From a virus: a stretch of DNA of 64,000 nt. Below are positions 1 to 64,000 of this stretch, piece after piece. Where the stretch lies: the IMG/VR virus record IMGVR_UViG_3300027816_000069, positions 58,351 to 122,350 of that record; one strand, given 5' to 3'. A program made the position numbers and the translations under genes. The notes under the pieces were generated by a model. The model was not told the DNA's origin, did not search any database, and saw nothing but the letters and a program-made list of their open reading frames with translations. Each line of letters starts with the position of its first letter. The stretch's first letter is position 1.

Positions 1-1
1 A

Positions 2-97
2 AAGATAACCCTAAACAGAATGCCTTTTCCGTCTATTTATAAAGATGGTCATCTTGATGAAAAAGAAATAACACTAGTTTGTGAGGAGTTTAAATGA
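2..97 (+). CDS. partial CDS entering from the left edge
   Basis: Open frame from base 2 to TGA at 95-97, with ATGA overlap on the next gene. Confidence 0.5.
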   Translation, partial: KITLNRMPFPSIYKDGHLDEKEITLVCEEFK

Positions 98-435
98 ATC
101 TTTTAAGTGAAACAATTGATGTTCTTAATAATAGTGGTAAAACCCGATCTGACGTTAGATGGATCGGTTCTACTCATTATGGTTATTTTGATTGGGAGCA
201 TTTTGTTAAAATTGCTAATGTTGAATATGATGATGATGGTTATGGAGCAGCAAAAGTTGCTAGTCATTTGGTTATTGTTGGAGATGATTGGTGGCTTGAA
301 AGACAAGAATATGATGGTAGTGAATGGTGGAGTTATAAAAGTTTACCAACGAAACCACTAAATAAAATAGAACCAAATCGAGTTACTTATGGATATGATA
401 GAACTCTTAGAGAGATGAACGAAAAACGAGAATGA
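94..435 (+). CDS. hypothetical phage protein
   Basis: 113 aa ORF, GAGGAG RBS, translational coupling. Confidence 0.75.
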   Translation: MNLLSETIDVLNNSGKTRSDVRWIGSTHYGYFDWEHFVKIANVEYDDDGYGAAKVASHLVIVGDDWWLERQEYDGSEWWSYKSLPTKPLNKIEPNRVTYGYDRTLREMNEKRE

Positions 436-614
436 AAGAACACCAAAAATATACTGGTCAACATTTTATATTTCATCTGATGAAAGACGATAATCTGACC
501 ACAATATCTCTTAGTAGTAATTATGTTAATGCTCCTGCGGATAAATTTGAACTAAAGGAGTTGGCAGATTTTATCTATGCCTCATTAGAAAATGACCAGA
601 ATCAGAGTAATTGA
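432..614 (+). CDS. hypothetical protein
   Basis: ATGA overlap, tight packing. Confidence 0.6.
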   Translation: MKEHQKYTGQHFIFHLMKDDNLTTISLSSNYVNAPADKFELKELADFIYASLENDQNQSN

Positions 615-780
615 ACTAGAGTATGATCTAATAGAAATTCATTATAATCCTATTCTAAAAAACAATCCTTATTTAGTGAGAATTTTTAGTTATAATAGTG
701 ACGAGCCGCAGGAAATTAGGATAGGCCAAAAACAATTCGGTGATCTATACAAGTTTCTCAAGGAGAATAAATACATATGA
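592..780 (+). CDS. hypothetical protein
   Basis: ORF in the packed + strand array. Confidence 0.6.
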   Translation: MTRIRVIELEYDLIEIHYNPILKNNPYLVRIFSYNSDEPQEIRIGQKQFGDLYKFLKENKYI

Positions 781-1004
781 ATCTTATTCAGTGTTTTAGT
801 AGTGTTGTTGGTCATAAAGAGGCTCAAGAACTTATAACCGATCTTAATCAAATGAAGTCGTCAAAGTCTGAAGATTTTTACATTAAATATGATGAATATC
901 AAGATTATTCTACTGACGACAATTATTTAGTGATAGGGAATGTTACAAAAGAAGATTGGGATGAACTTGATTTGGAGAGTGATTTTATTGAAGGATTTGT
1001 TTAA
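777..1004 (+). CDS. hypothetical acidic protein
   Basis: AAGGAG RBS, ATGA overlap. Confidence 0.65.
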   Translation: MNLIQCFSSVVGHKEAQELITDLNQMKSSKSEDFYIKYDEYQDYSTDDNYLVIGNVTKEDWDELDLESDFIEGFV

Positions 1005-1064
1005 TGATTGATTTTATTCTAAATGAGTCAAAATAGGTCAGACTAACCCTTTTACGGAGATTTT

Positions 1065-1313
1065 ATGAAGAAATTGATTTTTTTGCTGTGTTTGATTTTT
1101 ATCGGTTGTGATTCGCCCACTACATCTAACTCTCAGATTGATAAGATTCTGAGGGCTAAGAGTATTGTTAAAAGCATGGTTAAACATCCTGATACTTTGG
1201 TTTTTAAGGAATTTGAAACCAATGTTGTGGGAGATAATGTTAGTCTTACTTTTTCTTGTAAGAATGGTTTTGGTGTTCCAGAAACCCATACTGTGAATGT
1301 GTTGGTGGATTGA
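1065..1313 (+). CDS. putative lipoprotein
   Basis: MKKLIFLLCLIFIG-C signal peptide with lipobox-like Cys; GGAG RBS. Confidence 0.6.
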   Translation: MKKLIFLLCLIFIGCDSPTTSNSQIDKILRAKSIVKSMVKHPDTLVFKEFETNVVGDNVSLTFSCKNGFGVPETHTVNVLVD

Positions 1314-1332
1314 TTTTTTGTGAACTGAGGTA

Positions 1333-1360
1333 TTGACAACTGCCGATAGAGTGATATACT
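1333..1360 (+). promoter_or_regulatory. sigma70-like early promoter with GCCGATA box
   Basis: TTGACA-16 nt-TATACT, extended TG, GCCGATA at 1342-1348. Confidence 0.75.
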
Positions 1361-1399
1361 ACCGTTATGAGTTCTAAGCCTTGGAGATTGGAGACAAAC

Positions 1400-1693
1400 A
1401 TGAACGATGTTAATATTCCAGAAAATACTCTGATTAGTTACTACCGTGACAAGCATGGTAATCCCCGTGGAGTTTTGGTGGCTGTTAAAAAGGGTCGTCA
1501 TGGGAATTTTAATGTGGGATATGCTCAGTGCCGTAAGGGCGATAAGTTTAGCAAAAAGATGGGGCTAAAGATTGCTCTTGGGCGATCTTATTATGAGCAT
1601 ATGGATGCTTTGGATAATATGCCTCATAACTTGCGTAAGATGCTTCCATCCTTTATTAAGAGATGTGAACGATATTATAAGGTGTTTGTATGA
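1400..1693 (+). CDS. hypothetical phage protein
   Basis: GGAG RBS before ATG 1400; D.F.KK.G..IA..R motif common in phage proteins. Confidence 0.7.
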   Translation: MNDVNIPENTLISYYRDKHGNPRGVLVAVKKGRHGNFNVGYAQCRKGDKFSKKMGLKIALGRSYYEHMDALDNMPHNLRKMLPSFIKRCERYYKVFV

Positions 1694-1896
1694 AAACTAT
1701 AGACTATCCTTCTGCTGCTATGGAGTGTGCCAGATATATTTTTGATAGTGATTGTGAGCAGATTAGTTATCAAGAATATGTAAGAGATGGAAATGATCCA
1801 AGAGAACATATTCTATACTGTGCTGCTGTGGTTCTTGGCGAAACTGATGATTTTCAACCCGATATTGACGATTACCTTCATATGGAGAATGATTGA
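1690..1896 (+). CDS. hypothetical protein
   Basis: ATGA coupling. Confidence 0.65.
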   Translation: MKTIDYPSAAMECARYIFDSDCEQISYQEYVRDGNDPREHILYCAAVVLGETDDFQPDIDDYLHMEND

Positions 1897-2084
1897 TGAC
1901 TAAGGTTTATGATGTTAAGCAATATAATGGTAAGTTTGTTGTGACCAAGAACGACGAACCCATTTTGCTGCCTAAAACCGATGGACAGTTTATTGTCACA
2001 GAGTTTGATAGTAAAGAAGATGCTGAGAAGTATTTAACTATTCTTGAAAGTCTTTTAAAGAAGCGAAAGGTTAGTCATGCCTAA
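1893..2084 (+). CDS. hypothetical protein
   Basis: ORF coupled to neighbours; start may be ATG 1896. Confidence 0.6.
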   Translation: MMTKVYDVKQYNGKFVVTKNDEPILLPKTDGQFIVTEFDSKEDAEKYLTILESLLKKRKVSHA

Positions 2085-2358
2085 ATTTTTAGTTACTATG
2101 AATCTTGTTGAAGCAAAGACCACAACCTTTGTTATTGAAGCAAAGTCTAGTGATGATGTACATGATGCTTTGGGCGAACTAGAGGCTGATTATTTTGAGG
2201 AAAACTGTGAGTGGGTAACGGTAGATTATGAATCTCCCATTATTGAAAGTGTGGAAGTGACCAACAAGGGTCTTGGAGTTTGTGACGCTAAAGAGAATAA
2301 AAAGATTCAGACCAAATTTAATAAGATTATCAAAGAACTAGATAAAACACAACAATGA
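2077..2358 (+). CDS. hypothetical protein
   Basis: ORF in packed array. Confidence 0.65.
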   Translation: MPKFLVTMNLVEAKTTTFVIEAKSSDDVHDALGELEADYFEENCEWVTVDYESPIIESVEVTNKGLGVCDAKENKKIQTKFNKIIKELDKTQQ

Positions 2359-3113
2359 TTCGCTCAAGATTACATCGCTGGACTTGTGGCAAAGTTGCTG
2401 ACTTTATTCGTGGAGAAGAAAAGCCATTTCCTTTAGAGGGGGACGAATGGGATGATTGGCATAAGAATGCTAGGAAAAATCGTCCATTTAGATACTGGCT
2501 TGCAGAAAAGGGTTTAAAGAAACTGCAAAATATTTGCTACTTTCCATATGATGTTTATCGTACAGTCTGGATTTATGTTCGTAACAGATGGATAGATCAA
2601 ACTCATAAGATAGATACTGGATTAAAACCCGGTGGCTATTATGAATTTGATACTAAACTATTGCATGGTCTTTTTAATGAATTGTGTGACTATGTTGAAG
2701 TAGAATTGGCCCACCTTAATTCTTATGACAATACAGCACAATATGTCTTTAAAAAGGGTCGCTGTCCACAAGCAGGACTAGACCATTTAGATTGGGCAGC
2801 AGAATTAACTATGGGCGAAAGTTTTAAGTTGGATAATGATGATCCCGACTATAATAAGCCCACACCCCAAGCAGAATCGGCCGAAATTATTATAACATTA
2901 TATTTGTGGTGGAAAAATATTCGACCACTACGATTTGACCCTCACCTATTATATGACGCTGTAGATGATAATCAGATTTTTGGCCCAAATATTTTGCCAG
3001 CATCCACTAAGGAAATCTTTGACAAAGTTGAGGAAATGGAGCAGCAATATAAGGAAGAAGATACGGATATGTTAATCTCTCTGGTTAAAGTTAGAGGCAG
3101 CGTATGGAGTTAA
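2355..3113 (+). CDS. Trp-rich hypothetical phage protein
   Basis: 252 aa ORF, ATGA coupling. Confidence 0.75.
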   Translation: MIRSRLHRWTCGKVADFIRGEEKPFPLEGDEWDDWHKNARKNRPFRYWLAEKGLKKLQNICYFPYDVYRTVWIYVRNRWIDQTHKIDTGLKPGGYYEFDTKLLHGLFNELCDYVEVELAHLNSYDNTAQYVFKKGRCPQAGLDHLDWAAELTMGESFKLDNDDPDYNKPTPQAESAEIIITLYLWWKNIRPLRFDPHLLYDAVDDNQIFGPNILPASTKEIFDKVEEMEQQYKEEDTDMLISLVKVRGSVWS

Positions 3114-3115
3114 CT

Positions 3116-3265
3116 ATGAAGGACAATTACTCATCTGCATCAGAAGCAGCATCAGAAGGATACTCTGAACTAATTTATCACAATAAAAATAAAAACCTTA
3201 ACCAATCACCCCCTAAAAAACTAAAGTGGTATGATTGGCTTTTACTATTAGTCTTTAGGAGATAA
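3116..3265 (+). CDS. small hypothetical protein (not in ORF track)
   Basis: 49 aa MKDNYSS...WYDWLLLLVFRR filling the gap exactly. Confidence 0.5.
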   Translation: MKDNYSSASEAASEGYSELIYHNKNKNLNQSPPKKLKWYDWLLLLVFRR

Positions 3266-3268
3266 CCA

Positions 3269-3502
3269 ATGTCTAAACAAATTTTTAATAGTTACGACGA
3301 AGCCCACAAGTATAGAATGAGTCACCCCATCCAGCAAGATTTGGATAACATAAAGAGTATTGCTACGGCAATTAAAGATATGACTATTATGTTTGATCTT
3401 AGTTATAGCCAATCAGCAGTAAAGGAATTACTTGCTGATATTGATATGGGCATGAGAGCAATATTAGAGATTATTAATGGGTCTAGCGGAAAGAATAAAT
3501 AA
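3269..3502 (+). CDS. hypothetical protein
   Basis: AGGAG RBS; N-terminus shared with 4000..4326. Confidence 0.65.
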   Translation: MSKQIFNSYDEAHKYRMSHPIQQDLDNIKSIATAIKDMTIMFDLSYSQSAVKELLADIDMGMRAILEIINGSSGKNK

Positions 3503-3791
3503 TATGACAACGCAAAATATTCCAAATTGGAAAAAAGGAGACATAGTTGCTCTGCTACAGAATAGCGATAGAGTTATCCATATTTTTGAAGCAGAACATG
3601 ATCCTTGGTATGGAAAATCCTTTTTTAGTTCAAAGGAAGATTGGTATTATGGTTGCAGAAACTGCGAAGAATTAAGATTAGCCACTATGGAAGATATAGA
3701 CCACAAAATAAAATACCAAAAAGAAAATGTAGAACGAGAAAAAGCAGTCTTAGATCAGTTACTTAATTTTAGGGGGCGTTTGTCACAATGA
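3477..3791 (+). CDS. hypothetical protein
   Basis: ORF; start may be 3504. Confidence 0.6.
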   Translation: MGLAERINNMTTQNIPNWKKGDIVALLQNSDRVIHIFEAEHDPWYGKSFFSSKEDWYYGCRNCEELRLATMEDIDHKIKYQKENVEREKAVLDQLLNFRGRLSQ

Positions 3792-4003
3792 AAATACAAA
3801 ATAAAACAGAGATAGACCTATCCGTAGAAGATGTGAAAGTCGCTATTGCCAAGTATCTTCAAGAGTCGCAAAATCTATCACTAAATAGTGAACTAATTAT
3901 GCACTTTCATGTAATTAATAAACCAACTCAACACCCAATGTATATTTCTGATACATTAGATAAGTTTGTTTTTGATGGTGCTACTGTTATAGCGTCAAAA
4001 TGA
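3788..4003 (+). CDS. hypothetical protein
   Basis: ATGA coupling. Confidence 0.6.
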   Translation: MKIQNKTEIDLSVEDVKVAIAKYLQESQNLSLNSELIMHFHVINKPTQHPMYISDTLDKFVFDGATVIASK

Positions 4004-4326
4004 ATAAGATTTTTGACAATTATGACGAAGCCCACAAGTATAGTTTAACAATACCTTGGAAACTAGAAACTTGTAATGTTGGAGAAGGTTGTTGGTGCAG
4101 AATTATTCTGCCGACAGAAAAGATACTTTATAAAAATAAGGTGGGAGATACTGAAAGAGTTGATGAACTTGATTATATTATTCCAGATGGAAGCGTAGAT
4201 AAAGAAACGGCTGAATATATGGTTACTATACATAATCAGTTAATAAACATTTATAAGAATCAAAAGAAAAGATTAGAGACACTACAAAAATTGAATGATT
4301 TAGATCAAGAACTAGGAATAAAATAA
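4000..4326 (+). CDS. hypothetical protein with Cys cluster
   Basis: CNVGEGCWC motif; ATGA coupling. Confidence 0.65.
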   Translation: MNKIFDNYDEAHKYSLTIPWKLETCNVGEGCWCRIILPTEKILYKNKVGDTERVDELDYIIPDGSVDKETAEYMVTIHNQLINIYKNQKKRLETLQKLNDLDQELGIK

Positions 4327-4568
4327 TGAGTTGGCAATATAGAGTAGTTAAAAAAACAACCAAGATTCCTCTTGGAGAAACTGATATTACTTATGAAATT
4401 CATGATGTATATCTTGATGAAAGTCTAGATATTGTGAGTATTGGTAGACTATCATTTCCTATGGGTGATGATGTTGAGTCATTACAATGGAGCCTAGAAA
4501 GAATGATTGAGGCTTGTAAAAAGCCCGTCATCGACTATAATACTGGAGAAGAACAAGATCGGAATTAA
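4326..4568 (+). CDS. hypothetical phage protein
   Basis: W.YRV...IH.VY-type N-terminus common in phage proteins. Confidence 0.7.
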   Translation: MSWQYRVVKKTTKIPLGETDITYEIHDVYLDESLDIVSIGRLSFPMGDDVESLQWSLERMIEACKKPVIDYNTGEEQDRN

Positions 4569-4570
4569 CC

Positions 4571-4679
4571 GACGCCACTGGGTTGATCGCCAGAGGGCAA
4601 CGTCCTGTGCCTCTAGTTCCCGTATGATCCTGCTATATGCTGGTTCGCTAGGGTTCTAACGCACGATAATGGGGGCGTT
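4571..4679 (+). ncRNA. candidate structured ncRNA
   Basis: Intergenic, about 55% GC in an AT-rich genome; GACGCC/GGCGTT closing stem, several internal hairpins, one with a UUCG loop. Confidence 0.4.
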
Positions 4680-4699
4680 TTCAATACAAAGGAAAAAAT

Positions 4700-4990
4700 A
4701 TGGAAAATTTTGATTGGGATGCTTTTGTAGAGGAAAGTAAAAAATATAAAGCGTGTGCTTGTCTATGGATAGACGAAGAAAATGATAGAATAGAACTATT
4801 GTTGGATAGTTCTGCTGCTACTTATAGTCAATGGATACCGGGAGAAGGAGCAGATATTTGTTTGCTAAGATGCGATAAAAGTAGAAAAGTTATTGGAGTT
4901 AATCTTCCATTATATCAAACCGACTTTAGCGTATTTCATACTGATCGTATAAGAGTTAAAATAAACGAAGGTTTCTTAAAAGAAGAATAA
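4700..4990 (+). CDS. hypothetical protein
   Basis: AAGGA RBS. Confidence 0.65.
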   Translation: MENFDWDAFVEESKKYKACACLWIDEENDRIELLLDSSAATYSQWIPGEGADICLLRCDKSRKVIGVNLPLYQTDFSVFHTDRIRVKINEGFLKEE

Positions 4991-4992
4991 TT

Positions 4993-5205
4993 ATGATAGT
5001 TAACATACCAAAAGAATTAGAGAACCTAAACAGAAATGATATCGACAAAGTTTGTGAACTAGTAGATAAACTGGTCGATCATATTATGACAACTTATTAT
5101 TTTACAGAAAAAGATGAGGAGGTTCTAGCCGCCCTAATTACAGACTATATGATAGATTTGATTAATCCAGACTTACTAGATTTTGACAAGGAAAAAATAA
5201 AATGA
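4993..5205 (+). CDS. hypothetical protein
   Basis: Packed ORF. Confidence 0.6.
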   Translation: MIVNIPKELENLNRNDIDKVCELVDKLVDHIMTTYYFTEKDEEVLAALITDYMIDLINPDLLDFDKEKIK

Positions 5206-5624
5206 AAAAAGAAGTTGCTAAAAAGTGGGTTAAGGCTTTGCGTAGCGGAAAATATAAGCAAGGTAAAGGTTATCTAAAACAATTTAATAGTAAGAATCAA
5301 CCAAGACATTGTTGTTTGGGTGTTCTTTGTGAGTTGTATAATGATACTATGAAGAAAAATCATAAAAAAACATTGTTTGCTGAAGAAATGGAAGATAATG
5401 TATCAGGTACAAGTTTTGTTAGATTCGATCTAAAAGATGGGGGTCTACCAAAAGTGGTGAAAAAATGGGCTGGTATTAATGATGAGACAGGAGAATTTAT
5501 TTGTAAGGTAAAGTATAAAAATTATGAATATGACGATAGTCAAAATCTGTCAGTCATGAATGATGATGGTAAAAAGTTTTCAACTATCGCTGATATTATA
5601 GAAAAAAATATAGAGAATCTATGA
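5202..5624 (+). CDS. conserved phage hypothetical protein
   Basis: W..ALRSG.Y.QG.G.L...CCLGVLC motif widespread in phages. Confidence 0.75.
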   Translation: MKKEVAKKWVKALRSGKYKQGKGYLKQFNSKNQPRHCCLGVLCELYNDTMKKNHKKTLFAEEMEDNVSGTSFVRFDLKDGGLPKVVKKWAGINDETGEFICKVKYKNYEYDDSQNLSVMNDDGKKFSTIADIIEKNIENL

Positions 5625-5920
5625 AAGGTCCGTTAATTTACTACGAACTTAAAGATATGTACGGGACCAATTTGAGTGATTCTAAACTAGCCACTGAATT
5701 GCGTAAGAGCGTTCTAGAAGAAATTGATCTTGGATTTAATGTTGAGATTGATTTTGATGGGGTAGATAGCATTAGTAAAAATTGGGCTAAAAACGCTTTT
5801 GGAACTATTGTGAAACAGAAGGGTGGCGATTTTTTCAAGAATCATATCTTACTAACTAATCTTAATAAGAAGAATATGACGGTCATTCTGAAAGAAATTA
5901 AGGAGATACTGGAAGTTTAA
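5621..5920 (+). CDS. STAS-like (DUF4325-type) protein
   Basis: VEIDFDGVDSIS..WAKNAFG resembles the DUF4325 core. Confidence 0.65.
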   Translation: MKGPLIYYELKDMYGTNLSDSKLATELRKSVLEEIDLGFNVEIDFDGVDSISKNWAKNAFGTIVKQKGGDFFKNHILLTNLNKKNMTVILKEIKEILEV

Positions 5921-7287
5921 TGATAACAGGACAAACGCTCATAGATTTGGGATATAAACCATCGAAATGGTTTAAAAATGTTATTGATTATGCTAATGCT
6001 AATCAACTAGACAACAATGGTATCGTATCATATATTGAGTCTATTGTGCCTAAAACTATAGAACCCTATAATAATCCCATATCTTTTCATAAAAATATAG
6101 TTGCTAATAATAAGCAGGAACAGTCTAATATAGATAGTGTTTGTGCTGCAATGAATAGTATATTAAGAATTCCTACTGCTGTTAATGCAGCAATTATGCC
6201 CGATGCCTGTCCTACTGGCAAGGGAGAAATTCCTGTTGGTGGAATAGTAGTCACAAAAAACGCTATTCATCCTAGTATGCACAGTGCTGATATTTGTTGT
6301 TCAGTAATGGCTACAGATTTAGGCTACGCTGACCCAAAGAGCGTATTAGATGCTGCTTTTGAAACCACTCATTTTGGTATTGGCGGTCGAGATAGAGACA
6401 ATCAATTAGTTAGATTGCCATCCGACCTTAAAGAAAAGATCATGAATAATTACTATCTAAATAGTAATAAGAGTTTAAACTATGCTCATAGCCATCTTGG
6501 TACTCAAGGAGATGGAAATCATTTCTTGTTCGTGGGGAAAAGCAAGAGTAATGGTCATACATATTTGGTGACTCATCATGGTAGCAGAGGGTTTGGGGCT
6601 AATCTTTATAAGGAAGGTATGTATAAGGCCCAAATGTTTCGTCAAGAAATAGCACCCAATGTTGATCCTAAAAACGCATGGATTCCATATAATACAAAAG
6701 AGGGAAATGATTATTGGGAGGCTTTACAAATTGTAAGAGAGTGGACAAAACTTAATCATGAGTCTCTGCATGATGCTATTAAGGTTAAAGTATCTAGATT
6801 TTTATATTCTGATAGATTTTGGAATGAGCATAATTTTGTCTTTAAGAAAGACGATATTTTTTATCACGCAAAAGGCGCTACTCCAATGACCAATGATTTT
6901 GTTCCAGACTCAACAAGTGGACTCAGATTAGTTCCTCTTAATATGAGTGAGCCTATTTTGGTAATGAAAGAGTCACCCAACCTTACAGGATTGGGATTTG
7001 CCCCTCATGGAGCAGGCAGAGAATATAGCAGAACAGAGCATTGTAGAATTAAATTACAACATAAAAATGGCTATCAATTATTTGAAGAAGAAACACAGGG
7101 TCTTGACGTTAGGTTTTTTTCTGGTAAGATAGATATAAGCGAACTGCCAAGTGCTTACAAAAATGCCGACAAAATAAAAGAACAGATCAGACATTTTAAT
7201 CTAGGCACTATAGTAGATGAAATAGAACCATACGGCTGTATAATGAGTGGTCATGCTGATAAGCCTTGGAGAAAAAAGAAATGTTAG
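5920..7287 (+). CDS. rtcB: RtcB-family RNA ligase
   Basis: MPDAC, PVG, ADICC, GTQGDGNHF, HHGSRG, HN, HAKGA, HGAGR and ELPSAYK motifs. Confidence 0.93.
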   Translation: MITGQTLIDLGYKPSKWFKNVIDYANANQLDNNGIVSYIESIVPKTIEPYNNPISFHKNIVANNKQEQSNIDSVCAAMNSILRIPTAVNAAIMPDACPTGKGEIPVGGIVVTKNAIHPSMHSADICCSVMATDLGYADPKSVLDAAFETTHFGIGGRDRDNQLVRLPSDLKEKIMNNYYLNSNKSLNYAHSHLGTQGDGNHFLFVGKSKSNGHTYLVTHHGSRGFGANLYKEGMYKAQMFRQEIAPNVDPKNAWIPYNTKEGNDYWEALQIVREWTKLNHESLHDAIKVKVSRFLYSDRFWNEHNFVFKKDDIFYHAKGATPMTNDFVPDSTSGLRLVPLNMSEPILVMKESPNLTGLGFAPHGAGREYSRTEHCRIKLQHKNGYQLFEEETQGLDVRFFSGKIDISELPSAYKNADKIKEQIRHFNLGTIVDEIEPYGCIMSGHADKPWRKKKC

Positions 7288-7493
7288 AGTTTATAGCGAG
7301 ACTTTTCCTAAGCACAGTATTAGCGTGTGTAATATCTGTTGCGTGTTCTGTAGGTATAACATCGCTCTTATTTCATATTGTTCAGGTTTTTGATTTAAAT
7401 CCCGGTCGTGATAATTATTGGGTGTTTAATGTAACTATAGTTTCACTAATATTTAGTTGGATAATTAGTTTTGGTTACTTGATGTGGCATTAA
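7281..7493 (+). CDS. two-TM membrane protein
   Basis: Two hydrophobic stretches. Confidence 0.6.
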   Translation: MLEFIARLFLSTVLACVISVACSVGITSLLFHIVQVFDLNPGRDNYWVFNVTIVSLIFSWIISFGYLMWH

Positions 7494-7756
7494 ATCATGA
7501 GGATCATAAAATGATTACATTTGACGAATTTCTAAAAAAAGTAGACGATACATTCTTGAATAATCACGCAGTAAGATCACGCGGAAAAATAAAAGCAGAA
7601 AATCAATGGAGATATGGTCAAACAGTAATTAATGTATTATACGATGTTTGGGGAGAAAAATGTAGGGAAATAACCAATACTCCCTTTGATTGTTTTTATA
7701 AAGATTCTGTGGTAAAATCTACGTTGGATAAACTAGAAAAGGAATGGATAGTATGA
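7484..7756 (+). CDS. hypothetical protein (WRYGQ family, paralog of 14646..14849)
   Basis: WRYGQ..NVL...DCFY.D...KLEKEW. Confidence 0.7.
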   Translation: MALNHEDHKMITFDEFLKKVDDTFLNNHAVRSRGKIKAENQWRYGQTVINVLYDVWGEKCREITNTPFDCFYKDSVVKSTLDKLEKEWIV

Positions 7757-8220
7757 AAAAGAAAACTACAAAAAAGAAAAACAAACCAAAGAAACAAAAG
7801 ATTGATGTTGTAATAGAATCATTAGTTCATCTTGAACAAAGGGTTAAGGAACTAACTAAAAAGGTTGAACAACTACAATATTCTCAACCATATTATCCAA
7901 ATCCCAATTACCAGTACCACAAAGTCCACCAAAATATTGGCCTAATACCGAACCCTCTTTTAAATATAAGATGTAACCTCACATTTGTTAGTTCTTATCA
8001 AGAAGCAGAACAAATAAAAAAAGAGCTAGTAAACCTTGGTGCTAATGAAAGCGATATTATTATAAAATTTGTATCGGGTCCAAACAAATATCTAGTACAA
8101 ATGAATTCTACTTATTGCGATAATGAATTTCCTGAGCCATTAGACAAATTTTTGCATGATAATGAATGGGTTGCTTTTAGAAAAATTAAATACGATAAAG
8201 AAAAAAATGAATATTTGTAA
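7753..8220 (+). CDS. hypothetical protein with basic N-terminus and coiled coil
   Basis: Lys-rich N-terminus, heptad segment. Confidence 0.6.
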   Translation: MKKKTTKKKNKPKKQKIDVVIESLVHLEQRVKELTKKVEQLQYSQPYYPNPNYQYHKVHQNIGLIPNPLLNIRCNLTFVSSYQEAEQIKKELVNLGANESDIIIKFVSGPNKYLVQMNSTYCDNEFPEPLDKFLHDNEWVAFRKIKYDKEKNEYL

Positions 8221-8452
8221 TGAATTAAAGAAAGTTCAAGAGATTACAGATCCAAAAATTATAGCAGAAACAATCTGGATGGCAGATAGACCTCGTACTT
8301 GGTGGGAATGGTTTAGTTGGACATTTTATCGAAGGCTTAAATATTTTTATTGTAGTTGTTTTCATTTAAAAAATCATCAAATAATTGCTTTTTATTCAAA
8401 CTATACTCATAGATACAGATGTAATAAATGTGAAAGAGAATTTGATGAATAA
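8207..8452 (+). CDS. hypothetical protein with Zn-ribbon-like C-terminus
   Basis: C.C.H...C..C. Confidence 0.55.
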   Translation: MNICNELKKVQEITDPKIIAETIWMADRPRTWWEWFSWTFYRRLKYFYCSCFHLKNHQIIAFYSNYTHRYRCNKCEREFDE

Positions 8453-8732
8453 ACTCACAATCGCTATAGATTATGACGATACATATACTGCTGATCCTCC
8501 ATTTTGGAATAAGGTAATAGAATTAGCAAAAGATCATGGTCACGATATAATTTGTATTACAGCACGAAGAAATATCTTAGAACATCGTCAAGAACTTATG
8601 AAACTTTTACCGGAAGGGATAGCAACTTATTTTTCTTATGATGAACCAAAAGCAGAGTTTATAAAAAGACAAAATATAGTGGTGGATATTTGGATAGATG
8701 ATAGTCCCGGTTGGATTGTAGGAGTCACATAA
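8445..8732 (+). CDS. minimal HAD-family phosphatase
   Basis: DYDDT, ITAR, K and WIDD HAD motifs I-IV. Confidence 0.8.
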   Translation: MNKLTIAIDYDDTYTADPPFWNKVIELAKDHGHDIICITARRNILEHRQELMKLLPEGIATYFSYDEPKAEFIKRQNIVVDIWIDDSPGWIVGVT

Positions 8733-8733
8733 A

Positions 8734-9759
8734 ATGAGAAAACTAGCAAGCATACAAACAGTCAAGTATGTTAAACCCATACCAGATGCCGATAGTATAG
8801 AAACTGTGGGCGTTTTGGGCTGGGAAGTTGTAAGCAAGAAGGGTGAATTTCAAACCGGCGATACTTGTTTGTTTATAGAGATTGATAGTTTACTTCCAGA
8901 AATTCCAGAGTTTGAATTTCTTCGCAAGGTTTGTTGGAATGATAATCTAAAAAAGTATAGACTCAAAACAGTAAAATTGCGTAAACAACTATCTCAAGGA
9001 TTAGCATTACCCACAAGTGTCTTTCCTATACTAGCAGGATTAACCGCTGGGGCTGATGTTACTGATCTATTAGGTATTGAGAAATATGAACCCCCAATTC
9101 CTGCACAGATAGTGGGAGATGCAAGAAGTTTTAGTTGGCCTATAAGTAAGACTGATGAAACGCGAGTACAATTAGATGATGAGTATGGATTTATCGAAAG
9201 ATTAACCGGACAACCATACTATATCAGTTTGAAATTAGATGGAACTTCTAGTACATTTTTAATTGATCCTAAAGATGAAACTTTTCATGTTTGTGGAAGA
9301 AATTATAGTTACAAAAGAAATGATACTCATACCTTCTGGAAGATAGCACAAAGATATAATATTGAGCAGAAGTTGAGGTATTTTTGGGATAAGGGCAATA
9401 ATAGAATAGCAATACAAGGCGAAATCGTAGGGCCAGGAATTCAGAAAAATCCTCTTGGACTTAGCGTTCCAGATTTATACATATTTAATGTTATTGATAT
9501 AGCCGATAATACTAGATTTTCTTTAGGTATGTCTATGTTTATTGTTCAAGAACTTGGTCTGAAATTTGTACCAATAGTTGACAAAGGCTCAAGTTTCGCT
9601 TATACTAAGACCGATCTACTAGAGATGGCGAAGGGCAAATATAAAACCCACTTCTCTTCTGCTAAAGACTCTCAGAATCGTGAGGGAATAGTAATTCGTA
9701 GCATTTGCGGAGAGATTAGTTTTAAGGCTATAAATAATGACTTCTTACTGAAAGAGTAA
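8734..9759 (+). CDS. ATP-dependent RNA ligase, DRB0094 family
   Basis: MRKLASIQ...PIPDAD.IE N-terminal domain; KLDGTS, QGE, EGIV and FKAI nucleotidyltransferase motifs. Confidence 0.9.
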   Translation: MRKLASIQTVKYVKPIPDADSIETVGVLGWEVVSKKGEFQTGDTCLFIEIDSLLPEIPEFEFLRKVCWNDNLKKYRLKTVKLRKQLSQGLALPTSVFPILAGLTAGADVTDLLGIEKYEPPIPAQIVGDARSFSWPISKTDETRVQLDDEYGFIERLTGQPYYISLKLDGTSSTFLIDPKDETFHVCGRNYSYKRNDTHTFWKIAQRYNIEQKLRYFWDKGNNRIAIQGEIVGPGIQKNPLGLSVPDLYIFNVIDIADNTRFSLGMSMFIVQELGLKFVPIVDKGSSFAYTKTDLLEMAKGKYKTHFSSAKDSQNREGIVIRSICGEISFKAINNDFLLKE

Positions 9760-9760
9760 A

Positions 9761-9973
9761 ATGATTGATTTAAAGTGGTTTCATCCGTTCAATTTCGTAT
9801 TGTATAAAAGACCCAAAATTGATGCTGCTTGGGAACCTAGTGACGACTTATATCAGTGGGGCTTTAGTCTTGACTTGACCACCGAGATTTATTACTATAC
9901 ATACGATTGGGGAGTTGGTTTTAATTTCCGGTTGCTAGGATTTGGATTTGAAATAACAAAGGTGGGAGTATAA
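9761..9973 (+). CDS. hypothetical protein
   Basis: Packed ORF, aromatic-rich. Confidence 0.55.
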   Translation: MIDLKWFHPFNFVLYKRPKIDAAWEPSDDLYQWGFSLDLTTEIYYYTYDWGVGFNFRLLGFGFEITKVGV

Positions 9974-9974
9974 G

Positions 9975-10292
9975 ATGAAAACCTGTCATGGTCCTCAGCC
10001 TGTTTTTCTTATATTCTTAATGATATTAGGAGTATCAGTAGCAGTCCCATTACTATCCATACAATTTGATAGTATAGATCCTCAAAAAATATATGTTGTT
10101 ATTGATGTTACCGACAGTAACGGAAAAACTTATAGAAACTTAACAAGATCGGGTGTGGGTAATTTTATAGACTATCATCGAAACTCTTATAAATTCCATG
10201 GAAATTTTACAGAAATAACAAGAAAAGTTTCTGGAGAACAATTTTTAAAAGAAGTTCAACAGCCAGAAAAGTCTGACAATTTAGAAAGATAA
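9975..10292 (+). CDS. membrane-anchored hypothetical protein
   Basis: N-terminal TM helix, GGGAG RBS. Confidence 0.6.
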   Translation: MKTCHGPQPVFLIFLMILGVSVAVPLLSIQFDSIDPQKIYVVIDVTDSNGKTYRNLTRSGVGNFIDYHRNSYKFHGNFTEITRKVSGEQFLKEVQQPEKSDNLER

Positions 10293-10295
10293 AAA

Positions 10296-10589
10296 ATGAA
10301 TATACTAATTAGCGTACTAGGAATAGTGAATATCTTATTAGGAGTGGCCAGCATACCCCCATGTTTAATGGCCGGATTAATGGTTTTTGATGCTCCTGGC
10401 TCAACAGAAAGCATAACACATCATATAGTATCTTTTTTGTTCTTGACTTTCCCGCTAATTTGTTTAATTTGTGGAATAACAGTTTTGTGGAGTAGTAATT
10501 GGTGGTCAATTTATCTAGCCTTATTTCCTATAAGTGAGGCATCTTTAGTTATATTTATATTTTGGGTATTTTCAGGTACTTCAATATGA
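10296..10589 (+). CDS. multi-TM membrane protein
   Basis: Three hydrophobic segments, FDAPGS loop. Confidence 0.65.
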   Translation: MNILISVLGIVNILLGVASIPPCLMAGLMVFDAPGSTESITHHIVSFLFLTFPLICLICGITVLWSSNWWSIYLALFPISEASLVIFIFWVFSGTSI

Positions 10590-10741
10590 AACTAACCAAT
10601 CAAGATTTAGATATACTAAGAGAATTACTAGAGGATAAACTCAAGAAAATAAATAACGGGCCAGAAGGAATTGAAATTCATCAGCGACCAGAAGTTTATA
10701 TTAACATCATCAAGAAGATAGATGGTCTATATTTCTCATGA
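10586..10741 (+). CDS. small hypothetical protein (not in ORF track)
   Basis: 51 aa with ATGA overlaps at both ends. Confidence 0.55.
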   Translation: MKLTNQDLDILRELLEDKLKKINNGPEGIEIHQRPEVYINIIKKIDGLYFS

Positions 10742-11313
10742 TATATTTTAGTGCGGATCAGCATTTGGGGCATGGACGAATTATACAATATTGTAATCGT
10801 CCATTTAATGATGTTCACGAAATGAACAAGACTATTCTTGACAATATAAACGAAGTTGTCAAGAGTGATGATACTCTATATATACTGGGGGATTTTTGTT
10901 TTAAAGGCAAAAAGTCATTAGATTACAGATTACGAATAAATTGTCTAGATGTTCACTTAATATTAGGTAATCATGATCGAAGAAAAGATTTTTATCCAGA
11001 CGAACAGACTGTGGATATGCAGGGATTTACTTCAGTACAAGAAGTAAAAGAGATAACATATTGTAATCAAAGAATATATCTTAGCCATTATGCCCATAGA
11101 ACTTGGCCCGCTAGTCATAAAGGATCGTGGATGCTTTATGGACATACCCACTCTAAATTAGATCATGAGGATAGAACATCCAACAAATTAACTCTTGATA
11201 TTGGTGTGGATAATTGTGCTAATTATGGCAAACCCTTTGGTCAACCGTTTAGTTTTAAGGAAATACAACAACTATTTAATCAGAAAATGAGGATGTTAAA
11301 TGAGCGACTATGA
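10738..11313 (+). CDS. calcineurin-like metallophosphoesterase
   Basis: DQHLGH, LGD, GNHD, SHY and GHTH motifs. Confidence 0.9.
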   Translation: MIYFSADQHLGHGRIIQYCNRPFNDVHEMNKTILDNINEVVKSDDTLYILGDFCFKGKKSLDYRLRINCLDVHLILGNHDRRKDFYPDEQTVDMQGFTSVQEVKEITYCNQRIYLSHYAHRTWPASHKGSWMLYGHTHSKLDHEDRTSNKLTLDIGVDNCANYGKPFGQPFSFKEIQQLFNQKMRMLNERL

Positions 11314-11638
11314 CTATTTAAGTAGAGCTGAATTAATTGAAAAAATTATCACATTAAAACAAATTATTAGTGTTAAAAATAAAGAACAAGAAGAATATGA
11401 AAAATGCGTAGCCAGAGTAAATCCTCCAATACAAAAGAAAGTTGAAGAGCAAGATATTAAATTAAGCGATGCGTTTAAGTCTGATCTTAATAGTTTCCAG
11501 AGGATCAAAGAGTTAGAACGAACTATTGAAAAACAAAATGCAATTATCTCTATGGCTGCTGGTTATATTTCTGCTTCTAAAAGATTTAGTAGTAGTCATC
11601 CTATGGATGTTATGAAATGGTTAATGGGAGGTATGTAA
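11300..11638 (+). CDS. coiled-coil hypothetical protein
   Basis: GAGG RBS, heptads. Confidence 0.65.
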   Translation: MSDYDYLSRAELIEKIITLKQIISVKNKEQEEYEKCVARVNPPIQKKVEEQDIKLSDAFKSDLNSFQRIKELERTIEKQNAIISMAAGYISASKRFSSSHPMDVMKWLMGGM

Positions 11639-11850
11639 TGAAATATATTTATTCACTAATACTATTACTTGTTCCTCTTGGTCAACACTATACTTTAGAA
11701 CCAAATACTCCAGTATGGTTTTGCATACCGGATGAACTTGGTTGGACAAGAGGAAATGTGGTACATCTATGGGGCTATTATCCTATGGTGAGTAGCGATA
11801 AGGGATTAAAAGATTTTAAAGATATTAACTGGGAGATAGGATATGAGTAA
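11638..11850 (+). CDS. hypothetical protein
   Basis: GGAGG RBS, TAATG coupling. Confidence 0.6.
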   Translation: MKYIYSLILLLVPLGQHYTLEPNTPVWFCIPDELGWTRGNVVHLWGYYPMVSSDKGLKDFKDINWEIGYE

Positions 11851-12097
11851 ATATAAGATCTGTAAATTCGTTAATGGCAATAACAAAGAATGGTATCAGA
11901 TACAAAAAAAAGGATGGTTGTTTTGGAGTTATTTATGTACATATGAATGGTTTAGGAATGTAGAAGTACCTCCTTTAAGAAAAATATTAACATTTGAATC
12001 CATAGAAAAAGCATCAGAACACATTGAAATGATTAAGAACATTAAAAGAAGTAATATCATTAAGAAAGTAGAGTGTATTGATTATGAACCTAAATGA
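11843..12097 (+). CDS. hypothetical phage protein
   Basis: Y.IQKKGWLFW-type motif. Confidence 0.65.
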   Translation: MSKYKICKFVNGNNKEWYQIQKKGWLFWSYLCTYEWFRNVEVPPLRKILTFESIEKASEHIEMIKNIKRSNIIKKVECIDYEPK

Positions 12098-12620
12098 TAA
12101 ATTATACTATTGGGTAGCAATATTTGCATCTATTGGTTCAGTCTTGTGTTGGTTTGTTTTAAACCCTATTCATAAAGCAAATCTACAAAAAATAAACAAA
12201 CCTCCACTATTAACCTGTATCTATTGCAAAGGTACTGGAGAAAGAATTGAAGATGTAAATAAACTCATGTTTATGGCAAAGATACAACTTTATTTTAATA
12301 AACATATGGTGGTTGACAAATGCGAAAAGTGTGTTAAACTACCCAACGGTGAATATGATTATTGCGACGAAGTAAAAGAAAAATATGATAGTTTTTTCAA
12401 AGACTACGAAAAAGAAGGATCAAAATTTGAGAAAACAATGTGCGGAAAATGTATGGGGGCTGGTCAATTTCAAATATTAAGTAAAAACCCCAAAACAAAT
12501 AAATGGTACACTCAAGAAGATTATGAAGAAGATGAACGAGCAAAAATTAGGGTATTACAAGAACGCAATAACAAACAATTAACTAAGGAGAAAAAACATG
12601 ACAACAACAAAGATGAATAA
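12084..12620 (+). CDS. membrane-anchored protein with DnaJ-type Zn-finger motifs
   Basis: TM helix; CIYCKGTG and CGKCMGAG (CxxCxGxG). Confidence 0.6.
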   Translation: MNLNDKLYYWVAIFASIGSVLCWFVLNPIHKANLQKINKPPLLTCIYCKGTGERIEDVNKLMFMAKIQLYFNKHMVVDKCEKCVKLPNGEYDYCDEVKEKYDSFFKDYEKEGSKFEKTMCGKCMGAGQFQILSKNPKTNKWYTQEDYEEDERAKIRVLQERNNKQLTKEKKHDNNKDE

Positions 12621-12783
12621 TCTAACAAAAGAACAAAAGTTTGTAATCTTCTGGCTTTATAATAGAGTGGCCCAACAGATTCCATCCAACCCTATTGATT
12701 TTGGAGACAATGATATTATTGTTAATGGAATTAATGTAACGGAAATGGTTAGAGACTTACTACAGGATAGATTGTTTGTATGA
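12598..12783 (+). CDS. hypothetical protein
   Basis: AAGGAG RBS. Confidence 0.6.
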   Translation: MTTTKMNNLTKEQKFVIFWLYNRVAQQIPSNPIDFGDNDIIVNGINVTEMVRDLLQDRLFV

Positions 12784-13094
12784 ATCAAATGAATAACTTT
12801 GTAGAGCATATAAAAAATCTTAAATCTTTCTTATTAAAGCAAGAAGATCGTGAAAGACAAACAGGAAGATCAACTAGAATTATAAATCAAGCAAAACATC
12901 AAAGATCGACCGTAGTGTGTGCTAACTATAGACAAAAATTGGAATTTGAACATTTGGGGATTGAGACTATAACTCTAGAACAATACCACAAAGAAAAATG
13001 CGGATCATCAAAAACTTATTTATTTGATCACCTTACGATCTACTACATAATGGATAAGCACTATTCTCAACTGATTGAGGAATACGGAAATTAA
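12780..13094 (+). CDS. miniature P-loop-like protein
   Basis: RQTGRST (Walker A-like) and YLFD (Walker B-like). Confidence 0.5.
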   Translation: MNQMNNFVEHIKNLKSFLLKQEDRERQTGRSTRIINQAKHQRSTVVCANYRQKLEFEHLGIETITLEQYHKEKCGSSKTYLFDHLTIYYIMDKHYSQLIEEYGN

Positions 13095-13181
13095 AAGATA
13101 AAAACCGTGAATGTAAAATTACAGGAGTTTAAGTTTATTCTTATGTTCTTGGTCCTTCTCGACAGCATTATTTTGACAGTC

Positions 13182-13211
13182 TTGACAAAGAACTAGACGC
13201 TGTGGTACAAT
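13182..13211 (+). promoter_or_regulatory. sigma70-like promoter
   Basis: TTGACA-18 nt-TACAAT with extended TG. Confidence 0.55.
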
Positions 13212-13260
13212 GGCACAAGGACGAAATGAATACACACTACAATGAATATGGAGAGCCAGT

Positions 13261-13491
13261 ATGAAAGACCGATTTGATCTTGAAACTGAAATAACTTTTC
13301 TATATAACTTTTCTACTAATCTTAGAACTATTAGTGAAGGAGTTCTTGAGCATAATTTAAGTCACGATGAAATTGTTAATGCTCTTGAAGGAGTAGCAGT
13401 TATGCTAGATTTGCAAGTTAATAAATTAAGTGATACTATGGCTCAGTGTTTTAAACTGGATCAATATTATGAGGGTAAGAATGAATTCTAA
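13261..13491 (+). CDS. hypothetical phage protein
   Basis: MKDRFDLE..I N-terminus, GGAG RBS. Confidence 0.7.
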   Translation: MKDRFDLETEITFLYNFSTNLRTISEGVLEHNLSHDEIVNALEGVAVMLDLQVNKLSDTMAQCFKLDQYYEGKNEF

Positions 13492-13693
13492 ACTACAAAG
13501 TGATATTGAAAATTTTATTCATAGTGTTGGACAATATATTTTAATGGAGTATGAAAACTTTTACTCTCTATTTCAGCAGTCAGATATGTTCGATTTTATC
13601 GGTAGTTATTATTTGGGTGGTAGTAATGTGCCAGATACAGCAAGGTGTGTTATTGAACTAATCCTTATGAATCATAGAGCAAACAATGATTAA
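13481..13693 (+). CDS. hypothetical protein
   Basis: GAGG RBS before ATG 13481. Confidence 0.6.
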   Translation: MNSKLQSDIENFIHSVGQYILMEYENFYSLFQQSDMFDFIGSYYLGGSNVPDTARCVIELILMNHRANND

Positions 13694-14102
13694 GCACTTT
13701 CCAATTACAAATACAGACAAAGTTATTGAGCATTATTCACAACGGGATGGTGTTCCTATTAGTTATGTGTGTACCACAGACTTAAAGTGGCATGATTCTC
13801 CAGAAGATATTTTTTATAGAGCAACTCCCCATCCACAATTTGGTAATAAATATTTTGCCCTAAGAGCAACTGATGATGGTTTTTATATATCTAATGCTGA
13901 TAAGGTTGAGGATTTTACTTTTGGGTGTGTGAAAGATGATGATGGTAATCTACAGTATAGTCGATCTAGGCATGAATATAAAGCATTTAATAACGGCCAT
14001 ATGATTGATGGTGGCAGACACTATATTAGACATAGTGGTGATATTGACGTTTATGTTGTGCGTAATGGTCAAATGGTAAAAGAGAGTAGTAATGGAACCT
14101 AA
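13686..14102 (+). CDS. conserved phage hypothetical protein
   Basis: YSR.RH.Y....MIDGGR.YIR motif. Confidence 0.7.
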   Translation: MIKHFPITNTDKVIEHYSQRDGVPISYVCTTDLKWHDSPEDIFYRATPHPQFGNKYFALRATDDGFYISNADKVEDFTFGCVKDDDGNLQYSRSRHEYKAFNNGHMIDGGRHYIRHSGDIDVYVVRNGQMVKESSNGT

Positions 14103-14433
14103 TCTAGAATATGATTTGCTAAAAACCGATTGGATTGTACAGAAGTGTAGGGGTAGTACAGTTTACAGTCAAAATTTATACGCCGCACTATGCAATAACG
14201 ATTTTTACTATGGCGATGATGGGTGGGGTTGTTCGTGGAGAATGAGCGGTGGAATAGTAGCAGATATACGAGATTGTGGGGAAACTTATATTGATTGGTA
14301 TTGTTCTGGTATGAGTAATAAGGATGGTTTTGTGGGCGAAAGTTTTATAACAGATGAAATTAGACTAGATTTACTCAAAATTGGTTGGACTATTAAAGAG
14401 GAAAAAAATGCCCAAAGTAACGATAACCTTTGA
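14092..14433 (+). CDS. conserved phage hypothetical protein
   Basis: Y.QNLYAALCNN, W.CSWR..GG.VAD and YIDWYCSG motifs. Confidence 0.75.
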   Translation: MEPNLEYDLLKTDWIVQKCRGSTVYSQNLYAALCNNDFYYGDDGWGCSWRMSGGIVADIRDCGETYIDWYCSGMSNKDGFVGESFITDEIRLDLLKIGWTIKEEKNAQSNDNL

Positions 14434-14629
14434 TTTACCAGAAGAACAGTCTGAATTTGATTGTGCTATTAATGCTGGTAAGTTTAAAAATGCAGTATGG
14501 AATTTTGAACAACAACTACGATCTTTTTATAAATATCATCACGATTTTAAAACCGCCCACGATGCTGTTCAAGGAATTAGAGCCTGTTTTTATCAGTGTT
14601 TGAAGGAACACAATGTATCAACAGACTGA
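14408..14629 (+). CDS. hypothetical phage protein
   Basis: F.LPEE..EF..A motif. Confidence 0.7.
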   Translation: MPKVTITFDLPEEQSEFDCAINAGKFKNAVWNFEQQLRSFYKYHHDFKTAHDAVQGIRACFYQCLKEHNVSTD

Positions 14630-14645
14630 AGTGGTATGATATAGA

Positions 14646-14849
14646 ATGAAATTTCTAGAATTTCTAAATCTAGTTGATAGAACATACCATCTATTTAATT
14701 GGAGGTATGGACAAAGTTTAATGAATGTGCTATACTCAGTTAGTCCCAGTAAGTACGACAATTTGGTTGCTGCTGGTGAAGATTGCTACTATGATGATAG
14801 TAAGGTTCACCAAGTTATATCTAAGTTAGAAAACGAATGGAAAAATTAG
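14646..14849 (+). CDS. hypothetical protein (WRYGQ family)
   Basis: Paralog of 7484..7756. Confidence 0.7.
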   Translation: MKFLEFLNLVDRTYHLFNWRYGQSLMNVLYSVSPSKYDNLVAAGEDCYYDDSKVHQVISKLENEWKN

Positions 14850-15346
14850 GATTAAAATTTGTTGCAGACTATATCTCTGTTGAAGAAGAAATTCAACTTA
14901 TTACTGATATAGAGAATTTTCGTAAAACTAATCCTAAATTGGTAGCAAATTATGGAGATAATAATTATGATAGTATTTACTTTGGAGACAGATATAAAAA
15001 GCCCATTGATGATGCTTTTGAGTCACTAAAAAATGTTTATACTAGATTAATTAAGGATAATTATATACAAGATGTTCCATTTGGGATTGCTATCAATAAA
15101 TATAAAAAGGGACAAAAAATAGCAGCACACATAGATAAACCCATTAGTGGGCCTATTGTTACGATTCTTAGTTTAGGATCAGTATCAACAATGGTTTTTA
15201 AAAAATCTAATCACTCTGCTGTTGATATAGAATTATTTCCACGCAGTATCATAAGAATGATGGGTGATATTAGAGATAATTGGACTCATGAAATTTTACC
15301 AGTAATAGATACTAGATATTCAGTAGTATTTCGGTCACTTAACTAA
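14837..15346 (+). CDS. AlkB-family 2OG-Fe(II) dioxygenase
   Basis: N.Y...I..HID, LSLG, W.H.I and R.S..FR motifs. Confidence 0.85.
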   Translation: MEKLGLKFVADYISVEEEIQLITDIENFRKTNPKLVANYGDNNYDSIYFGDRYKKPIDDAFESLKNVYTRLIKDNYIQDVPFGIAINKYKKGQKIAAHIDKPISGPIVTILSLGSVSTMVFKKSNHSAVDIELFPRSIIRMMGDIRDNWTHEILPVIDTRYSVVFRSLN

Positions 15347-15353
15347 TATAGTC

Positions 15354-15974
15354 ATGCTAATAGTCAAAAAACAACCCTATAATAGTGTTTGGGTGAGCGC
15401 ATCAACACAAGATGAACTAGGATTAACTTTCATGCGTTTTCAAGAACACTATGAAAGTGCTAATCCTAGATTTCGTAATAATATTTTTACACTAGGAGAA
15501 TTAAGACACTGGTATTCTGAAACATATGGCTCAAATAGTTATCATGCTCATTGGATAGGGTTCAATTTTCCCAGTAAAGTATTGGTTCCCTTTAAAGATG
15601 GATTATTTGACCCGTTAACAACTGAAGAAAATAATCTTATACAACTATTAGGCTATCGTAAAGATCATTTCTATATTATAGGCGCTCAAACCAACGAGAT
15701 ACTGCGTCATGAATTAAGTCATGCACTATACGCCTCTAATGCTAAATATAAACTAGAAATAGACTCTTTTATTTCCAAACACAAAAATAAACTTAAAAAG
15801 TCTTTATCTTATATCTTAGATAAAGGATATTGTAAAGAGGTTCTAAACGATGAACTTCAAGCATACATAACAGATAATGACGACAATGAACTGATTAATA
15901 TTACTTGTCCAACAGTAATTGCTGGTATCAACAAGATTTTTCAAAAGTATAACACAGCAGGAATAAAGAAATGA
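15354..15974 (+). CDS. HExxH (zincin-like) hypothetical protein
   Basis: RHELSHALY with downstream DELQAY. Confidence 0.65.
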   Translation: MLIVKKQPYNSVWVSASTQDELGLTFMRFQEHYESANPRFRNNIFTLGELRHWYSETYGSNSYHAHWIGFNFPSKVLVPFKDGLFDPLTTEENNLIQLLGYRKDHFYIIGAQTNEILRHELSHALYASNAKYKLEIDSFISKHKNKLKKSLSYILDKGYCKEVLNDELQAYITDNDDNELINITCPTVIAGINKIFQKYNTAGIKK

Positions 15975-16150
15975 AAGAAGAATTATCTGATGAGGAAAAG
16001 TTTTATTACGAATGGGTCAAAAATAATCTAGAGTATATTAATCAGCATAAAAACTCTATTGAGGTTATGAAAAAATTGTATATGATTGGTTTTTCAGACG
16101 GTTTTACCTATCAAAGAAAACTCCGAGCAGAAGAAGAATTACAAAAATGA
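15971..16150 (+). CDS. small hypothetical protein (not in ORF track)
   Basis: 59 aa with ATGA overlaps on both sides. Confidence 0.55.
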   Translation: MKEELSDEEKFYYEWVKNNLEYINQHKNSIEVMKKLYMIGFSDGFTYQRKLRAEEELQK

Positions 16151-16446
16151 GTCCTATGTATAATCCAGATGACTGGAGTGAAGAATTTAATATCGTATTA
16201 AAATACGAACCAATGAGTAGTAGCACAGTAAATAAAATATTAACACAATATAAACATGATGATATTTTAAATTATATCAAAGAACTCTGGAATCTAATTG
16301 ATTATCAGAGAAAACTTATAAATGAACAAAATCAACATATTGTTGCTTTTAAACATAAAGAAGCGTGGAAAAGATACGATCTTCCCGAACAATCTTTTAA
16401 AGTTTCTGTTGACAAACCGCCGAAAGATGGTAATATGAGTTGCTAG
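16147..16446 (+). CDS. hypothetical protein
   Basis: Packed ORF. Confidence 0.65.
   Translation: MSPMYNPDDWSEEFNIVLKYEPMSSSTVNKILTQYKHDDILNYIKELWNLIDYQRKLINEQNQHIVAFKHKEAWKRYDLPEQSFKVSVDKPPKDGNMSC
16409..16436 (+). promoter_or_regulatory. sigma70-like promoter with GCCGAAA variant box
   Basis: TTGACA-16 nt-TAATAT, extended TG. Confidence 0.6.
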
Positions 16447-16458
16447 GAGGCTATCTAT

Positions 16459-16710
16459 ATGCTGTGGACAGAGGTTCGTTTTTGGGCAAAATCTCATGGG
16501 TACGAAGTTTTAAAAGATAAGGGCGATGAAGAAAAGGACGAGCCAGTAACATACTACTGGTCTAAAATTGACGACCCTAGTGTTAGTGGAGTTAGTCCAA
16601 GTGTTAGCAAACTTGCCAGGGATATTTACAACAATATTACAAATAATGCTTGGGTAGATCATCAAAAAGAATACAAGGAAAAACACATCAATGAACGTAA
16701 AACTAATTAG
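16459..16710 (+). CDS. hypothetical protein
   Basis: AGGAGG RBS. Confidence 0.7.
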   Translation: MLWTEVRFWAKSHGYEVLKDKGDEEKDEPVTYYWSKIDDPSVSGVSPSVSKLARDIYNNITNNAWVDHQKEYKEKHINERKTN

Positions 16711-16798
16711 TTTAACTCCAGACGCAGAAAAAAACATAGCATATTGTGCTAGAGTGTCCAACCCAAACAATCAAGGTTTAGATAATTATGCTAAATAA
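16691..16798 (+). pseudogene. thyX: truncated N-terminus of a second ThyX
   Basis: MNVKLISLTPDAEKNIAYCARVSNPNNQGLDNYAK* matches the typical ThyX N-terminus (V.L...TP..E...AY.ARVSN). Confidence 0.8.
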
Positions 16799-17414
16799 AG
16801 TTGAACTACTAGGATATTATGGAAATGATAAAATTCATGCTTGTTCTGCATGGACTAGTACATCTAGAGACTTATCGGAAGATAAGATTGATCGAATACC
16901 TAAACTATTAAAAATGTTAGCGGATGAAGGTCATCATACTCCTTTTGAAAAAAGTTATTTACATTTTTTAGTAACAACAGATATAGCATCGCACATTCAT
17001 ATAATTAAACACAGAATAGGAGTAAGTGTTAATGGCGAATCTGCAAGATATAAAGAGATTAAGGAAGATCAATATTTAATTCCTGAAGATTGGCCTTTAA
17101 TTTGGCAAGAACAACTTAAATCTTATACTCAACTAGGTTTGGATAAATACCATAATTGTATAGAAAGTTTAGTTAATGATTATGGTTTCGATAGAAAAAG
17201 AGCCAAAGAAAGTGCTAGATTTTTTAGACCATACAATACCCAGATTACTTCTGATGTAAGTTTTAATTGGAGAAGTTTTTATCATTTTCAATCATTACGC
17301 AATAAACCTAATGCTCAGTTAGAAATTAGAGAAATTGCACAAACTATGTTAGATTTAGTAAAAAATATTGATAATAATCCATTTAAATATACAATAGAGG
17401 CATTTGGATTATAA
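16788..17414 (+). CDS. thyX: FAD-dependent thymidylate synthase
   Basis: GHHTPFE, KHR......SARY, KESARF and LR...AQLEIR motifs. Confidence 0.92.
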   Translation: MLNKVELLGYYGNDKIHACSAWTSTSRDLSEDKIDRIPKLLKMLADEGHHTPFEKSYLHFLVTTDIASHIHIIKHRIGVSVNGESARYKEIKEDQYLIPEDWPLIWQEQLKSYTQLGLDKYHNCIESLVNDYGFDRKRAKESARFFRPYNTQITSDVSFNWRSFYHFQSLRNKPNAQLEIREIAQTMLDLVKNIDNNPFKYTIEAFGL

Positions 17415-18047
17415 GATTTTATCTGATTTACTAATATTATCTTTAGCCCATAATGGCTGTAAATTTGTATAGTGAAAACACTTTCTCTGTTGTTCAGGAT
17501 CGCTCATGTCAAAACTGGAACATGGAATTATATGGTCTATATGCCAACCATATTTTCCATAATTTTCCCAAGTCATGCCTTCTTGAAACTTATTTGCTAA
17601 ATATGTTTTTAAATATTCAATATCACAGCCAATTAGTTCTTTAGTTTTTTCTTGTTTTATATTATTCTTAACTGCCAATCTTAATCTGCTTCTTAAACTA
17701 CTTAATATTCTATATGATAAATTATTTTGATATTTATTTCTTTCATATTCTCTCTGTAATTTTCTATATTCTAAACTGGCTTTATGTCTAAGAATTTCTT
17801 TTTTATTTTTTTCATAGTAATTTTTATTATATTTTGAAGTATAGTTTTTATTATTTTTTCTATACTCATTCATATATTTTGATCTACTTTGTAAGATTGA
17901 GGTCTTGTTTTTTTGAAAATGCTGTTTATGATAAAGAGAAACGCAAGACTTACATTTTGCGTCCAATCCAAATTTTCCGCCCTTTTTCTTGTAAAAAGAA
18001 GTTAACTTTTTATTTTTGAGGCAAACGGTACATTTTTTAGTTTTCAT
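17409..18047 (-). CDS. HNH homing endonuclease with N-terminal Zn finger
   Basis: KKC..C...K...C..C N-terminus; WHIDHI.P.S.F...CFHYTNLQPLW...N C-terminus; AAAGGA RBS; only minus-strand gene. Confidence 0.88.
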   Translation of the reverse strand: MKTKKCTVCLKNKKLTSFYKKKGGKFGLDAKCKSCVSLYHKQHFQKNKTSILQSRSKYMNEYRKNNKNYTSKYNKNYYEKNKKEILRHKASLEYRKLQREYERNKYQNNLSYRILSSLRSRLRLAVKNNIKQEKTKELIGCDIEYLKTYLANKFQEGMTWENYGKYGWHIDHIIPCSSFDMSDPEQQRKCFHYTNLQPLWAKDNISKSDKIL

Positions 18048-18058
18048 ATATTTCCTTT

Positions 18059-18078
18059 TAATATCAAATACACCAAAA
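18059..18078 (-). promoter_or_regulatory. GGTGTA-class putative late promoter of the HNH gene
   Basis: Minus strand TTTTGGTGTATTTGATATTA, with the core about 20 nt before the ATG. Confidence 0.5.
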
Positions 18079-18096
18079 TTCAAGAATTTACTCAAA

Positions 18097-18291
18097 ATGA
18101 AAACATTTAATATCACGGCACAGGTATTTAAAAACAGCGATTTGTCAAAACAAAATCTATTAATTAATCAGGTATTTGATGGTTCTACTTCTGAAAATGC
18201 TCTTTCTAATTTTAAATTACATTTTCCTTCTATAGAATATTCTTTAGTAAAAATTCTATCTGTTGAAGAAATTCCTCAAGAAGCGGCTTGA
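18097..18291 (+). CDS. hypothetical protein
   Basis: 64 aa from ATG 18097. Confidence 0.55.
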   Translation: MKTFNITAQVFKNSDLSKQNLLINQVFDGSTSENALSNFKLHFPSIEYSLVKILSVEEIPQEAA

Positions 18292-18315
18292 CTTCTGCCG
18301 ATAATGCTGTATACT
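18288..18315 (+). promoter_or_regulatory. sigma70-like promoter with GCCGATA box
   Basis: TTGACT-16 nt-TATACT, GCCGATA at 18297-18303. Confidence 0.7.
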
Positions 18316-18336
18316 GTGACCAAGGAGACTCTATTT

Positions 18337-19248
18337 ATGCGTTATGGCCTCTGCTGCATCTCATTAAAACTTAAAGATCAAGGTGTTGGTCATCAGACCA
18401 TGACCTTCAAGAGATTTAATAGTTTGCCAAGACAAGAAGCACTAACTATTCTTGGCGACCGTATTCTTAACAATCTTATCACTACACGAAAAACTATTGA
18501 ATTTTGTGCTGAGAATAATTATGTCTATCGTGTTAGTAGCGATATTTTTCCACTAATTACATATGATGAGGCTAATGTATCTTTAGAAAATTTGCCTAAT
18601 CATGATGATATTCAAGATGAATTTGATAATATTGCTCTAACAATCACCGACAATAATGTTCGTGTGAGTTGTCATCCAAGTGAGTATAATTCACTCTCTA
18701 GTCTTTCAGAAAAAGTTGTTGATAAAACTATTACAGAACTGAATTTTTACAGTAGTTTTTTTGACAGAATTGGTTTGTCCGCAGATACTAATTCTCCCAT
18801 GAATCTTCATGTTCATAACAATAATGGGACTAGAGAAGAAATATCTCATAGGTTTTATCAAAACTTCAAACGTCTCGACGAAAATTGTCAAAGTCGCTTA
18901 ACGATAGAAAATGACGACAAACTTAATTGTTGGAGTGTGCGTGAATTAGTAGATATTTTTCATCCTATTACACGCATCCCTATTTGTTTTGACTATTTAC
19001 ATCACAAGTGTCACCCAAATAATTTATCAGAATGTGAAGCCATCAATATGTGCTATGATACATGGCAGACCACTCCACTATTTCATTATAGTGAAAGTCG
19101 AGAGGGTAATAATCCTCGCGCTCATGCTGAGTACGCATATAATAAATTTGAGACATATGGGTTAGAGTTTGATGTTGATATGGAACTCAAAGGAAAAGAT
19201 ATCGCCATTGAAAAATATGATGAGATTCTAAAGGAGACTATTGTATGA
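18337..19248 (+). CDS. uvsE: UV damage endonuclease
   Basis: G.CCI, YR.SS..FP, HP, IENDD, FD..HH, HYSE, HA and D.E.K.K motifs. Confidence 0.92.
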   Translation: MRYGLCCISLKLKDQGVGHQTMTFKRFNSLPRQEALTILGDRILNNLITTRKTIEFCAENNYVYRVSSDIFPLITYDEANVSLENLPNHDDIQDEFDNIALTITDNNVRVSCHPSEYNSLSSLSEKVVDKTITELNFYSSFFDRIGLSADTNSPMNLHVHNNNGTREEISHRFYQNFKRLDENCQSRLTIENDDKLNCWSVRELVDIFHPITRIPICFDYLHHKCHPNNLSECEAINMCYDTWQTTPLFHYSESREGNNPRAHAEYAYNKFETYGLEFDVDMELKGKDIAIEKYDEILKETIV

Positions 19249-19391
19249 GTGGATGGCTAATAGCATTTACAGGATGTATATATGCTTATGTAGCAGCAGA
19301 GCAAGCATACAAAGGCAATATGGGTTTATTTATAGCATATACAGGTTACGCTTTTGCCAATATCGGTTTATATATGTTAGCAAGTAAATAG
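19245..19391 (+). CDS. small membrane protein (not in ORF track)
   Basis: 48 aa MSGWLIAFTGCIYAYVA.EQ...YTGYAFANIGL; AAGGAG RBS. Confidence 0.7.
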   Translation: MSGWLIAFTGCIYAYVAAEQAYKGNMGLFIAYTGYAFANIGLYMLASK

Positions 19392-19516
19392 GAGATATTC
19401 GATGAGCGATCTCAAAAATAGGCCCGAACCAAAAAAAATAAAGATGCCCCCACTAGTTGACCGATCACAGGAATACGATATAATGGAGGGATACGAGCCA
19501 GCCGATCACAACACTA

Positions 19517-19975
19517 ATGAAACAGATAGCCAAGACAATACGCAGAGCATATCAGAATTGGGTTCCTTGTAAGGAAATTCGTTGTTGGCATTATTGTTCT
19601 GCTTTTGATGGAACAAAAATGATAGGTTTTGCTCAAAATAATCCTATTAAAACTCATGCTGGTGCTTATAGAATTGGTGAAAATTTTAATCTTCCCAAAT
19701 ATAAAGAGCATCCGTTTTACCATGCGGAAAGTCATCTGATTTCTAAGTTACTGGATCAGTATAACTATATTGATCCTTCTTGGAATATTGTAGTGATGAG
19801 AATTAATCGCAAGGGTTTGATTCTTGGTAGTAAGCCTTGTGAAAATTGTGATAAACTTTTACAATCTGTTGGTTTAACTGCCGTGTTTTATAGTAATGAT
19901 GATGGTAGTTTTAGTGATAGTTTTGGTGATATGGTTTATCGCCCTGACTTGACAAATTCTTTGGCTAGTGTATAA
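19517..19975 (+). CDS. zinc-dependent deaminase (CDA fold)
   Basis: HAE and SKPCENC motifs. Confidence 0.8.
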   Translation: MKQIAKTIRRAYQNWVPCKEIRCWHYCSAFDGTKMIGFAQNNPIKTHAGAYRIGENFNLPKYKEHPFYHAESHLISKLLDQYNYIDPSWNIVVMRINRKGLILGSKPCENCDKLLQSVGLTAVFYSNDDGSFSDSFGDMVYRPDLTNSLASV

Positions 19976-19976
19976 T
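19949..19976 (+). promoter_or_regulatory. sigma70-like promoter
   Basis: Perfect TTGACA-16 nt-TATAAT. Confidence 0.75.
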
Positions 19977-19995
19977 TCCGCTATTGGAGGAACCT

Positions 19996-20214
19996 ATGAA
20001 TTGTATTTATTGTTATCGTTCTATTCCAGATGAAAGATTAGAGTTTCTGATAGAGAATAATCGTCCTAAAACTTGCATTAATTGTTCTACCGAACAACGT
20101 GCTGTGGGTTTTATGGATTGGGAACACAAAACCGCTCCACAGTTGGTGTTAGTTCCCGCTAATGCTAAAGAGAGTATTCGTATCCTAAATAGGGCTAATA
20201 GGAGATCAAGATGA
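19996..20214 (+). CDS. DksA/TraR-type C4 zinc-finger protein
   Basis: C..C...IP.ERL.......TC..C; GGAGG RBS. Confidence 0.7.
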   Translation: MNCIYCYRSIPDERLEFLIENNRPKTCINCSTEQRAVGFMDWEHKTAPQLVLVPANAKESIRILNRANRRSR

Positions 20215-20417
20215 CTTGGCTAGACTTATATGACTATCTTAACAAACAAGCAAATCTTACACAAAATGTAGGAGAATTTAACTGGCAAGATCAAGTGATA
20301 GTTTATGATAGTTGGAACATGAAAGAATATAATTGTAATGGATTAAGTTGGATGATATCACTAAATAATCAAGACCATCATTGCCTAAATATTAATACCT
20401 CATTGGAGAATTCTTAA
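20211..20417 (+). CDS. hypothetical protein
   Basis: AGGAG RBS, ATGA coupling. Confidence 0.6.
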   Translation: MTWLDLYDYLNKQANLTQNVGEFNWQDQVIVYDSWNMKEYNCNGLSWMISLNNQDHHCLNINTSLENS

Positions 20418-20662
20418 TGGATATAGAAATTGAGAGTCTTTTATTCAAGCAAGTAGAATGTCCTAAGAATCACCTAATGACCAAAATTATTAATCTATGG
20501 AGTAATCGATATCGTATTAATGTGTACATAGAAATCGAAGAAGATAATCTGATCAAGAAACGTATACATAGCAGTTATTTTTGTCACTATAGTCCCGGTA
20601 AACTAACTATTATTCCAGATAAAGACAAAGGACGTTATAATGAATCCAGAACTCAGTGGTAA
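20417..20662 (+). CDS. hypothetical protein
   Basis: GGAG RBS, RYRINVY motif. Confidence 0.65.
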   Translation: MDIEIESLLFKQVECPKNHLMTKIINLWSNRYRINVYIEIEEDNLIKKRIHSSYFCHYSPGKLTIIPDKDKGRYNESRTQW

Positions 20663-21047
20663 ACTAATCTCAAAGTATCCAGAACAATTTTCTAATTATC
20701 AATACATTGAATGCGACGATGGATGGTATGATCTTCTAGATAAATTATGCTCTTCTATCCAATCTCATCTGGATCACAGAAAAAAAACAGAAGAACCTCT
20801 TTCCTACTTTAGTTGGTCACAAATCAAAGAAAAGTTTGGTGGATTAAGAGCCTATTCTTATGGTGCAGATTCTTATATCAATGGATTAATTGCTATGGCA
20901 GAAAGTATGAGTTACAGCATTTGTGAAATTTCTGGAGAAAAAGGAAAGTTGCGTAAACAAAGAATTGGAGAAAATGGAGAGCCTATTCCTGCATGGATGA
21001 AAACCCTGTCAGATAGTGAGGCACAAAAGGCGGGATACGTTCTCTAA
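20640..21047 (+). CDS. conserved phage hypothetical protein
   Basis: EC.DGW, QIKEKFGGLR.Y and S..ICE..G motifs. Confidence 0.8.
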   Translation: MNPELSGKLISKYPEQFSNYQYIECDDGWYDLLDKLCSSIQSHLDHRKKTEEPLSYFSWSQIKEKFGGLRAYSYGADSYINGLIAMAESMSYSICEISGEKGKLRKQRIGENGEPIPAWMKTLSDSEAQKAGYVL

Positions 21048-21057
21048 AGAATCCCTC

Positions 21058-21085
21058 TTGACAATGCCGATACCTGTGCTATACT
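21058..21085 (+). promoter_or_regulatory. sigma70-like promoter with GCCGATA box
   Basis: TTGACA-16 nt-TATACT, extended TG, GCCGATA at 21066-21072. Confidence 0.75.
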
Positions 21086-21118
21086 TAGGACATAACACCT
21101 AACACAAGGAGATTCAAA

Positions 21119-21523
21119 ATGCCTCGCGGCCAGAAAATTTGTCCAAGTTGTTCTGCTATCAATGGTCCCCGTGCATACACTTGTAAGAGTTGTGGTTCAG
21201 ATTTTGCTTTCAAGCCCAAAAGCAAGGAAGTTAAAAACACCAAGATCATTAAGGATGTTAATTGGAAAGAATTGGTTAAGGGTGATCGTATAAAAGTTCG
21301 CGGTGGCCCCTATTATGTTCATAAGGGTGAATTTATCCCTATGGGTTATCGTGGACGCTTTGTGGTAGACTGTATTGATGACAAGGGCATTAGGGCTTAT
21401 GGTATTGATAAGCACGGTGGATTTGCTCATATTTATATGGGTGGAGACTTTCAAAACAAGGAAACCGGCGTATGGAAGATTGCTCACGAAATTGTCAAAC
21501 TGAAAAACAGAGAAGTGGTATAA
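21119..21523 (+). CDS. Zn-ribbon protein
   Basis: CPSC...CKSCG followed by a beta-rich domain; AAGGAG RBS. Confidence 0.7.
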   Translation: MPRGQKICPSCSAINGPRAYTCKSCGSDFAFKPKSKEVKNTKIIKDVNWKELVKGDRIKVRGGPYYVHKGEFIPMGYRGRFVVDCIDDKGIRAYGIDKHGGFAHIYMGGDFQNKETGVWKIAHEIVKLKNREVV

Positions 21524-21795
21524 TGAGTTTGGTTCCTCAACAACAAGAACAATTAGAAAAACTGTTAGAACATAGAGACTCTATAGTTAGCCACTTATAT
21601 CAGATTGAGCATATTTTAAAGGAATATTTTCCTGAGCAATTTGAACTAGCATATCAACATTGGATTCCTCAAATTACTACTGCTCTTTATGAACAACCTA
21701 AGTGGCTTCCTAGAGGACAATATTCTATGGAAGATACAGTAAAGAATATTACAGATAAGGACGATGGTTCTGGTGTATTTAAATATTTGAGGTAA
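21523..21795 (+). CDS. hypothetical protein
   Basis: TAATG coupling. Confidence 0.65.
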   Translation: MSLVPQQQEQLEKLLEHRDSIVSHLYQIEHILKEYFPEQFELAYQHWIPQITTALYEQPKWLPRGQYSMEDTVKNITDKDDGSGVFKYLR

Positions 21796-21798
21796 TAT

Positions 21799-22182
21799 AT
21801 GGACGAAAAACTCTATTCTATTGTTGATCTTGAAGGATACGCTAAACAGGTTAGAGAAGCGGCTGCTCAAACCTTATCAGAAAATAACAACGATAATCTT
21901 GATGATTATATCACCATCACACAACTAGTCCAGATGGTGCGTAAAAACTGTTGTGGTTTTGATGATGATAACAGACCTCTCTTAAATGAAGATATTAACG
22001 AGCAAATTTATGACTGTACTATAACTTGGATACATAATGTCGCATTAGCAAAATTGGCTGCTAAAGACTTACTAGAATGTGCTTGGGATGATAAGGCTAA
22101 TGAAATGGTATTTTGGCCTAAAGAGACTGAAAATGATAAATCCGTCAAACGAAGAAATAAGAAAAAGAATAAAGAGTCTTGA
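21799..22182 (+). CDS. hypothetical protein (paralog of 34188..34607)
   Basis: L..L..K.L.E.A.D...N...FW C-terminus. Confidence 0.7.
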   Translation: MDEKLYSIVDLEGYAKQVREAAAQTLSENNNDNLDDYITITQLVQMVRKNCCGFDDDNRPLLNEDINEQIYDCTITWIHNVALAKLAAKDLLECAWDDKANEMVFWPKETENDKSVKRRNKKKNKES

Positions 22183-22312
22183 AGAAGAAATACATAATTA
22201 CGAAACATATCTACTGTCAGAAAGTTGCAGTAGGTGTGCTGATGCTTATGCTAAGATAGAGCAATACAAGACAGAAATTGGTGAACTGATACAACTATAT
22301 CATAATGATTAA
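22133..22312 (+). CDS. small coiled-coil protein with CxxC
   Basis: 59 aa helical hairpin with CSRC. Confidence 0.55.
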   Translation: MINPSNEEIRKRIKSLEEEIHNYETYLLSESCSRCADAYAKIEQYKTEIGELIQLYHND

Positions 22313-22315
22313 TAA

Positions 22316-22670
22316 GGGGGTATAACGGTATCGATTGGATAATAGCAATTATGTTAGCAAGTAGTGGTTGATCGACCGGCCACTTTAAAAAGTCGATTAA
22401 ACGCTTTAACTAGCGAAACTCAGTTAGCCCTTGCTGCCTAATAAATAAGTAGCAACAATCTTAGAAAGCGATGAAGGTAGCGTTCAAAAGATTGATGTAA
22501 AATCCTTCGGCTGCTAGAATAGCCAACGGGTTCTAGCCTGAGATTAGTTGGTACGGAAAGATGAATGTTGTTTGTTCTTTAGTCTTTCTTAAAATTTATG
22601 AATAAACTAAACTTGTAGAATATATAATGAAAATTATCGCAACACATGGGTTCGACTCCCATTACCTCCA
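22316..22670 (+). ncRNA. ssrA: tmRNA
   Basis: Acceptor GGGGGTA/TACCTCC with G3.U70 and discriminator A; T-arm ATGGG-TTCGACT-CCCAT; tag ORF 22412-22441 (A)SETQLALAA* after a TAACT resume signal; 355 nt. Confidence 0.93.
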
Positions 22671-22672
22671 CT

Positions 22673-23017
22673 ATGCCTAGAAAAATTTGTACTTATTGTG
22701 GTAAAAGAAAAAACCGTAAAAGTTTTCCTAAACATAGTTTGTACAAAGATAAACTAGATACAAGATGTAAAAAATGCGTTAAAGAACATTCAAAGGTAAG
22801 AAATAAACTTCATAAAAAAGCACCAGATAAACCAGAAGTTTGTGAGTGTTGTAAAAAGATCCCCATTAAATGGGTATTAGATCATAACCATGATGATGAT
22901 ACTTTTCGTGGATGGCTTTGTGATAGATGCAATACCGGCATAGGAAAATTAGGAGATAATTTAGGTGGTATTGTCAATGCGATGAATTATTTTCTCTCAA
23001 GACCCAATCGCAAATAG
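22673..23017 (+). CDS. endonuclease VII-like protein
   Basis: N-terminal Zn finger; C..C...LDH.H....RGWLC..CN.G.G.LGD. Confidence 0.85.
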   Translation: MPRKICTYCGKRKNRKSFPKHSLYKDKLDTRCKKCVKEHSKVRNKLHKKAPDKPEVCECCKKIPIKWVLDHNHDDDTFRGWLCDRCNTGIGKLGDNLGGIVNAMNYFLSRPNRK

Positions 23018-23053
23018 TCGATACTTGACAGCAGCATGAGCGTCTGGTACGAT
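23017..23053 (+). promoter_or_regulatory. sigma70-like promoter with GTCGATA upstream of -35
   Basis: GTCGATAC-TTGACA-17 nt-TACGAT, extended TG. Confidence 0.65.
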
Positions 23054-23078
23054 ACCATCAACACAGGAGACTAAACGG

Positions 23079-24395
23079 ATGACTCACGATTTTGATTATG
23101 TTTGGAAGATGGTAACTGCTCTTAGAAATACAAGCAGCACAAAAGAAAAAGAAGATATTATCAAGATTAATTGTGGAATTTTCAATAATTCATCTGCAAA
23201 TTTTGCTAAGAAAATTCTACTCTATACTTATCATCCACTTTGGCAATATCATGTAACCAGTGATAATTTAAAGAAGAAAAATTATTTGGTCGCCAGAAAG
23301 AATGAATACAAAAATTTCTTTGATCTGCTTGATGCTCTAAAGAGTCGTAAAATTACTGGGCATGATGCTATATCTGCTGTGAATAGTTTTGTCGAACATT
23401 ACGCTGACTATGAGGAACTTATTCATTGTGTTTTGGATAAAGACTTGAAAACCCGTGCTGGCGATAAGATCATTAATAAGGCTATTCCAGATCATATTCC
23501 AGAATTTAGTGTAGCCTTGGCCGATAAATATAGTCCAGATATTGTAGATTGGAAAGATGAATGGTATGTTAGTCGTAAGATCGATGGTGCTAGATGTATC
23601 GCTATTGTTGATAGTAATGGGGAGTCTACTTTTTATTCCCGCACGGGAAAAGAGTTTGATACTCTTGGTGTTGTTGCTGGTGGCATTAAGAGTTTGGGTG
23701 TTACTAATGTAGTATTTGATGGTGAACTTTGTCTTGTGGATGATGAGGGTAATGAAGATTTTCAGGGGATCATGAAACAACTCAAAAAGAAGGATCATAC
23801 CATCCCTAATCCTTCATATAAGATTTTTGATATGATTTCTCACGACGAATTTTATAGTAAGAAGGGCGAGAAGAACAAGCCTTATTCTATTCGCTATAAT
23901 AATCTACGAGAAGTTATGAAAAATAATACTTGTACTTGTCTTAGTGTGCTTGGTCAAGAACTTATTAAAGATGATGATCATTTTCAGGAGTGGATTAAAA
24001 AAAGTAAAGATTACAAGTATGAAGGACTTATGCTACGAGCAGACGAACCATATAAAGGGAAGCGTAGTAAAGATCTGCTGAAAGTTAAGAAGTTTTTTGA
24101 CGATGAGTATGAAGTTATTGATGTGGAAATGGGTCCATTTCGTTATGTATTGAATGGTAAAGAGCATGAGGAAACCATGCTTTCTTGCGTAATGATTAAG
24201 CATAAAGATCATGTTGTTAGAGTTGGTAGTGGATTTGCTATTGACCAAAGACAAGAGTTTTATCAAGACCCCAAAAAGATTCTTGGTAAAATTATTACGG
24301 TTCAATATTTTGAGGAAACTAAAAACCAAGAAGGCGGAATTAGTTTGCGTTTCCCAACATTTAAGTTTTTGCATGGGTCTGCTAGAACCGTTTAA
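23079..24395 (+). CDS. lig: ATP-dependent DNA ligase
   Basis: KIDGAR, FDGEL, EGLMLR, LLKVK, VGSGF and LRFP motifs. Confidence 0.95.
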   Translation: MTHDFDYVWKMVTALRNTSSTKEKEDIIKINCGIFNNSSANFAKKILLYTYHPLWQYHVTSDNLKKKNYLVARKNEYKNFFDLLDALKSRKITGHDAISAVNSFVEHYADYEELIHCVLDKDLKTRAGDKIINKAIPDHIPEFSVALADKYSPDIVDWKDEWYVSRKIDGARCIAIVDSNGESTFYSRTGKEFDTLGVVAGGIKSLGVTNVVFDGELCLVDDEGNEDFQGIMKQLKKKDHTIPNPSYKIFDMISHDEFYSKKGEKNKPYSIRYNNLREVMKNNTCTCLSVLGQELIKDDDHFQEWIKKSKDYKYEGLMLRADEPYKGKRSKDLLKVKKFFDDEYEVIDVEMGPFRYVLNGKEHEETMLSCVMIKHKDHVVRVGSGFAIDQRQEFYQDPKKILGKIITVQYFEETKNQEGGISLRFPTFKFLHGSARTV

Positions 24396-24405
24396 GAAAC
24401 GAGTC

Positions 24406-24434
24406 TTGACAAGACGATACCAGTAGTGTAGAAT
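24406..24434 (+). promoter_or_regulatory. sigma70-like promoter with GACGATA box
   Basis: TTGACA-17 nt-TAGAAT. Confidence 0.7.
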
Positions 24435-24464
24435 CGTAGCATACACGCTAACATTGGAGTTTTT

Positions 24465-25166
24465 ATGATTGTTGAGAACACTGTGGTCGATACCAATAAA
24501 GTTGAAATGAGCAAGACGAAGGCTGATATTTTCTTTGAGACTTTTCCTAAAGATAAGGTTGTCAAGTATAAGGAATATTGGGAGAGTGTTCGTCCTCAGA
24601 ATGTTGAGGATATTTTTCGTCGCTATCTTTTCAGTTTTATGAGCGTTCATACAACATGGAAGTCTAATGTTAGTGGCTATAACGCAATCAAAGACTTTAA
24701 TGATTGGATTGATAATAAAGAACTGCTGAGAGATAAGATTAAAAGTAGTGGTTGTGGGCTATACAACAATCGCACAAAGTTTATTTGGGATTTTAAGGAT
24801 AAATTTTGGTCTAATCCGAAAGACTTTTATCTAACAAACAAAAAGTATCATGTAAAAAAGAGAGATCAGATTGTCAATAATATTTCTGGACTAGGTACTG
24901 CAAAAGTTTCGTTTGCATTAGAGCAATGCCACCCTAATGAGTGTAGGGTATTTTGTGGTGATACTCATATGCTGGAATTGTATGGCATGAAAACTCTTAC
25001 TTATCAGTCTAAAAGGGGTCTTGAACAATATAAGAAAATGGAAAGACATTGGAGTATTAATTGTGGCAAATTAGGCGTTCCTCCTTATATTGCTAGATGT
25101 ATTTTTTGGGATGCAAAACAGAACAAGACCGATTCTCGTTATTGGTCGTATGTATTTGAAGAATAA
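24465..25166 (+). CDS. HhH-type DNA glycosylase (Ogg-like)
   Basis: RDQIV..ISGLG.AKVSF HhH motif followed by DTH. Confidence 0.65.
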   Translation: MIVENTVVDTNKVEMSKTKADIFFETFPKDKVVKYKEYWESVRPQNVEDIFRRYLFSFMSVHTTWKSNVSGYNAIKDFNDWIDNKELLRDKIKSSGCGLYNNRTKFIWDFKDKFWSNPKDFYLTNKKYHVKKRDQIVNNISGLGTAKVSFALEQCHPNECRVFCGDTHMLELYGMKTLTYQSKRGLEQYKKMERHWSINCGKLGVPPYIARCIFWDAKQNKTDSRYWSYVFEE

Positions 25167-25171
25167 AGATT

Positions 25172-25318
25172 TTTGGAGAGTGGCATATAGACCATATCAA
25201 ACCATGTTGTAGTTTTGATCTCACAGATACACAACAGCAAAAATTATGTTTTCACTATACCAACCTACAACCGTTATGGGCTATTGATACTCTAAAAAAG
25301 TCTGGAAAATTATTATGA
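25172..25318 (+). pseudogene. C-terminal remnant of an HNH endonuclease
   Basis: FGEWHIDHIKPCCSFDLTDTQQQKLCFHYTNLQPLWAIDTLKKSGKLL*; no ATG and an in-frame TGA at 25157; homologous to 17409..18047. Confidence 0.85.
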
Positions 25319-25425
25319 GCCAAAACGGTAAAGGAAGTAAACCAAGACCTAAAAGCGTAGATTATAAAACATGGGAGAAAAACTATGAGCGAATTTTTAG
25401 AAAAAAAGCCAAGAAAAAAATTTAA
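25315..25425 (+). CDS. small basic phage protein (not in ORF track)
   Basis: MSQNGKGSKPRPKSVD...WEKNYERIF, a recurrent phage micro-protein motif. Confidence 0.65.
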   Translation: MSQNGKGSKPRPKSVDYKTWEKNYERIFRKKAKKKI

Positions 25426-25669
25426 TTGTAGTCTTTTTCTGAGATGCGGTTGTCAGAGCGAAATGCTGGTTCTAGACTATGATCCAGAATTAGACATGGT
25501 GGATATATCAATATATGAGATATTAACTTCCTATAAATATAGAATGTCTTGGTGGCAAAAATTACGATATATTTATCAGACGCTAAGGCATGGACAACCA
25601 TATAACGATCAAATAGTCTTAAATAGGACTCAGATAGATCAACTGAAAGAGTACATTAATTCATTATAA
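25385..25669 (+). CDS. hypothetical protein
   Basis: GGGAG RBS; RC.C..E motif. Confidence 0.65.
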   Translation: MSEFLEKKPRKKFNCSLFLRCGCQSEMLVLDYDPELDMVDISIYEILTSYKYRMSWWQKLRYIYQTLRHGQPYNDQIVLNRTQIDQLKEYINSL

Positions 25670-25676
25670 ATATCCG

Positions 25677-25696
25677 TTTTGGTGTTATTATATTAA
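25677..25696 (+). promoter_or_regulatory. GGTGT(T)A-class putative late promoter
   Basis: TTTTGGTGTTATTATATTAA, intergenic before DUF1501. Confidence 0.45.
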
Positions 25697-25715
25697 TGGC
25701 AACGGAGTTTATAAT

Positions 25716-27062
25716 GTGAAAATATCCAGAAGATCACTTATTCAAAGTGGCCTATTAGGCTACTCATCATTATCTGCAACTGAGGTTATAGCAGAATCTA
25801 AAACTGATAATTCAGTCATACTGGTTTGGTTGCCGGGCGGGCTTTCTCAATTAGAAAGTTATGATCCTAAATCACAAGCCAAAAGCGATGTAAAGGGATT
25901 ATTTAATAGTATTCCTACTAATGTGGTTGGAACTCATATTAGTGAACTATTTCCTTTACAGGCACAAATAGCAGATAAATTTACTCTTATACGATCTATG
26001 ACCCACAGATTCACCGATCATGGTGGAGGGTCCAAAAGAGTAATGACAGGAAAAGAACCCAAAGTTCCTACAGGTACTATTAACGATACTCCATCTATAG
26101 CATCAGTAGTTTCAAAACATAACCATAATAATGGTTGTATTATTCCATCTAATATTTTATTAGCGGATGGTGGCACTAATTCTGTTGATGAATTTGCACT
26201 AGGGTCTGCATTTTTGGGATCGTCATATGATGCCTTTATTGTTGATGGCGACCCTTCTGCTAAAAATTTTAAAGTAAACAATATTACTATGTCAGATAGT
26301 CTTAAAGGCAGAATTGATGATAGATTACAATTGCTATCTCAAATAGATAAAATAGATAGACAATTAGATTATTCGCAATCTATGAGTGCTATGGATAATT
26401 TTCATAAAAAGGCTTATGATTTATTAACTTCTCATGAAGTTAAAGGAATTTTTGATGTAGTCTCTGAGCCGTTATCTGTTAGAGAGAGTTATGGATTAAA
26501 TGCTTGGGGTCAAAGATGTCTTATGGCAAGAAAACTAGCAGAAGCAGGCAGTAATTTCGTAACTGTAACATTAAGAAATCCGCCAGGATCACCACCAGAT
26601 CATTCGTATTATAATTGGGATTGTCATGCTGTTAATTGCGATATATTTATAGATATGAAATATAAAGCAAATTTTTATGATCAGGCTGTTAGTGGATTAA
26701 TTAATGATATCTATAATAGAGGATTAGATAAAAATATTTTAGTTGTAGTAATGGGAGAATTTGGACATACTCCTAAATTAGAATATAAAGAAGCAAGAGG
26801 TAAAATAAGAAATGGTAGAGATCATTGGTCTAAAGCATTTTCTATATTAGTATCTGGTGGTGGATTAAAAATGGGTCAGGTTATTGGCAAAACAGATGAC
26901 AATGCTGCATTTGTAATTGATCGTCCTGTGACTCCAGAGGACTTGTGGGCCACGATTTATAGGCACTTGGGTATTGATGCGTCTAAAGTTATTTATGACC
27001 TCAGTGGTCGGCCAATTCCTATTTTAGCAGATGGCAGACCCATAAAAGAACTGGTGATTTAA
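25716..27062 (+). CDS. DUF1501-domain protein
   Basis: Tat-like SRR; GG.SQ.E.YDPK, IRSM.H...H, WD.H, GEFG.TP and GRDHW motifs. Confidence 0.9.
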   Translation: MKISRRSLIQSGLLGYSSLSATEVIAESKTDNSVILVWLPGGLSQLESYDPKSQAKSDVKGLFNSIPTNVVGTHISELFPLQAQIADKFTLIRSMTHRFTDHGGGSKRVMTGKEPKVPTGTINDTPSIASVVSKHNHNNGCIIPSNILLADGGTNSVDEFALGSAFLGSSYDAFIVDGDPSAKNFKVNNITMSDSLKGRIDDRLQLLSQIDKIDRQLDYSQSMSAMDNFHKKAYDLLTSHEVKGIFDVVSEPLSVRESYGLNAWGQRCLMARKLAEAGSNFVTVTLRNPPGSPPDHSYYNWDCHAVNCDIFIDMKYKANFYDQAVSGLINDIYNRGLDKNILVVVMGEFGHTPKLEYKEARGKIRNGRDHWSKAFSILVSGGGLKMGQVIGKTDDNAAFVIDRPVTPEDLWATIYRHLGIDASKVIYDLSGRPIPILADGRPIKELVI

Positions 27063-27245
27063 ATGAATATGATACAATATCTGGCTCATGAATTAAATAA
27101 TAAGGTGTTTCATCTACAAAAACTGCTCAAAGAAACAGAACTTGCTCTGGATGAATCAAAAAAAGAAAATATGAAACTATTATCTCTTTTAGAAGCACGG
27201 AAAATTTCTCCCAATACGGAAACTGAAACAGCAGACTGTTGCTGA
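27063..27245 (+). CDS. small coiled-coil protein
   Basis: Heptad pattern. Confidence 0.55.
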   Translation: MNMIQYLAHELNNKVFHLQKLLKETELALDESKKENMKLLSLLEARKISPNTETETADCC

Positions 27246-27271
27246 AAAATAAAAAATCTCAAGTTGTGCTA

Positions 27272-27299
27272 TTGACAAGCCGATACTGTGAGATAGAAT
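27272..27299 (+). promoter_or_regulatory. sigma70-like promoter with GCCGATA box
   Basis: TTGACA-16 nt-TAGAAT, GCCGATA at 27279-27285. Confidence 0.72.
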
Positions 27300-27375
27300 G
27301 AGTTAGTCGCTGTGAGAGATTTGATCATGCGATCAACTCACAAAAGACAAATTTGGATATGTTTGGAGGTTGATT

Positions 27376-27654
27376 ATGGCTGAAGTTAATGTGCTTGAGA
27401 AGCAGAAGAGGATTCGTTGCTCTGACGAGGCTTTTCTTGAGGCGGTTTTTAGCAGTAAGACTTATGCTGAAGTTTCTGCTAAGACTGGGCAGAAGATTGC
27501 CACTACTATGGCTAGGTATGCCCGTGCTAAGGCGGCATTAAAGGCCAAGGGTGAGGATCTTCCTAAGATGGAAAGAGCAAAGCCTGTTAAGAGTGTGGAT
27601 AATATTGAGGCTATGGCGGATTTTGTCCGTCGCCTCAAGGCTCACAAGGCTTGA
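27376..27654 (+). CDS. small basic, possibly DNA-binding protein
   Basis: GGAGG RBS; TYAEVSAKTGQK HTH-like segment; own promoter and terminator. Confidence 0.7.
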   Translation: MAEVNVLEKQKRIRCSDEAFLEAVFSSKTYAEVSAKTGQKIATTMARYARAKAALKAKGEDLPKMERAKPVKSVDNIEAMADFVRRLKAHKA

Positions 27655-27662
27655 ACATAAAT

Positions 27663-27745
27663 AGCAGCCAACTACAATCGTCCAGAGATAAAGGAACAGC
27701 ATTTAATCAACCTCTTATCAACGGATATTGTAGTTGGTTGTTTTT
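27663..27745 (+). terminator. long imperfect hairpin plus U-tract
   Basis: GCAGCCAACTACAAT/ATTGTAGTTGGTTGT arms with inner GTCC/GGAT and GATAA/TTATC pairing, followed by a T run. Confidence 0.65.
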
Positions 27746-27775
27746 ATATCTTGTATTACTAAAAAGGAATAACTT

Positions 27776-27997
27776 ATGAAAAAGACAGAAAGTTTTTTTG
27801 AATTAAACGCCATAGGAACTAAGGTACGTTTAGAAGATGATGTGTTTGGTACTATAGTTGGGATACATATCTCTCAGAATAATGCTATAGCCTATGAAAT
27901 TGGATGGTGGAATGGACGATCTTACTCTAAGGATGCTTTCCTTCCTCATCAATTAGTTATAACTAGTGACGAAAAAATTCGTATAGGTTTTGCATGA
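27776..27997 (+). CDS. hypothetical protein (beta-barrel-like)
   Basis: IG.KV...G.I......YE..WW.G. Confidence 0.65.
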   Translation: MKKTESFFELNAIGTKVRLEDDVFGTIVGIHISQNNAIAYEIGWWNGRSYSKDAFLPHQLVITSDEKIRIGFA

Positions 27998-28296
27998 ATA
28001 AGAACGCTAATCCTTTGGATTATGTGCTTAAATGTTCTGAGCAAGGACTTGTGCCGTATGACTTTGATATATTAAACGCTAAAGACGAACTGAAAAAACT
28101 TCGGGATTGTCAAAAAGAACTATCTGAACTAAAACAAATTATGTCTAATACTGTAGCATGGGGTTTGGTGAATGATCGTAAAGATATTTATGATCTAAGA
28201 ACTCAACCTAATCCTTATTATGATCAAACTAAAGTAGTTTCATTATGTTGCGATCAAAACTCATTTAATAAGATTAACAATGGTAACATATCCTAA
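27994..28296 (+). CDS. hypothetical protein
   Basis: ATGA coupling. Confidence 0.65.
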   Translation: MNKNANPLDYVLKCSEQGLVPYDFDILNAKDELKKLRDCQKELSELKQIMSNTVAWGLVNDRKDIYDLRTQPNPYYDQTKVVSLCCDQNSFNKINNGNIS

Positions 28297-28630
28297 TAGA
28301 TTCTTTTATGGTTTTTCTGTGAATGATGGCAATCATAATTCACATTTTATTCACTATATTATAGAAACCGTACATGATATATCTGATTATAATGGAGATA
28401 CTATAATTGAAAGAGTATCTCGTATGGAAGATTATTATCTGAATACCGACAGAATAGATGAACCATATTATATTGTATATGGATCACTAAAACCAGAATT
28501 TAATGAATCTTCCAAATTTATAGCCTCTTTTGAAAATCTTAGTCAGGCTATCTGTTTGGTCGAACATTTAACTGGTAACAAAATAGTTGAATCTGATTTA
28601 CCTATTTATAGACAAAAGCATGAAAACTAA
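28280..28630 (+). CDS. hypothetical protein
   Basis: Packed ORF. Confidence 0.65.
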   Translation: MVTYPNRFFYGFSVNDGNHNSHFIHYIIETVHDISDYNGDTIIERVSRMEDYYLNTDRIDEPYYIVYGSLKPEFNESSKFIASFENLSQAICLVEHLTGNKIVESDLPIYRQKHEN

Positions 28631-29111
28631 ATATATAGTAGAAATACTTAGAAGCGAAGGTGCGAGCGCCCAATTTTATTCTATTAAAGGCTCAAAAACT
28701 TTAGGCTTTAAAGAATTCTGTTCAAAAAAGACCGCACTCTATGCTTATAAGGTTCAGAAAAAATTATCTAAACTAGGTTTAGCCCCTAAAGTTTATGTTA
28801 AAATTAAACGAGTTCCCATTCATAATCATAATGAGTCTACTAATTGGGGATTCGTTACTCAAAAGGCAAGAATTCTAGGGCATAAATATTCTAGAGAAAA
28901 AATACAAACTCTTGTTGATAAAATATTCGACAAAACAAATTTAAAGTTTTGGGACTGCCATTCTTGGAATATTGGCAGATTAAATAACAAGTATGTTTGC
29001 ATAGATACTGGTAGGGAAAGTTTTGATAGCAATTGTAACGCTTGGGGAAATGTTGACCCAGGTCCAAAATGTGACTATTGTTTAAAATATAAATGTAAAT
29101 GCGAGGAATAA
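28620..29111 (+). CDS. minimal protein-kinase-like protein
   Basis: EGASA glycine loop, FK, LAPKVY, DCHSWN catalytic loop, IDTG (DFG-like). Confidence 0.65.
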   Translation: MKTKYIVEILRSEGASAQFYSIKGSKTLGFKEFCSKKTALYAYKVQKKLSKLGLAPKVYVKIKRVPIHNHNESTNWGFVTQKARILGHKYSREKIQTLVDKIFDKTNLKFWDCHSWNIGRLNNKYVCIDTGRESFDSNCNAWGNVDPGPKCDYCLKYKCKCEE

Positions 29112-29114
29112 TAT

Positions 29115-29426
29115 ATGCCTTATGTAGATGAAGATGATAGAGAAGAATTAGATTTTTGTATTGACCAATTAACTAATTGTTTACGCGTTATGAAACACCC
29201 CCTGAATAATCCTCATGATTTTAGCATATATCTAGGTAGAATAAACTATTGTTTTTCTAGAATAATTAGCGGGTTGATGGGTAATCCATCTTATGCTAAG
29301 ATAGCAATGATTACTGGTGTATTAGAGAATATTAAACAAGAATTTTATCGTCGCGTAGCATCACCATATGAAGATAAAAAGATTTTGGAATATGGAGATA
29401 TAAAAGAATATAAAAAACTTAGTTAG
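29115..29426 (+). CDS. conserved phage hypothetical protein
   Basis: MPY....R, G..NY and K.EFYRR...PYED.K motifs. Confidence 0.75.
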   Translation: MPYVDEDDREELDFCIDQLTNCLRVMKHPLNNPHDFSIYLGRINYCFSRIISGLMGNPSYAKIAMITGVLENIKQEFYRRVASPYEDKKILEYGDIKEYKKLS

Positions 29427-29435
29427 GAGATTATT

Positions 29436-29786
29436 ATGTCTAGAGATTATGATGATATTATTAAAGAGATAACTAAAAGTAATAAAGAAATTCATAATAT
29501 GGATAAGAGTTTTTCTAAAGATATAGACTCTCTTCAAAAGAATATTAAGACGATAGAGACTAAGTTAGCCAAAATAGATGCTACTCTTGAAAAAGTATAC
29601 GATCTTTTAACTGCTATAACTGTTTTTATAGAAGAAGCAGAAGAAGATGAAGAGGTTGACGAAGATTCAGAAGATTGGACCCCTTATGATGAAAGAAATT
29701 TTTCATATGAGGACGATGAAGAAGAAAATACAGATAGTGATTATGGTCTAGAAAATGATTGGGAAGATCATAATGATGATAACTAA
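29436..29786 (+). CDS. coiled-coil protein with acidic tail
   Basis: AGGAG RBS; D/E-rich C-terminus. Confidence 0.7.
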   Translation: MSRDYDDIIKEITKSNKEIHNMDKSFSKDIDSLQKNIKTIETKLAKIDATLEKVYDLLTAITVFIEEAEEDEEVDEDSEDWTPYDERNFSYEDDEEENTDSDYGLENDWEDHNDDN

Positions 29787-30037
29787 TGGCTAGTTTAGCG
29801 TTAATAGTGGCATTTATATTTTTAGGAATGATATTCTGTGGCCCATTAGTGCTGCTGTTAAATAGAGTAAATATATTACCTAGAATAATTATTCAATTAT
29901 TATCTACTGTTTGTATAGTTTATGGATTTTGGTGGATAATCACTCTTGTTACCCCTATTCGCTGGCTAGGATTATTGCCCATATATTGTGGGTGGTTAGC
30001 CATAAAAACTAAAGAGAGGACACTTGACAGTCGATAG
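29786..30037 (+). CDS. membrane protein
   Basis: Three hydrophobic segments. Confidence 0.65.
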   Translation: MASLALIVAFIFLGMIFCGPLVLLLNRVNILPRIIIQLLSTVCIVYGFWWIITLVTPIRWLGLLPIYCGWLAIKTKERTLDSR

Positions 30038-30051
30038 CAGTATGGTACGAT
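30024..30051 (+). promoter_or_regulatory. sigma70-like promoter of rIIA with GTCGATA box
   Basis: TTGACA-16 nt-TACGAT, extended TG. Confidence 0.7.
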
Positions 30052-30094
30052 AGGAGCATCACAGGAACCTTGGTTAAACACTTGGAGACAAACG

Positions 30095-32761
30095 ATGAAG
30101 TTGGCAGACAGGACAGTTGAGACTCATAGCACTGGCATTAAGAGTGAGTCTGGTTTCACTATTGCACAAACCAGCAAAATGTTTAAAATCTTGTCAGACT
30201 CGCTGTATTCTGATAAGGTTATGGCCGTTATTCGTGAACTATCAACCAATGCTTATGATAGTCATATCGCTTCTGGCAATAAGAATCCATTCAAGGTGAT
30301 TCTGCCGAATGCTGCTAATCCTAACTTTGTAGTGCGTGATTATGGTACTGGTCTTAGTCAGGCCGATATGGAGAACCTGTATACAACATACGGGGCTAGT
30401 AACAAGAATACTAGTAACGATTTTGTTGGTTGTCTTGGTCTTGGTAGTAAGAGTCCTTTTGCTTATACCAAGAGTTTTACCACCAGTTCTTATTTTAACG
30501 GCCAAAAATATACTTATGTAGCCGCTATTGATGACTCTGGAGTGCCAACGCTGAATCTGTTTAATATCTCAGAAACAGATGAGCCTAATGGTCTAGAGAT
30601 TAGTTTTGCTGTAAAGCAATATGACTTTGCTGAATTTAGCAGTAAGTCTATGCGTATTTTTCACTATTTTAAGATGAAGCCAATTATTGAGGGTGGCGTA
30701 CTCAATAATCTAAAAGATCACAAGTACAGTAATCGTAGTATTGTTTTGAGTGGTGATGGATGGAGAGTTTGTCGTCTAAATAACGATGCTAATTATTATC
30801 CCAATGTTCATCATCATATTGATAGTGGTATTGTGGCACTTATGGGTAATATTGCATACCCTGTTAAGGCTAGTCAGATTATTGGTGAGGATAAGCAGAC
30901 CACTAATGATGCTATTCAGCGTTGGAATCGTGCTTTTCAAAAGGCCGATATCGACAGTTGGAAAAGTTTTGTTAATGAAATTATCAATCAGAACCTTTAT
31001 CTGGAACTTGACTTTAGTATTGGCGAATTGGAAATGGATGTTTCCAGAGAAGGCTTACAGTATACTAAAGACGTAATTAAGACCTTGCGTGAAAAGACTC
31101 AAGAGATTTATCTTGAGATGAAGGAAGAATTTAGCAAGAAAATTTCTGCCGCTAAAACTAAGGTAGAAGCAATTACACTATATTATACCCTTAATGATCT
31201 TGCTGGAGGATGGGGTGTTGGTGCTGAGTGGACCGATAGTAATGGTAAGAAGCATAATATTAATTCTGGAACAGATCTAGAATATAAGATTGCTGCCGGA
31301 AAGAGTATGTACGTTTTTAACTATCGTACTGCTGGCTATCGTTCTCGCCGCATGGTTTATCAGACAAATAGTATTCATCACAATACTCTTACTGGTAAGG
31401 GAGAATACTATTGGAATAGCCAGAAAAAGACAGGCGAACTATCCTTCTTTGTTTGCGACATTAAAACAGAAGAAACAGCAAAGAAGATTGTTACTAGATA
31501 TTGCAACGAGAAGAATTGCTTTGCATATCTAATGATTGATACCAAAGATCATACTAAAGTTGGTGAAGGTTTTGATGATCTTATTACTGATGTTGGTTCT
31601 CATAATATCAAGAAGGTTTCAGATTACAAAGACCTTATTAAGAATAATGGTCCTCGTAAGTCTAGCAATAGAGGTTCTACTGGCGTTATTAGTGATCAAG
31701 ATGTATTCTTTATTTATGGTCAATCTAAGAATAGTGGAACAATTTCTTCTGTTTATAACGATGCGACATATCTGCGTACTCTCACAGAATCTGAACTAGA
31801 AGATTTTGAAGATAGTACGGATATTGTTTATGTGCCCATTACGCGATATAGTAGCGATAGTGGCTATCCATCATTAATGGGCTTAAACAAGATTATCTCT
31901 GATAGTTCTTTGTCTACTATGGTCAAAGAATTGTTTGGATCAGTCAAAATATATGCTATTAAGAGTAACTTTGTTAAGAAGTTGCAGAACAGTGGATATA
32001 ATATGATTGATTTTAATAAGTTTTTCAAGACTCAACTAAAGAAATTGGCAAGCGGCACATTTGGTCAAATGGCCGAATACAATAGTCTGGTTCAGTTTTG
32101 CAAAAACGAAGATGCTAAGATGAGCAAAGACAGTGGATATGGATATGGGTCTATGGAGAAACAGTTTGTGTTCCATATGCTAAATATTTTTGGTCTAGAT
32201 TATAGTAAGCATCTAAATAACAAAGATTTGACCGATGCTATAGATCATTGTCTGGTCATAGAGTTTTTTGCTGATACTGTTCATCGTTCTAATTTTGATA
32301 TTGCTCGATTTACTCAGAAAGAGTATTTTGATCATATTACCAAACTACTAAATAAGATCGGTATCACCAGTATTGATAGTAAAAAGATCAAAGATAGTAA
32401 TATTGCATACAATACTCTGAGTCGTGCAATTGAACACACTATGTACAATTCGCTAGATCATGATGTTGTTTCTGAATGTCTGGAAATTATTAAGCCAGAT
32501 ATGACCAAGAAGCATACTCTGCCAAAGATTAGTGATATTAAAAATCTAATCAAGATCGGGCTTGACAACAACCCGATACTGAAGTATATTGTTGGTAGTC
32601 ACAGCGTTAGTGGTAATCTTAGGGATTTGCAATTGTCTAACGATCCTGTTTCTCAACTGCAAGAACGAAATTACTATTATAGAAATAGCAACAAGCCTTG
32701 GCTGGCAACTCTAAGTGATGTGGATTCTCTTAGAAAGCAAATTGGTAGTTTGGTTAAGTAA
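30095..32761 (+). CDS. rIIA: rIIA-like protein (GHKL ATPase N-terminus)
   Basis: LYSDK..AVIREL.TNA.D, RDYG.G, G.LGLGSKSPFAY and SRE.LQY; adjacent to rIIB. Confidence 0.88.
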   Translation: MKLADRTVETHSTGIKSESGFTIAQTSKMFKILSDSLYSDKVMAVIRELSTNAYDSHIASGNKNPFKVILPNAANPNFVVRDYGTGLSQADMENLYTTYGASNKNTSNDFVGCLGLGSKSPFAYTKSFTTSSYFNGQKYTYVAAIDDSGVPTLNLFNISETDEPNGLEISFAVKQYDFAEFSSKSMRIFHYFKMKPIIEGGVLNNLKDHKYSNRSIVLSGDGWRVCRLNNDANYYPNVHHHIDSGIVALMGNIAYPVKASQIIGEDKQTTNDAIQRWNRAFQKADIDSWKSFVNEIINQNLYLELDFSIGELEMDVSREGLQYTKDVIKTLREKTQEIYLEMKEEFSKKISAAKTKVEAITLYYTLNDLAGGWGVGAEWTDSNGKKHNINSGTDLEYKIAAGKSMYVFNYRTAGYRSRRMVYQTNSIHHNTLTGKGEYYWNSQKKTGELSFFVCDIKTEETAKKIVTRYCNEKNCFAYLMIDTKDHTKVGEGFDDLITDVGSHNIKKVSDYKDLIKNNGPRKSSNRGSTGVISDQDVFFIYGQSKNSGTISSVYNDATYLRTLTESELEDFEDSTDIVYVPITRYSSDSGYPSLMGLNKIISDSSLSTMVKELFGSVKIYAIKSNFVKKLQNSGYNMIDFNKFFKTQLKKLASGTFGQMAEYNSLVQFCKNEDAKMSKDSGYGYGSMEKQFVFHMLNIFGLDYSKHLNNKDLTDAIDHCLVIEFFADTVHRSNFDIARFTQKEYFDHITKLLNKIGITSIDSKKIKDSNIAYNTLSRAIEHTMYNSLDHDVVSECLEIIKPDMTKKHTLPKISDIKNLIKIGLDNNPILKYIVGSHSVSGNLRDLQLSNDPVSQLQERNYYYRNSNKPWLATLSDVDSLRKQIGSLVK
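32562..32590 (+). promoter_or_regulatory. promoter inside rIIA upstream of rIIB
   Basis: TTGACA-17 nt-TATATT with CCCGATA box. Confidence 0.55.
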
Positions 32762-32786
32762 TCACAGGAAACTAAGGAGATTTATA

Positions 32787-33659
32787 ATGAGTGTTCCATT
32801 TATGTTTGTTGACGGTAATTTGACTCTTGTTCTTAACAATAAGAGTTATCAGGTGTTGCCAGATCATCTAAACTATAAGATGATTCTGGAAGTTCTACCT
32901 ACTGCTAGTGCAGATGAACTGCTAGAGATGGTGGATATTCAAAAGGCCGTGACAGTTTATAGTCAGGGTCTTGTGGAGATCAAGGAAGGTCGTGTTCTTT
33001 ATGATAACGAAGAAGTACATGGTAGTATCAGTAAGCGTATTCTTGAGTTTATGAGCAAGGGTCTGCCATTTCAGCCTCTTGTTAATTTCTTGAATAACTT
33101 GATGGATAATCCTAGTATGCAGAGTCAGCAGGAACTATATGATTTCCTAGAGCATGAGCATCTGCCAATTACTGAAGATGGTCATTTTCTAGCATATAAG
33201 GCTGTTCGGTCAGATTATATGGACAAGTATGCTGGCAAGTTTCGTAACAAGGTTGGCGATATTTGTAAGATGACTCGTTCAAAGGTTGATGATAATCGTA
33301 GTGTGGGATGTTCTCAGGGACTTCATGCTGGGGCATTGAATTATGTTGCGTCTTATGGTAATGTAGATGCTGGTGATAAGATCGTGATTGTTAAGATCAA
33401 TCCTAAAGATGTAGTGAGTGTTCCTAGTGATTGTAATCATGAGAAACTTCGCACCTGCCAATATGAAGTTGTTGGAGAGTATCAGGGCGAATTGCTCAAG
33501 CCTCTTTACTCTGCTAATTTTAATGAAGATGATTATAATGATGATGAAGACGAGTATGATAATGACTATGATTGGGGATGGAATGACGATGAAGAAGATA
33601 TAGATGATGATTTTTATGCTGAACAAGAGGATGAAGAGGACTACGACGATCAATATTGA
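32787..33659 (+). CDS. rIIB: rIIB-like protein
   Basis: NPS....ELY.FL, IT.DG.FLAYK, CS.GLH, VK..P.DVVSVP.D and R.C.Y.V; acidic tail. Confidence 0.88.
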   Translation: MSVPFMFVDGNLTLVLNNKSYQVLPDHLNYKMILEVLPTASADELLEMVDIQKAVTVYSQGLVEIKEGRVLYDNEEVHGSISKRILEFMSKGLPFQPLVNFLNNLMDNPSMQSQQELYDFLEHEHLPITEDGHFLAYKAVRSDYMDKYAGKFRNKVGDICKMTRSKVDDNRSVGCSQGLHAGALNYVASYGNVDAGDKIVIVKINPKDVVSVPSDCNHEKLRTCQYEVVGEYQGELLKPLYSANFNEDDYNDDEDEYDNDYDWGWNDDEEDIDDDFYAEQEDEEDYDDQY

Positions 33660-33670
33660 TCGTTGGAGGA

Positions 33671-33726
33671 AGATGGTCCGCTGGGCGGATACTAGTTAAA
33701 GAGCGGTTCGATTCCGTTACCATCTT
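33671..33726 (+). ncRNA. tRNA-like element lacking an anticodon arm
   Basis: Acceptor AGATGGT/ACCATCT; T-arm AGCGG-TTCGATT-CCGTT; CCGC-TGG-GCGG hairpin; no anticodon stem, no CCA. Confidence 0.55.
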
Positions 33727-33743
33727 TTAAGGACTTATATACA

Positions 33744-34178
33744 ATGCACGAAGATTATGATGATCATGACTATGATGATGAGGACTACTATGATTATGAT
33801 GATAATGACCAGTATGATCCTTACAAGTTTTATTTCAAGTTTGATGTGGGTGCAGACTCACCAATATCAGATATGATTAATAAATGGTTTAATCTTAGTC
33901 AAGACTCTTTCAATGGATTACACTGGTATAGTTTTCCAACAAATATTGATGGTTGGCCTGTAATTAAGTTTCCTGTGAGTAGTTGGAATCCCAATACTGG
34001 CAAGGATAATTCCTTCCAGTATTTGGGGTCCAATTATCAAGGATCACCCATATGGAAAAAAAAGTATTTCGTATATAATCCTCTAAATATAGAGTATAAA
34101 TTACATTTACAGCAACACGCTACACATTTTATACAACAACCGACATATTACAAAGGAATGTTTGATATACTCAACTAA
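33744..34178 (+). CDS. hypothetical protein with acidic N-terminus
   Basis: AAGGA RBS; D/Y-rich start. Confidence 0.65.
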   Translation: MHEDYDDHDYDDEDYYDYDDNDQYDPYKFYFKFDVGADSPISDMINKWFNLSQDSFNGLHWYSFPTNIDGWPVIKFPVSSWNPNTGKDNSFQYLGSNYQGSPIWKKKYFVYNPLNIEYKLHLQQHATHFIQQPTYYKGMFDILN

Positions 34179-34187
34179 GGAAAAATT

Positions 34188-34607
34188 ATGAGCGAATGGT
34201 TTGTAGTTAAAGACAAAGATCATTTAATAGAATCAACCAGAATATTAGTATTTAATAGTTTTGGTAATACAGAATCTAATGTTAAACTAAGTATTAATTC
34301 ACAAGACCAAGAAGAATTAGATACTATATTATCTTTCAATGAAACTGAAAATATTATGATGCCACATTTGCGTAAGCAAAGAAATAAACGCACCAACGCA
34401 GAAAGATATCTATTAGAAGATAAGCAATATCAAGAAATCATTCAATTACTTGGATCTCGTATGGTTAGTAATATTCTACATGGTCTAGTAAAGAAGGGAC
34501 TAGTAGAATCAGCATTTGATACTGAATGTAATGATTTTATTTTTTGGGTGCCAGACTTGGAAAAGGGCTTAGAGTCAAATGAAGAAAACAAACCAGAAAC
34601 CGATTGA
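34188..34607 (+). CDS. hypothetical protein (paralog of 21799..22182)
   Basis: L..LVKKGLVESAFD...NDFIFW. Confidence 0.7.
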   Translation: MSEWFVVKDKDHLIESTRILVFNSFGNTESNVKLSINSQDQEELDTILSFNETENIMMPHLRKQRNKRTNAERYLLEDKQYQEIIQLLGSRMVSNILHGLVKKGLVESAFDTECNDFIFWVPDLEKGLESNEENKPETD

Positions 34608-34977
34608 ACACGATGTACACCTAAAATATTTGTGTAAGAAGTGTGGTCAAATTCATTGGCTATCTCTTAAAGAGTCGTCTACCAAACACTTTAAAATTGT
34701 TTGTGACTGTGGTAATATTTTTGGAGTAAAGCGAACATCCAGAATCAAGATTCTGTATTCTAAAGTTTCCAAAACTTCTACAACCACTAAATCACCACCT
34801 ACTTCAACTCCACAACCTATTCCCGACTCTTTATTGTCACAAGGAATTGGTGTGTTGTTGCCCTATGGCTTTACAAAAAAAGAAGCCAGTGAACTGTTAG
34901 AGAAAACGTATATGCTGCATCCTACACAGGATATAGCGTCTTTGGTTAAAGAATCATTATCTTCATTAAGGAACTAA
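34579..34977 (+). CDS. Zn-ribbon plus RuvA domain III-like protein
   Basis: C..C...H and C.CG N-terminus; S/T/P linker; C-terminal GIGVLLPYGFTKKEA..LL...DIASLVKESL resembling RuvA_C; directly upstream of ruvB. Confidence 0.65.
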   Translation: MKKTNQKPIEHDVHLKYLCKKCGQIHWLSLKESSTKHFKIVCDCGNIFGVKRTSRIKILYSKVSKTSTTTKSPPTSTPQPIPDSLLSQGIGVLLPYGFTKKEASELLEKTYMLHPTQDIASLVKESLSSLRN

Positions 34978-34979
34978 TT

Positions 34980-35885
34980 ATGGCAAACTATCTTAGACCA
35001 TCATCTTTTGACGAAGTAATCGGCCAAGGCGATACTATCAACCGTCTAAAAATCATGGTGAGAGGCTGTTTAAAATCTGGAGGGGTGCTACCTCATGTTT
35101 TAATTGACGGGCCTCCTGGCCTTGGTAAAACGACAATAGCGGGTGCTATAGCGAACGAGTTGGGGGTCAACTTGTATACGCTCAATGCGGCCAATATCCG
35201 TAGCATCAAGAACATCCTTCCGTATTTAATGAGCATATCTCCACGATCAGTATTGTTTATTGATGAGATTCATAGACTGCCTAAGATTGTAGAAGAATTT
35301 CTATATCCAATCATGGAGGATTTTGTTCTTAGTATTACTGTGAAAGATGATAATGATAAAGAACAACCAACAACTATTGATCTTCCGGCCTTTACATTGG
35401 TAGGAGCAACAACTAGCGGTGGCAGTTTGAGCCAGCCTTTCTATGATCGTTTTATCATTAAAGAACATCTATCTTTTTATAACCTGAGTGAGTTAGCCAA
35501 ACTAGCAGGATTGACAGCAAACAAACTCGGACTAATGATAGACGACTATAGTCTTGAGCAAATTGCTATGAGGAGTAAAGGTACTCCTAGAATTTTGCAA
35601 AGTAGGTTGCACTGGTATAGGAATTATATCATGTGTGAAAAAGATACTAAGAATGATATTGATGCTATTTTTCAACTACAGGGTATAGATAGTCAGGGAT
35701 TAGATGTATATGATAGATTGTACCTAGATATTTTGCGTAAGGCTAAAGGAAATCCTTTAGGATTGAAAACCATATCTTCTATGACAGGAATAGCCATAGA
35801 GACTATTGAAAATAGTATTGAGCCTTATCTTGTAAGAGCTGGATTTATTCAGCGCACACCAAAAGGAAGAATTATAGTAAAATAG
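34980..35885 (+). CDS. ruvB: Holliday junction branch-migration ATPase RuvB
   Basis: LRP..F....GQ, GPPGLGKTT, LFIDEIHRL, GATT, DRF, GTPR and EPYL...G...RTP.GR. Confidence 0.93.
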   Translation: MANYLRPSSFDEVIGQGDTINRLKIMVRGCLKSGGVLPHVLIDGPPGLGKTTIAGAIANELGVNLYTLNAANIRSIKNILPYLMSISPRSVLFIDEIHRLPKIVEEFLYPIMEDFVLSITVKDDNDKEQPTTIDLPAFTLVGATTSGGSLSQPFYDRFIIKEHLSFYNLSELAKLAGLTANKLGLMIDDYSLEQIAMRSKGTPRILQSRLHWYRNYIMCEKDTKNDIDAIFQLQGIDSQGLDVYDRLYLDILRKAKGNPLGLKTISSMTGIAIETIENSIEPYLVRAGFIQRTPKGRIIVK

Positions 35886-35934
35886 AGACTATATAATAGT
35901 ATTAATAATTCAAAGAATAGCTAAATATAACATA

Positions 35935-35950
35935 TCGGTGTATTATATTA
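35935..35950 (+). promoter_or_regulatory. GGTGTA-class putative late promoter
   Basis: TCGGTGTATTATATTA, intergenic. Confidence 0.5.
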
Positions 35951-35986
35951 TGCGATTTTTGTTTCACGATAATGGAGTATTCCACC

Positions 35987-36729
35987 ATGAAACGCATAAT
36001 ATTACTATGGTTATTTTTGATATGCTCAATTTCTTATGGTGGTACTGGTAGTCCCGACACGCCAGATGATAAATATGTAGATTATGGCAAAAAATTTACA
36101 TCAGTAGTAAGAATTTGTGGTTCATATAAAAATAATCCACAAGAACAATACTGTGGATCAGCGGTGATTATTAGTCCTCACTATATTGTGACTGCTGCTC
36201 ATGTTGTCAGGGGTTCTAGGTCTTGTCATATAGTATTAAATAATAAAAACTATGAAATTACTCAAGTTGTCGCCCACCAAGACTTTGAAAAAGATACTTT
36301 AGATAGTGCTGATATTGCAGTAGGGTATAGTAAGGAACCTATGAACCTAGACTCTTATCCTGAACTTTATACTGAACAAGACGAAAAAAATAAGTCATGT
36401 GCATTATCTGGATTTGGTTTTGCTGGTAATTTTAATAGTGGTGCAACATTTAGTGACGGTGAAAGAAGAGCTGGTACTAATGTAATAGATTATGTAAATA
36501 AGGGGCTATTATTTTGCTCTCCATCAAAACCCCAAGAAAAAAACACAACTAGATTAGAATTTCTAATTGCTAGTGGAGATAGTGGTGGTGGTCTTTTTAT
36601 AGGTAATAAATTAGCTGGTATTCATTCATTTATTTTTGCAGATAAAAACCTAAGTCAGATTATCTTACTGAATCAGCACACACTAGAATTAGTAAGTATG
36701 CGGATTGGATTAAGGAAAACATGAAATGA
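35987..36729 (+). CDS. secreted trypsin-like (S1) serine protease, frameshifted near the C-terminus
   Basis: Signal peptide, TAAH, DIA, GDSGG; the S1 C-terminus HTRISKYADWI is in the -1 frame after the A5 run at 36644-36648. Confidence 0.85.
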
Positions 36730-37667
36730 AACGCAATGATTATTCTCTATTACCATATACTAGACAAGATATATATGGATTATCTCCAAAAGTTAGTCAA
36801 ATTTTAGGGTGGGAAATTATTCAGTTTGATATTGTTGAGCAATGGAAGTATTGTAGTGGTGATGATGTTATTGTGGCGGTGATAGATACTGGTTGTGATT
36901 TAGATCATCCAGATTTATCTAAAAATTTATTACAAGGAATTAATCTTATAGACTCTAAAAAAGACCCAATAGACGATAATGGTCATGGCACTCATGTGTG
37001 TGGCACTATAGGAGCATCTCATAATAGTATAGGCATGGTTGGTGTAGCGCCAAATACCAAAATTTTACCTATAAAAGCATTAGATGGTGCTGGATCTGGT
37101 AGTAATAAAGATATTGCAAGAGGTATAGTTTATGCTGCTGATAGGGGATCGAATTTGATTGCTATGTCTTTAGGTTCTCCAAATTTTTCTCAAGCTCTGT
37201 ATGATGCAATAATTTATGCTACTAAGAAAAATAGTATTATTTTTTGTGCTGCTGGTAATGCTGGAGAAAATACTCCAATCATGTATCCAGCAAAACATAA
37301 AGAGACCATAGCAATAGGCTCTATTGATCGTAACCTGAATAGATCAACATTTACTTGTAAGGGTGAAGAATTAGATTTTTTATGTCCAGGACAAGATATA
37401 TTTAGTTGTGTACCAAATAATACATATGCTATTATGAGTGGAACTAGCATGGCTAATCCATTCGCTGTTGGTTGTGCCTCATTAGTATTGTCTTTTTATA
37501 AATCACAAAAGCAAGAACATAAACTTTCTTCTAAAGAAGACTATATTAATTTATTCAAACAAATGAGTAAGAGTCTGAAAAATAGCAAATATGCGGGAAA
37601 GAAAGAGTATGAAGGATATGGTATAATATACCCAAGTATAGGTAATATTACTGCCCCACCTGCATAA
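36726..37667 (+). CDS. subtilisin-like (S8) peptidase
   Basis: VAVIDTG, HGTH, AAGN and SGTSMA. Confidence 0.92.
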   Translation: MKRNDYSLLPYTRQDIYGLSPKVSQILGWEIIQFDIVEQWKYCSGDDVIVAVIDTGCDLDHPDLSKNLLQGINLIDSKKDPIDDNGHGTHVCGTIGASHNSIGMVGVAPNTKILPIKALDGAGSGSNKDIARGIVYAADRGSNLIAMSLGSPNFSQALYDAIIYATKKNSIIFCAAGNAGENTPIMYPAKHKETIAIGSIDRNLNRSTFTCKGEELDFLCPGQDIFSCVPNNTYAIMSGTSMANPFAVGCASLVLSFYKSQKQEHKLSSKEDYINLFKQMSKSLKNSKYAGKKEYEGYGIIYPSIGNITAPPA

Positions 37668-37714
37668 TTAATAGTAGCAAATCTTTGCCCTGTCAAGTGC
37701 TTATTTTTTAAGTT

Positions 37715-37749
37715 GCCGACTTGACTTCGGGCATGGCAAGTGTTATAAG
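37715..37749 (+). promoter_or_regulatory. sigma70-like promoter with GCCGAC upstream
   Basis: GCCGAC-TTGACT-17 nt-TATAAG, extended TG; weak -10. Confidence 0.45.
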
Positions 37750-37771
37750 TATGTATCAGATGAAACAAACA

Positions 37772-37960
37772 ATGAACTACGACGATAACAATAAACCTAA
37801 CAAAAGAAAAAGAAATCCAGCAAAAAAGAGCACTAAGCACTTTTTTGATGATGATCAATTTCTCAAACAAAAAATCAATAAGGACTTTAAGCAAAGGAAA
37901 AAATCCATCGTAGAAGACGATGATGATTGGAAAAATTGGAATAATGAACAATACGAATAA
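37772..37960 (+). CDS. small charged protein
   Basis: K/R-rich body, acidic/Trp tail. Confidence 0.6.
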   Translation: MNYDDNNKPNKRKRNPAKKSTKHFFDDDQFLKQKINKDFKQRKKSIVEDDDDWKNWNNEQYE

Positions 37961-38696
37961 TATTCATTATGTATTTGGTTTACGTCCAGATTTTGGTGGC
38001 AAACCTTGGTCTTATTGTCATTATTTATCAGTAAAATCTGCTGCTACTATCAATTCAGGCAGTAATATCTATTTCTGGCATGAACATGAGCCAGAAGGAG
38101 AATGGTGGGATAAAAGTAAACAATACCTCATACTAAAACCAATAAAAGCTCCCACATCTATATTTGATAGACCACTATTACACCATGCACATAAGGCGGA
38201 TGTAATTAGGCTATTAGCATTAAAAGAATTTGGTGGAACCTATATTGATAGCGATGTGATTTGTCTCAAGCCATTTGATACAATACAACATTGTGGCTTT
38301 TGGGGAGGCAAGCAGTATGACTATGGATTATGTAATGCGACTATGGGAGGATGTAGTGGGGCCTTATTTATTGATTTATGGTTAGACACATTCAAAACTT
38401 TCAGAAGCCAAGGTTGGGACCAATACTGGGATGAACACGCAGTCAAGATTCCGAGACAACTATCACAAATATATCCTAATTTAGTAACAGTTTTAGATCA
38501 AGAACTTTTTTTCTGGCCCTTTTGTCATCAAATAAAAGATATCTTTGAGAGTGATAAACCCAAATATCTACAAAGATCATATTCAGTACATTTATGGGAA
38601 ACAATATCTTGGAACTGGCTGAGTCAATTAACTCCAGATACTATAAATCGAAATAGTGAATTAGGAATTATTCTACAAGAAAATAATATTATATGA
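37944..38696 (+). CDS. DXD glycosyltransferase (GT32-like)
   Basis: IHY, H.AD..RL..L..FGG.Y.DSD and HLW. Confidence 0.85.
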   Translation: MNNTNNIHYVFGLRPDFGGKPWSYCHYLSVKSAATINSGSNIYFWHEHEPEGEWWDKSKQYLILKPIKAPTSIFDRPLLHHAHKADVIRLLALKEFGGTYIDSDVICLKPFDTIQHCGFWGGKQYDYGLCNATMGGCSGALFIDLWLDTFKTFRSQGWDQYWDEHAVKIPRQLSQIYPNLVTVLDQELFFWPFCHQIKDIFESDKPKYLQRSYSVHLWETISWNWLSQLTPDTINRNSELGIILQENNII

Positions 38697-38926
38697 TACG
38701 CAAAATTAAAACATTCTTGAAATCCTTATTATTTCATATTCATGCTGGTTTACCAAAAAGTAGTCAGGCAGAAATTAATCGCAGATATGATATTTGTATA
38801 AGTTGTGATAGTTTTGACACTGTTCATTCTCAATGCAAACAATGTGGATGTAATATTAATAATAAGAAAATGTTTATGAATAAATTAGCGTGGGCAGACC
38901 AAAAGTGTCCTCTTAATAAGTGGTGA
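38693..38926 (+). CDS. Cys-rich small protein
   Basis: R..IC..C....C..CGC...K.....CP..KW. Confidence 0.75.
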   Translation: MIRKIKTFLKSLLFHIHAGLPKSSQAEINRRYDICISCDSFDTVHSQCKQCGCNINNKKMFMNKLAWADQKCPLNKW

Positions 38927-38929
38927 AAT

Positions 38930-39478
38930 ATGAAAACAGCTCAAACTCAATATCATAAAAGTAAAATTAATTATGTGCGTGGCAATCTATTTGATTATGC
39001 TCATGATTATACCAAACAGGGTAATAGAGGGTGCAGCGTTATAGTACCTCATGTGTGCAATAACTCTAATGCTTTTGGTGCAGGTTTTGCTGGTGTATTA
39101 GGCGACAAATATCCTATAGTTAAAGAAAACTATCACCTTTTAGGTTCAACATTTTTAAAGAATAATCTTGGATATGTGCAGTTTGTTGAGGTTAGTAAAG
39201 ATAATACTTATGGCCACAAACTAATATTTGCGAATATGATTGCTCAGAATGGTTTAATTTCTAAGACTAATCCTAGACCGCTAAATTATTATGCATTATG
39301 CAAAAGCATGAGTAATGTATATCGTTATATTACAACTAACTTTTCTTCTGATAATAAAGTTGAAATTCATGCTCCAAAATTTGGTAGCGGTTTGGCTGGT
39401 GGTAATTGGAAATTTATTGCTGATCTAATAGACGACATATGGTCAAATTATCCAGTATTCGTATATGAGTACAAATGA
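38930..39478 (+). CDS. macro-domain-like protein
   Basis: GNLF, HVCN...FGAGFA, NMIAQ and PKFGSGLAGG.W. Confidence 0.8.
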   Translation: MKTAQTQYHKSKINYVRGNLFDYAHDYTKQGNRGCSVIVPHVCNNSNAFGAGFAGVLGDKYPIVKENYHLLGSTFLKNNLGYVQFVEVSKDNTYGHKLIFANMIAQNGLISKTNPRPLNYYALCKSMSNVYRYITTNFSSDNKVEIHAPKFGSGLAGGNWKFIADLIDDIWSNYPVFVYEYK

Positions 39479-39774
39479 TACCAGATAATATTATTATATA
39501 TCTACTAGTAGTTCTGAATATTATACTGGTGGCTCTTGGGTATTTATTAGGCAGATTACATAATGGTAATACAGACTATGTTTATAGTATCGGTAACAAA
39601 AAGAACAATTCAACAGCACCATCCAAAACACCTATACAAATCAATGAACAAAAATTTGTGACTGATATTAAAACAGACAATATAGAGAAAAAATTTGAAA
39701 CCTTGGGTGATACTAAAACAAGTGAAGAAAACATATCATCAGCAATCAATAAACTAAAGAATATGAAAGGGTGA
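39475..39774 (+). CDS. single-TM membrane protein
   Basis: N-terminal TM helix; C-terminal I..AINKLK.MK helix. Confidence 0.7.
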   Translation: MIPDNIIIYLLVVLNIILVALGYLLGRLHNGNTDYVYSIGNKKNNSTAPSKTPIQINEQKFVTDIKTDNIEKKFETLGDTKTSEENISSAINKLKNMKG

Positions 39775-39778
39775 AATT

Positions 39779-40783
39779 ATGGCAATCGGATTAGACGTTG
39801 GTACAAGTTATATTGTGGCTTCTAGAGAAAATAATGGCAATGTGGAATATAAGGACTTTAGAGACGCTTTTTATATTATTAAGCCAACAACACCAGTAGC
39901 CACCAAAATGATTGAGAAAGGACTATCTGGTAAGATTTTCATTAAGGATAGTGATGGTTCTTTTATTATTCTTGGTAAAGACGCTTTAGAAAAAGCTATA
40001 GAAAGAAATGATACGGCTAAACGCCCAATGTATCGTGGAGTAGTTTCAGCCAAAGAAAAAGACGCTAAAAGAATTCTAGCTTTTATTCTTAAAGAAGTTG
40101 TTGGAACAGCCTCAGAACCCAATGAACCACTAGTTTTCTGCGTTCCTGCACAACCAGTTGATCAAGATGATGAAGATTTTGATGTTGGATATCATGAAGA
40201 TGTAGTAAAGACTGTGCTAGCAGAATGTGGCTATAATGCTCGTGCTATTAATGAAGCAGAAGCTCTGTGTTATGCGGAACTAGAATCCGATGATTATACT
40301 GGCATTGGAATAAGTTGTGGAGCAGGAATGACGAATGTTTGTGTGATGCTTAACGGCGAGCCAACTGTGGTTTTTAGTACCACCAAGAGTGGCGATTGGA
40401 TTGATCGTATGAGTGCCGTAGCCACAGGAGAAACGGACAGTGTTGTTCAGGCTGAAAAAGAGGGCGGCGATTTTAAAATTGGCGAACCAAATGATAATCC
40501 TGTGTTGTCCGCAGTTTCAGCATATTATGAAAGATTAATTGACTATACAACCAAGCAACTATCTGCTGCACTATCTAATCATAAATCATTACCCAAATTT
40601 AAAAATCCCATTAAAATTGTGATTGCTGGGGGAACATCACAAGCAAAAGGATATATTAGTAATTTTCAAATGAAACTGAACGACAATGGTTTTCCATTAC
40701 AAGTTAAAGAAGTGGTTCACGCTAATGATCCACTCCATGCGGTATCGAAGGGTTGTCTGATAGCATCAAAGGCTCTATCATAA
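39779..40783 (+). CDS. actin-like ATPase (MreB/FtsA/MamK superfamily)
   Basis: GLDVGT phosphate-1, INEAEA connect-1, GAGMTN phosphate-2, IAGGTS adenosine, P..AV.KG connect-2. Confidence 0.85.
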   Translation: MAIGLDVGTSYIVASRENNGNVEYKDFRDAFYIIKPTTPVATKMIEKGLSGKIFIKDSDGSFIILGKDALEKAIERNDTAKRPMYRGVVSAKEKDAKRILAFILKEVVGTASEPNEPLVFCVPAQPVDQDDEDFDVGYHEDVVKTVLAECGYNARAINEAEALCYAELESDDYTGIGISCGAGMTNVCVMLNGEPTVVFSTTKSGDWIDRMSAVATGETDSVVQAEKEGGDFKIGEPNDNPVLSAVSAYYERLIDYTTKQLSAALSNHKSLPKFKNPIKIVIAGGTSQAKGYISNFQMKLNDNGFPLQVKEVVHANDPLHAVSKGCLIASKALS

Positions 40784-40917
40784 TGACAGAGATCTTATTA
40801 ATATTTTTTATAGTTTTGGGTTTGAGTGTTGGTATTTTAGATTCGTTTCGTAAACTAGAAAATAATACAACTATTATTAAGCATTCTAGCATATTTAATT
40901 ACTGGCTAGGGAAATAA
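40783..40917 (+). CDS. small membrane protein (not in ORF track)
   Basis: 44 aa with N-terminal TM; TAATG coupling. Confidence 0.45.
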   Translation: MTEILLIFFIVLGLSVGILDSFRKLENNTTIIKHSSIFNYWLGK

Positions 40918-40918
40918 A

Positions 40919-41779
40919 ATGACTGATATAGAACAAATCATACTTGTAACAAAACCATATCAAGAATCTTACGAAGAGAAAGTAAGATCAGGACAACAAT
41001 TTTTATCTAATCAAAATATAATATTTACAGGACTTGTGAGAGATGCTGAAACTGTTTTAGAAAAGAATATTTCTAAACTTGAGAATTTTGCTCGGAAATA
41101 CTGCCATAGCTATAAAATAGTTTTATATGAAAATGATTCTATTGACAATACAAAAAATATACTAAAAACTTTATCTATTCAGAATCCAAACATACATATC
41201 ATATTAGAGACTTTGTCAAGACCTAAGTTTGGCCCAGTGAAAGACAAAAGTAGAACAGAAGCACTAGCCGAATATCGTAATAAATGTCAATCATTGATTA
41301 AGTCTCAATATCCTGATACAGATTTTATTATAACAATAGATTTGGATTTTCAAGACTTTAGCGAAAATGGTTTATTTAATTCTTTTGGTTGGCTACAAGA
41401 AAATGCTGATATAGGAGGTATGTCAGGTAATAGTTTTGCATTAAGGTCACTTTTTAATCAGTCGCAAGCTTTATGGAATTATGATAGTTGGGCTTATCGT
41501 GGATCGTGGTGGGAAGATACCACACGATTTAACAATTCACCTTATCAAACTTATGATAGTTCATTATGGTTTGGATTATGGCTACCACCAAGAGGATCAA
41601 CGCCATTTAAAGTTAATAGTGCATTTGGTGGATCTTGTATATATCGCTCAAAATATTATTTTAATGGAATTTATGGTGGACAAGATTGTGAGCACGTAGT
41701 ATTCCATTATAATTTATATCAACAAAATAATTTTAATTTATATCTAAATCCATCACAAATTATGCTATTATCAATGTAA
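40919..41779 (+). CDS. GT-A glycosyltransferase
   Basis: ENDS.D.T, LA.YRN, DLD, SAFGG and CEHV. Confidence 0.8.
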   Translation: MTDIEQIILVTKPYQESYEEKVRSGQQFLSNQNIIFTGLVRDAETVLEKNISKLENFARKYCHSYKIVLYENDSIDNTKNILKTLSIQNPNIHIILETLSRPKFGPVKDKSRTEALAEYRNKCQSLIKSQYPDTDFIITIDLDFQDFSENGLFNSFGWLQENADIGGMSGNSFALRSLFNQSQALWNYDSWAYRGSWWEDTTRFNNSPYQTYDSSLWFGLWLPPRGSTPFKVNSAFGGSCIYRSKYYFNGIYGGQDCEHVVFHYNLYQQNNFNLYLNPSQIMLLSM

Positions 41780-41797
41780 ATCAATACGGAACATAAA

Positions 41798-42157
41798 ATG
41801 TTTGTTATAAAAAAATGGGGTTATGAATTTTGGATTGAAAATAATAATAAATATTGTGGTAAACATTTACATATAATACCAACCAGATTTTGCTCGGCAC
41901 ATTATCATAAAAATAAACAAGAGACATTTTATGTCATAAATGGTGAATTATTATTAGAATACTCATCAGATCAAAGTATAGAAACTTGGCAATATGGGGT
42001 TAAACATAAAAAGATATTGAAGTCAGGCGATTCTTTTACTATCATGCCAAATATTGTACACAGATTTTCTAGTAATCTTAATACCCCTTGTGATTTTATA
42101 GAAATTTCTACATATCATAGTGATGATGATGTTTATAGGATTATAGAAAGTTTCTAA
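41798..42157 (+). CDS. cupin sugar isomerase-like protein
   Basis: K.WG.E, S.HYH..K.ETF, H.F and EIST. Confidence 0.8.
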   Translation: MFVIKKWGYEFWIENNNKYCGKHLHIIPTRFCSAHYHKNKQETFYVINGELLLEYSSDQSIETWQYGVKHKKILKSGDSFTIMPNIVHRFSSNLNTPCDFIEISTYHSDDDVYRIIESF

Positions 42158-42450
42158 TGATCTATTATATAGATATCGATAATACTATATGTCATACCAT
42201 TGATAGTAATTATTGGAGGGCTAAGCCCCTAAAAGATAGAATTACTAAAATCAATAATCTCTTCCATGCGGGACACACAATAATATATTGGTCTGCTAGA
42301 GGATCACATTCTGGTAAAGATTGGTATGATTTTACAGATCAGCAACTTAATGACTGGGGATGCCTAAGACATAAGCTAGTTCTACAAAAGCCAGCATATG
42401 ATATATTTATTGATGATAAAGTTATAAATACAAAGGACTTCTTTGAATAA
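42157..42450 (+). CDS. short HAD phosphatase (capsule-biosynthesis type)
   Basis: DIDNT, SARG, KP and IDDK. Confidence 0.8.
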   Translation: MIYYIDIDNTICHTIDSNYWRAKPLKDRITKINNLFHAGHTIIYWSARGSHSGKDWYDFTDQQLNDWGCLRHKLVLQKPAYDIFIDDKVINTKDFFE

Positions 42451-43217
42451 TGAAACATATAGCAGTTATTGGAGAAGTATGTACTGATGAATATATATTT
42501 GGTCAATGTGATAGAGTGTGTCCAGAAGCTCCATCATTATGCTTTAATCACAATAATAAGAAACATACAAATGTAGGTATGGCTGGTAATGTTTATAGTA
42601 ATTTAGTGTCGCTCAATAACAATAGTTATCTATTTAATATAGATTTAATAGCACCAGTATCGGACATTATAAAAAGAAGATTTGTAGATACTAGATATAA
42701 CAGTGTAGTATTTAGAGAAGATATTAATGATAGTGTATCAAAAATAGATTTACATAAATATGTTTTTAATCAGTATGATTGTATTGTTTTTGCGGATTAT
42801 TGCAAGGGCTTTTTATTAGAATCAGATATACAATATATTTGTGAACAAAAAAAGAATACTTGTATTACGTTTTTAGATACTAAAAAACAACTTAAAAGTC
42901 TAGCTCCTTATATTAATTTCATAAAAATTAATCATCTTGAATACAAGAATAATATGCAATATTTAGATATTATTACTGAATATGCAAAATTAATAGTGAC
43001 ATACGGCGAAGAAGGAGCAAAAGCATTTACAAAAACAGATGTCAAACACTATCCTTCTAAGAAAGTAATTTTAAGAGACGTTTGTGGTGCTGGTGATACA
43101 TTTTTAGCAGCATTAGTATTTAATTATTTGGATACAAATAATATAGATATGGCTATAAATTTTGCTAATACTTGCGCATCAAAAGTAGTCTCACAAGTTG
43201 GTGTGGCTACTATATGA
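42450..43217 (+). CDS. HldA/RfaE1-like heptose-7-phosphate kinase (PfkB)
   Basis: D.Y..G...R..PEAP, G.AGNV, DY.KG and DV.GAGDTF. Confidence 0.85.
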   Translation: MKHIAVIGEVCTDEYIFGQCDRVCPEAPSLCFNHNNKKHTNVGMAGNVYSNLVSLNNNSYLFNIDLIAPVSDIIKRRFVDTRYNSVVFREDINDSVSKIDLHKYVFNQYDCIVFADYCKGFLLESDIQYICEQKKNTCITFLDTKKQLKSLAPYINFIKINHLEYKNNMQYLDIITEYAKLIVTYGEEGAKAFTKTDVKHYPSKKVILRDVCGAGDTFLAALVFNYLDTNNIDMAINFANTCASKVVSQVGVATI

Positions 43218-43615
43218 CAACAGTTTGGACGAATGGATGTTTCGATATCCTACATATAGGACATATCGAATTGTTTAAATACGCTAGATCTTTAGGGGAT
43301 CAACTAATTGTTGGTATTGATAGTGATAATAGGGTTCGATCCCTAAAAGGCACATCTCGACCAATTAATAATCAAGAATATAGAAAACAACTATTAAATA
43401 GTATTAAATATATAGATAATGTTGTGATTTTTAATTCTGATACTGAACTAAAGGAAAATATTAAGATATTTCATGTTGATATGATAGTTATTGGTGATGA
43501 TTATAAAGATCGATATGTAATAGGATCTGAATTAGTGAAGAATATAATTTTTATGCCAAAAATTTTAAATATATCAACCACATCTATTTTAGAAAGAATA
43601 CATTCAGATGCATGA
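43214..43615 (+). CDS. HldC/RfaE2-like heptose-1-phosphate nucleotidyltransferase
   Basis: TNGCFDILH.GH, KG..RPIN, G.DY and STT. Confidence 0.85.
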   Translation: MTTVWTNGCFDILHIGHIELFKYARSLGDQLIVGIDSDNRVRSLKGTSRPINNQEYRKQLLNSIKYIDNVVIFNSDTELKENIKIFHVDMIVIGDDYKDRYVIGSELVKNIIFMPKILNISTTSILERIHSDA

Positions 43616-44528
43616 TCTTGATATTATCCATAACTTCTATAAAGATATCAATAAAAAAGTATCTTATCCTATTGACTTTCAAAACTTTACACTTATTAAT
43701 GCCAATACTGGCATTGGTGATGCCCTATCTTTATATATTATAGACTCACCTATAAAAGACAATAATATTAAAGTAATAGTTCAACATCCTTCGATAGTTC
43801 AAGAATTAGCACAATATAACAATTATATACCAACAATTAATCATCAACATAATTGGTATAGTAGTATAATAAGCGTATTAGATATTCAATTATACTCTAA
43901 TTTTGGTGGTCATTTTTTACAAAAAAATCAACAATTTCTAGGCTTAGATACTGATATAATACCGAGACCTAAATTAGTATCTAGTGCTCAAATAGAATCT
44001 AATAAAGTTGTTATGACTTTTGACAAAGGAATTGTGCATCAACAACATATACATCCTAGAGCTAGAATTATATACGATGAATCAAAACAAATTATTCAAA
44101 CATTTATTAATAATCATAAACATCAATATCGTTTTGTGGAAGTTGGTAAGTATTCTTTAGGTCTTGATAATGTAGAAAATAAAACTAATATAGGTATACG
44201 CGGCACGGCAGATGAAATAGCGTCATGCGAATATTTTTTTGGTAATCATAATGGATTAATGCATATCGCAGCAGGTTTAGAAAAAAAATCTATTATTATT
44301 GTGAATTTTCCTAGTGCCAAAGATATTATCTTACCGTGTCTCAAAAAAGTAAATATACCAGATATTGATTGGTTATATCCACAAAACACACATCTGCATC
44401 AAGATAATGACGGCCTATTAGTCAAGAAACTTACATATGAAAACATACAAAAGGCATTTAATGGTGAAATATATCCATTTTTTCAAAATAATTATATTTT
44501 TAATACCTTTCAAAATTTAATGAGTTAA
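43608..44528 (+). CDS. GT9 heptosyltransferase-like glycosyltransferase
   Basis: GIGD N-terminus; FFG...GLMHIAAGL.K motif. Confidence 0.7.
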   Translation: MHDLDIIHNFYKDINKKVSYPIDFQNFTLINANTGIGDALSLYIIDSPIKDNNIKVIVQHPSIVQELAQYNNYIPTINHQHNWYSSIISVLDIQLYSNFGGHFLQKNQQFLGLDTDIIPRPKLVSSAQIESNKVVMTFDKGIVHQQHIHPRARIIYDESKQIIQTFINNHKHQYRFVEVGKYSLGLDNVENKTNIGIRGTADEIASCEYFFGNHNGLMHIAAGLEKKSIIIVNFPSAKDIILPCLKKVNIPDIDWLYPQNTHLHQDNDGLLVKKLTYENIQKAFNGEIYPFFQNNYIFNTFQNLMS

Positions 44529-44530
44529 TT

Positions 44531-45118
44531 ATGTCTAATGAAACTAAAAAAGCGTCTAATAGAAGGAAAAATACTTGGTTATATAATAAAATATTCTCAG
44601 GTTATGGTATAGATATAGGCTGTGGATCGGATATACTGAATAAAGAACAAGAATTTCCAAATATTATTCAAGTGGATCCTTTTGATATAGAGCATGGAGA
44701 TGCTCAATATATAAATCAATTTGTTCACAATCAATATGATTTTGTGTATAGTTCTCAATGTTTAGAGCATATGTATGATCCTTTTATTAGTATTAAAAAC
44801 TGGTGGTCGATAGTCAAACCAGGAGGGTATTTGATTTTAAGCGTTCCAGATGAAGACCTGTACGAGCAAGGGATTTTCCCTTCTAGGTGGAATAATGATC
44901 ATAAATGGACTTTTTCTATCAATAAAAAGAACAGTTGGAGTAAAAAACATATAGATATATTGTATTTAATATCCTCATTAAATAATTTTTCCATAATAAA
45001 AATAGAGCTGATAGATACTAATTACGACTATTCTATTGTAAATACTGATCAAACAAGAAGTGATGCCGAAGCTTTTATTGAAGTTATACTAAAAAAGGAA
45101 AATAACAAATGCATATAA
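44531..45118 (+). CDS. class I SAM methyltransferase
   Basis: DIGCG, YDFVYSSQCLEH and VKPGG. Confidence 0.85.
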   Translation: MSNETKKASNRRKNTWLYNKIFSGYGIDIGCGSDILNKEQEFPNIIQVDPFDIEHGDAQYINQFVHNQYDFVYSSQCLEHMYDPFISIKNWWSIVKPGGYLILSVPDEDLYEQGIFPSRWNNDHKWTFSINKKNSWSKKHIDILYLISSLNNFSIIKIELIDTNYDYSIVNTDQTRSDAEAFIEVILKKENNKCI

Positions 45119-45747
45119 AATTTAATTCAGAAGACTATGAAAAAATTATAGAAATAGCAGATTCGTTTTGTAAAGACATAACCGATCAGTTTGGTTGTGA
45201 TATAGCAGAAATTCATTTGCTTATATATAAGCTTATAAGCACTTTAAAACCAAAAACATATGCGGAAATAGGCTCTCATGCTGGCAGGTCCGCTTTTTTT
45301 GCAAGCGTAGCCAGTTCAGAATTTGAAACTGAAATATATTGTTTTGACAAACCCAATGCCGGTTGGGGAGGAGTTCCAAATACACAGCTTTTTTTAGAAA
45401 AGACCCTTAATACAGTAGCTCATAACAGATATCAAATATATTATGGAGATTCTCATAGTGACCTTATAAAAGAAAAAATAAAAGAAAAAATATATGATTT
45501 ATTTTTAATAGATGGAGATCATTCACCGGATGGTATGATGGCGGATTTTGCTGTTGTTTGGGAAAATGTTAGGTCTCAAGGTTTGATTATTATAGACGAT
45601 TTGTTTCATCATCCAGATCTCGATGTTGCTTTTGATAAAATAATTTTAGATTATAAAATTGATACATATATAAAATATATAAATAGCGATGCTATTGATT
45701 ACAGTAGAATACTGCATAGAGGAGTCGGGATAATTCAAAAACCATAA
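45109..45747 (+). CDS. SAM methyltransferase (Methyltransf_24-like)
   Basis: EIG...G.S, GDS, IDGDH and IIDD. Confidence 0.85.
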   Translation: MHIKFNSEDYEKIIEIADSFCKDITDQFGCDIAEIHLLIYKLISTLKPKTYAEIGSHAGRSAFFASVASSEFETEIYCFDKPNAGWGGVPNTQLFLEKTLNTVAHNRYQIYYGDSHSDLIKEKIKEKIYDLFLIDGDHSPDGMMADFAVVWENVRSQGLIIIDDLFHHPDLDVAFDKIILDYKIDTYIKYINSDAIDYSRILHRGVGIIQKP

Positions 45748-45899
45748 ACCTAAAATAAAAAAAGAAAGATTATTGAAATTAGAATCTTACGTTGCTGCTT
45801 TGCGGGGATCTGCTAAAATAATGAGGATATTGGGTTTGAGACTGACTTATGCATTTCAAAATTTATTTGAGCATACTAGTGGGCTAATTAAAATAACGA

Positions 45900-46433
45900 A
45901 TGATGAATAGACTAAACAATCAAAGAGTTTATCTGGCTGGTGCTATGGATAGGGTAGCAGATAGAGGCTCCACATGGAGAGATAATATTACGCCTTTCCT
46001 AGAAAATATTGGAGTTATAGTATTTAACCCAATCAAAAAACCAACAGACATAGGATTAGAAGATAATGATAGTCATGCTGTTAAAACTAAACTAAAACAG
46101 CAACGACGATATGAAGAACTATCATCTATGATGAAAACTATTCGTAGTGTGGATCTACGATTAGTTGATATTAGTGATTTTCTGATAGTTAATCTTGATT
46201 TGGACGTTCACCCATGCGGCACATATGAAGAAATGTTTCTTGCAAATCGTTCAAAAAAACCTATAATTATTCATGTAGAGCAAGGTAAGGAACATACACC
46301 GGATTGGCTCTTTGGAACCATTCCTCATCAAATGTTTTTCTCAAACTGGAAAGATATAGAACATTACCTAACTCATATCAATAGCGATGAAAATATAGAT
46401 ACCTATAATCGTTGGCGATTCTTTAATATGTAA
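45900..46433 (+). CDS. nucleoside 2-deoxyribosyltransferase-like protein
   Basis: VYLAG.M, WR, FNP, D...V..SD and GT.EE. Confidence 0.75.
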   Translation: MMNRLNNQRVYLAGAMDRVADRGSTWRDNITPFLENIGVIVFNPIKKPTDIGLEDNDSHAVKTKLKQQRRYEELSSMMKTIRSVDLRLVDISDFLIVNLDLDVHPCGTYEEMFLANRSKKPIIIHVEQGKEHTPDWLFGTIPHQMFFSNWKDIEHYLTHINSDENIDTYNRWRFFNM

Positions 46434-46437
46434 TTAT

Positions 46438-47571
46438 ATGCAAAAACTAATTAACGAAATAAAACTAGATTTTGATGATGTTTTGATTAGACCAAAAAGG
46501 TCCACACTCAACAGCAGATCAGAAGTTGATTTATCAAGAACCTTCAAGTTTGCACATTCTCCTAGAGAATTAACTTGTGTGCCGATTATGGTTGCTAATA
46601 TGGATACTGTTGGAACAGTAGGTATGGCTAAGTCATTAACACAACATAAAGCGATAACCTGTTTACATAAGCATTATGACTCAGACACTCTGATTAAGCT
46701 ATTTACTTTAAAACCATCTACTGAGCTGATATGGTATTCTACAGGAACTTCTCAAAAAGATTTATCAAAACTAGAAGGGGTTTTTTATACTATCAGAGCA
46801 AGTGGTGGGTATATTCCTAATGTGTGCTTGGATGTGGCAAATGGATATACAGAACAATTTGTCAAAACTGCCGCACACTTACGCAAATCTTTTCCAGAAA
46901 TTATTTTAATGGCTGGGAATGTGGTTACTCCAGAAATGACTGAAGAACTTATTCTTCATGGCAAAGTTGATATAGTCAAGGTTGGTATAGGCTCAGGTAG
47001 TGTTTGCACCACACGTTTAAAAACGGGCGTGGGATACCCTCAATTGAGCGCTATAATGGAATGCGCCGACGCTGCTCATGGTCTAAAAGGTCATTTATGT
47101 AGCGATGGAGGATGTAAAATTGTTGGAGATATTTGTAAGGCATTTGGTGGTAATAGTGATTTTGTAATGCTTGGTAGTATGTTTGCTGGAGCGGATGAGT
47201 GTGAGGGAGAATGGGAATATGAATATCGCGGAGCCATAATTAATAACGACAACACTGTACTCTGTGAGTGGTGGCAGCCGAACGATCCTGGTTCACAAAC
47301 AGAAAAAAGAAAAAAAACGTTTAAGTATTATGGAATGAGCAGTAAAAACGCGATGGACAAACACCATAATGGAGTAGCAGATTACAGAACAGCAGAGGGT
47401 AAATGTGTTACTGTTCCATATAAAGGACCAGCATCAGAAATTATACAAGATATCTATGGTGGCTTAAGAAGCGCATGCACATATATTGGAGCAAATAATA
47501 TAAAAGATTTTGGCAAAAAAACAACATTTATACAAGTTAATAACACTCATAATAAGGTATATGAAAAATGA
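46438..47571 (+). CDS. guaC: GMP reductase
   Basis: LDF.DVLIRPKRSTL.SRS, ANMD, DVANGY, KVGIG.GSVCTTR and Y..AEGK. Confidence 0.93.
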   Translation: MQKLINEIKLDFDDVLIRPKRSTLNSRSEVDLSRTFKFAHSPRELTCVPIMVANMDTVGTVGMAKSLTQHKAITCLHKHYDSDTLIKLFTLKPSTELIWYSTGTSQKDLSKLEGVFYTIRASGGYIPNVCLDVANGYTEQFVKTAAHLRKSFPEIILMAGNVVTPEMTEELILHGKVDIVKVGIGSGSVCTTRLKTGVGYPQLSAIMECADAAHGLKGHLCSDGGCKIVGDICKAFGGNSDFVMLGSMFAGADECEGEWEYEYRGAIINNDNTVLCEWWQPNDPGSQTEKRKKTFKYYGMSSKNAMDKHHNGVADYRTAEGKCVTVPYKGPASEIIQDIYGGLRSACTYIGANNIKDFGKKTTFIQVNNTHNKVYEK

Positions 47572-48641
47572 ATATTTTTTCTCCAGTTAGTGCGCATACA
47601 GGATATGGTTTAGTTGGATATAATATATGGAAACATATCTATAATCATAGTCCTGAGAAGACCACATTATTTTTACAAGGACAAGGTAGTTTTGAACAAA
47701 ATTGGGATATATCTGCCTTAAAACAAAGTATTGATAATAGAATTCATTTTAATAAAGATGCTCCATGCTTTAAGCTATGGCATGGTAATGACTTATTTAC
47801 TAGAACTATTGGTAATTCTAAGTATGGAGTATTGTCATTTTTTGAAATTGATAAACTAACTCCTATAGAAAAAGTAAGCTATAATAGTGCTGATATTATT
47901 ATGATGCCATCATTATGGGCAAAAAATGTCTTAGAAAATAATGGTGTGACCAAACCAATAGTAGTTATACCACAAGGCGTAGATACCACTATTTTTAATG
48001 GACTAGTTTCGCCTCCAGATAAAGAAACCAGAAACACATTTGTCTTTTTAAATGTAGGCAAGTGGGAAGTACGTAAAGGTCATGATATATTAGTAGATAT
48101 GTTTAATAATGCTTTTAATGAAGAAGATGATGTGGAATTATGGATGATTAATCATAATCCTTTTTTAAATAATGAACAAACTAAACAGTGGGGTGAATTA
48201 TATTCGTCATCTAAATTGGGTTCAAAGATTAGATTTTTTCCACGACTACCAGATCAAGCAACATTGTCTAAAGTTATGTCATATGCTGATTGTGGAATAT
48301 TTCCATCAAGAGGAGAAGGATGGAATAATGAAGCTTTAGAGATGATGGCAATGAATAAACCAGTTATTATCACAAACTATTCGGCGCACACACAGTTTTG
48401 CAATAAAGATAATTCATATTTAATTGATATTCAAGAAACAGAGTCTGCATTTGATAATATGTGGTTTCATGGCGAAGGTAATTGGGCCACAATTGGTCCT
48501 GATCAAATAGACCAAAGTATAGAACATATGAGATATGTCTATAAAAATAATATTAGAACAAATCCTAGTGGACTACAAACAGCACAAGATCATTCTTGGA
48601 CTAAAACGGCCAATAGCATCATATCTACTATGTATAGTTAA
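47568..48641 (+). CDS. GT4 glycosyltransferase
   Basis: PS, GVD, RKG and PSRGEGW...LE.MA (E-x7-E). Confidence 0.88.
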   Translation: MNIFSPVSAHTGYGLVGYNIWKHIYNHSPEKTTLFLQGQGSFEQNWDISALKQSIDNRIHFNKDAPCFKLWHGNDLFTRTIGNSKYGVLSFFEIDKLTPIEKVSYNSADIIMMPSLWAKNVLENNGVTKPIVVIPQGVDTTIFNGLVSPPDKETRNTFVFLNVGKWEVRKGHDILVDMFNNAFNEEDDVELWMINHNPFLNNEQTKQWGELYSSSKLGSKIRFFPRLPDQATLSKVMSYADCGIFPSRGEGWNNEALEMMAMNKPVIITNYSAHTQFCNKDNSYLIDIQETESAFDNMWFHGEGNWATIGPDQIDQSIEHMRYVYKNNIRTNPSGLQTAQDHSWTKTANSIISTMYS

Positions 48642-48658
48642 TTGGTGTAATCAAATTA
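48642..48658 (+). promoter_or_regulatory. GGTGTA-class putative late promoter
   Basis: TTGGTGTAATCAAATTA directly after a stop codon, before an AGGAG RBS. Confidence 0.5.
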
Positions 48659-48673
48659 AATAGGAGATACTAT

Positions 48674-49183
48674 ATGCCAATACCAAAAAGAAAACAAAAC
48701 GAAGACAAAAACACTTATGTGTCTCGTTGCATGGGTAATGAGACGATGAAAAAGGACTATCCAGACTCAAAACAAAGAGTAGCCATCTGTTTAGGACAAA
48801 CACGCACAAAAAGTAATCTCATAGAAGAAGTTCATGATGAGCTTTTTGCTAAAAATTGTTCATGGGATGATGAGTGGGATGAGTTTGTATGGGAAGTAGA
48901 AGCTAAAGAGATTTTTGATGAAGAAGGCAAGAGTTTAGGATCAGAATATCAGGGGAGAAAAGTAACACTAAATAAGCCCTTTAGAACACCAGATGGTCCA
49001 AAGAAATTTGCTGTTTATGTAAAAAATGAAAGTGGTAATGTTGTGATTGTACGTTTTGGTGATCCTAATATGAAAATCAAGAAAAATATTCCAGAGCGTA
49101 GAAAAAGCTTTAGGGCTCGACACAATTGTGATAATCCGGGTCCAAAATTTAAAGCCCGATATTGGGCTTGTAAGTCATGGTAA
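48674..49183 (+). CDS. conserved phage protein
   Basis: MP.P.....E...VSRCM...QR.AIC N-terminus; VRFGDP.M...RRKSFRARH.C...ARYW.C..W C-terminus. Confidence 0.75.
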   Translation: MPIPKRKQNEDKNTYVSRCMGNETMKKDYPDSKQRVAICLGQTRTKSNLIEEVHDELFAKNCSWDDEWDEFVWEVEAKEIFDEEGKSLGSEYQGRKVTLNKPFRTPDGPKKFAVYVKNESGNVVIVRFGDPNMKIKKNIPERRKSFRARHNCDNPGPKFKARYWACKSW

Positions 49184-49205
49184 TAAAAAAATAAGGAGAA
49201 TAACT

Positions 49206-49694
49206 ATGTCTGAACGCATCAAAGATATTTTAAATTCTGTTAATGAAACTCTTCATAACACAAAATCTCAAGATACTGACTTTACTGAAGTTGAAGAAAT
49301 GGAAGTTGAAAGTCCAGAAATGGAATTGATGGAATATAAAAACGATTTTTATCAAATGAGTGTTGGTGCCATAAAATCAATTGCCACACACGCAAATGTT
49401 ATCCTACAAGCATTAGATAATCCTAGCGTAAAGGAAGCCTTGACAGAAAGCTGGCTACAGGGTAAAATCGCCGTGACCGAAGATTATATGATCACGATCC
49501 ACAATTTTGTCATGTTTGGTAAAACAGAAACCGATACTGAAGGTAGCGTTTCTGAACACGCCACAAATGGCGATAAACCTGGACTGTGGGATAATATTCG
49601 TAAGAAAAAGGAAAAGATGGGCAAAAATTATCGACCAGCTAAACCTGGAGATAAAGATAGACCCGATCCAGAACAATGGAAAAAATTAACTTAG
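49206..49694 (+). CDS. hypothetical protein
   Basis: AAGGAG RBS; ESWLQGKI and PGLWDNIR.K motifs. Confidence 0.7.
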   Translation: MSERIKDILNSVNETLHNTKSQDTDFTEVEEMEVESPEMELMEYKNDFYQMSVGAIKSIATHANVILQALDNPSVKEALTESWLQGKIAVTEDYMITIHNFVMFGKTETDTEGSVSEHATNGDKPGLWDNIRKKKEKMGKNYRPAKPGDKDRPDPEQWKKLT

Positions 49695-49743
49695 TAGTTA
49701 ATTAGTATAAATACTAGGACTCTTATTAAGGATTAAATAAAAC

Positions 49744-50400
49744 ATGATAGATATTGTATCTGTTGGTAATCAAAAATTATCTTATAAAGACCATGCTGAT
49801 ATTCAATTTGAGTCTTTACCATTCTATTTAGAATTAGCACAAAAAGCCATATCTAAATTTGGTAAGAACTTTTCTGCAAATATTAGCAAGGAAATGTTGA
49901 GAAGTGAGGACGCTATAGCGTCGGTAGCAAACTGTATAATGATGGCAGATTGGAGATGGGATAAAGATCGGAAGGGAGATTCTGGTTTACAAAAAACTAA
50001 ATATTCTTATAGAAATCAGTGCGCTATTTGGGCAATCAAAAGCTATATCAGCCGTAAGAAGAATAAAAAGAGTAAAAGAGGTATCGAGATCAATGGCTGC
50101 TATGATAGCGAACAAGATTACTCATTATTAGATATCTTATGTATTGAAAATGAATGTCCAGTTGAAACACTACAAAATAAAGAAGAAGATCAAAATCTTA
50201 AAAATTATTTTAAGCAAATATTAGATCCTAACAATAAATTGCTCTCAGAAAGACAGTCTCAATATATCAAAATGTATTATTTTGAGAATAAGACATTTGC
50301 TGAAATCGGCAAAAGGTTTTCTGTAACCAGAGAGGCCGTAAGACAAGGTATCAAAAAGGCAATTATAAAAATTAAGGAGGTTAGCGAAGCACATGCCTAA
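49744..50400 (+). CDS. phage sigma-70 family factor
   Basis: Region 4 LSERQ...I..YY....TFAEIG....VTREAVRQ....A; degenerate region 2. Confidence 0.75.
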   Translation: MIDIVSVGNQKLSYKDHADIQFESLPFYLELAQKAISKFGKNFSANISKEMLRSEDAIASVANCIMMADWRWDKDRKGDSGLQKTKYSYRNQCAIWAIKSYISRKKNKKSKRGIEINGCYDSEQDYSLLDILCIENECPVETLQNKEEDQNLKNYFKQILDPNNKLLSERQSQYIKMYYFENKTFAEIGKRFSVTREAVRQGIKKAIIKIKEVSEAHA

Positions 50401-50791
50401 TGTTAAAATATTATTGAGTGTTATTAGTGCGGAACCAACAAGAAATGAAAAATACGTCTTATCTTCAACAGATCATCAAATAATATTCCCATCATTTGAA
50501 TTAGTATCTGGTGATAAGATTGAAGATGAAATTATAAATTTTTTGGGTAATTTTTTTGGACCACTAGCCCTGAAAGGCCACGCCTCCAGTTTAGGATTGT
50601 TGAGTGTGAATCATCATAATGTTCAAAATCTGCTAGACTGCAAAAATACCATATATATACTATATGGTTTAGTAACTCATAAACTACCAATTTATAATTC
50701 TGGTGTGGTATGGAAATCTTTTAATTTTTTAGATCTATCTATACCAAATGAACTAGCAATTATTGGTGAAACTATCAGATTAGGATTTTAA
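50393..50791 (+). CDS. hypothetical protein
   Basis: AAGGAGG RBS. Confidence 0.65.
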   Translation: MPNVKILLSVISAEPTRNEKYVLSSTDHQIIFPSFELVSGDKIEDEIINFLGNFFGPLALKGHASSLGLLSVNHHNVQNLLDCKNTIYILYGLVTHKLPIYNSGVVWKSFNFLDLSIPNELAIIGETIRLGF

Positions 50792-51118
50792 ATGATATTA
50801 AGCATATTCAAAAAAATATTTAATAAAAAATCACAAAAAATTACTAAATTAGAATTTAATCTTGATGATAGTATAATCAATACAATCTTTTATCATTATG
50901 ACGAAACCACTGAGGATGCCCATAAAATAGCTAACATAATTTATGCTTTAAATACAGGATTATTATCAAAACAAATTATAGATAGTATAATTAGTCTGAA
51001 AACTAATAATAAACAATTTATTACAGATATTTTAAGTAGAATAAACTATTTAAGCACCTTAACATTAGATAATGTTGTAGTAACTCCACTGGAAACTTTT
51101 AATAAAAATGCAAAATAA
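50792..51118 (+). CDS. hypothetical protein
   Basis: Packed ORF. Confidence 0.6.
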   Translation: MILSIFKKIFNKKSQKITKLEFNLDDSIINTIFYHYDETTEDAHKIANIIYALNTGLLSKQIIDSIISLKTNNKQFITDILSRINYLSTLTLDNVVVTPLETFNKNAK

Positions 51119-51536
51119 TCCTACTATAGTTTGGGAAAAATGGGTTGATCCATACGGAAATAATCCAGAAGATATAGAGTGGCCAGGATATGATTCTGAT
51201 CATATTATTGATGATCATGATGAAGAATCTGAACACAAGCCTAAAGTTAGCAAAATTAATGCTATAGTCACTTCGATGGGTATTATTCCATTTAATGAAC
51301 ATACAGATTGTAGTAAAATTTTTAATTTTTGGGTAGGACACACCAATTTTAGTATTACTCAATATATTGCTCATATTTTGCAGTCTATAGAGGGGGTTGA
51401 GACTTTGGATATATTTACTAGATATAGATTTAGAATAGCATTTGGTAAGGCGTTTGATGATAGACAAGTGATGGATACTATAAATAGTAAAATCAAAACA
51501 TTATTTATCACAAATGCCAATGAATCCGAATTTTGA
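51108..51536 (+). CDS. conserved phage hypothetical protein
   Basis: WEKW.DP, W.GHTNF.I, GVE and RYR....GK.F. Confidence 0.7.
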   Translation: MQNNPTIVWEKWVDPYGNNPEDIEWPGYDSDHIIDDHDEESEHKPKVSKINAIVTSMGIIPFNEHTDCSKIFNFWVGHTNFSITQYIAHILQSIEGVETLDIFTRYRFRIAFGKAFDDRQVMDTINSKIKTLFITNANESEF

Positions 51537-52191
51537 ACAAAAATTATCCAATATCCATCATTATGGTATTGATCCAGAAAATAGAGAAATATTTCTCCAT
51601 TCACACATGATGGATTGCGAGGATGAAAATGGCGTAGATTATAGATGTGCTGTGACTTTTGAAAAAAATTTACGCTACCTTAATACCATATCATTTGATC
51701 CTATTATTATACATATGCATATGCCGGGCGGCGATTGGTCGGATTGTTTGGGTATATATGACGCTATGCAACACTCACAATCTCCCATTGCCTGCGTAGC
51801 ATATGCTAAAGCAGAATCTGCTAGTGGTGTTATTTTCCAAGCGGCCGATCTGAGAATATTAATGCCTAATGCATATATGCTTATTCATTATGGGTCTTTA
51901 TCACTAGATGGTGAACACAAAGCGGCCCTTAGTAATCTAAAATGGAACGAACAAGAAGCATCAAAAATGATAGAAATTTTTACAGAGAAATGCTGCTTGT
52001 CTCCAATGGCTAAAGAAAAAATGTGGAAAAAATCAATGATAAAAAAACATATAACCTCCCAACTGTCTAATAAATCAGATTGGATACTTACAGCTAACGA
52101 ATCGGTGTATTATGGTTTTGCTGATGGTATATTTGGCACATCACCATATCAATCCATAGAACACATCAAGAAAAAATTAGCGAAAAAATAA
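51514..52191 (+). CDS. ClpP-like serine protease
   Basis: PGG...G..IYD; AESAS (Ser), MLIH (His), SDW.LTA.E...YG.AD (Asp). Confidence 0.8.
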   Translation: MPMNPNFEQKLSNIHHYGIDPENREIFLHSHMMDCEDENGVDYRCAVTFEKNLRYLNTISFDPIIIHMHMPGGDWSDCLGIYDAMQHSQSPIACVAYAKAESASGVIFQAADLRILMPNAYMLIHYGSLSLDGEHKAALSNLKWNEQEASKMIEIFTEKCCLSPMAKEKMWKKSMIKKHITSQLSNKSDWILTANESVYYGFADGIFGTSPYQSIEHIKKKLAKK

Positions 52192-52829
52192 TGTTTATAG
52201 AATACTATATTACTAATATAGACGAAAAAGAAATTGAACTAAAAAATAATATAGAACAAATTATACAATACCCCATATCAGGCATAGTAGCGTCTCATCC
52301 ACAAAGCAAATTTATAAAAAAAAATTTTCCTAATATTCGTACCGGTTGCTTTGTAGATTATCCCATAGCTAATAATGATATTGATCGTAGACCAGATTTA
52401 ATCAAAGACGCAATCAGTATTGAATGTAATTATATTAATATTACCATACCATTCTATTATATTATTAATAGAAAATATAATAAATTTAGAGAAGATATAA
52501 AAAAAAATTTAGATATCTGTAACTCCCATTCTATAGAATTAAGATATATTCTAGAATATCGTAAATTTGATCACCAGCTATTATTAAAGGTTTGTGAAAT
52601 TCTATTAGAAAATCAGATCAATACCATATATCCTTCAACGGGACTGTTTTTAGATAATATCGAAGACAATACTATAGCATGTGCCTATCTCAATAATAAA
52701 ACAGGCATTAATACTATTGTAAATGGTAATATTTGGAAAAAAGACCAAATCACACAAATACATAAAATTCAACCATATGGATTTAGTACAAATCAAATAG
52801 AGACTGTAAAGCTTGCTTTAATACCATAA
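52191..52829 (+). CDS. degenerate DeoC-like TIM barrel
   Basis: VDYP, DAI, R.ILE and YPSTG aligned to DeoC KTSTG with the Lys absent. Confidence 0.55.
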   Translation: MFIEYYITNIDEKEIELKNNIEQIIQYPISGIVASHPQSKFIKKNFPNIRTGCFVDYPIANNDIDRRPDLIKDAISIECNYINITIPFYYIINRKYNKFREDIKKNLDICNSHSIELRYILEYRKFDHQLLLKVCEILLENQINTIYPSTGLFLDNIEDNTIACAYLNNKTGINTIVNGNIWKKDQITQIHKIQPYGFSTNQIETVKLALIP

Positions 52830-52863
52830 TAATAATAGCCAATAAATATACAAACTTATGTTA

Positions 52864-52878
52864 TTTGGTGTATAGAAC
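52864..52878 (+). promoter_or_regulatory. GGTGTA-class putative late promoter
   Basis: TTTGGTGTATAGAAC, intergenic before a structural-type gene. Confidence 0.5.
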
Positions 52879-52919
52879 TTTGAATCTCATATTAATGCAA
52901 ATTTTCATGGAGAAAACAA

Positions 52920-53522
52920 ATGCCTATTACACAAATTGTAGCAGTAAAAGCTGATGGTAGTGAGTATAATACAGTACCACCCAATGCCACGGGTAGTGGT
53001 GCTGGCGGTAATGGCGGTTCTGTTGCTAAAGCCTCAGACTCGTCTTTGCTTGATGGCGTAAGTGTGGCACGATATGATGCTGGTGTTTTTGGTTCGACCG
53101 TTTTAGATAATAATCATATTGATAAGGCTTTATCTGGCGGCACTTTAGCTTATAATAATCCTGGCCCAATAGCCAAAAAGATTACTTCAGATCTTAATGG
53201 ATCAGCAAATGATGTGCTTCGTAGTGGCGCTGCTCAACCAACATTAGTTCAGAGTATCCATAAGATTCAAGTAGAAGGTATGGGGTATGCTGAAGGTGTT
53301 AGAACCACAAAGACTACTTCTGCTATTAGAGGTGGCTACTGGAATATTTACAATGGTCAATTTGCTGGTGGCTATCCTCAGTCATCTGTTGATGTATTGA
53401 GTTTAGCTCCTTCATATCAAGATAGTGCTGCTAATCCTACACGAGCCATACCGGGTAGAATTACATATAAAACATCAGCACCAGTATCAGTAAATACTAA
53501 TTACAAAAAGAAAACTGGCTGA
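52920..53522 (+). CDS. putative virion structural protein
   Basis: G/S/A/T-rich; GGAG RBS; start of the structural block. Confidence 0.6.
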   Translation: MPITQIVAVKADGSEYNTVPPNATGSGAGGNGGSVAKASDSSLLDGVSVARYDAGVFGSTVLDNNHIDKALSGGTLAYNNPGPIAKKITSDLNGSANDVLRSGAAQPTLVQSIHKIQVEGMGYAEGVRTTKTTSAIRGGYWNIYNGQFAGGYPQSSVDVLSLAPSYQDSAANPTRAIPGRITYKTSAPVSVNTNYKKKTG

Positions 53523-53546
53523 TAATTTATATAAGCCTCATACTGA

Positions 53547-53592
53547 TTTAGTGTATATAAGCTAGTAGAGTATTCTGCTAGCTTATATTCTT
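53547..53592 (+). terminator. hairpin overlapping an AGTGTA promoter-like motif
   Basis: ATATAAGCTAGTAGA-GTAT-TCTGCTAGCTTATAT inverted repeat at 53555-53588. Confidence 0.55.
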
Positions 53593-53605
53593 TAATGAGG
53601 TCTCT

Positions 53606-53926
53606 ATGAGTGAAACTATTATACATTTCTGGGAAAATATTGCTACTACTAGCATAGGAATTATTGTGACCATGTTAGGATTTTGGGTGGCTATTGGCCG
53701 TAAAATGGTCACTAAAAGTGAAGTGCTTGAAATAGTTAAAAATGAAAGCCCCTATCTGATTGATAGGCAGTTTATCATGGAAAGATTAGCCATGAATAAA
53801 GAAACTCAGGCCGCATTTGCTAATGCTTTACAACGCAATACTGAAGTTATGAATGATCTTAAGGTTCAATTAGCAACACTAGGTAAAACTCTAGAAGCTT
53901 TAGAAGATAGAATAGAAAGAGCATAG
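53606..53926 (+). CDS. TM plus coiled-coil protein (holin-like)
   Basis: One N-terminal TM, C-terminal coiled coil. Confidence 0.55.
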   Translation: MSETIIHFWENIATTSIGIIVTMLGFWVAIGRKMVTKSEVLEIVKNESPYLIDRQFIMERLAMNKETQAAFANALQRNTEVMNDLKVQLATLGKTLEALEDRIERA

Positions 53927-53930
53927 ACTT

Positions 53931-54332
53931 ATGAAAGCATCATTATATGATTTTGCAATTGATCAGGGCAGTTCTTTTAGATTATCATTTATTTATAAAG
54001 ATGCCCAAGGTAATCCTATTGACTTAACTGGGTGGTGCGCACGACTAATTTGGAAAACAAACAAAGGAGATGTTCAAACATTTATTACCACAAATGTAGA
54101 TTATACAATATATAAATTTACTATTGATCCCTTGTTGGGTAAAGTAACTTTACTTTTGCCGCCATCAACAACTAATAACTTAGCGTTTAATACCGCTAAA
54201 TATGATTTAGAACTTCAAAGCGATGATGAGATTTATACAGGGGCTGGTAAAAATATAATTAGATTACTATATGGTAATATTACTCTTAATCCAAGATTTA
54301 GTAAAACTGATACCTTATTAAACTGTGATTAA
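53931..54332 (+). CDS. putative tail/baseplate beta-sandwich protein
   Basis: IDQG..F......D..G.PIDLTG, YDLEL and RLL.G. Confidence 0.7.
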   Translation: MKASLYDFAIDQGSSFRLSFIYKDAQGNPIDLTGWCARLIWKTNKGDVQTFITTNVDYTIYKFTIDPLLGKVTLLLPPSTTNNLAFNTAKYDLELQSDDEIYTGAGKNIIRLLYGNITLNPRFSKTDTLLNCD

Positions 54333-54335
54333 AAT

Positions 54336-57300
54336 ATGAGCATTGAAATACAGGAAACAGTTTACAATCTTGAAATAGAAACCACTATTGGTTTAATTGA
54401 TACAGATAATTCTTCTATAGCTCATGCCGCATTAATTGCTATAGAAAATATAGATAGTATTACTAATATTGATCTAGCAGATAAAACATATGAAACTATA
54501 ACAGATACTGTTTCTGTTGTAGAATTAAGCTCCTCTAGCGCTCAACAATTATCAATTAATAGTGATTTTTTATCACCAATTCCAGCTGATTATATTATTG
54601 GTCTTAACGAATATTTAAGTAATTTTATAGATAATTATGAAATAGATTGCGGTCTGCCATCTCACACAAGACTACAATTACGCAGGGACGTGTCTAATAA
54701 TTGGACTATTAATAATCCTATACTGTATAGTGGTGAAATTGGCTATGAAACAAATACTGGGCGTTTTAAGATTGGCGATGGAACTACCTCTTGGATAAAT
54801 TTAGACTATAATGCAATAATCCCAGCTGGTTTTTTGGCTGGGAGCGGATTGAATGTAAGTATAGCAAATGATGGGTCAACAGTTACATATAGTTTGAGTG
54901 ATCCCACAATTCAATTAAATGATATTACTGATTTAACGTCTCAAGCAAAATCATTTCTAGAGACCCCAAGTAGTTTTAATTTATCATCATTAGTAACTGA
55001 TGAAATTGGTAGTGGCTCTCTGGTATTTGCTAGTGGAGCAACGTTATATAATGTTACATTATCTGGTTCTATCAATATTGGATCAGAAAGCTTAAACGAA
55101 ATTATTGAAGATACTATTGGTAATAAAATTAAAGCAGGATCTAATATTGATATTAATTATAATGATACTAATGGTGAGACTACAGTCAGTACCACTGGAG
55201 TTAGCTTAATAGGACATCTACACACAGTATCAGATATTATTAATTTTAATAGTGGAGTTAATGATTTATTGCCAGTAAAAGATATTCTAGGTAGTGGCTA
55301 TGTTAATGTAAATGCTACTTCTGGCAACTACACTATTAGTGTTAGTGGATTACAGCCAAGTGGAAATTATAGCATTGTCGGCCATACCCATACTGCATCC
55401 AATATTACAGACTTTAATAGCAGCGTTAGCGGCTTAATACCACCATCAAATTTTACATCTTTGGTTGGTATTAGCGGAATTACAGTAAGTAATAGTGGTA
55501 CAAATTATATTGTAAGATTAACAGACCCTACTATTCAATTAAATGATATTACAGATTTATCTACTAACGCCATCTCTTTTTTATTAACGCCAAATAGTCT
55601 TAATTTATCCAACTTAATTACTGATGAAACTGGGAGTGGATTATTAGTATTTAACAATAGTCCAATATTTACTGGTAATCCAAGAGTACCAACTGCGACA
55701 GCCGGCACCAATACTGCACAAATTGCTAGCACAGCATTCGTGAGAACAGAAATCAGTAATCTAGTAGATTATGCTCCAGGCTTTTTAGACACATTAAATG
55801 AACTAGCTAATGCTTTAGGAGATGATCCAAATTTTGCTACAACAATTACTACCATGATTAGTAATAAAGTAAGCAAAGATGGAGACACAATGACAGGCAC
55901 ACTATATGCTCCAAGTGGAGTATTTAGTAGTGGCTTAACCCTAAATGGCAATACTGTTAGCGTTGTTGGTCATACTCATACATCCAGCAATATTATAGAT
56001 TTCAACAGTAGTGTTAGTGGACTATTACCTATCATAAGTAATAGTGGTAATAATAGATTATTAACTAGCACTGGTACTAGTACTGGTATTAATGCTGAGA
56101 ATAATTTAACATTTGATGGTACTACTCTTAGTATTAGTGGATCTCTAATTGTTGATGATCTTCAGCTAAATTCTAATATAATTAGTGCTAATAAAGTTAT
56201 TATAGATGGTGGTCCAGATGGGGTGGTGATATCAGGAACAGTAGTTCCGTCGCTAACATTTATTGGATCAACGCCTAGTATGGGGTCAGTTATATTCTTA
56301 GATGGTTATACTAATAATAATATATCTTTAAGTCGTTTTAATAATACTAGCGTTATAGATATTTCAACAGAGCATGGCGCACCATACTCTACTGGTATTA
56401 TCAATTTTTATGCTGATGAATTAACATTTAATGGTATACCTATTAGTATCAGTGGACATACTCACATAGCATCTCAAATTATTGATTTCAATAGTAGTGT
56501 GAGTGGCTTAATTCCTGTGAAGAATATACTAGCTGGTAGTGGAATAGTAGTATCATCAATTAGTGGCATTTATACTATTGATGCTAATATTAGTGGAGTT
56601 ATTTTAGAAACTATTCAGGATAATTTAGGCAATGAATTTTTAGTTGAGGGAACAGGAGTTCAACTAACTTATAATGATAGTGCTAATACTCTTACTTTAA
56701 ATAATCTTCATACTGAAATTAATGAACTTAGTCTTGAGCCTCAAGGTTTTGTTAATCGTCTTGATAGTATTATAAGTTTCAATGATAGTACCAGAACTTT
56801 TACTATTGCTCCTAGTGGTTCTAGTTATGAAATTTATATTGAGGGCGTAAAAGTTACTAAAACAACCAGTGAAAGCATTGTTATTGGTAGCGGCACAGCG
56901 CTAAACTATATTCATTTTAATACTGATACTGGATTATTAGATACTAAAACCACAGGATTTAATTTTGATACTGATGTACCCATTGCTTTTATTCATTGGA
57001 ATAGTGATATTAATCAAAGCACATTTTTTGGAGAAGAGAGACACGGCATCAGAATGGACAGCATGACCCACAAGTGGATTCATAACACTTTTGGTATGCA
57101 ATATATTAATGGATTAAGTATTGGTGGATATACTCTATCAGGAAACGGAAGTTTGGACAGCCATGCTCAAATTGATATTAGTGATGGTACTCTTTATCAA
57201 GAAGATATTATTATTAATATTGCTGATGGAAACAATGGGGTTGAATTTACTCAACAGTTGAGTCCAATAGCTTATATTCCAGTTTATTATCATAGTGGCT

Positions 57301-58583
57301 CTACTGGACAATGGGTAAGAGATGTTTCAACTCCGTATCCATTAAAATATAATGCTACACGAGCGCTTTATAATTTATATTCTGGTGGAACATGGACTAC
57401 ACCTAATGTGCCTAATAATCGTTATTTTGCTATGTGGATTGTGGCCACTAATGATATTAATGATCCAGTATTAGCCATTATGGGACAACGAGAAGATAGT
57501 AGTTTAGGCGGTGCTGAAAATAATAATAATTGGGGTGAGATTAATTTAACAAATATTCCTACCAATGAATTAAGACCATTATATCGATTAATTTTTGTTA
57601 CTAATGATGCTTTTGCTAATACCTCTAAAAGCAGTTTACAAAGCATACTAGATTTGCGCAAAAGTATTATCACAAGCACATATGGCGTTACCCAAAATGA
57701 TCATGGTAGTTTATTCGGTTTGGGCGACGACGATCATTCACAATACGTTCATATTAATGAAGCTCGCACTATTAGTGCTAATCATACTTTTACTAATGGA
57801 TTAACTATTAATAATGGATTATTAAGTGCTACTAGTGGTAATTTTACTGCGATACAAGTAAATGGAACAGGAGTGAGCGTTAGTGGTCACTCTCATACAG
57901 CTTCTAATATTACGGATTTTAGTAGTTCTGTTAGCGGTTTGCTACCATTAACAAATATAGTTGGTGGAACTAATATTAGTGTAATTCCTAGTGGAACAGT
58001 ATACACTATTAGTGTGAGCGGTAGCTTAGGATTAACCACAGAAGAAGTAGACGATAGAGTAGCATCACTATTAGTAGCAGGAAGTGGAATTAATTTAAAT
58101 TATGATGATAGTGGTAATATTCTTACTATTTCTAGCAGCGGCTCAACAATATTAAATCCTAGCGACAATAGAATATTAACTAGCAACGGCACTACTAATG
58201 GCATCAATGGTGAAAGTAATCTTACATTTGACGGATCGGTCCTTAATGTAGATGGTAATATAGTATTTGACAGTTTCACAGAGAGTGTGGTATCAATAGG
58301 ATCAAGTGGACCAACAAAAACATTATCTATTGAGGGTGGAACCGTTCAAACTTGTACGCTCACATCTAATTGTGTTTTTACTATGCCAAGTGCTGTGGCT
58401 GGTAAAAGTTTCAGTATGTTTTTAAATACTGGTAGCGGAAATTATACCGCTAGTTTTAGCGGAGTATTATGGAGTGATAGCGCGCCGCCAACAGTTACTA
58501 CAACATCAAACAAGGTGGATATATTGAGTTTTATTAGTGATGGAACTTATTGGTATGGAAGTTATTCTCAAAATTATGGATAA
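54336..58583 (+). CDS. long tail-fibre protein
   Basis: QLRRD...W...NP.L..GE.GYE..T...KIGDG module; LDTLNELA.ALGDDPNFATT motif; five HxH repeats. Confidence 0.85.
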   Translation: MSIEIQETVYNLEIETTIGLIDTDNSSIAHAALIAIENIDSITNIDLADKTYETITDTVSVVELSSSSAQQLSINSDFLSPIPADYIIGLNEYLSNFIDNYEIDCGLPSHTRLQLRRDVSNNWTINNPILYSGEIGYETNTGRFKIGDGTTSWINLDYNAIIPAGFLAGSGLNVSIANDGSTVTYSLSDPTIQLNDITDLTSQAKSFLETPSSFNLSSLVTDEIGSGSLVFASGATLYNVTLSGSINIGSESLNEIIEDTIGNKIKAGSNIDINYNDTNGETTVSTTGVSLIGHLHTVSDIINFNSGVNDLLPVKDILGSGYVNVNATSGNYTISVSGLQPSGNYSIVGHTHTASNITDFNSSVSGLIPPSNFTSLVGISGITVSNSGTNYIVRLTDPTIQLNDITDLSTNAISFLLTPNSLNLSNLITDETGSGLLVFNNSPIFTGNPRVPTATAGTNTAQIASTAFVRTEISNLVDYAPGFLDTLNELANALGDDPNFATTITTMISNKVSKDGDTMTGTLYAPSGVFSSGLTLNGNTVSVVGHTHTSSNIIDFNSSVSGLLPIISNSGNNRLLTSTGTSTGINAENNLTFDGTTLSISGSLIVDDLQLNSNIISANKVIIDGGPDGVVISGTVVPSLTFIGSTPSMGSVIFLDGYTNNNISLSRFNNTSVIDISTEHGAPYSTGIINFYADELTFNGIPISISGHTHIASQIIDFNSSVSGLIPVKNILAGSGIVVSSISGIYTIDANISGVILETIQDNLGNEFLVEGTGVQLTYNDSANTLTLNNLHTEINELSLEPQGFVNRLDSIISFNDSTRTFTIAPSGSSYEIYIEGVKVTKTTSESIVIGSGTALNYIHFNTDTGLLDTKTTGFNFDTDVPIAFIHWNSDINQSTFFGEERHGIRMDSMTHKWIHNTFGMQYINGLSIGGYTLSGNGSLDSHAQIDISDGTLYQEDIIINIADGNNGVEFTQQLSPIAYIPVYYHSGSTGQWVRDVSTPYPLKYNATRALYNLYSGGTWTTPNVPNNRYFAMWIVATNDINDPVLAIMGQREDSSLGGAENNNNWGEINLTNIPTNELRPLYRLIFVTNDAFANTSKSSLQSILDLRKSIITSTYGVTQNDHGSLFGLGDDDHSQYVHINEARTISANHTFTNGLTINNGLLSATSGNFTAIQVNGTGVSVSGHSHTASNITDFSSSVSGLLPLTNIVGGTNISVIPSGTVYTISVSGSLGLTTEEVDDRVASLLVAGSGINLNYDDSGNILTISSSGSTILNPSDNRILTSNGTTNGINGESNLTFDGSVLNVDGNIVFDSFTESVVSIGSSGPTKTLSIEGGTVQTCTLTSNCVFTMPSAVAGKSFSMFLNTGSGNYTASFSGVLWSDSAPPTVTTTSNKVDILSFISDGTYWYGSYSQNYG
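55212..57945 (+). repeat. dispersed GHxHxxSxIxDFxSSVSGL repeats
   Basis: Copies start near 55212, 55380, 55968, 56454 and 57885. Confidence 0.8.
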
Positions 58584-58588
58584 TAGTT

Positions 58589-59608
58589 ATGTTTAGTGCT
58601 AAAATAAATTTATACAAACCATTTAGTCGATTAGTTAAGAAAAATCAACTATTAACACTAGATGTAGTATATCAAGGTAAGCCGTTCGTTAATGTTGTTA
58701 GCAGCAATCAGAATAATTATAATTTAGATACGGCATATAGAGGCCAACCATTTGTAGGCACACCAAATCACTATATTAAGCGTTCGCTTATTGGAACTAA
58801 TCATCCTGATGTTGAAAATTGGCTCAATACTATCTCCCTAAATAATGGAAGTGCTAGTAGTACCACAATATCAGCACTCAATACTTTTTGTAATAGTATA
58901 GATGTCGCTGGATTACGACAAAAATTTTATCGACTTAATTTATTTTGTGGAAATAATTTGAATGCCTGTTTGGTACCATTATATGTGAATTTATGGTGGA
59001 ATCAACCAGTACTAGGATCTTCTATAGATCAAAATTTCAATTTTACTACTAGCGATTATAATGAAACCGGAATGAATGGAGGTTTACTAGGTAATGGAAG
59101 TAATAAGTATTTAGATACTAGATTGTATTCAAATTTATTGCCTGATCTTAGTAGTGGAGGACATTTGTCGGTATATGCTGCTGGAAGTTTTTCCTCTCAG
59201 ATAGCCATAGGAATTTATAATTATACAACCCCGCCCTTTACAATTACTCATGAATCAGAACTACAAATTGGATCTACTACAACAAATGCATATATTAATT
59301 TTGGTGGTGGAGCAGAATCTCCTTCATATACATCTCCGGTATTTATAGTTGGAAATCGTAGTTCTAATACTAGTATCATTTGTTATGCTAATGGAGTAGG
59401 CGGAACCAGTTTTACTGGTTTGGCAAATAGCAGCAATCCAGCATTATCTTTTTTTGTTTTTGCTAGAAATCTCATAGGTGTACCAACAGCACACTTTGGT
59501 CAAAGATTAAGATCTTATTCTATTGGAGCTGGATTTACACCACAAGAAATTACCAACTACAATAGTATTATGCAAACTTTCCAAACATCATTAAACAGGA
59601 ACGTATAA
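58589..59608 (+). CDS. putative virion protein with lectin-like beta domain
   Basis: Duplicated LD..Y.G.PFV N-terminus; G..GNG..KYLDT; FQ..L.R.V ending. Confidence 0.65.
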   Translation: MFSAKINLYKPFSRLVKKNQLLTLDVVYQGKPFVNVVSSNQNNYNLDTAYRGQPFVGTPNHYIKRSLIGTNHPDVENWLNTISLNNGSASSTTISALNTFCNSIDVAGLRQKFYRLNLFCGNNLNACLVPLYVNLWWNQPVLGSSIDQNFNFTTSDYNETGMNGGLLGNGSNKYLDTRLYSNLLPDLSSGGHLSVYAAGSFSSQIAIGIYNYTTPPFTITHESELQIGSTTTNAYINFGGGAESPSYTSPVFIVGNRSSNTSIICYANGVGGTSFTGLANSSNPALSFFVFARNLIGVPTAHFGQRLRSYSIGAGFTPQEITNYNSIMQTFQTSLNRNV

Positions 59609-59609
59609 T

Positions 59610-62600
59610 ATGGCCACATTATTTGTAGATTTTGAAAATGGAAATGATAATTATGCTGGAACCAGCTTTAATCCACTAGCGTCTGGAACAGACGGCCGAA
59701 TCACCATATCCACAGCCCAAACTTTTAGTTCAGCTACCGCTAATTTTCCTAATGATGGCTCAATAACTCAGACTAAAAATTTATTTGGCTCGGCAGAAAG
59801 TATTGATAATGGTAATGCTTTTAGTGCGCTAGATATTAGTAGAACACGGGTCATCAACGAAACATCTCCAATATCTGGATCTAACGTATATACAATAGTT
59901 GAACTAGCTAATAATGCTACTCATAGATTAGCTCCACAAACAATAAGCTATTCATTAAATACTTCTCTACCATATACAGTATCACTTTATGCTAAAAGTT
60001 TTGGTCGATATATAGTAACTATGCGTTTTGGTAGTTTAACTAGCAAGGGTGCCAGATTTAATTTAAATAATGGTACTGTAGAAGCTGTCGGATTTAATGC
60101 TACAGCATCAATATCTAGTGCTGGTAATGGGTGGTACAGAATATCGTTAACAGCAACGCCAGCGGCCAGTAATGATTCGATTGAGTTAGGTTTAACCGAC
60201 AATAATTATAGTGATACTGGTATGGAAACTTATGTTGGTAATGGCGTAGATGGCATTTATATATCCGCCCCTCAATTAGAACAAAACTCATCAGCTACAA
60301 CTTATGAAAAACCAACCGAACAATATTTAAGTATTTGGAATGGAAGTTTATATGCTGTATTTAAACTAGTATATTTATTAAATTCAACAACATTTATAAT
60401 TACTGCTTTGTCTAGTGGTACAGCGGCGACAAGTCAAGCTGTTGATCGTCAATATTATATTGGAGGACGATGGAAAAATATTAATCTTAGTAACAGTGCT
60501 GTTGGGGCTAATGCCGCAAGATTAGTTCCTGGTGATACTATAAGAATTATGGGTAGTCCAGCCCCAACTTTAGTTGGTAGTGGATTATGGACTAGTGACA
60601 GAGGCGGAATTTCTAGTAATGTTAGTAGTACGACTAATACTTCTCCAATTACTGTTAATACATCTAGTTCAATGGCAACGCTTGGTGTAAGTACCGGCGA
60701 TACTATTACTATTGCTGGTCACACAACCAATACTAATGCGAACGGAACATGGGTTGTTACAGTCGCAGATCCAGCCCTTGGTCGTTGTACGCTTAATGGA
60801 TCCACAGGAAACGGAGTTGGTGGAGCGTCGGGGTTTTTCAAAAAAAGAACAAATTGTGTTGTAACATTAGATAGCGCAGTAACGGCTAATATTGCTAGTT
60901 ATGGAAATCGAGGAGAAGGTCGCACAGGATGGACAGGAGTAACAAATGTGACAGTTACGCTAGATGCTACTGATACTAAAGAGGGAGATGTCAGCGATAG
61001 CGTAGCTATAGGCGCAGCATTTACAACGGGCAAAGCAGCATATAAAAGTACAGGCGCATTAAATCTGAGTGGTTATCAACAACTTAGTTTTCATATTAAA
61101 CAAACGGCTGGAACAGTTGCTGTTGTTGGGGATATTAGTATCAGATTATGTTCTGATACTTTAGGAGATACTCCGGTTCATACATTCAATATACCGGCGC
61201 TAGGAGTATTAAATCAATGGGCTTGTTTTACTATAGATCTTGGCTCTAATATGAATAGCAGCATTCAAAGTGTTGCCTTATACGTCGATACTGATAGAGG
61301 CGCTCAAACATTCTTATTAAGTAATATTATTGCTTGTAAAGCATCATCATCACCGGATAGTTTAAATTTATGCTCGCTGATTAGTAAAAATACAACTAAT
61401 GAGCCTTGGTTTCCTATTATGAGTATTAATGGAACAAGAGTAGTACTAGGTGCCTATCCAAATATTACCCCACTAGCTAATCCTAGCAATAATGATACTT
61501 ATAGAGGATATTATGGATTTTCTGGAACTGGTAATTCTACTGTTTATAAGAGAGAAACTATTAAAACACCAATTGGTACTTCTGTAAATATCCCACAAGC
61601 ACTTAGACCACCAGAAGCTGGGTCAGTTAATTTGCCATATAATTTTGAGGGCGGCTGGGATCGAACAAATATGAGTGTTCAAAATTTAGAAACTTATATT
61701 GATGGTATTAATGGTTATGGGCTAGGATGTATATCTCAAAATATGGTTTATGTTAATATTAACAAAATTGGTGTTGTAAGATATTATACAGGCGGTAGTT
61801 TTAATGCTAATCATCTTTCTACTCTAAGTTTAGAATATGCTATAGGATGTACCAACATTGGTTGGGACTTCAGCATTGCTCAACAAAATATTATTAATAA
61901 AATAGCGGCTGTGGGTAATAATTATGGTATTAACATGGCTAATGCCGGAACGAATGTATTGTCTAATATAATACTTGTATCTAACATACAGGCTGGTATG
62001 TATACAAACAATACTACTGCTAATAATAAATATAACAATTTTACTGTACTGAATACTAGTAGGAATGGATTAGATATTAGAGATACCACTGATTCTATAT
62101 TTAATAGTGGTGTTATTGAGGCATCTAGCACATATGGAATTAATGCATTATCATCTAACAATAATATATTTAATAATTTATCAACAAATAATAATACTAT
62201 TTATGGTGCATTTTTAGGTGGTGGTCAATTATTATTAAATAATTCTACTATAAATGAAACTGTTGAATTTTTTGTGGGTAATACTAGTCTTAATGGTAGA
62301 ATACTTAGTTCTAATCATGATAATACAGCAAATAATTATATTATTACAACAGACTACGGCTTAATAAGGCCACAAACTAGCATACGGTATACTAATAGTG
62401 GTTGGGCATGGGCATTAAGTCCGACTAATGCTACATATAGAAACTCTTTTTTCCCACTGGATTTATCTGTGACTAAAATAGCAGTATCTGCTAATAGTCT
62501 TGTTACAGTAAAGGCTTGGATGAGACGAAGTAATGTCTTATTAACTACGGGATTAAGAATTAAAGGTGGTCAAATAGATGGTGTACCAAATGATATTACT

Positions 62601-62750
62601 AGTTATATGACTGCTGCTGCTGATACATGGCAGCAAGTAACTTTAACTTTTACTCCATCAGAAGTTGGCGTGGTGGAAATACTAGCAGAATGTTATGGTG
62701 GAACCACCCATACGGCATATGTTGATGATATTAGTGTAACTCAAGTTTAA
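59610..62750 (+). CDS. large tail-associated protein with beta-helix
   Basis: FVD..NG.D, GNGWYR carbohydrate-binding-like module, N-rich beta-helix repeats, C-terminal YVDD. Confidence 0.75.
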   Translation: MATLFVDFENGNDNYAGTSFNPLASGTDGRITISTAQTFSSATANFPNDGSITQTKNLFGSAESIDNGNAFSALDISRTRVINETSPISGSNVYTIVELANNATHRLAPQTISYSLNTSLPYTVSLYAKSFGRYIVTMRFGSLTSKGARFNLNNGTVEAVGFNATASISSAGNGWYRISLTATPAASNDSIELGLTDNNYSDTGMETYVGNGVDGIYISAPQLEQNSSATTYEKPTEQYLSIWNGSLYAVFKLVYLLNSTTFIITALSSGTAATSQAVDRQYYIGGRWKNINLSNSAVGANAARLVPGDTIRIMGSPAPTLVGSGLWTSDRGGISSNVSSTTNTSPITVNTSSSMATLGVSTGDTITIAGHTTNTNANGTWVVTVADPALGRCTLNGSTGNGVGGASGFFKKRTNCVVTLDSAVTANIASYGNRGEGRTGWTGVTNVTVTLDATDTKEGDVSDSVAIGAAFTTGKAAYKSTGALNLSGYQQLSFHIKQTAGTVAVVGDISIRLCSDTLGDTPVHTFNIPALGVLNQWACFTIDLGSNMNSSIQSVALYVDTDRGAQTFLLSNIIACKASSSPDSLNLCSLISKNTTNEPWFPIMSINGTRVVLGAYPNITPLANPSNNDTYRGYYGFSGTGNSTVYKRETIKTPIGTSVNIPQALRPPEAGSVNLPYNFEGGWDRTNMSVQNLETYIDGINGYGLGCISQNMVYVNINKIGVVRYYTGGSFNANHLSTLSLEYAIGCTNIGWDFSIAQQNIINKIAAVGNNYGINMANAGTNVLSNIILVSNIQAGMYTNNTTANNKYNNFTVLNTSRNGLDIRDTTDSIFNSGVIEASSTYGINALSSNNNIFNNLSTNNNTIYGAFLGGGQLLLNNSTINETVEFFVGNTSLNGRILSSNHDNTANNYIITTDYGLIRPQTSIRYTNSGWAWALSPTNATYRNSFFPLDLSVTKIAVSANSLVTVKAWMRRSNVLLTTGLRIKGGQIDGVPNDITSYMTAAADTWQQVTLTFTPSEVGVVEILAECYGGTTHTAYVDDISVTQV

Positions 62751-62761
62751 AGAGGATTATT

Positions 62762-62938
62762 ATGAATTATATTATTAGTGAGGTATATTTAGATCCTGCA
62801 AACAAATATAGGGTGCGAGTAATTATAGACGAAAATAGTGCAGAATTTTTCAAATTTGACCATTACCCTACCAAAGAACAAGTTAATGAGGCGGTTCAAA
62901 ACTATCTAGATAATAAATCTTTACCAGACAACGAATAA
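62762..62938 (+). CDS. small hypothetical protein (not in ORF track)
   Basis: 58 aa, AGAGGA RBS. Confidence 0.6.
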   Translation: MNYIISEVYLDPANKYRVRVIIDENSAEFFKFDHYPTKEQVNEAVQNYLDNKSLPDNE

Positions 62939-62942
62939 TATG

Positions 62943-62958
62943 TTTTGGTGTAATACTA
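62943..62958 (+). promoter_or_regulatory. GGTGTA-class putative late promoter
   Basis: TTTTGGTGTAATACTA, intergenic. Confidence 0.5.
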
Positions 62959-62987
62959 GTTATATCCACTAACAAGAAGGAATTATT

Positions 62988-63206
62988 ATGGCTAATGATA
63001 TTAGTAAAGCTATTGTGGCCAATCCTATTAAAAATGGCACCAGCATTGTGGGGTGCAAAGTAACAGGATTTGATAGTCACGATCTATTAAATACTTATGT
63101 TAGTAATAGTCCAACTATTACTGATATACAAGATAAGTATGATAACAGATTCTCTAATGGATTATTAGTACAACTAGTTGGAACCTCTGGCGTTATAGGA
63201 GTTTAA
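62988..63206 (+). CDS. hypothetical protein
   Basis: AAGGA RBS. Confidence 0.65.
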   Translation: MANDISKAIVANPIKNGTSIVGCKVTGFDSHDLLNTYVSNSPTITDIQDKYDNRFSNGLLVQLVGTSGVIGV

Positions 63207-63208
63207 AT

Positions 63209-64000
63209 ATGAGCGGAATAGTTAGACTAAATCAACTTCCAGAAGGTAGTGGTAATTTAACTAGTGACGATATTTTTGTATTTATGGATGATCCATCTGG
63301 TAGTGCTGTTACTAAAAAAATTAGTTTGAGTGAAATTGTTGATGTTATTCCTAAATCACAACCATTTGACCCTACTATCTTAATTAATGATGATAATAGT
63401 GTTAGTGCTTATATGTTAACTTCAATCTGGGATAATCAATTTGAGAATTTTACCGCAATAGGATTACGTATAGGAGATAGCGTAACAAGTATAGGAAATG
63501 ATGCGTTCTACTTTTGTTCTGGCTTTACTGGAAATTTAACAATACCCGATAGCGTAACAACTATAGGAAGTAATGCGTTCAATAATTGTTCTGGCTTTAC
63601 TGGAAATTTAACAATACCAGATAGCGTAACAACTATAGGAGATTATGCGTTCAATAGTTGTGCTGGCTTTAACGGCAGTTTAACAATAGGAAATAGCGTA
63701 ACAACTATAGGAAATTATGCTTTTGGGTATTGTTATGGCTTTAACGGCAGTTTAACAATAGGAAATAGCGTAACAAGTATAGGAAATTATGCGTTCTACT
63801 TTTGTTCTGGCTTTACTGGAAATTTAACAATACCCGATAGCGTAACAACTATAGGAAGTAATGCGTTCAATAATTGTTCTGGCTTTACTGGAAATTTAAC
63901 AATACCCGATAGCGTAACAACTATAGGAAGTAATGCGTTCAATAATTGTTCTGGCTTTACTGGAAATTTAACAATACCAGATAGCGTAACAACTATAGGA
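63209..64000 (+). CDS. BspA-type leucine-rich-repeat protein (runs off the window)
   Basis: Phage-type N-terminus RLNQLP...DD....D....TKKI; repeats IPDSVTTIG.NAF..CSGFTGNLT. Confidence 0.9.
   Translation, partial: MSGIVRLNQLPEGSGNLTSDDIFVFMDDPSGSAVTKKISLSEIVDVIPKSQPFDPTILINDDNSVSAYMLTSIWDNQFENFTAIGLRIGDSVTSIGNDAFYFCSGFTGNLTIPDSVTTIGSNAFNNCSGFTGNLTIPDSVTTIGDYAFNSCAGFNGSLTIGNSVTTIGNYAFGYCYGFNGSLTIGNSVTSIGNYAFYFCSGFTGNLTIPDSVTTIGSNAFNNCSGFTGNLTIPDSVTTIGSNAFNNCSGFTGNLTIPDSVTTIG
63476..64000 (+). repeat. 72-bp tandem repeat array
   Basis: Units start at 63476, 63548, 63620, 63692, 63764, 63836, 63908 and 63980; several are nearly identical. Confidence 0.92.

Follow-up and report, generated by a model that had tools for sequence, protein, structure and literature searches.

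In the bacterial RuvAB system, the OB and helix-hairpin-helix (HhH) domains of RuvA bind the Holliday junction, and domain III (D3) recruits the RuvB motor. RuvA is thought to have two jobs, holding the junction open and controlling the motor via domain III. In phage T4, the branch-migration ATPase is UvsW, which has a small partner, UvsW.1, and is found alongside the UvsX/RecA recombinase and the endonuclease VII resolvase; UvsW is an SF2 helicase unrelated to the AAA+ RuvB, and its comparison with the phage RuvB described here is one of functional analogy only. The account of D3 in Wald et al. (2022, PMC9477746) has it binding helix alpha-3 as well as the presensor-1 hairpin of RuvB, tethering RuvB and driving ADP release. 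A survey of jumbo phages (PMC7824862) reported no coupling of their RuvC resolvases to a RuvB-like ATPase. Our phrase searches of the literature found no paper on phage RuvB, and nothing in print on the two-gene system described here from a freshwater phage, in which ruvB is preceded by a gene for a zinc-ribbon protein, ZR. The locus lies in a stretch of 64,000 nucleotides, referred to as the window, from a 122-kb viral record (IMGVR_UViG_3300027816_000069).

The phage RuvB and its locus

The ZR gene occupies positions 34579 to 34977 of the window on the plus strand, stop codon included, and encodes 132 residues; ruvB follows on the same strand at 34980 to 35885 and encodes 301. A sequence-only reading of the window had noted an intact ruvB 2 nt after a 132-aa gene, and both open reading frames and the gap are borne out (...AAC TAA TT ATG...). 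An AAGGA lies 7 nt 5' of the ruvB ATG, within the last ZR codons, and ruvB is probably translationally coupled to ZR. We infer co-production of the two proteins because of the 2-nt gap and the ribosome-binding site inside the 3' end of ZR. Promoter and terminator scans gave nothing above chance.

Judged by its sequence, the 301-residue protein, identified from its reading frame and from Pfam, PDB and NCBIfam matches, is a full three-domain RuvB. Pfam detects RuvB_N (3.8e-46), AAA_lid_4 (1.4e-7) and the winged-helix RuvB_C (1.5e-19), and the protein passes the NCBIfam RuvB equivalog NF000868 (305.3 bits against a cut-off of 282) while narrowly missing TIGR00635 (277.9 against 299.05). Eighteen solved RuvB sequences match it at E <= 1e-20, the best at 2e-67 over residues 5-298. 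As in bacterial RuvB, the catalytic motifs are present, namely Walker A and B, sensor 1, the arginine finger and sensor 2 (GPPGLGKTT at residues 44-52, FIDEIH at 93-98, GATT at 142-145, DRF at 156-158 and GTPRI at 201-205), with nearly all of their residues invariant across 39 phage RuvBs and the remainder at least 90% conserved. Helix alpha-3 (VEEFLYPxMEDF, invariant in the phage RuvBs) and the presensor-1 hairpin are also kept, as is, in an alignment to solved RuvBs, a C-terminal R-x-x-K-G-R stretch that corresponds to DNA-contacting arginines as described for P. aeruginosa RuvB (PMC10071043). The phage protein differs from solved RuvBs in being without about 20 N-terminal residues, and the phage RuvBs form a group distinct from bacterial RuvB, with 61-94% identity within the group. 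Full-length tblastn matches to RuvB in phage-labelled records are 37-43% identical. One of these (H36) was rejected as a phage ruvB, its context being a bacterial ruvA-ruvB region filed as phage, and another (H5) carries no annotation. Phage-encoded RuvB is documented by the ZR-ruvB loci.

ZR is a real, conserved gene: 155 homologues match at E <= 0.01, and the family counts 412 cluster representatives when E <= 0.001 is required. Its relatives in IMG/VR were found with the family alignment; ZR as a single protein found nothing, and three divergent homologues used singly as queries found no relatives. We examined 160 loci, all retrieved by ZR-based searches, of which 93 are distinct, and the proposed check of synteny came out in favour of the pair: ZR is followed by ruvB in 93 of 93 distinct loci, at identities of 27-69% for ZR and 61-94% for RuvB, with no ZR lacking an adjoining ruvB among them and with the two reading frames often overlapping. 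This order, a ruvA-like gene directly upstream of ruvB on the same strand, is that of a RuvAB operon, and is the same as the ruvA-ruvB order in the single bacterial record examined. The phage family that carries it is large and old, and among its genomes are some of 157-223 kb. Three contigs in bacterial MAG bins also carry ZR, and one of these, of 141 kb, is probably the phage itself. In a collection of cultured phages there was no DNA match to the locus, and ZR protein searches gave chance-level matches only. PHROGs and PADLOC hold no family for ZR, NCBIfam gave nothing relevant for it and no match to a RuvA model, and nothing among the BFVD viral structures resembled it over its full length or reached E <= 0.001. 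A search for fused or longer forms of 232-2000 aa found none, which is weak evidence by the tool's own grading.

The ZR-ruvB pair stands in a gene block, rIIB-up144-up139-ZR-ruvB, that is syntenic among relatives. The gene up139 (34188 to 34607, plus strand, 139 aa) overlaps the start of ZR by 29 nt and lies directly upstream of ZR in 92 of the 93 distinct loci, and is a possible third member of the cassette; it gives sub-threshold hints of a winged helix (DsrD in 11 of 41 members, HTH_56 in 10 of 41, AdcR at E 0.16). Further away, at 22646 to 23017 on the plus strand, the window encodes an endonuclease VII family protein (Pfam Endonuclease_7, 1.2e-10; phrog_2633, 3.3e-20), a family present in all five complete relatives, which we regard as a candidate junction resolvase acting after RuvB. 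A RecA-family gene is likewise found in 5/5 complete relatives; there was no RecA match in the window's own record, an 88%-complete fragment.

The domains of ZR

The features that the sequence-only reading had seen in ZR, a Cys/His zinc ribbon, an S/T/P linker and a C-terminal segment GIGVLLPYGFTKKEASELL...DIASLVKESL, are all present, the segment at residues 89-127. In an AF2 model of mean pLDDT 82.7, a basic N-terminal tail and CxxC...CxC zinc ribbon (residues 1-60; 34579 to 34758, plus strand) are joined by a low-complexity S/T/P/K linker (residues 61-82; 34759 to 34824, plus strand) to a three-helix domain (residues 83-132; 34825 to 34974, plus strand) with helices at 83-96, 100-113 and 119-131. 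The linker, which is disordered, is modelled at a pLDDT of 56-57, and in 56 homologues its length ranges between 13 and 38 residues; in one relative, whose protein totals 184 aa, it is rich in Pro and Val.

The C-terminal domain is homologous to RuvA domain III, as the earlier reading had proposed, on the combined evidence of profiles, hhalign and predicted fold. Searched against PDB sequences, the ZR family profile returned six matches, all of them RuvA D3, the best being 1ixs_A (E 0.0021), with the whole of D3 covered. Alignment by hhalign to 34 RuvAs, a diverse set from 31 genomes, gave a probability of 78.5 and a P of 1.7e-5 over 54 columns, placing ZR 79-132 on RuvA 145-198 of 199 and so reaching the RuvA C-terminus; a RuvA search starting from an Acinetobacter record had given only Acinetobacter RuvAs of 89-97% identity. 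Among 48,161 chains compared by VIA-align, RuvA took ranks 1-4 and 6 (Z 7.5-6.2, rmsd 1.6-2.4, 48-50 residues), and the top 10 Foldseek rows were all RuvA, with TM 0.74-0.75 to D3-only chains and E-values of 0.24-0.76. Profile-profile and structural matches extend across the whole of D3. Pfam RuvA_C (PF07499) scored 12.8 bits on the ZR of the window (E 0.18; cut-off 24), and 9 of 56 members matched it at E <= 1, the best at 0.0018; at the DNA level, a RuvA_C search of the record gave no match. Automatic annotation places RuvA_C on 50% of the 52 members of a neighbouring viral ESM Atlas cluster, and JGI labels one ZR homologue as RuvABC DNA-binding subunit. Taken singly, the tests for D3 are not strong, with Pfam below its cut-off, Foldseek E-values of 0.24-0.76 and a VIA-align Z below 8.

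Like bacterial RuvA, ZR is encoded directly upstream of ruvB and carries the C-terminal D3 motif (..L..[YL]G[FY]...E[AS]...L...LIK..L) on three helices behind a flexible linker. Within this domain L93, Y96, G97 and F98 form a conserved patch. In contrast to the RuvAs of E. coli, T. thermophilus and M. tuberculosis (PDB 1ixs, 1c7y, 2ztc, 7pbp), the phage-encoded ZR is 132 rather than about 200 residues long and is without domain I (OB) and domain II (two HhH motifs), having a 60-residue basic zinc ribbon in their stead. The absence of the OB and HhH domains, asserted in the earlier reading, held up in the 122-kb record and in the five complete relatives. RuvA_N (PF01330, the OB domain I) had no match at E <= 1 in ZR or 56 homologues, none in the 122-kb record and none in five complete relatives, in searches that did recover it from 10 of 14 named control genomes; HHH_5 (PF14520, the HhH of domain II) had no match in ZR or in the 122-kb record, and the AF2 model has strands and linker in place of domain II. 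Since domains I and II are lacking, ZR is not known to have a way to tetramerise or to clamp a Holliday junction.

In the ribbon, all of 56 homologues keep the four cysteines C19, C22, C42 and C44 unchanged, and Y17, H26 and W27 are invariant too. Its predicted strands (14-18, 25-29, 39-41 and 47-49) are all short, and the CxxC and CxC knuckles, on two beta-hairpins, fall where strand 14-18 turns into 25-29 and strand 39-41 into 47-49, as expected of a zinc ribbon. Across the 56 homologues the N-terminal domain has a mean net charge of +8.7 (range +4 to +12) and a pI of 9.6. No named ribbon family was found by Pfam at its cut-off in ZR or its homologues, the best match of the ribbon profile in the PDB was the AgmX ribbon (E 0.099, not significant), and structural comparison returned only generic ribbons (VIA-align Z 3.6 for ZitP and 3.1 for LysW; best Foldseek E 0.57). 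The ribbon matches none of the known DNA-binding modules, and the nearest folds, ZitP and LysW, bind proteins. Our best guess is that it binds DNA.

Predicted contact with RuvB and the readings of the pair

That ZR binds the phage RuvB is suggested by homology and synteny, and weakly by complex prediction. The predicted complex, given without an interface, scored 0.55, compared with 0.00 for the best of three controls, with partner pLDDT of at least 84 and agreement between runs in at least 66% of contacts; both of those controls in which an unrelated protein replaced ZR gave 0.00. Of 80 solved complexes 58 attain the mark for this score, as do 2 of 110 mismatched pairs; only seven of the 80 attain it with 0.60 or less, together with both passing mismatches. 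By the tool's own grading a score of 0.55 lies in a band where a guess that was not already likely is wrong more often than it is right. The suggested check of the complex gave weak support. As complexes of RuvA D3 with RuvB are already solved, the pass may reflect likeness alone.

We favour, as somewhat probable, the interpretation in which ZR, derived from RuvA, serves to tether and regulate the RuvB of the phage itself. ZR would be a cut-down, rebuilt RuvA, which keeps the position upstream of ruvB, the flexible linker and the RuvB-docking D3, and in which the tetrameric OB/helix-hairpin-helix junction clamp would have been swapped for a small, very basic zinc ribbon. Made together with RuvB, it would be a tether for the motor and a nucleotide-exchange factor in the manner of RuvA D3, a role suggested by the homology. 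The zinc ribbon and the lysine-rich N-terminal tail may anchor the complex to DNA, a guess made from their charge and from aromatic and basic residues that are conserved. Duplex DNA would then be pumped by the RuvB hexamer, which would shift branch points within the recombination or fork intermediates that the phage RecA-like recombinase makes, with endonuclease VII resolving these intermediates. A point against the tether-and-regulator interpretation is that a monomeric ribbon has no obvious way to keep a four-way junction open, for which RuvA uses a tetramer.

Three-helix UBA-like bundles are a common fold, and the C-terminus of ZR might be such a bundle unrelated to RuvA, next to ruvB only as part of a conserved early-gene block. 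The D3 statistics are all modest (Pfam under its cut-off, Z < 8, Foldseek E > 0.1), and the synteny of the whole rIIB-up144-up139-ZR-ruvB block makes adjacency alone unspecific; however, independent methods all rank RuvA D3 first (profile 6/6, hhalign P 1.7e-5, fold ranks), the gene occupies the exact position of ruvA, and unrelated proteins scored 0.00 in the complex prediction against 0.55 for ZR, so that we hold a chance resemblance to be quite improbable. ZR could instead be an adaptor whose D3 delivers the phage RuvB not to DNA but to a partner protein, the zinc ribbon serving as a protein-binding module. Candidate partners would be the recombinase, endonuclease VII, up139 or a part of the replisome, with RuvB acting on structures chosen by the partner, such as D-loops or stalled forks. 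The nearest ribbon folds, ZitP (Z 3.6) and LysW (Z 3.1), are protein-binding zinc ribbons, and up139, which accompanies ZR in 92 of 93 distinct loci and overlaps its start, could itself supply DNA binding, given its sub-threshold winged-helix hints; but those fold matches are weak and generic, and the charge of the ribbon (mean +8.7) suits nucleic acid better than a protein surface, and we consider an adaptor role rather unlikely. We give very little credence to the proposal that ZR is a decoy or hijacker, D3 binding the host RuvB and so blocking host RuvAB or recruiting RuvB to phage DNA. RuvA and RuvB of different species can cooperate, in the account of Wald et al. (2022, PMC9477746), and stand-alone phage D3 proteins able to meet host RuvB only may exist. 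Yet a phage ruvB follows ZR in 93 of 93 distinct loci, frames often overlapping, and this strict coupling counts against a pure decoy of host RuvA, which would titrate the phage's own motor too.

Significance for the RuvAB system

Beyond the preferred tether-and-regulator reading, we tentatively raise the possibility that up139, ZR and RuvB together make up a self-contained phage cassette whose RuvB works without a Holliday-junction clamp, a monomeric zinc-ribbon-D3 tether, perhaps together with up139 as a putative winged-helix protein, loading RuvB on a different substrate; this could be the D-loops or forks of recombination-dependent replication. Other D3 fusions and stand-alone D3 proteins resemble ZR in that D3 serves them as a portable module, attached to another kind of N-terminal part. 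A Myxococcota ESM Atlas cluster of 59 members, for example, carries HNH on 64% and RuvA_C on 49% by automatic labels. In contrast to ZR, these HNH-D3 fusions and stand-alone D3 proteins are known here from automatic or annotation labels, with no paired phage ruvB reported, and within the phage collection they showed no sequence match to ZR. If the cassette interpretation is true, D3 alone would be a minimal, portable handle for steering RuvB, and one reused more than once in evolution, because HNH-D3 fusions occur in bacteria and other phages have stand-alone D3 proteins.

The ZR-RuvB pair is a new, widespread variant of the RuvAB system. The two jobs of RuvA would be separated in these phages, which appear to have kept the motor and its D3 handle and put a 60-residue zinc ribbon in place of the junction clamp. 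The pair would therefore offer a natural minimal system in which to ask to what extent branch migration depends on the RuvA core, and a test case for whether D3 alone is sufficient as a nucleotide-exchange factor and whether RuvB can be aimed at other DNA structures.

A complete RuvB and its zinc-ribbon neighbour

Two adjacent plus-strand genes, ZR (34579-34977, 132 aa), encoding a zinc-ribbon protein, and ruvB (34980-35885, 301 aa), are separated by 2 nt (AAC TAA TT ATG), and an AAGGA lies 7 nt 5' of the ruvB ATG, within the 3' end of ZR, an arrangement that fits coupled translation and suggests that the two are made together. The sequence of the 301-aa product is that of a complete RuvB. It matches Pfam RuvB_N (3.8e-46), the RuvB lid (1.4e-7) and RuvB_C (1.5e-19), scores 305.3 bits on the NCBIfam equivalog NF000868, above its cut-off of 282, and falls narrowly below that of TIGR00635 (277.9 against 299.05), while solved RuvBs align with residues 5-298, presensor-1 hairpin included (best E 2e-67). 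Walker A, Walker B, GATT, DRF and GTPRI are all found in the translation, and across 39 aligned phage RuvBs nearly all of these motif residues are invariant and the remainder at least 90% conserved. Helix alpha-3, VEEFLYPxMEDF, is likewise invariant in the 39, which does not discriminate between readings because its conservation may be partly due to catalytic signalling. The C-terminal QRTPKGR is positioned as QRTPRGR is in E. coli RuvB; in P. aeruginosa RuvB the arginines corresponding to this stretch touch DNA, according to PMC10071043.

The pairing of ZR with ruvB pointed out in the sequence-only reading is conserved in related phages. Searching IMG/VR with the ZR family alignment gave 204 relatives, and ruvB was directly 3' of ZR in all of the best 80 loci taken; a second search with divergent ZR seeds gave 152 relatives, from which 80 loci were taken, 56 of them new, and the same order was found in 56 of 56. 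Together these 160 loci, all stemming from ZR-based searches, comprise 93 distinct ZR DNA sequences, and ruvB is next in all 93: in 90 the RuvB match begins no more than 60 nt downstream, and in the other three the genes overlap or the match ended early at a long linker. Identity to the window copy over the distinct loci is 27-69% for ZR and 61-94% for RuvB. Where both ORFs are complete (51 distinct protein pairs) the two frames often overlap, with start codons called at the most upstream possible position.

Upstream of ZR are rIIA (30095-32761), rIIB (32715-33659) and two genes without assigned function, up144 (33744-34178) and up139 (34188-34607, 139 aa), the latter overlapping the ZR start by 29 nt. 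Directly 5' of ZR in 92 of the 93 distinct loci, up139 may belong to the RuvB cassette as its third gene; its winged-helix hints are all sub-threshold (DsrD in 11 and HTH_56 in 10 of 41 members, AdcR at E 0.16). The group of relatives containing loci L070 and L071 has about 680 nt inserted between up139 and ZR. Directly 3' of ruvB are a trypsin-like protease and a subtilase (35972-37667), homologues of which also lie 3' of ruvB in many related contigs. Elsewhere the window encodes RtcB with an RNA ligase (5920-9759), a DUF1501 family protein (25716-27062, 3.3e-79), an actin-like protein (39779-40783, Pfam Volactin 3.9e-63 over its full length) and a sugar/nucleotide block (41798-48641) of cupin, phosphoheptose-isomerase-like, PfkB kinase, cytidylyltransferase, two methyltransferase, nucleoside deoxyribosyltransferase-like, IMPDH/GMP-reductase family and GT4 glycosyltransferase genes. 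Twenty listed sequencing runs, drawn from 16 studies, contain the sequence almost unchanged; 11 are labelled as freshwater metagenome and nine as fungus metagenome, and none of those listed is an RNA run.

Domain III and the RuvA core

The C-terminus of ZR had been read from sequence as RuvA domain III (D3), the RuvB-docking end of RuvA, and profile comparison, hhalign, Foldseek and VIA-align agree on this assignment. Each test is modest singly; their combined agreement makes homology very probable. On Pfam RuvA_C the window ZR reaches 12.8 of the 24 bits that the cut-off demands, and nine of 56 family members match at E <= 1 (best 0.0018). Compared with all PDB sequences, the family profile had six matches, all RuvA; the top one (1ixs_A, E 0.0021), T. 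thermophilus D3 as solved in complex with RuvB, is aligned over the full domain. Aligned by hhalign with 34 RuvAs (31 from sampled genomes and three from Acinetobacter), the family gave a probability of 78.5 (P 1.7e-5, 54 columns) and paired ZR 79-132 with the entire D3 of a 199-aa RuvA (residues 145-198). The top ten Foldseek rows for the C-terminal domain were RuvA throughout (probabilities 0.96-0.99), with TM 0.74-0.75 against D3-only chains, rmsd 1.4-2.5 in nine of the ten and E-values of only 0.24-0.76. VIA-align against 48,161 representative chains placed RuvA at ranks 1-4 and 6 (Z 7.5-6.2, rmsd 1.6-2.4, 48-50 residues); a Z below 8 may come from an arrangement shared by many proteins, and three-helix bundles occur widely. 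An unrelated helical bundle would be in keeping with such Z values; set beside the profile matches, it is improbable. A viral cluster neighbouring ZR in the ESM Atlas (52 members) carries RuvA_C on 50%, and JGI labels one ZR homologue a RuvABC DNA-binding subunit. A Myxococcota cluster in the same Atlas (59 members; HNH 64%, RuvA_C 49%) is another case of D3 joined to a different N-terminal module.

The junction-binding domains of RuvA, also noted as lacking, are indeed not found: Pfam RuvA_N (OB domain I) and HHH_5 (helix-hairpin-helix domain II) match neither ZR nor the linear 122,350-bp IMG/VR record (88% complete by CheckV) whose right-hand 64 kb the window covers, and RuvA_N is in none of five relatives rated 100% complete by CheckV (157-223 kb). 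In these phages RuvB is thus accompanied by a protein with D3 but by no recognisable junction-clamping RuvA core. In a record filed as 'Acinetobacter phage MD-2021a' (CAKLQF020000007.1), the stretch 130329-139219 holds purL, dgt, ruvA, ruvB, tolQ and tolA, and that stretch is bacterial chromosome, not phage.

The zinc ribbon and linker

A search of 5.8 billion proteins at lengths of 72-231 aa found 155 ZR homologues at E <= 0.01, and an exhaustive HMM search gave 412 cluster representatives at E <= 0.001, the best 150 being 80-184 aa; a dedicated search found no longer or fused forms, an absence that is weak evidence. The AlphaFold2 model on the 56-member alignment (mean pLDDT 82.7) shows a predicted zinc ribbon of four strands at residues 14-49, followed by a linker of low confidence (60-82) and C-terminal helices at 83-96, 100-113 and 119-131. 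Residues C19, C22, C42, C44, Y17, H26, W27, S29, T35, V41, G97 and F98 are invariant in that alignment. Linker length is 13-38 residues across the family, and a 184-aa relative (locus L057, 5971-6525) has a long Pro/Val-rich repeat linker of APIVV-like units between ribbon and D3; the linker thus tolerates large length changes.

Modelled by itself (pLDDT 82.3), the N-terminal domain has only generic ribbons as structural matches (ZitP, Z 3.6; LysW, Z 3.1; RNA polymerase and ribosomal ribbons) and a profile match to the AgmX ribbon at E 0.099, so that no function can be read from them. The domain is strongly basic family-wide (mean net charge +8.7, range +4 to +12; pI 9.6), the C-terminal domain being mildly acidic (-1.3), and Y17, W27, F38, K36, K39, K51, K57 and Y60 are invariant or near-invariant within it. 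From this charge, a lysine-rich N-terminal tail and the conserved residues, our best guess is that the ribbon may bind DNA, a reading we hold to be evenly balanced.

RuvB docking and the phage recombination toolkit

Homology and synteny, together with complex prediction, indicate that ZR probably binds the phage RuvB. With the RuvB alignment and ZR residues 78-132 as input, the predicted complex scored 0.55 (runs 0.58, 0.54 and 0.55) against 0.00 for the best of three controls, and the runs shared at least 66% of contacts with partner pLDDT of at least 84. Among 80 solved complexes the mark is attained by 58, and among 110 mismatched pairs by two; passes at scores up to 0.60 come from only seven of the 80 and from both of these mismatches. 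The proposed recruitment of RuvB is thus supported weakly by the prediction, the pass of which may show likeness only, because solved RuvA D3-RuvB complexes exist.

RuvB can carry out branch migration unaided when protein and magnesium concentrations are high, which would make a minimal tether plausible. Wald et al. 2022 (PMC9477746) describe RuvA D3 as a tether between the motor and the RuvA-junction core and as a nucleotide-exchange factor. We propose that ZR would perform this D3 role for the phage's own RuvB, with the anchor supplied by the zinc ribbon. A protein-targeting adaptor, with the ribbon directed at a protein, would fit the generic ribbon matches; beside the basic charge of the domain we regard it as unlikely. 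ZR as a host decoy would likewise draw on its D3, and given the ruvB that follows it in every distinct locus this is very improbable.

A phrase search of the literature on phage-encoded or viral RuvB found no paper (supplementary gene tables may list such proteins), and in a broader RuvB search the matches listed all dealt with RuvB of eukaryotes or Mycoplasma; we rate ZR-RuvB as a variant of RuvAB that appears new. For a phage, the window is unusually well supplied with repair genes (14837-25166), comprising a 2OG-Fe(II) oxygenase, ThyX, UvdE, an ATP-dependent ligase, an Ogg-type glycosylase and two endonuclease-VII-like genes, namely endonuclease VII (22646-23017) and a second on the minus strand (17409-18116). 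RecA has no match in the window's own incomplete record. Among the five complete relatives RuvC is above cut-off in none, and endonuclease VII and a RecA-family gene above cut-off are present in all five. The recombination toolkit of these phages would then consist of a recombinase, RuvB-ZR and endonuclease VII.
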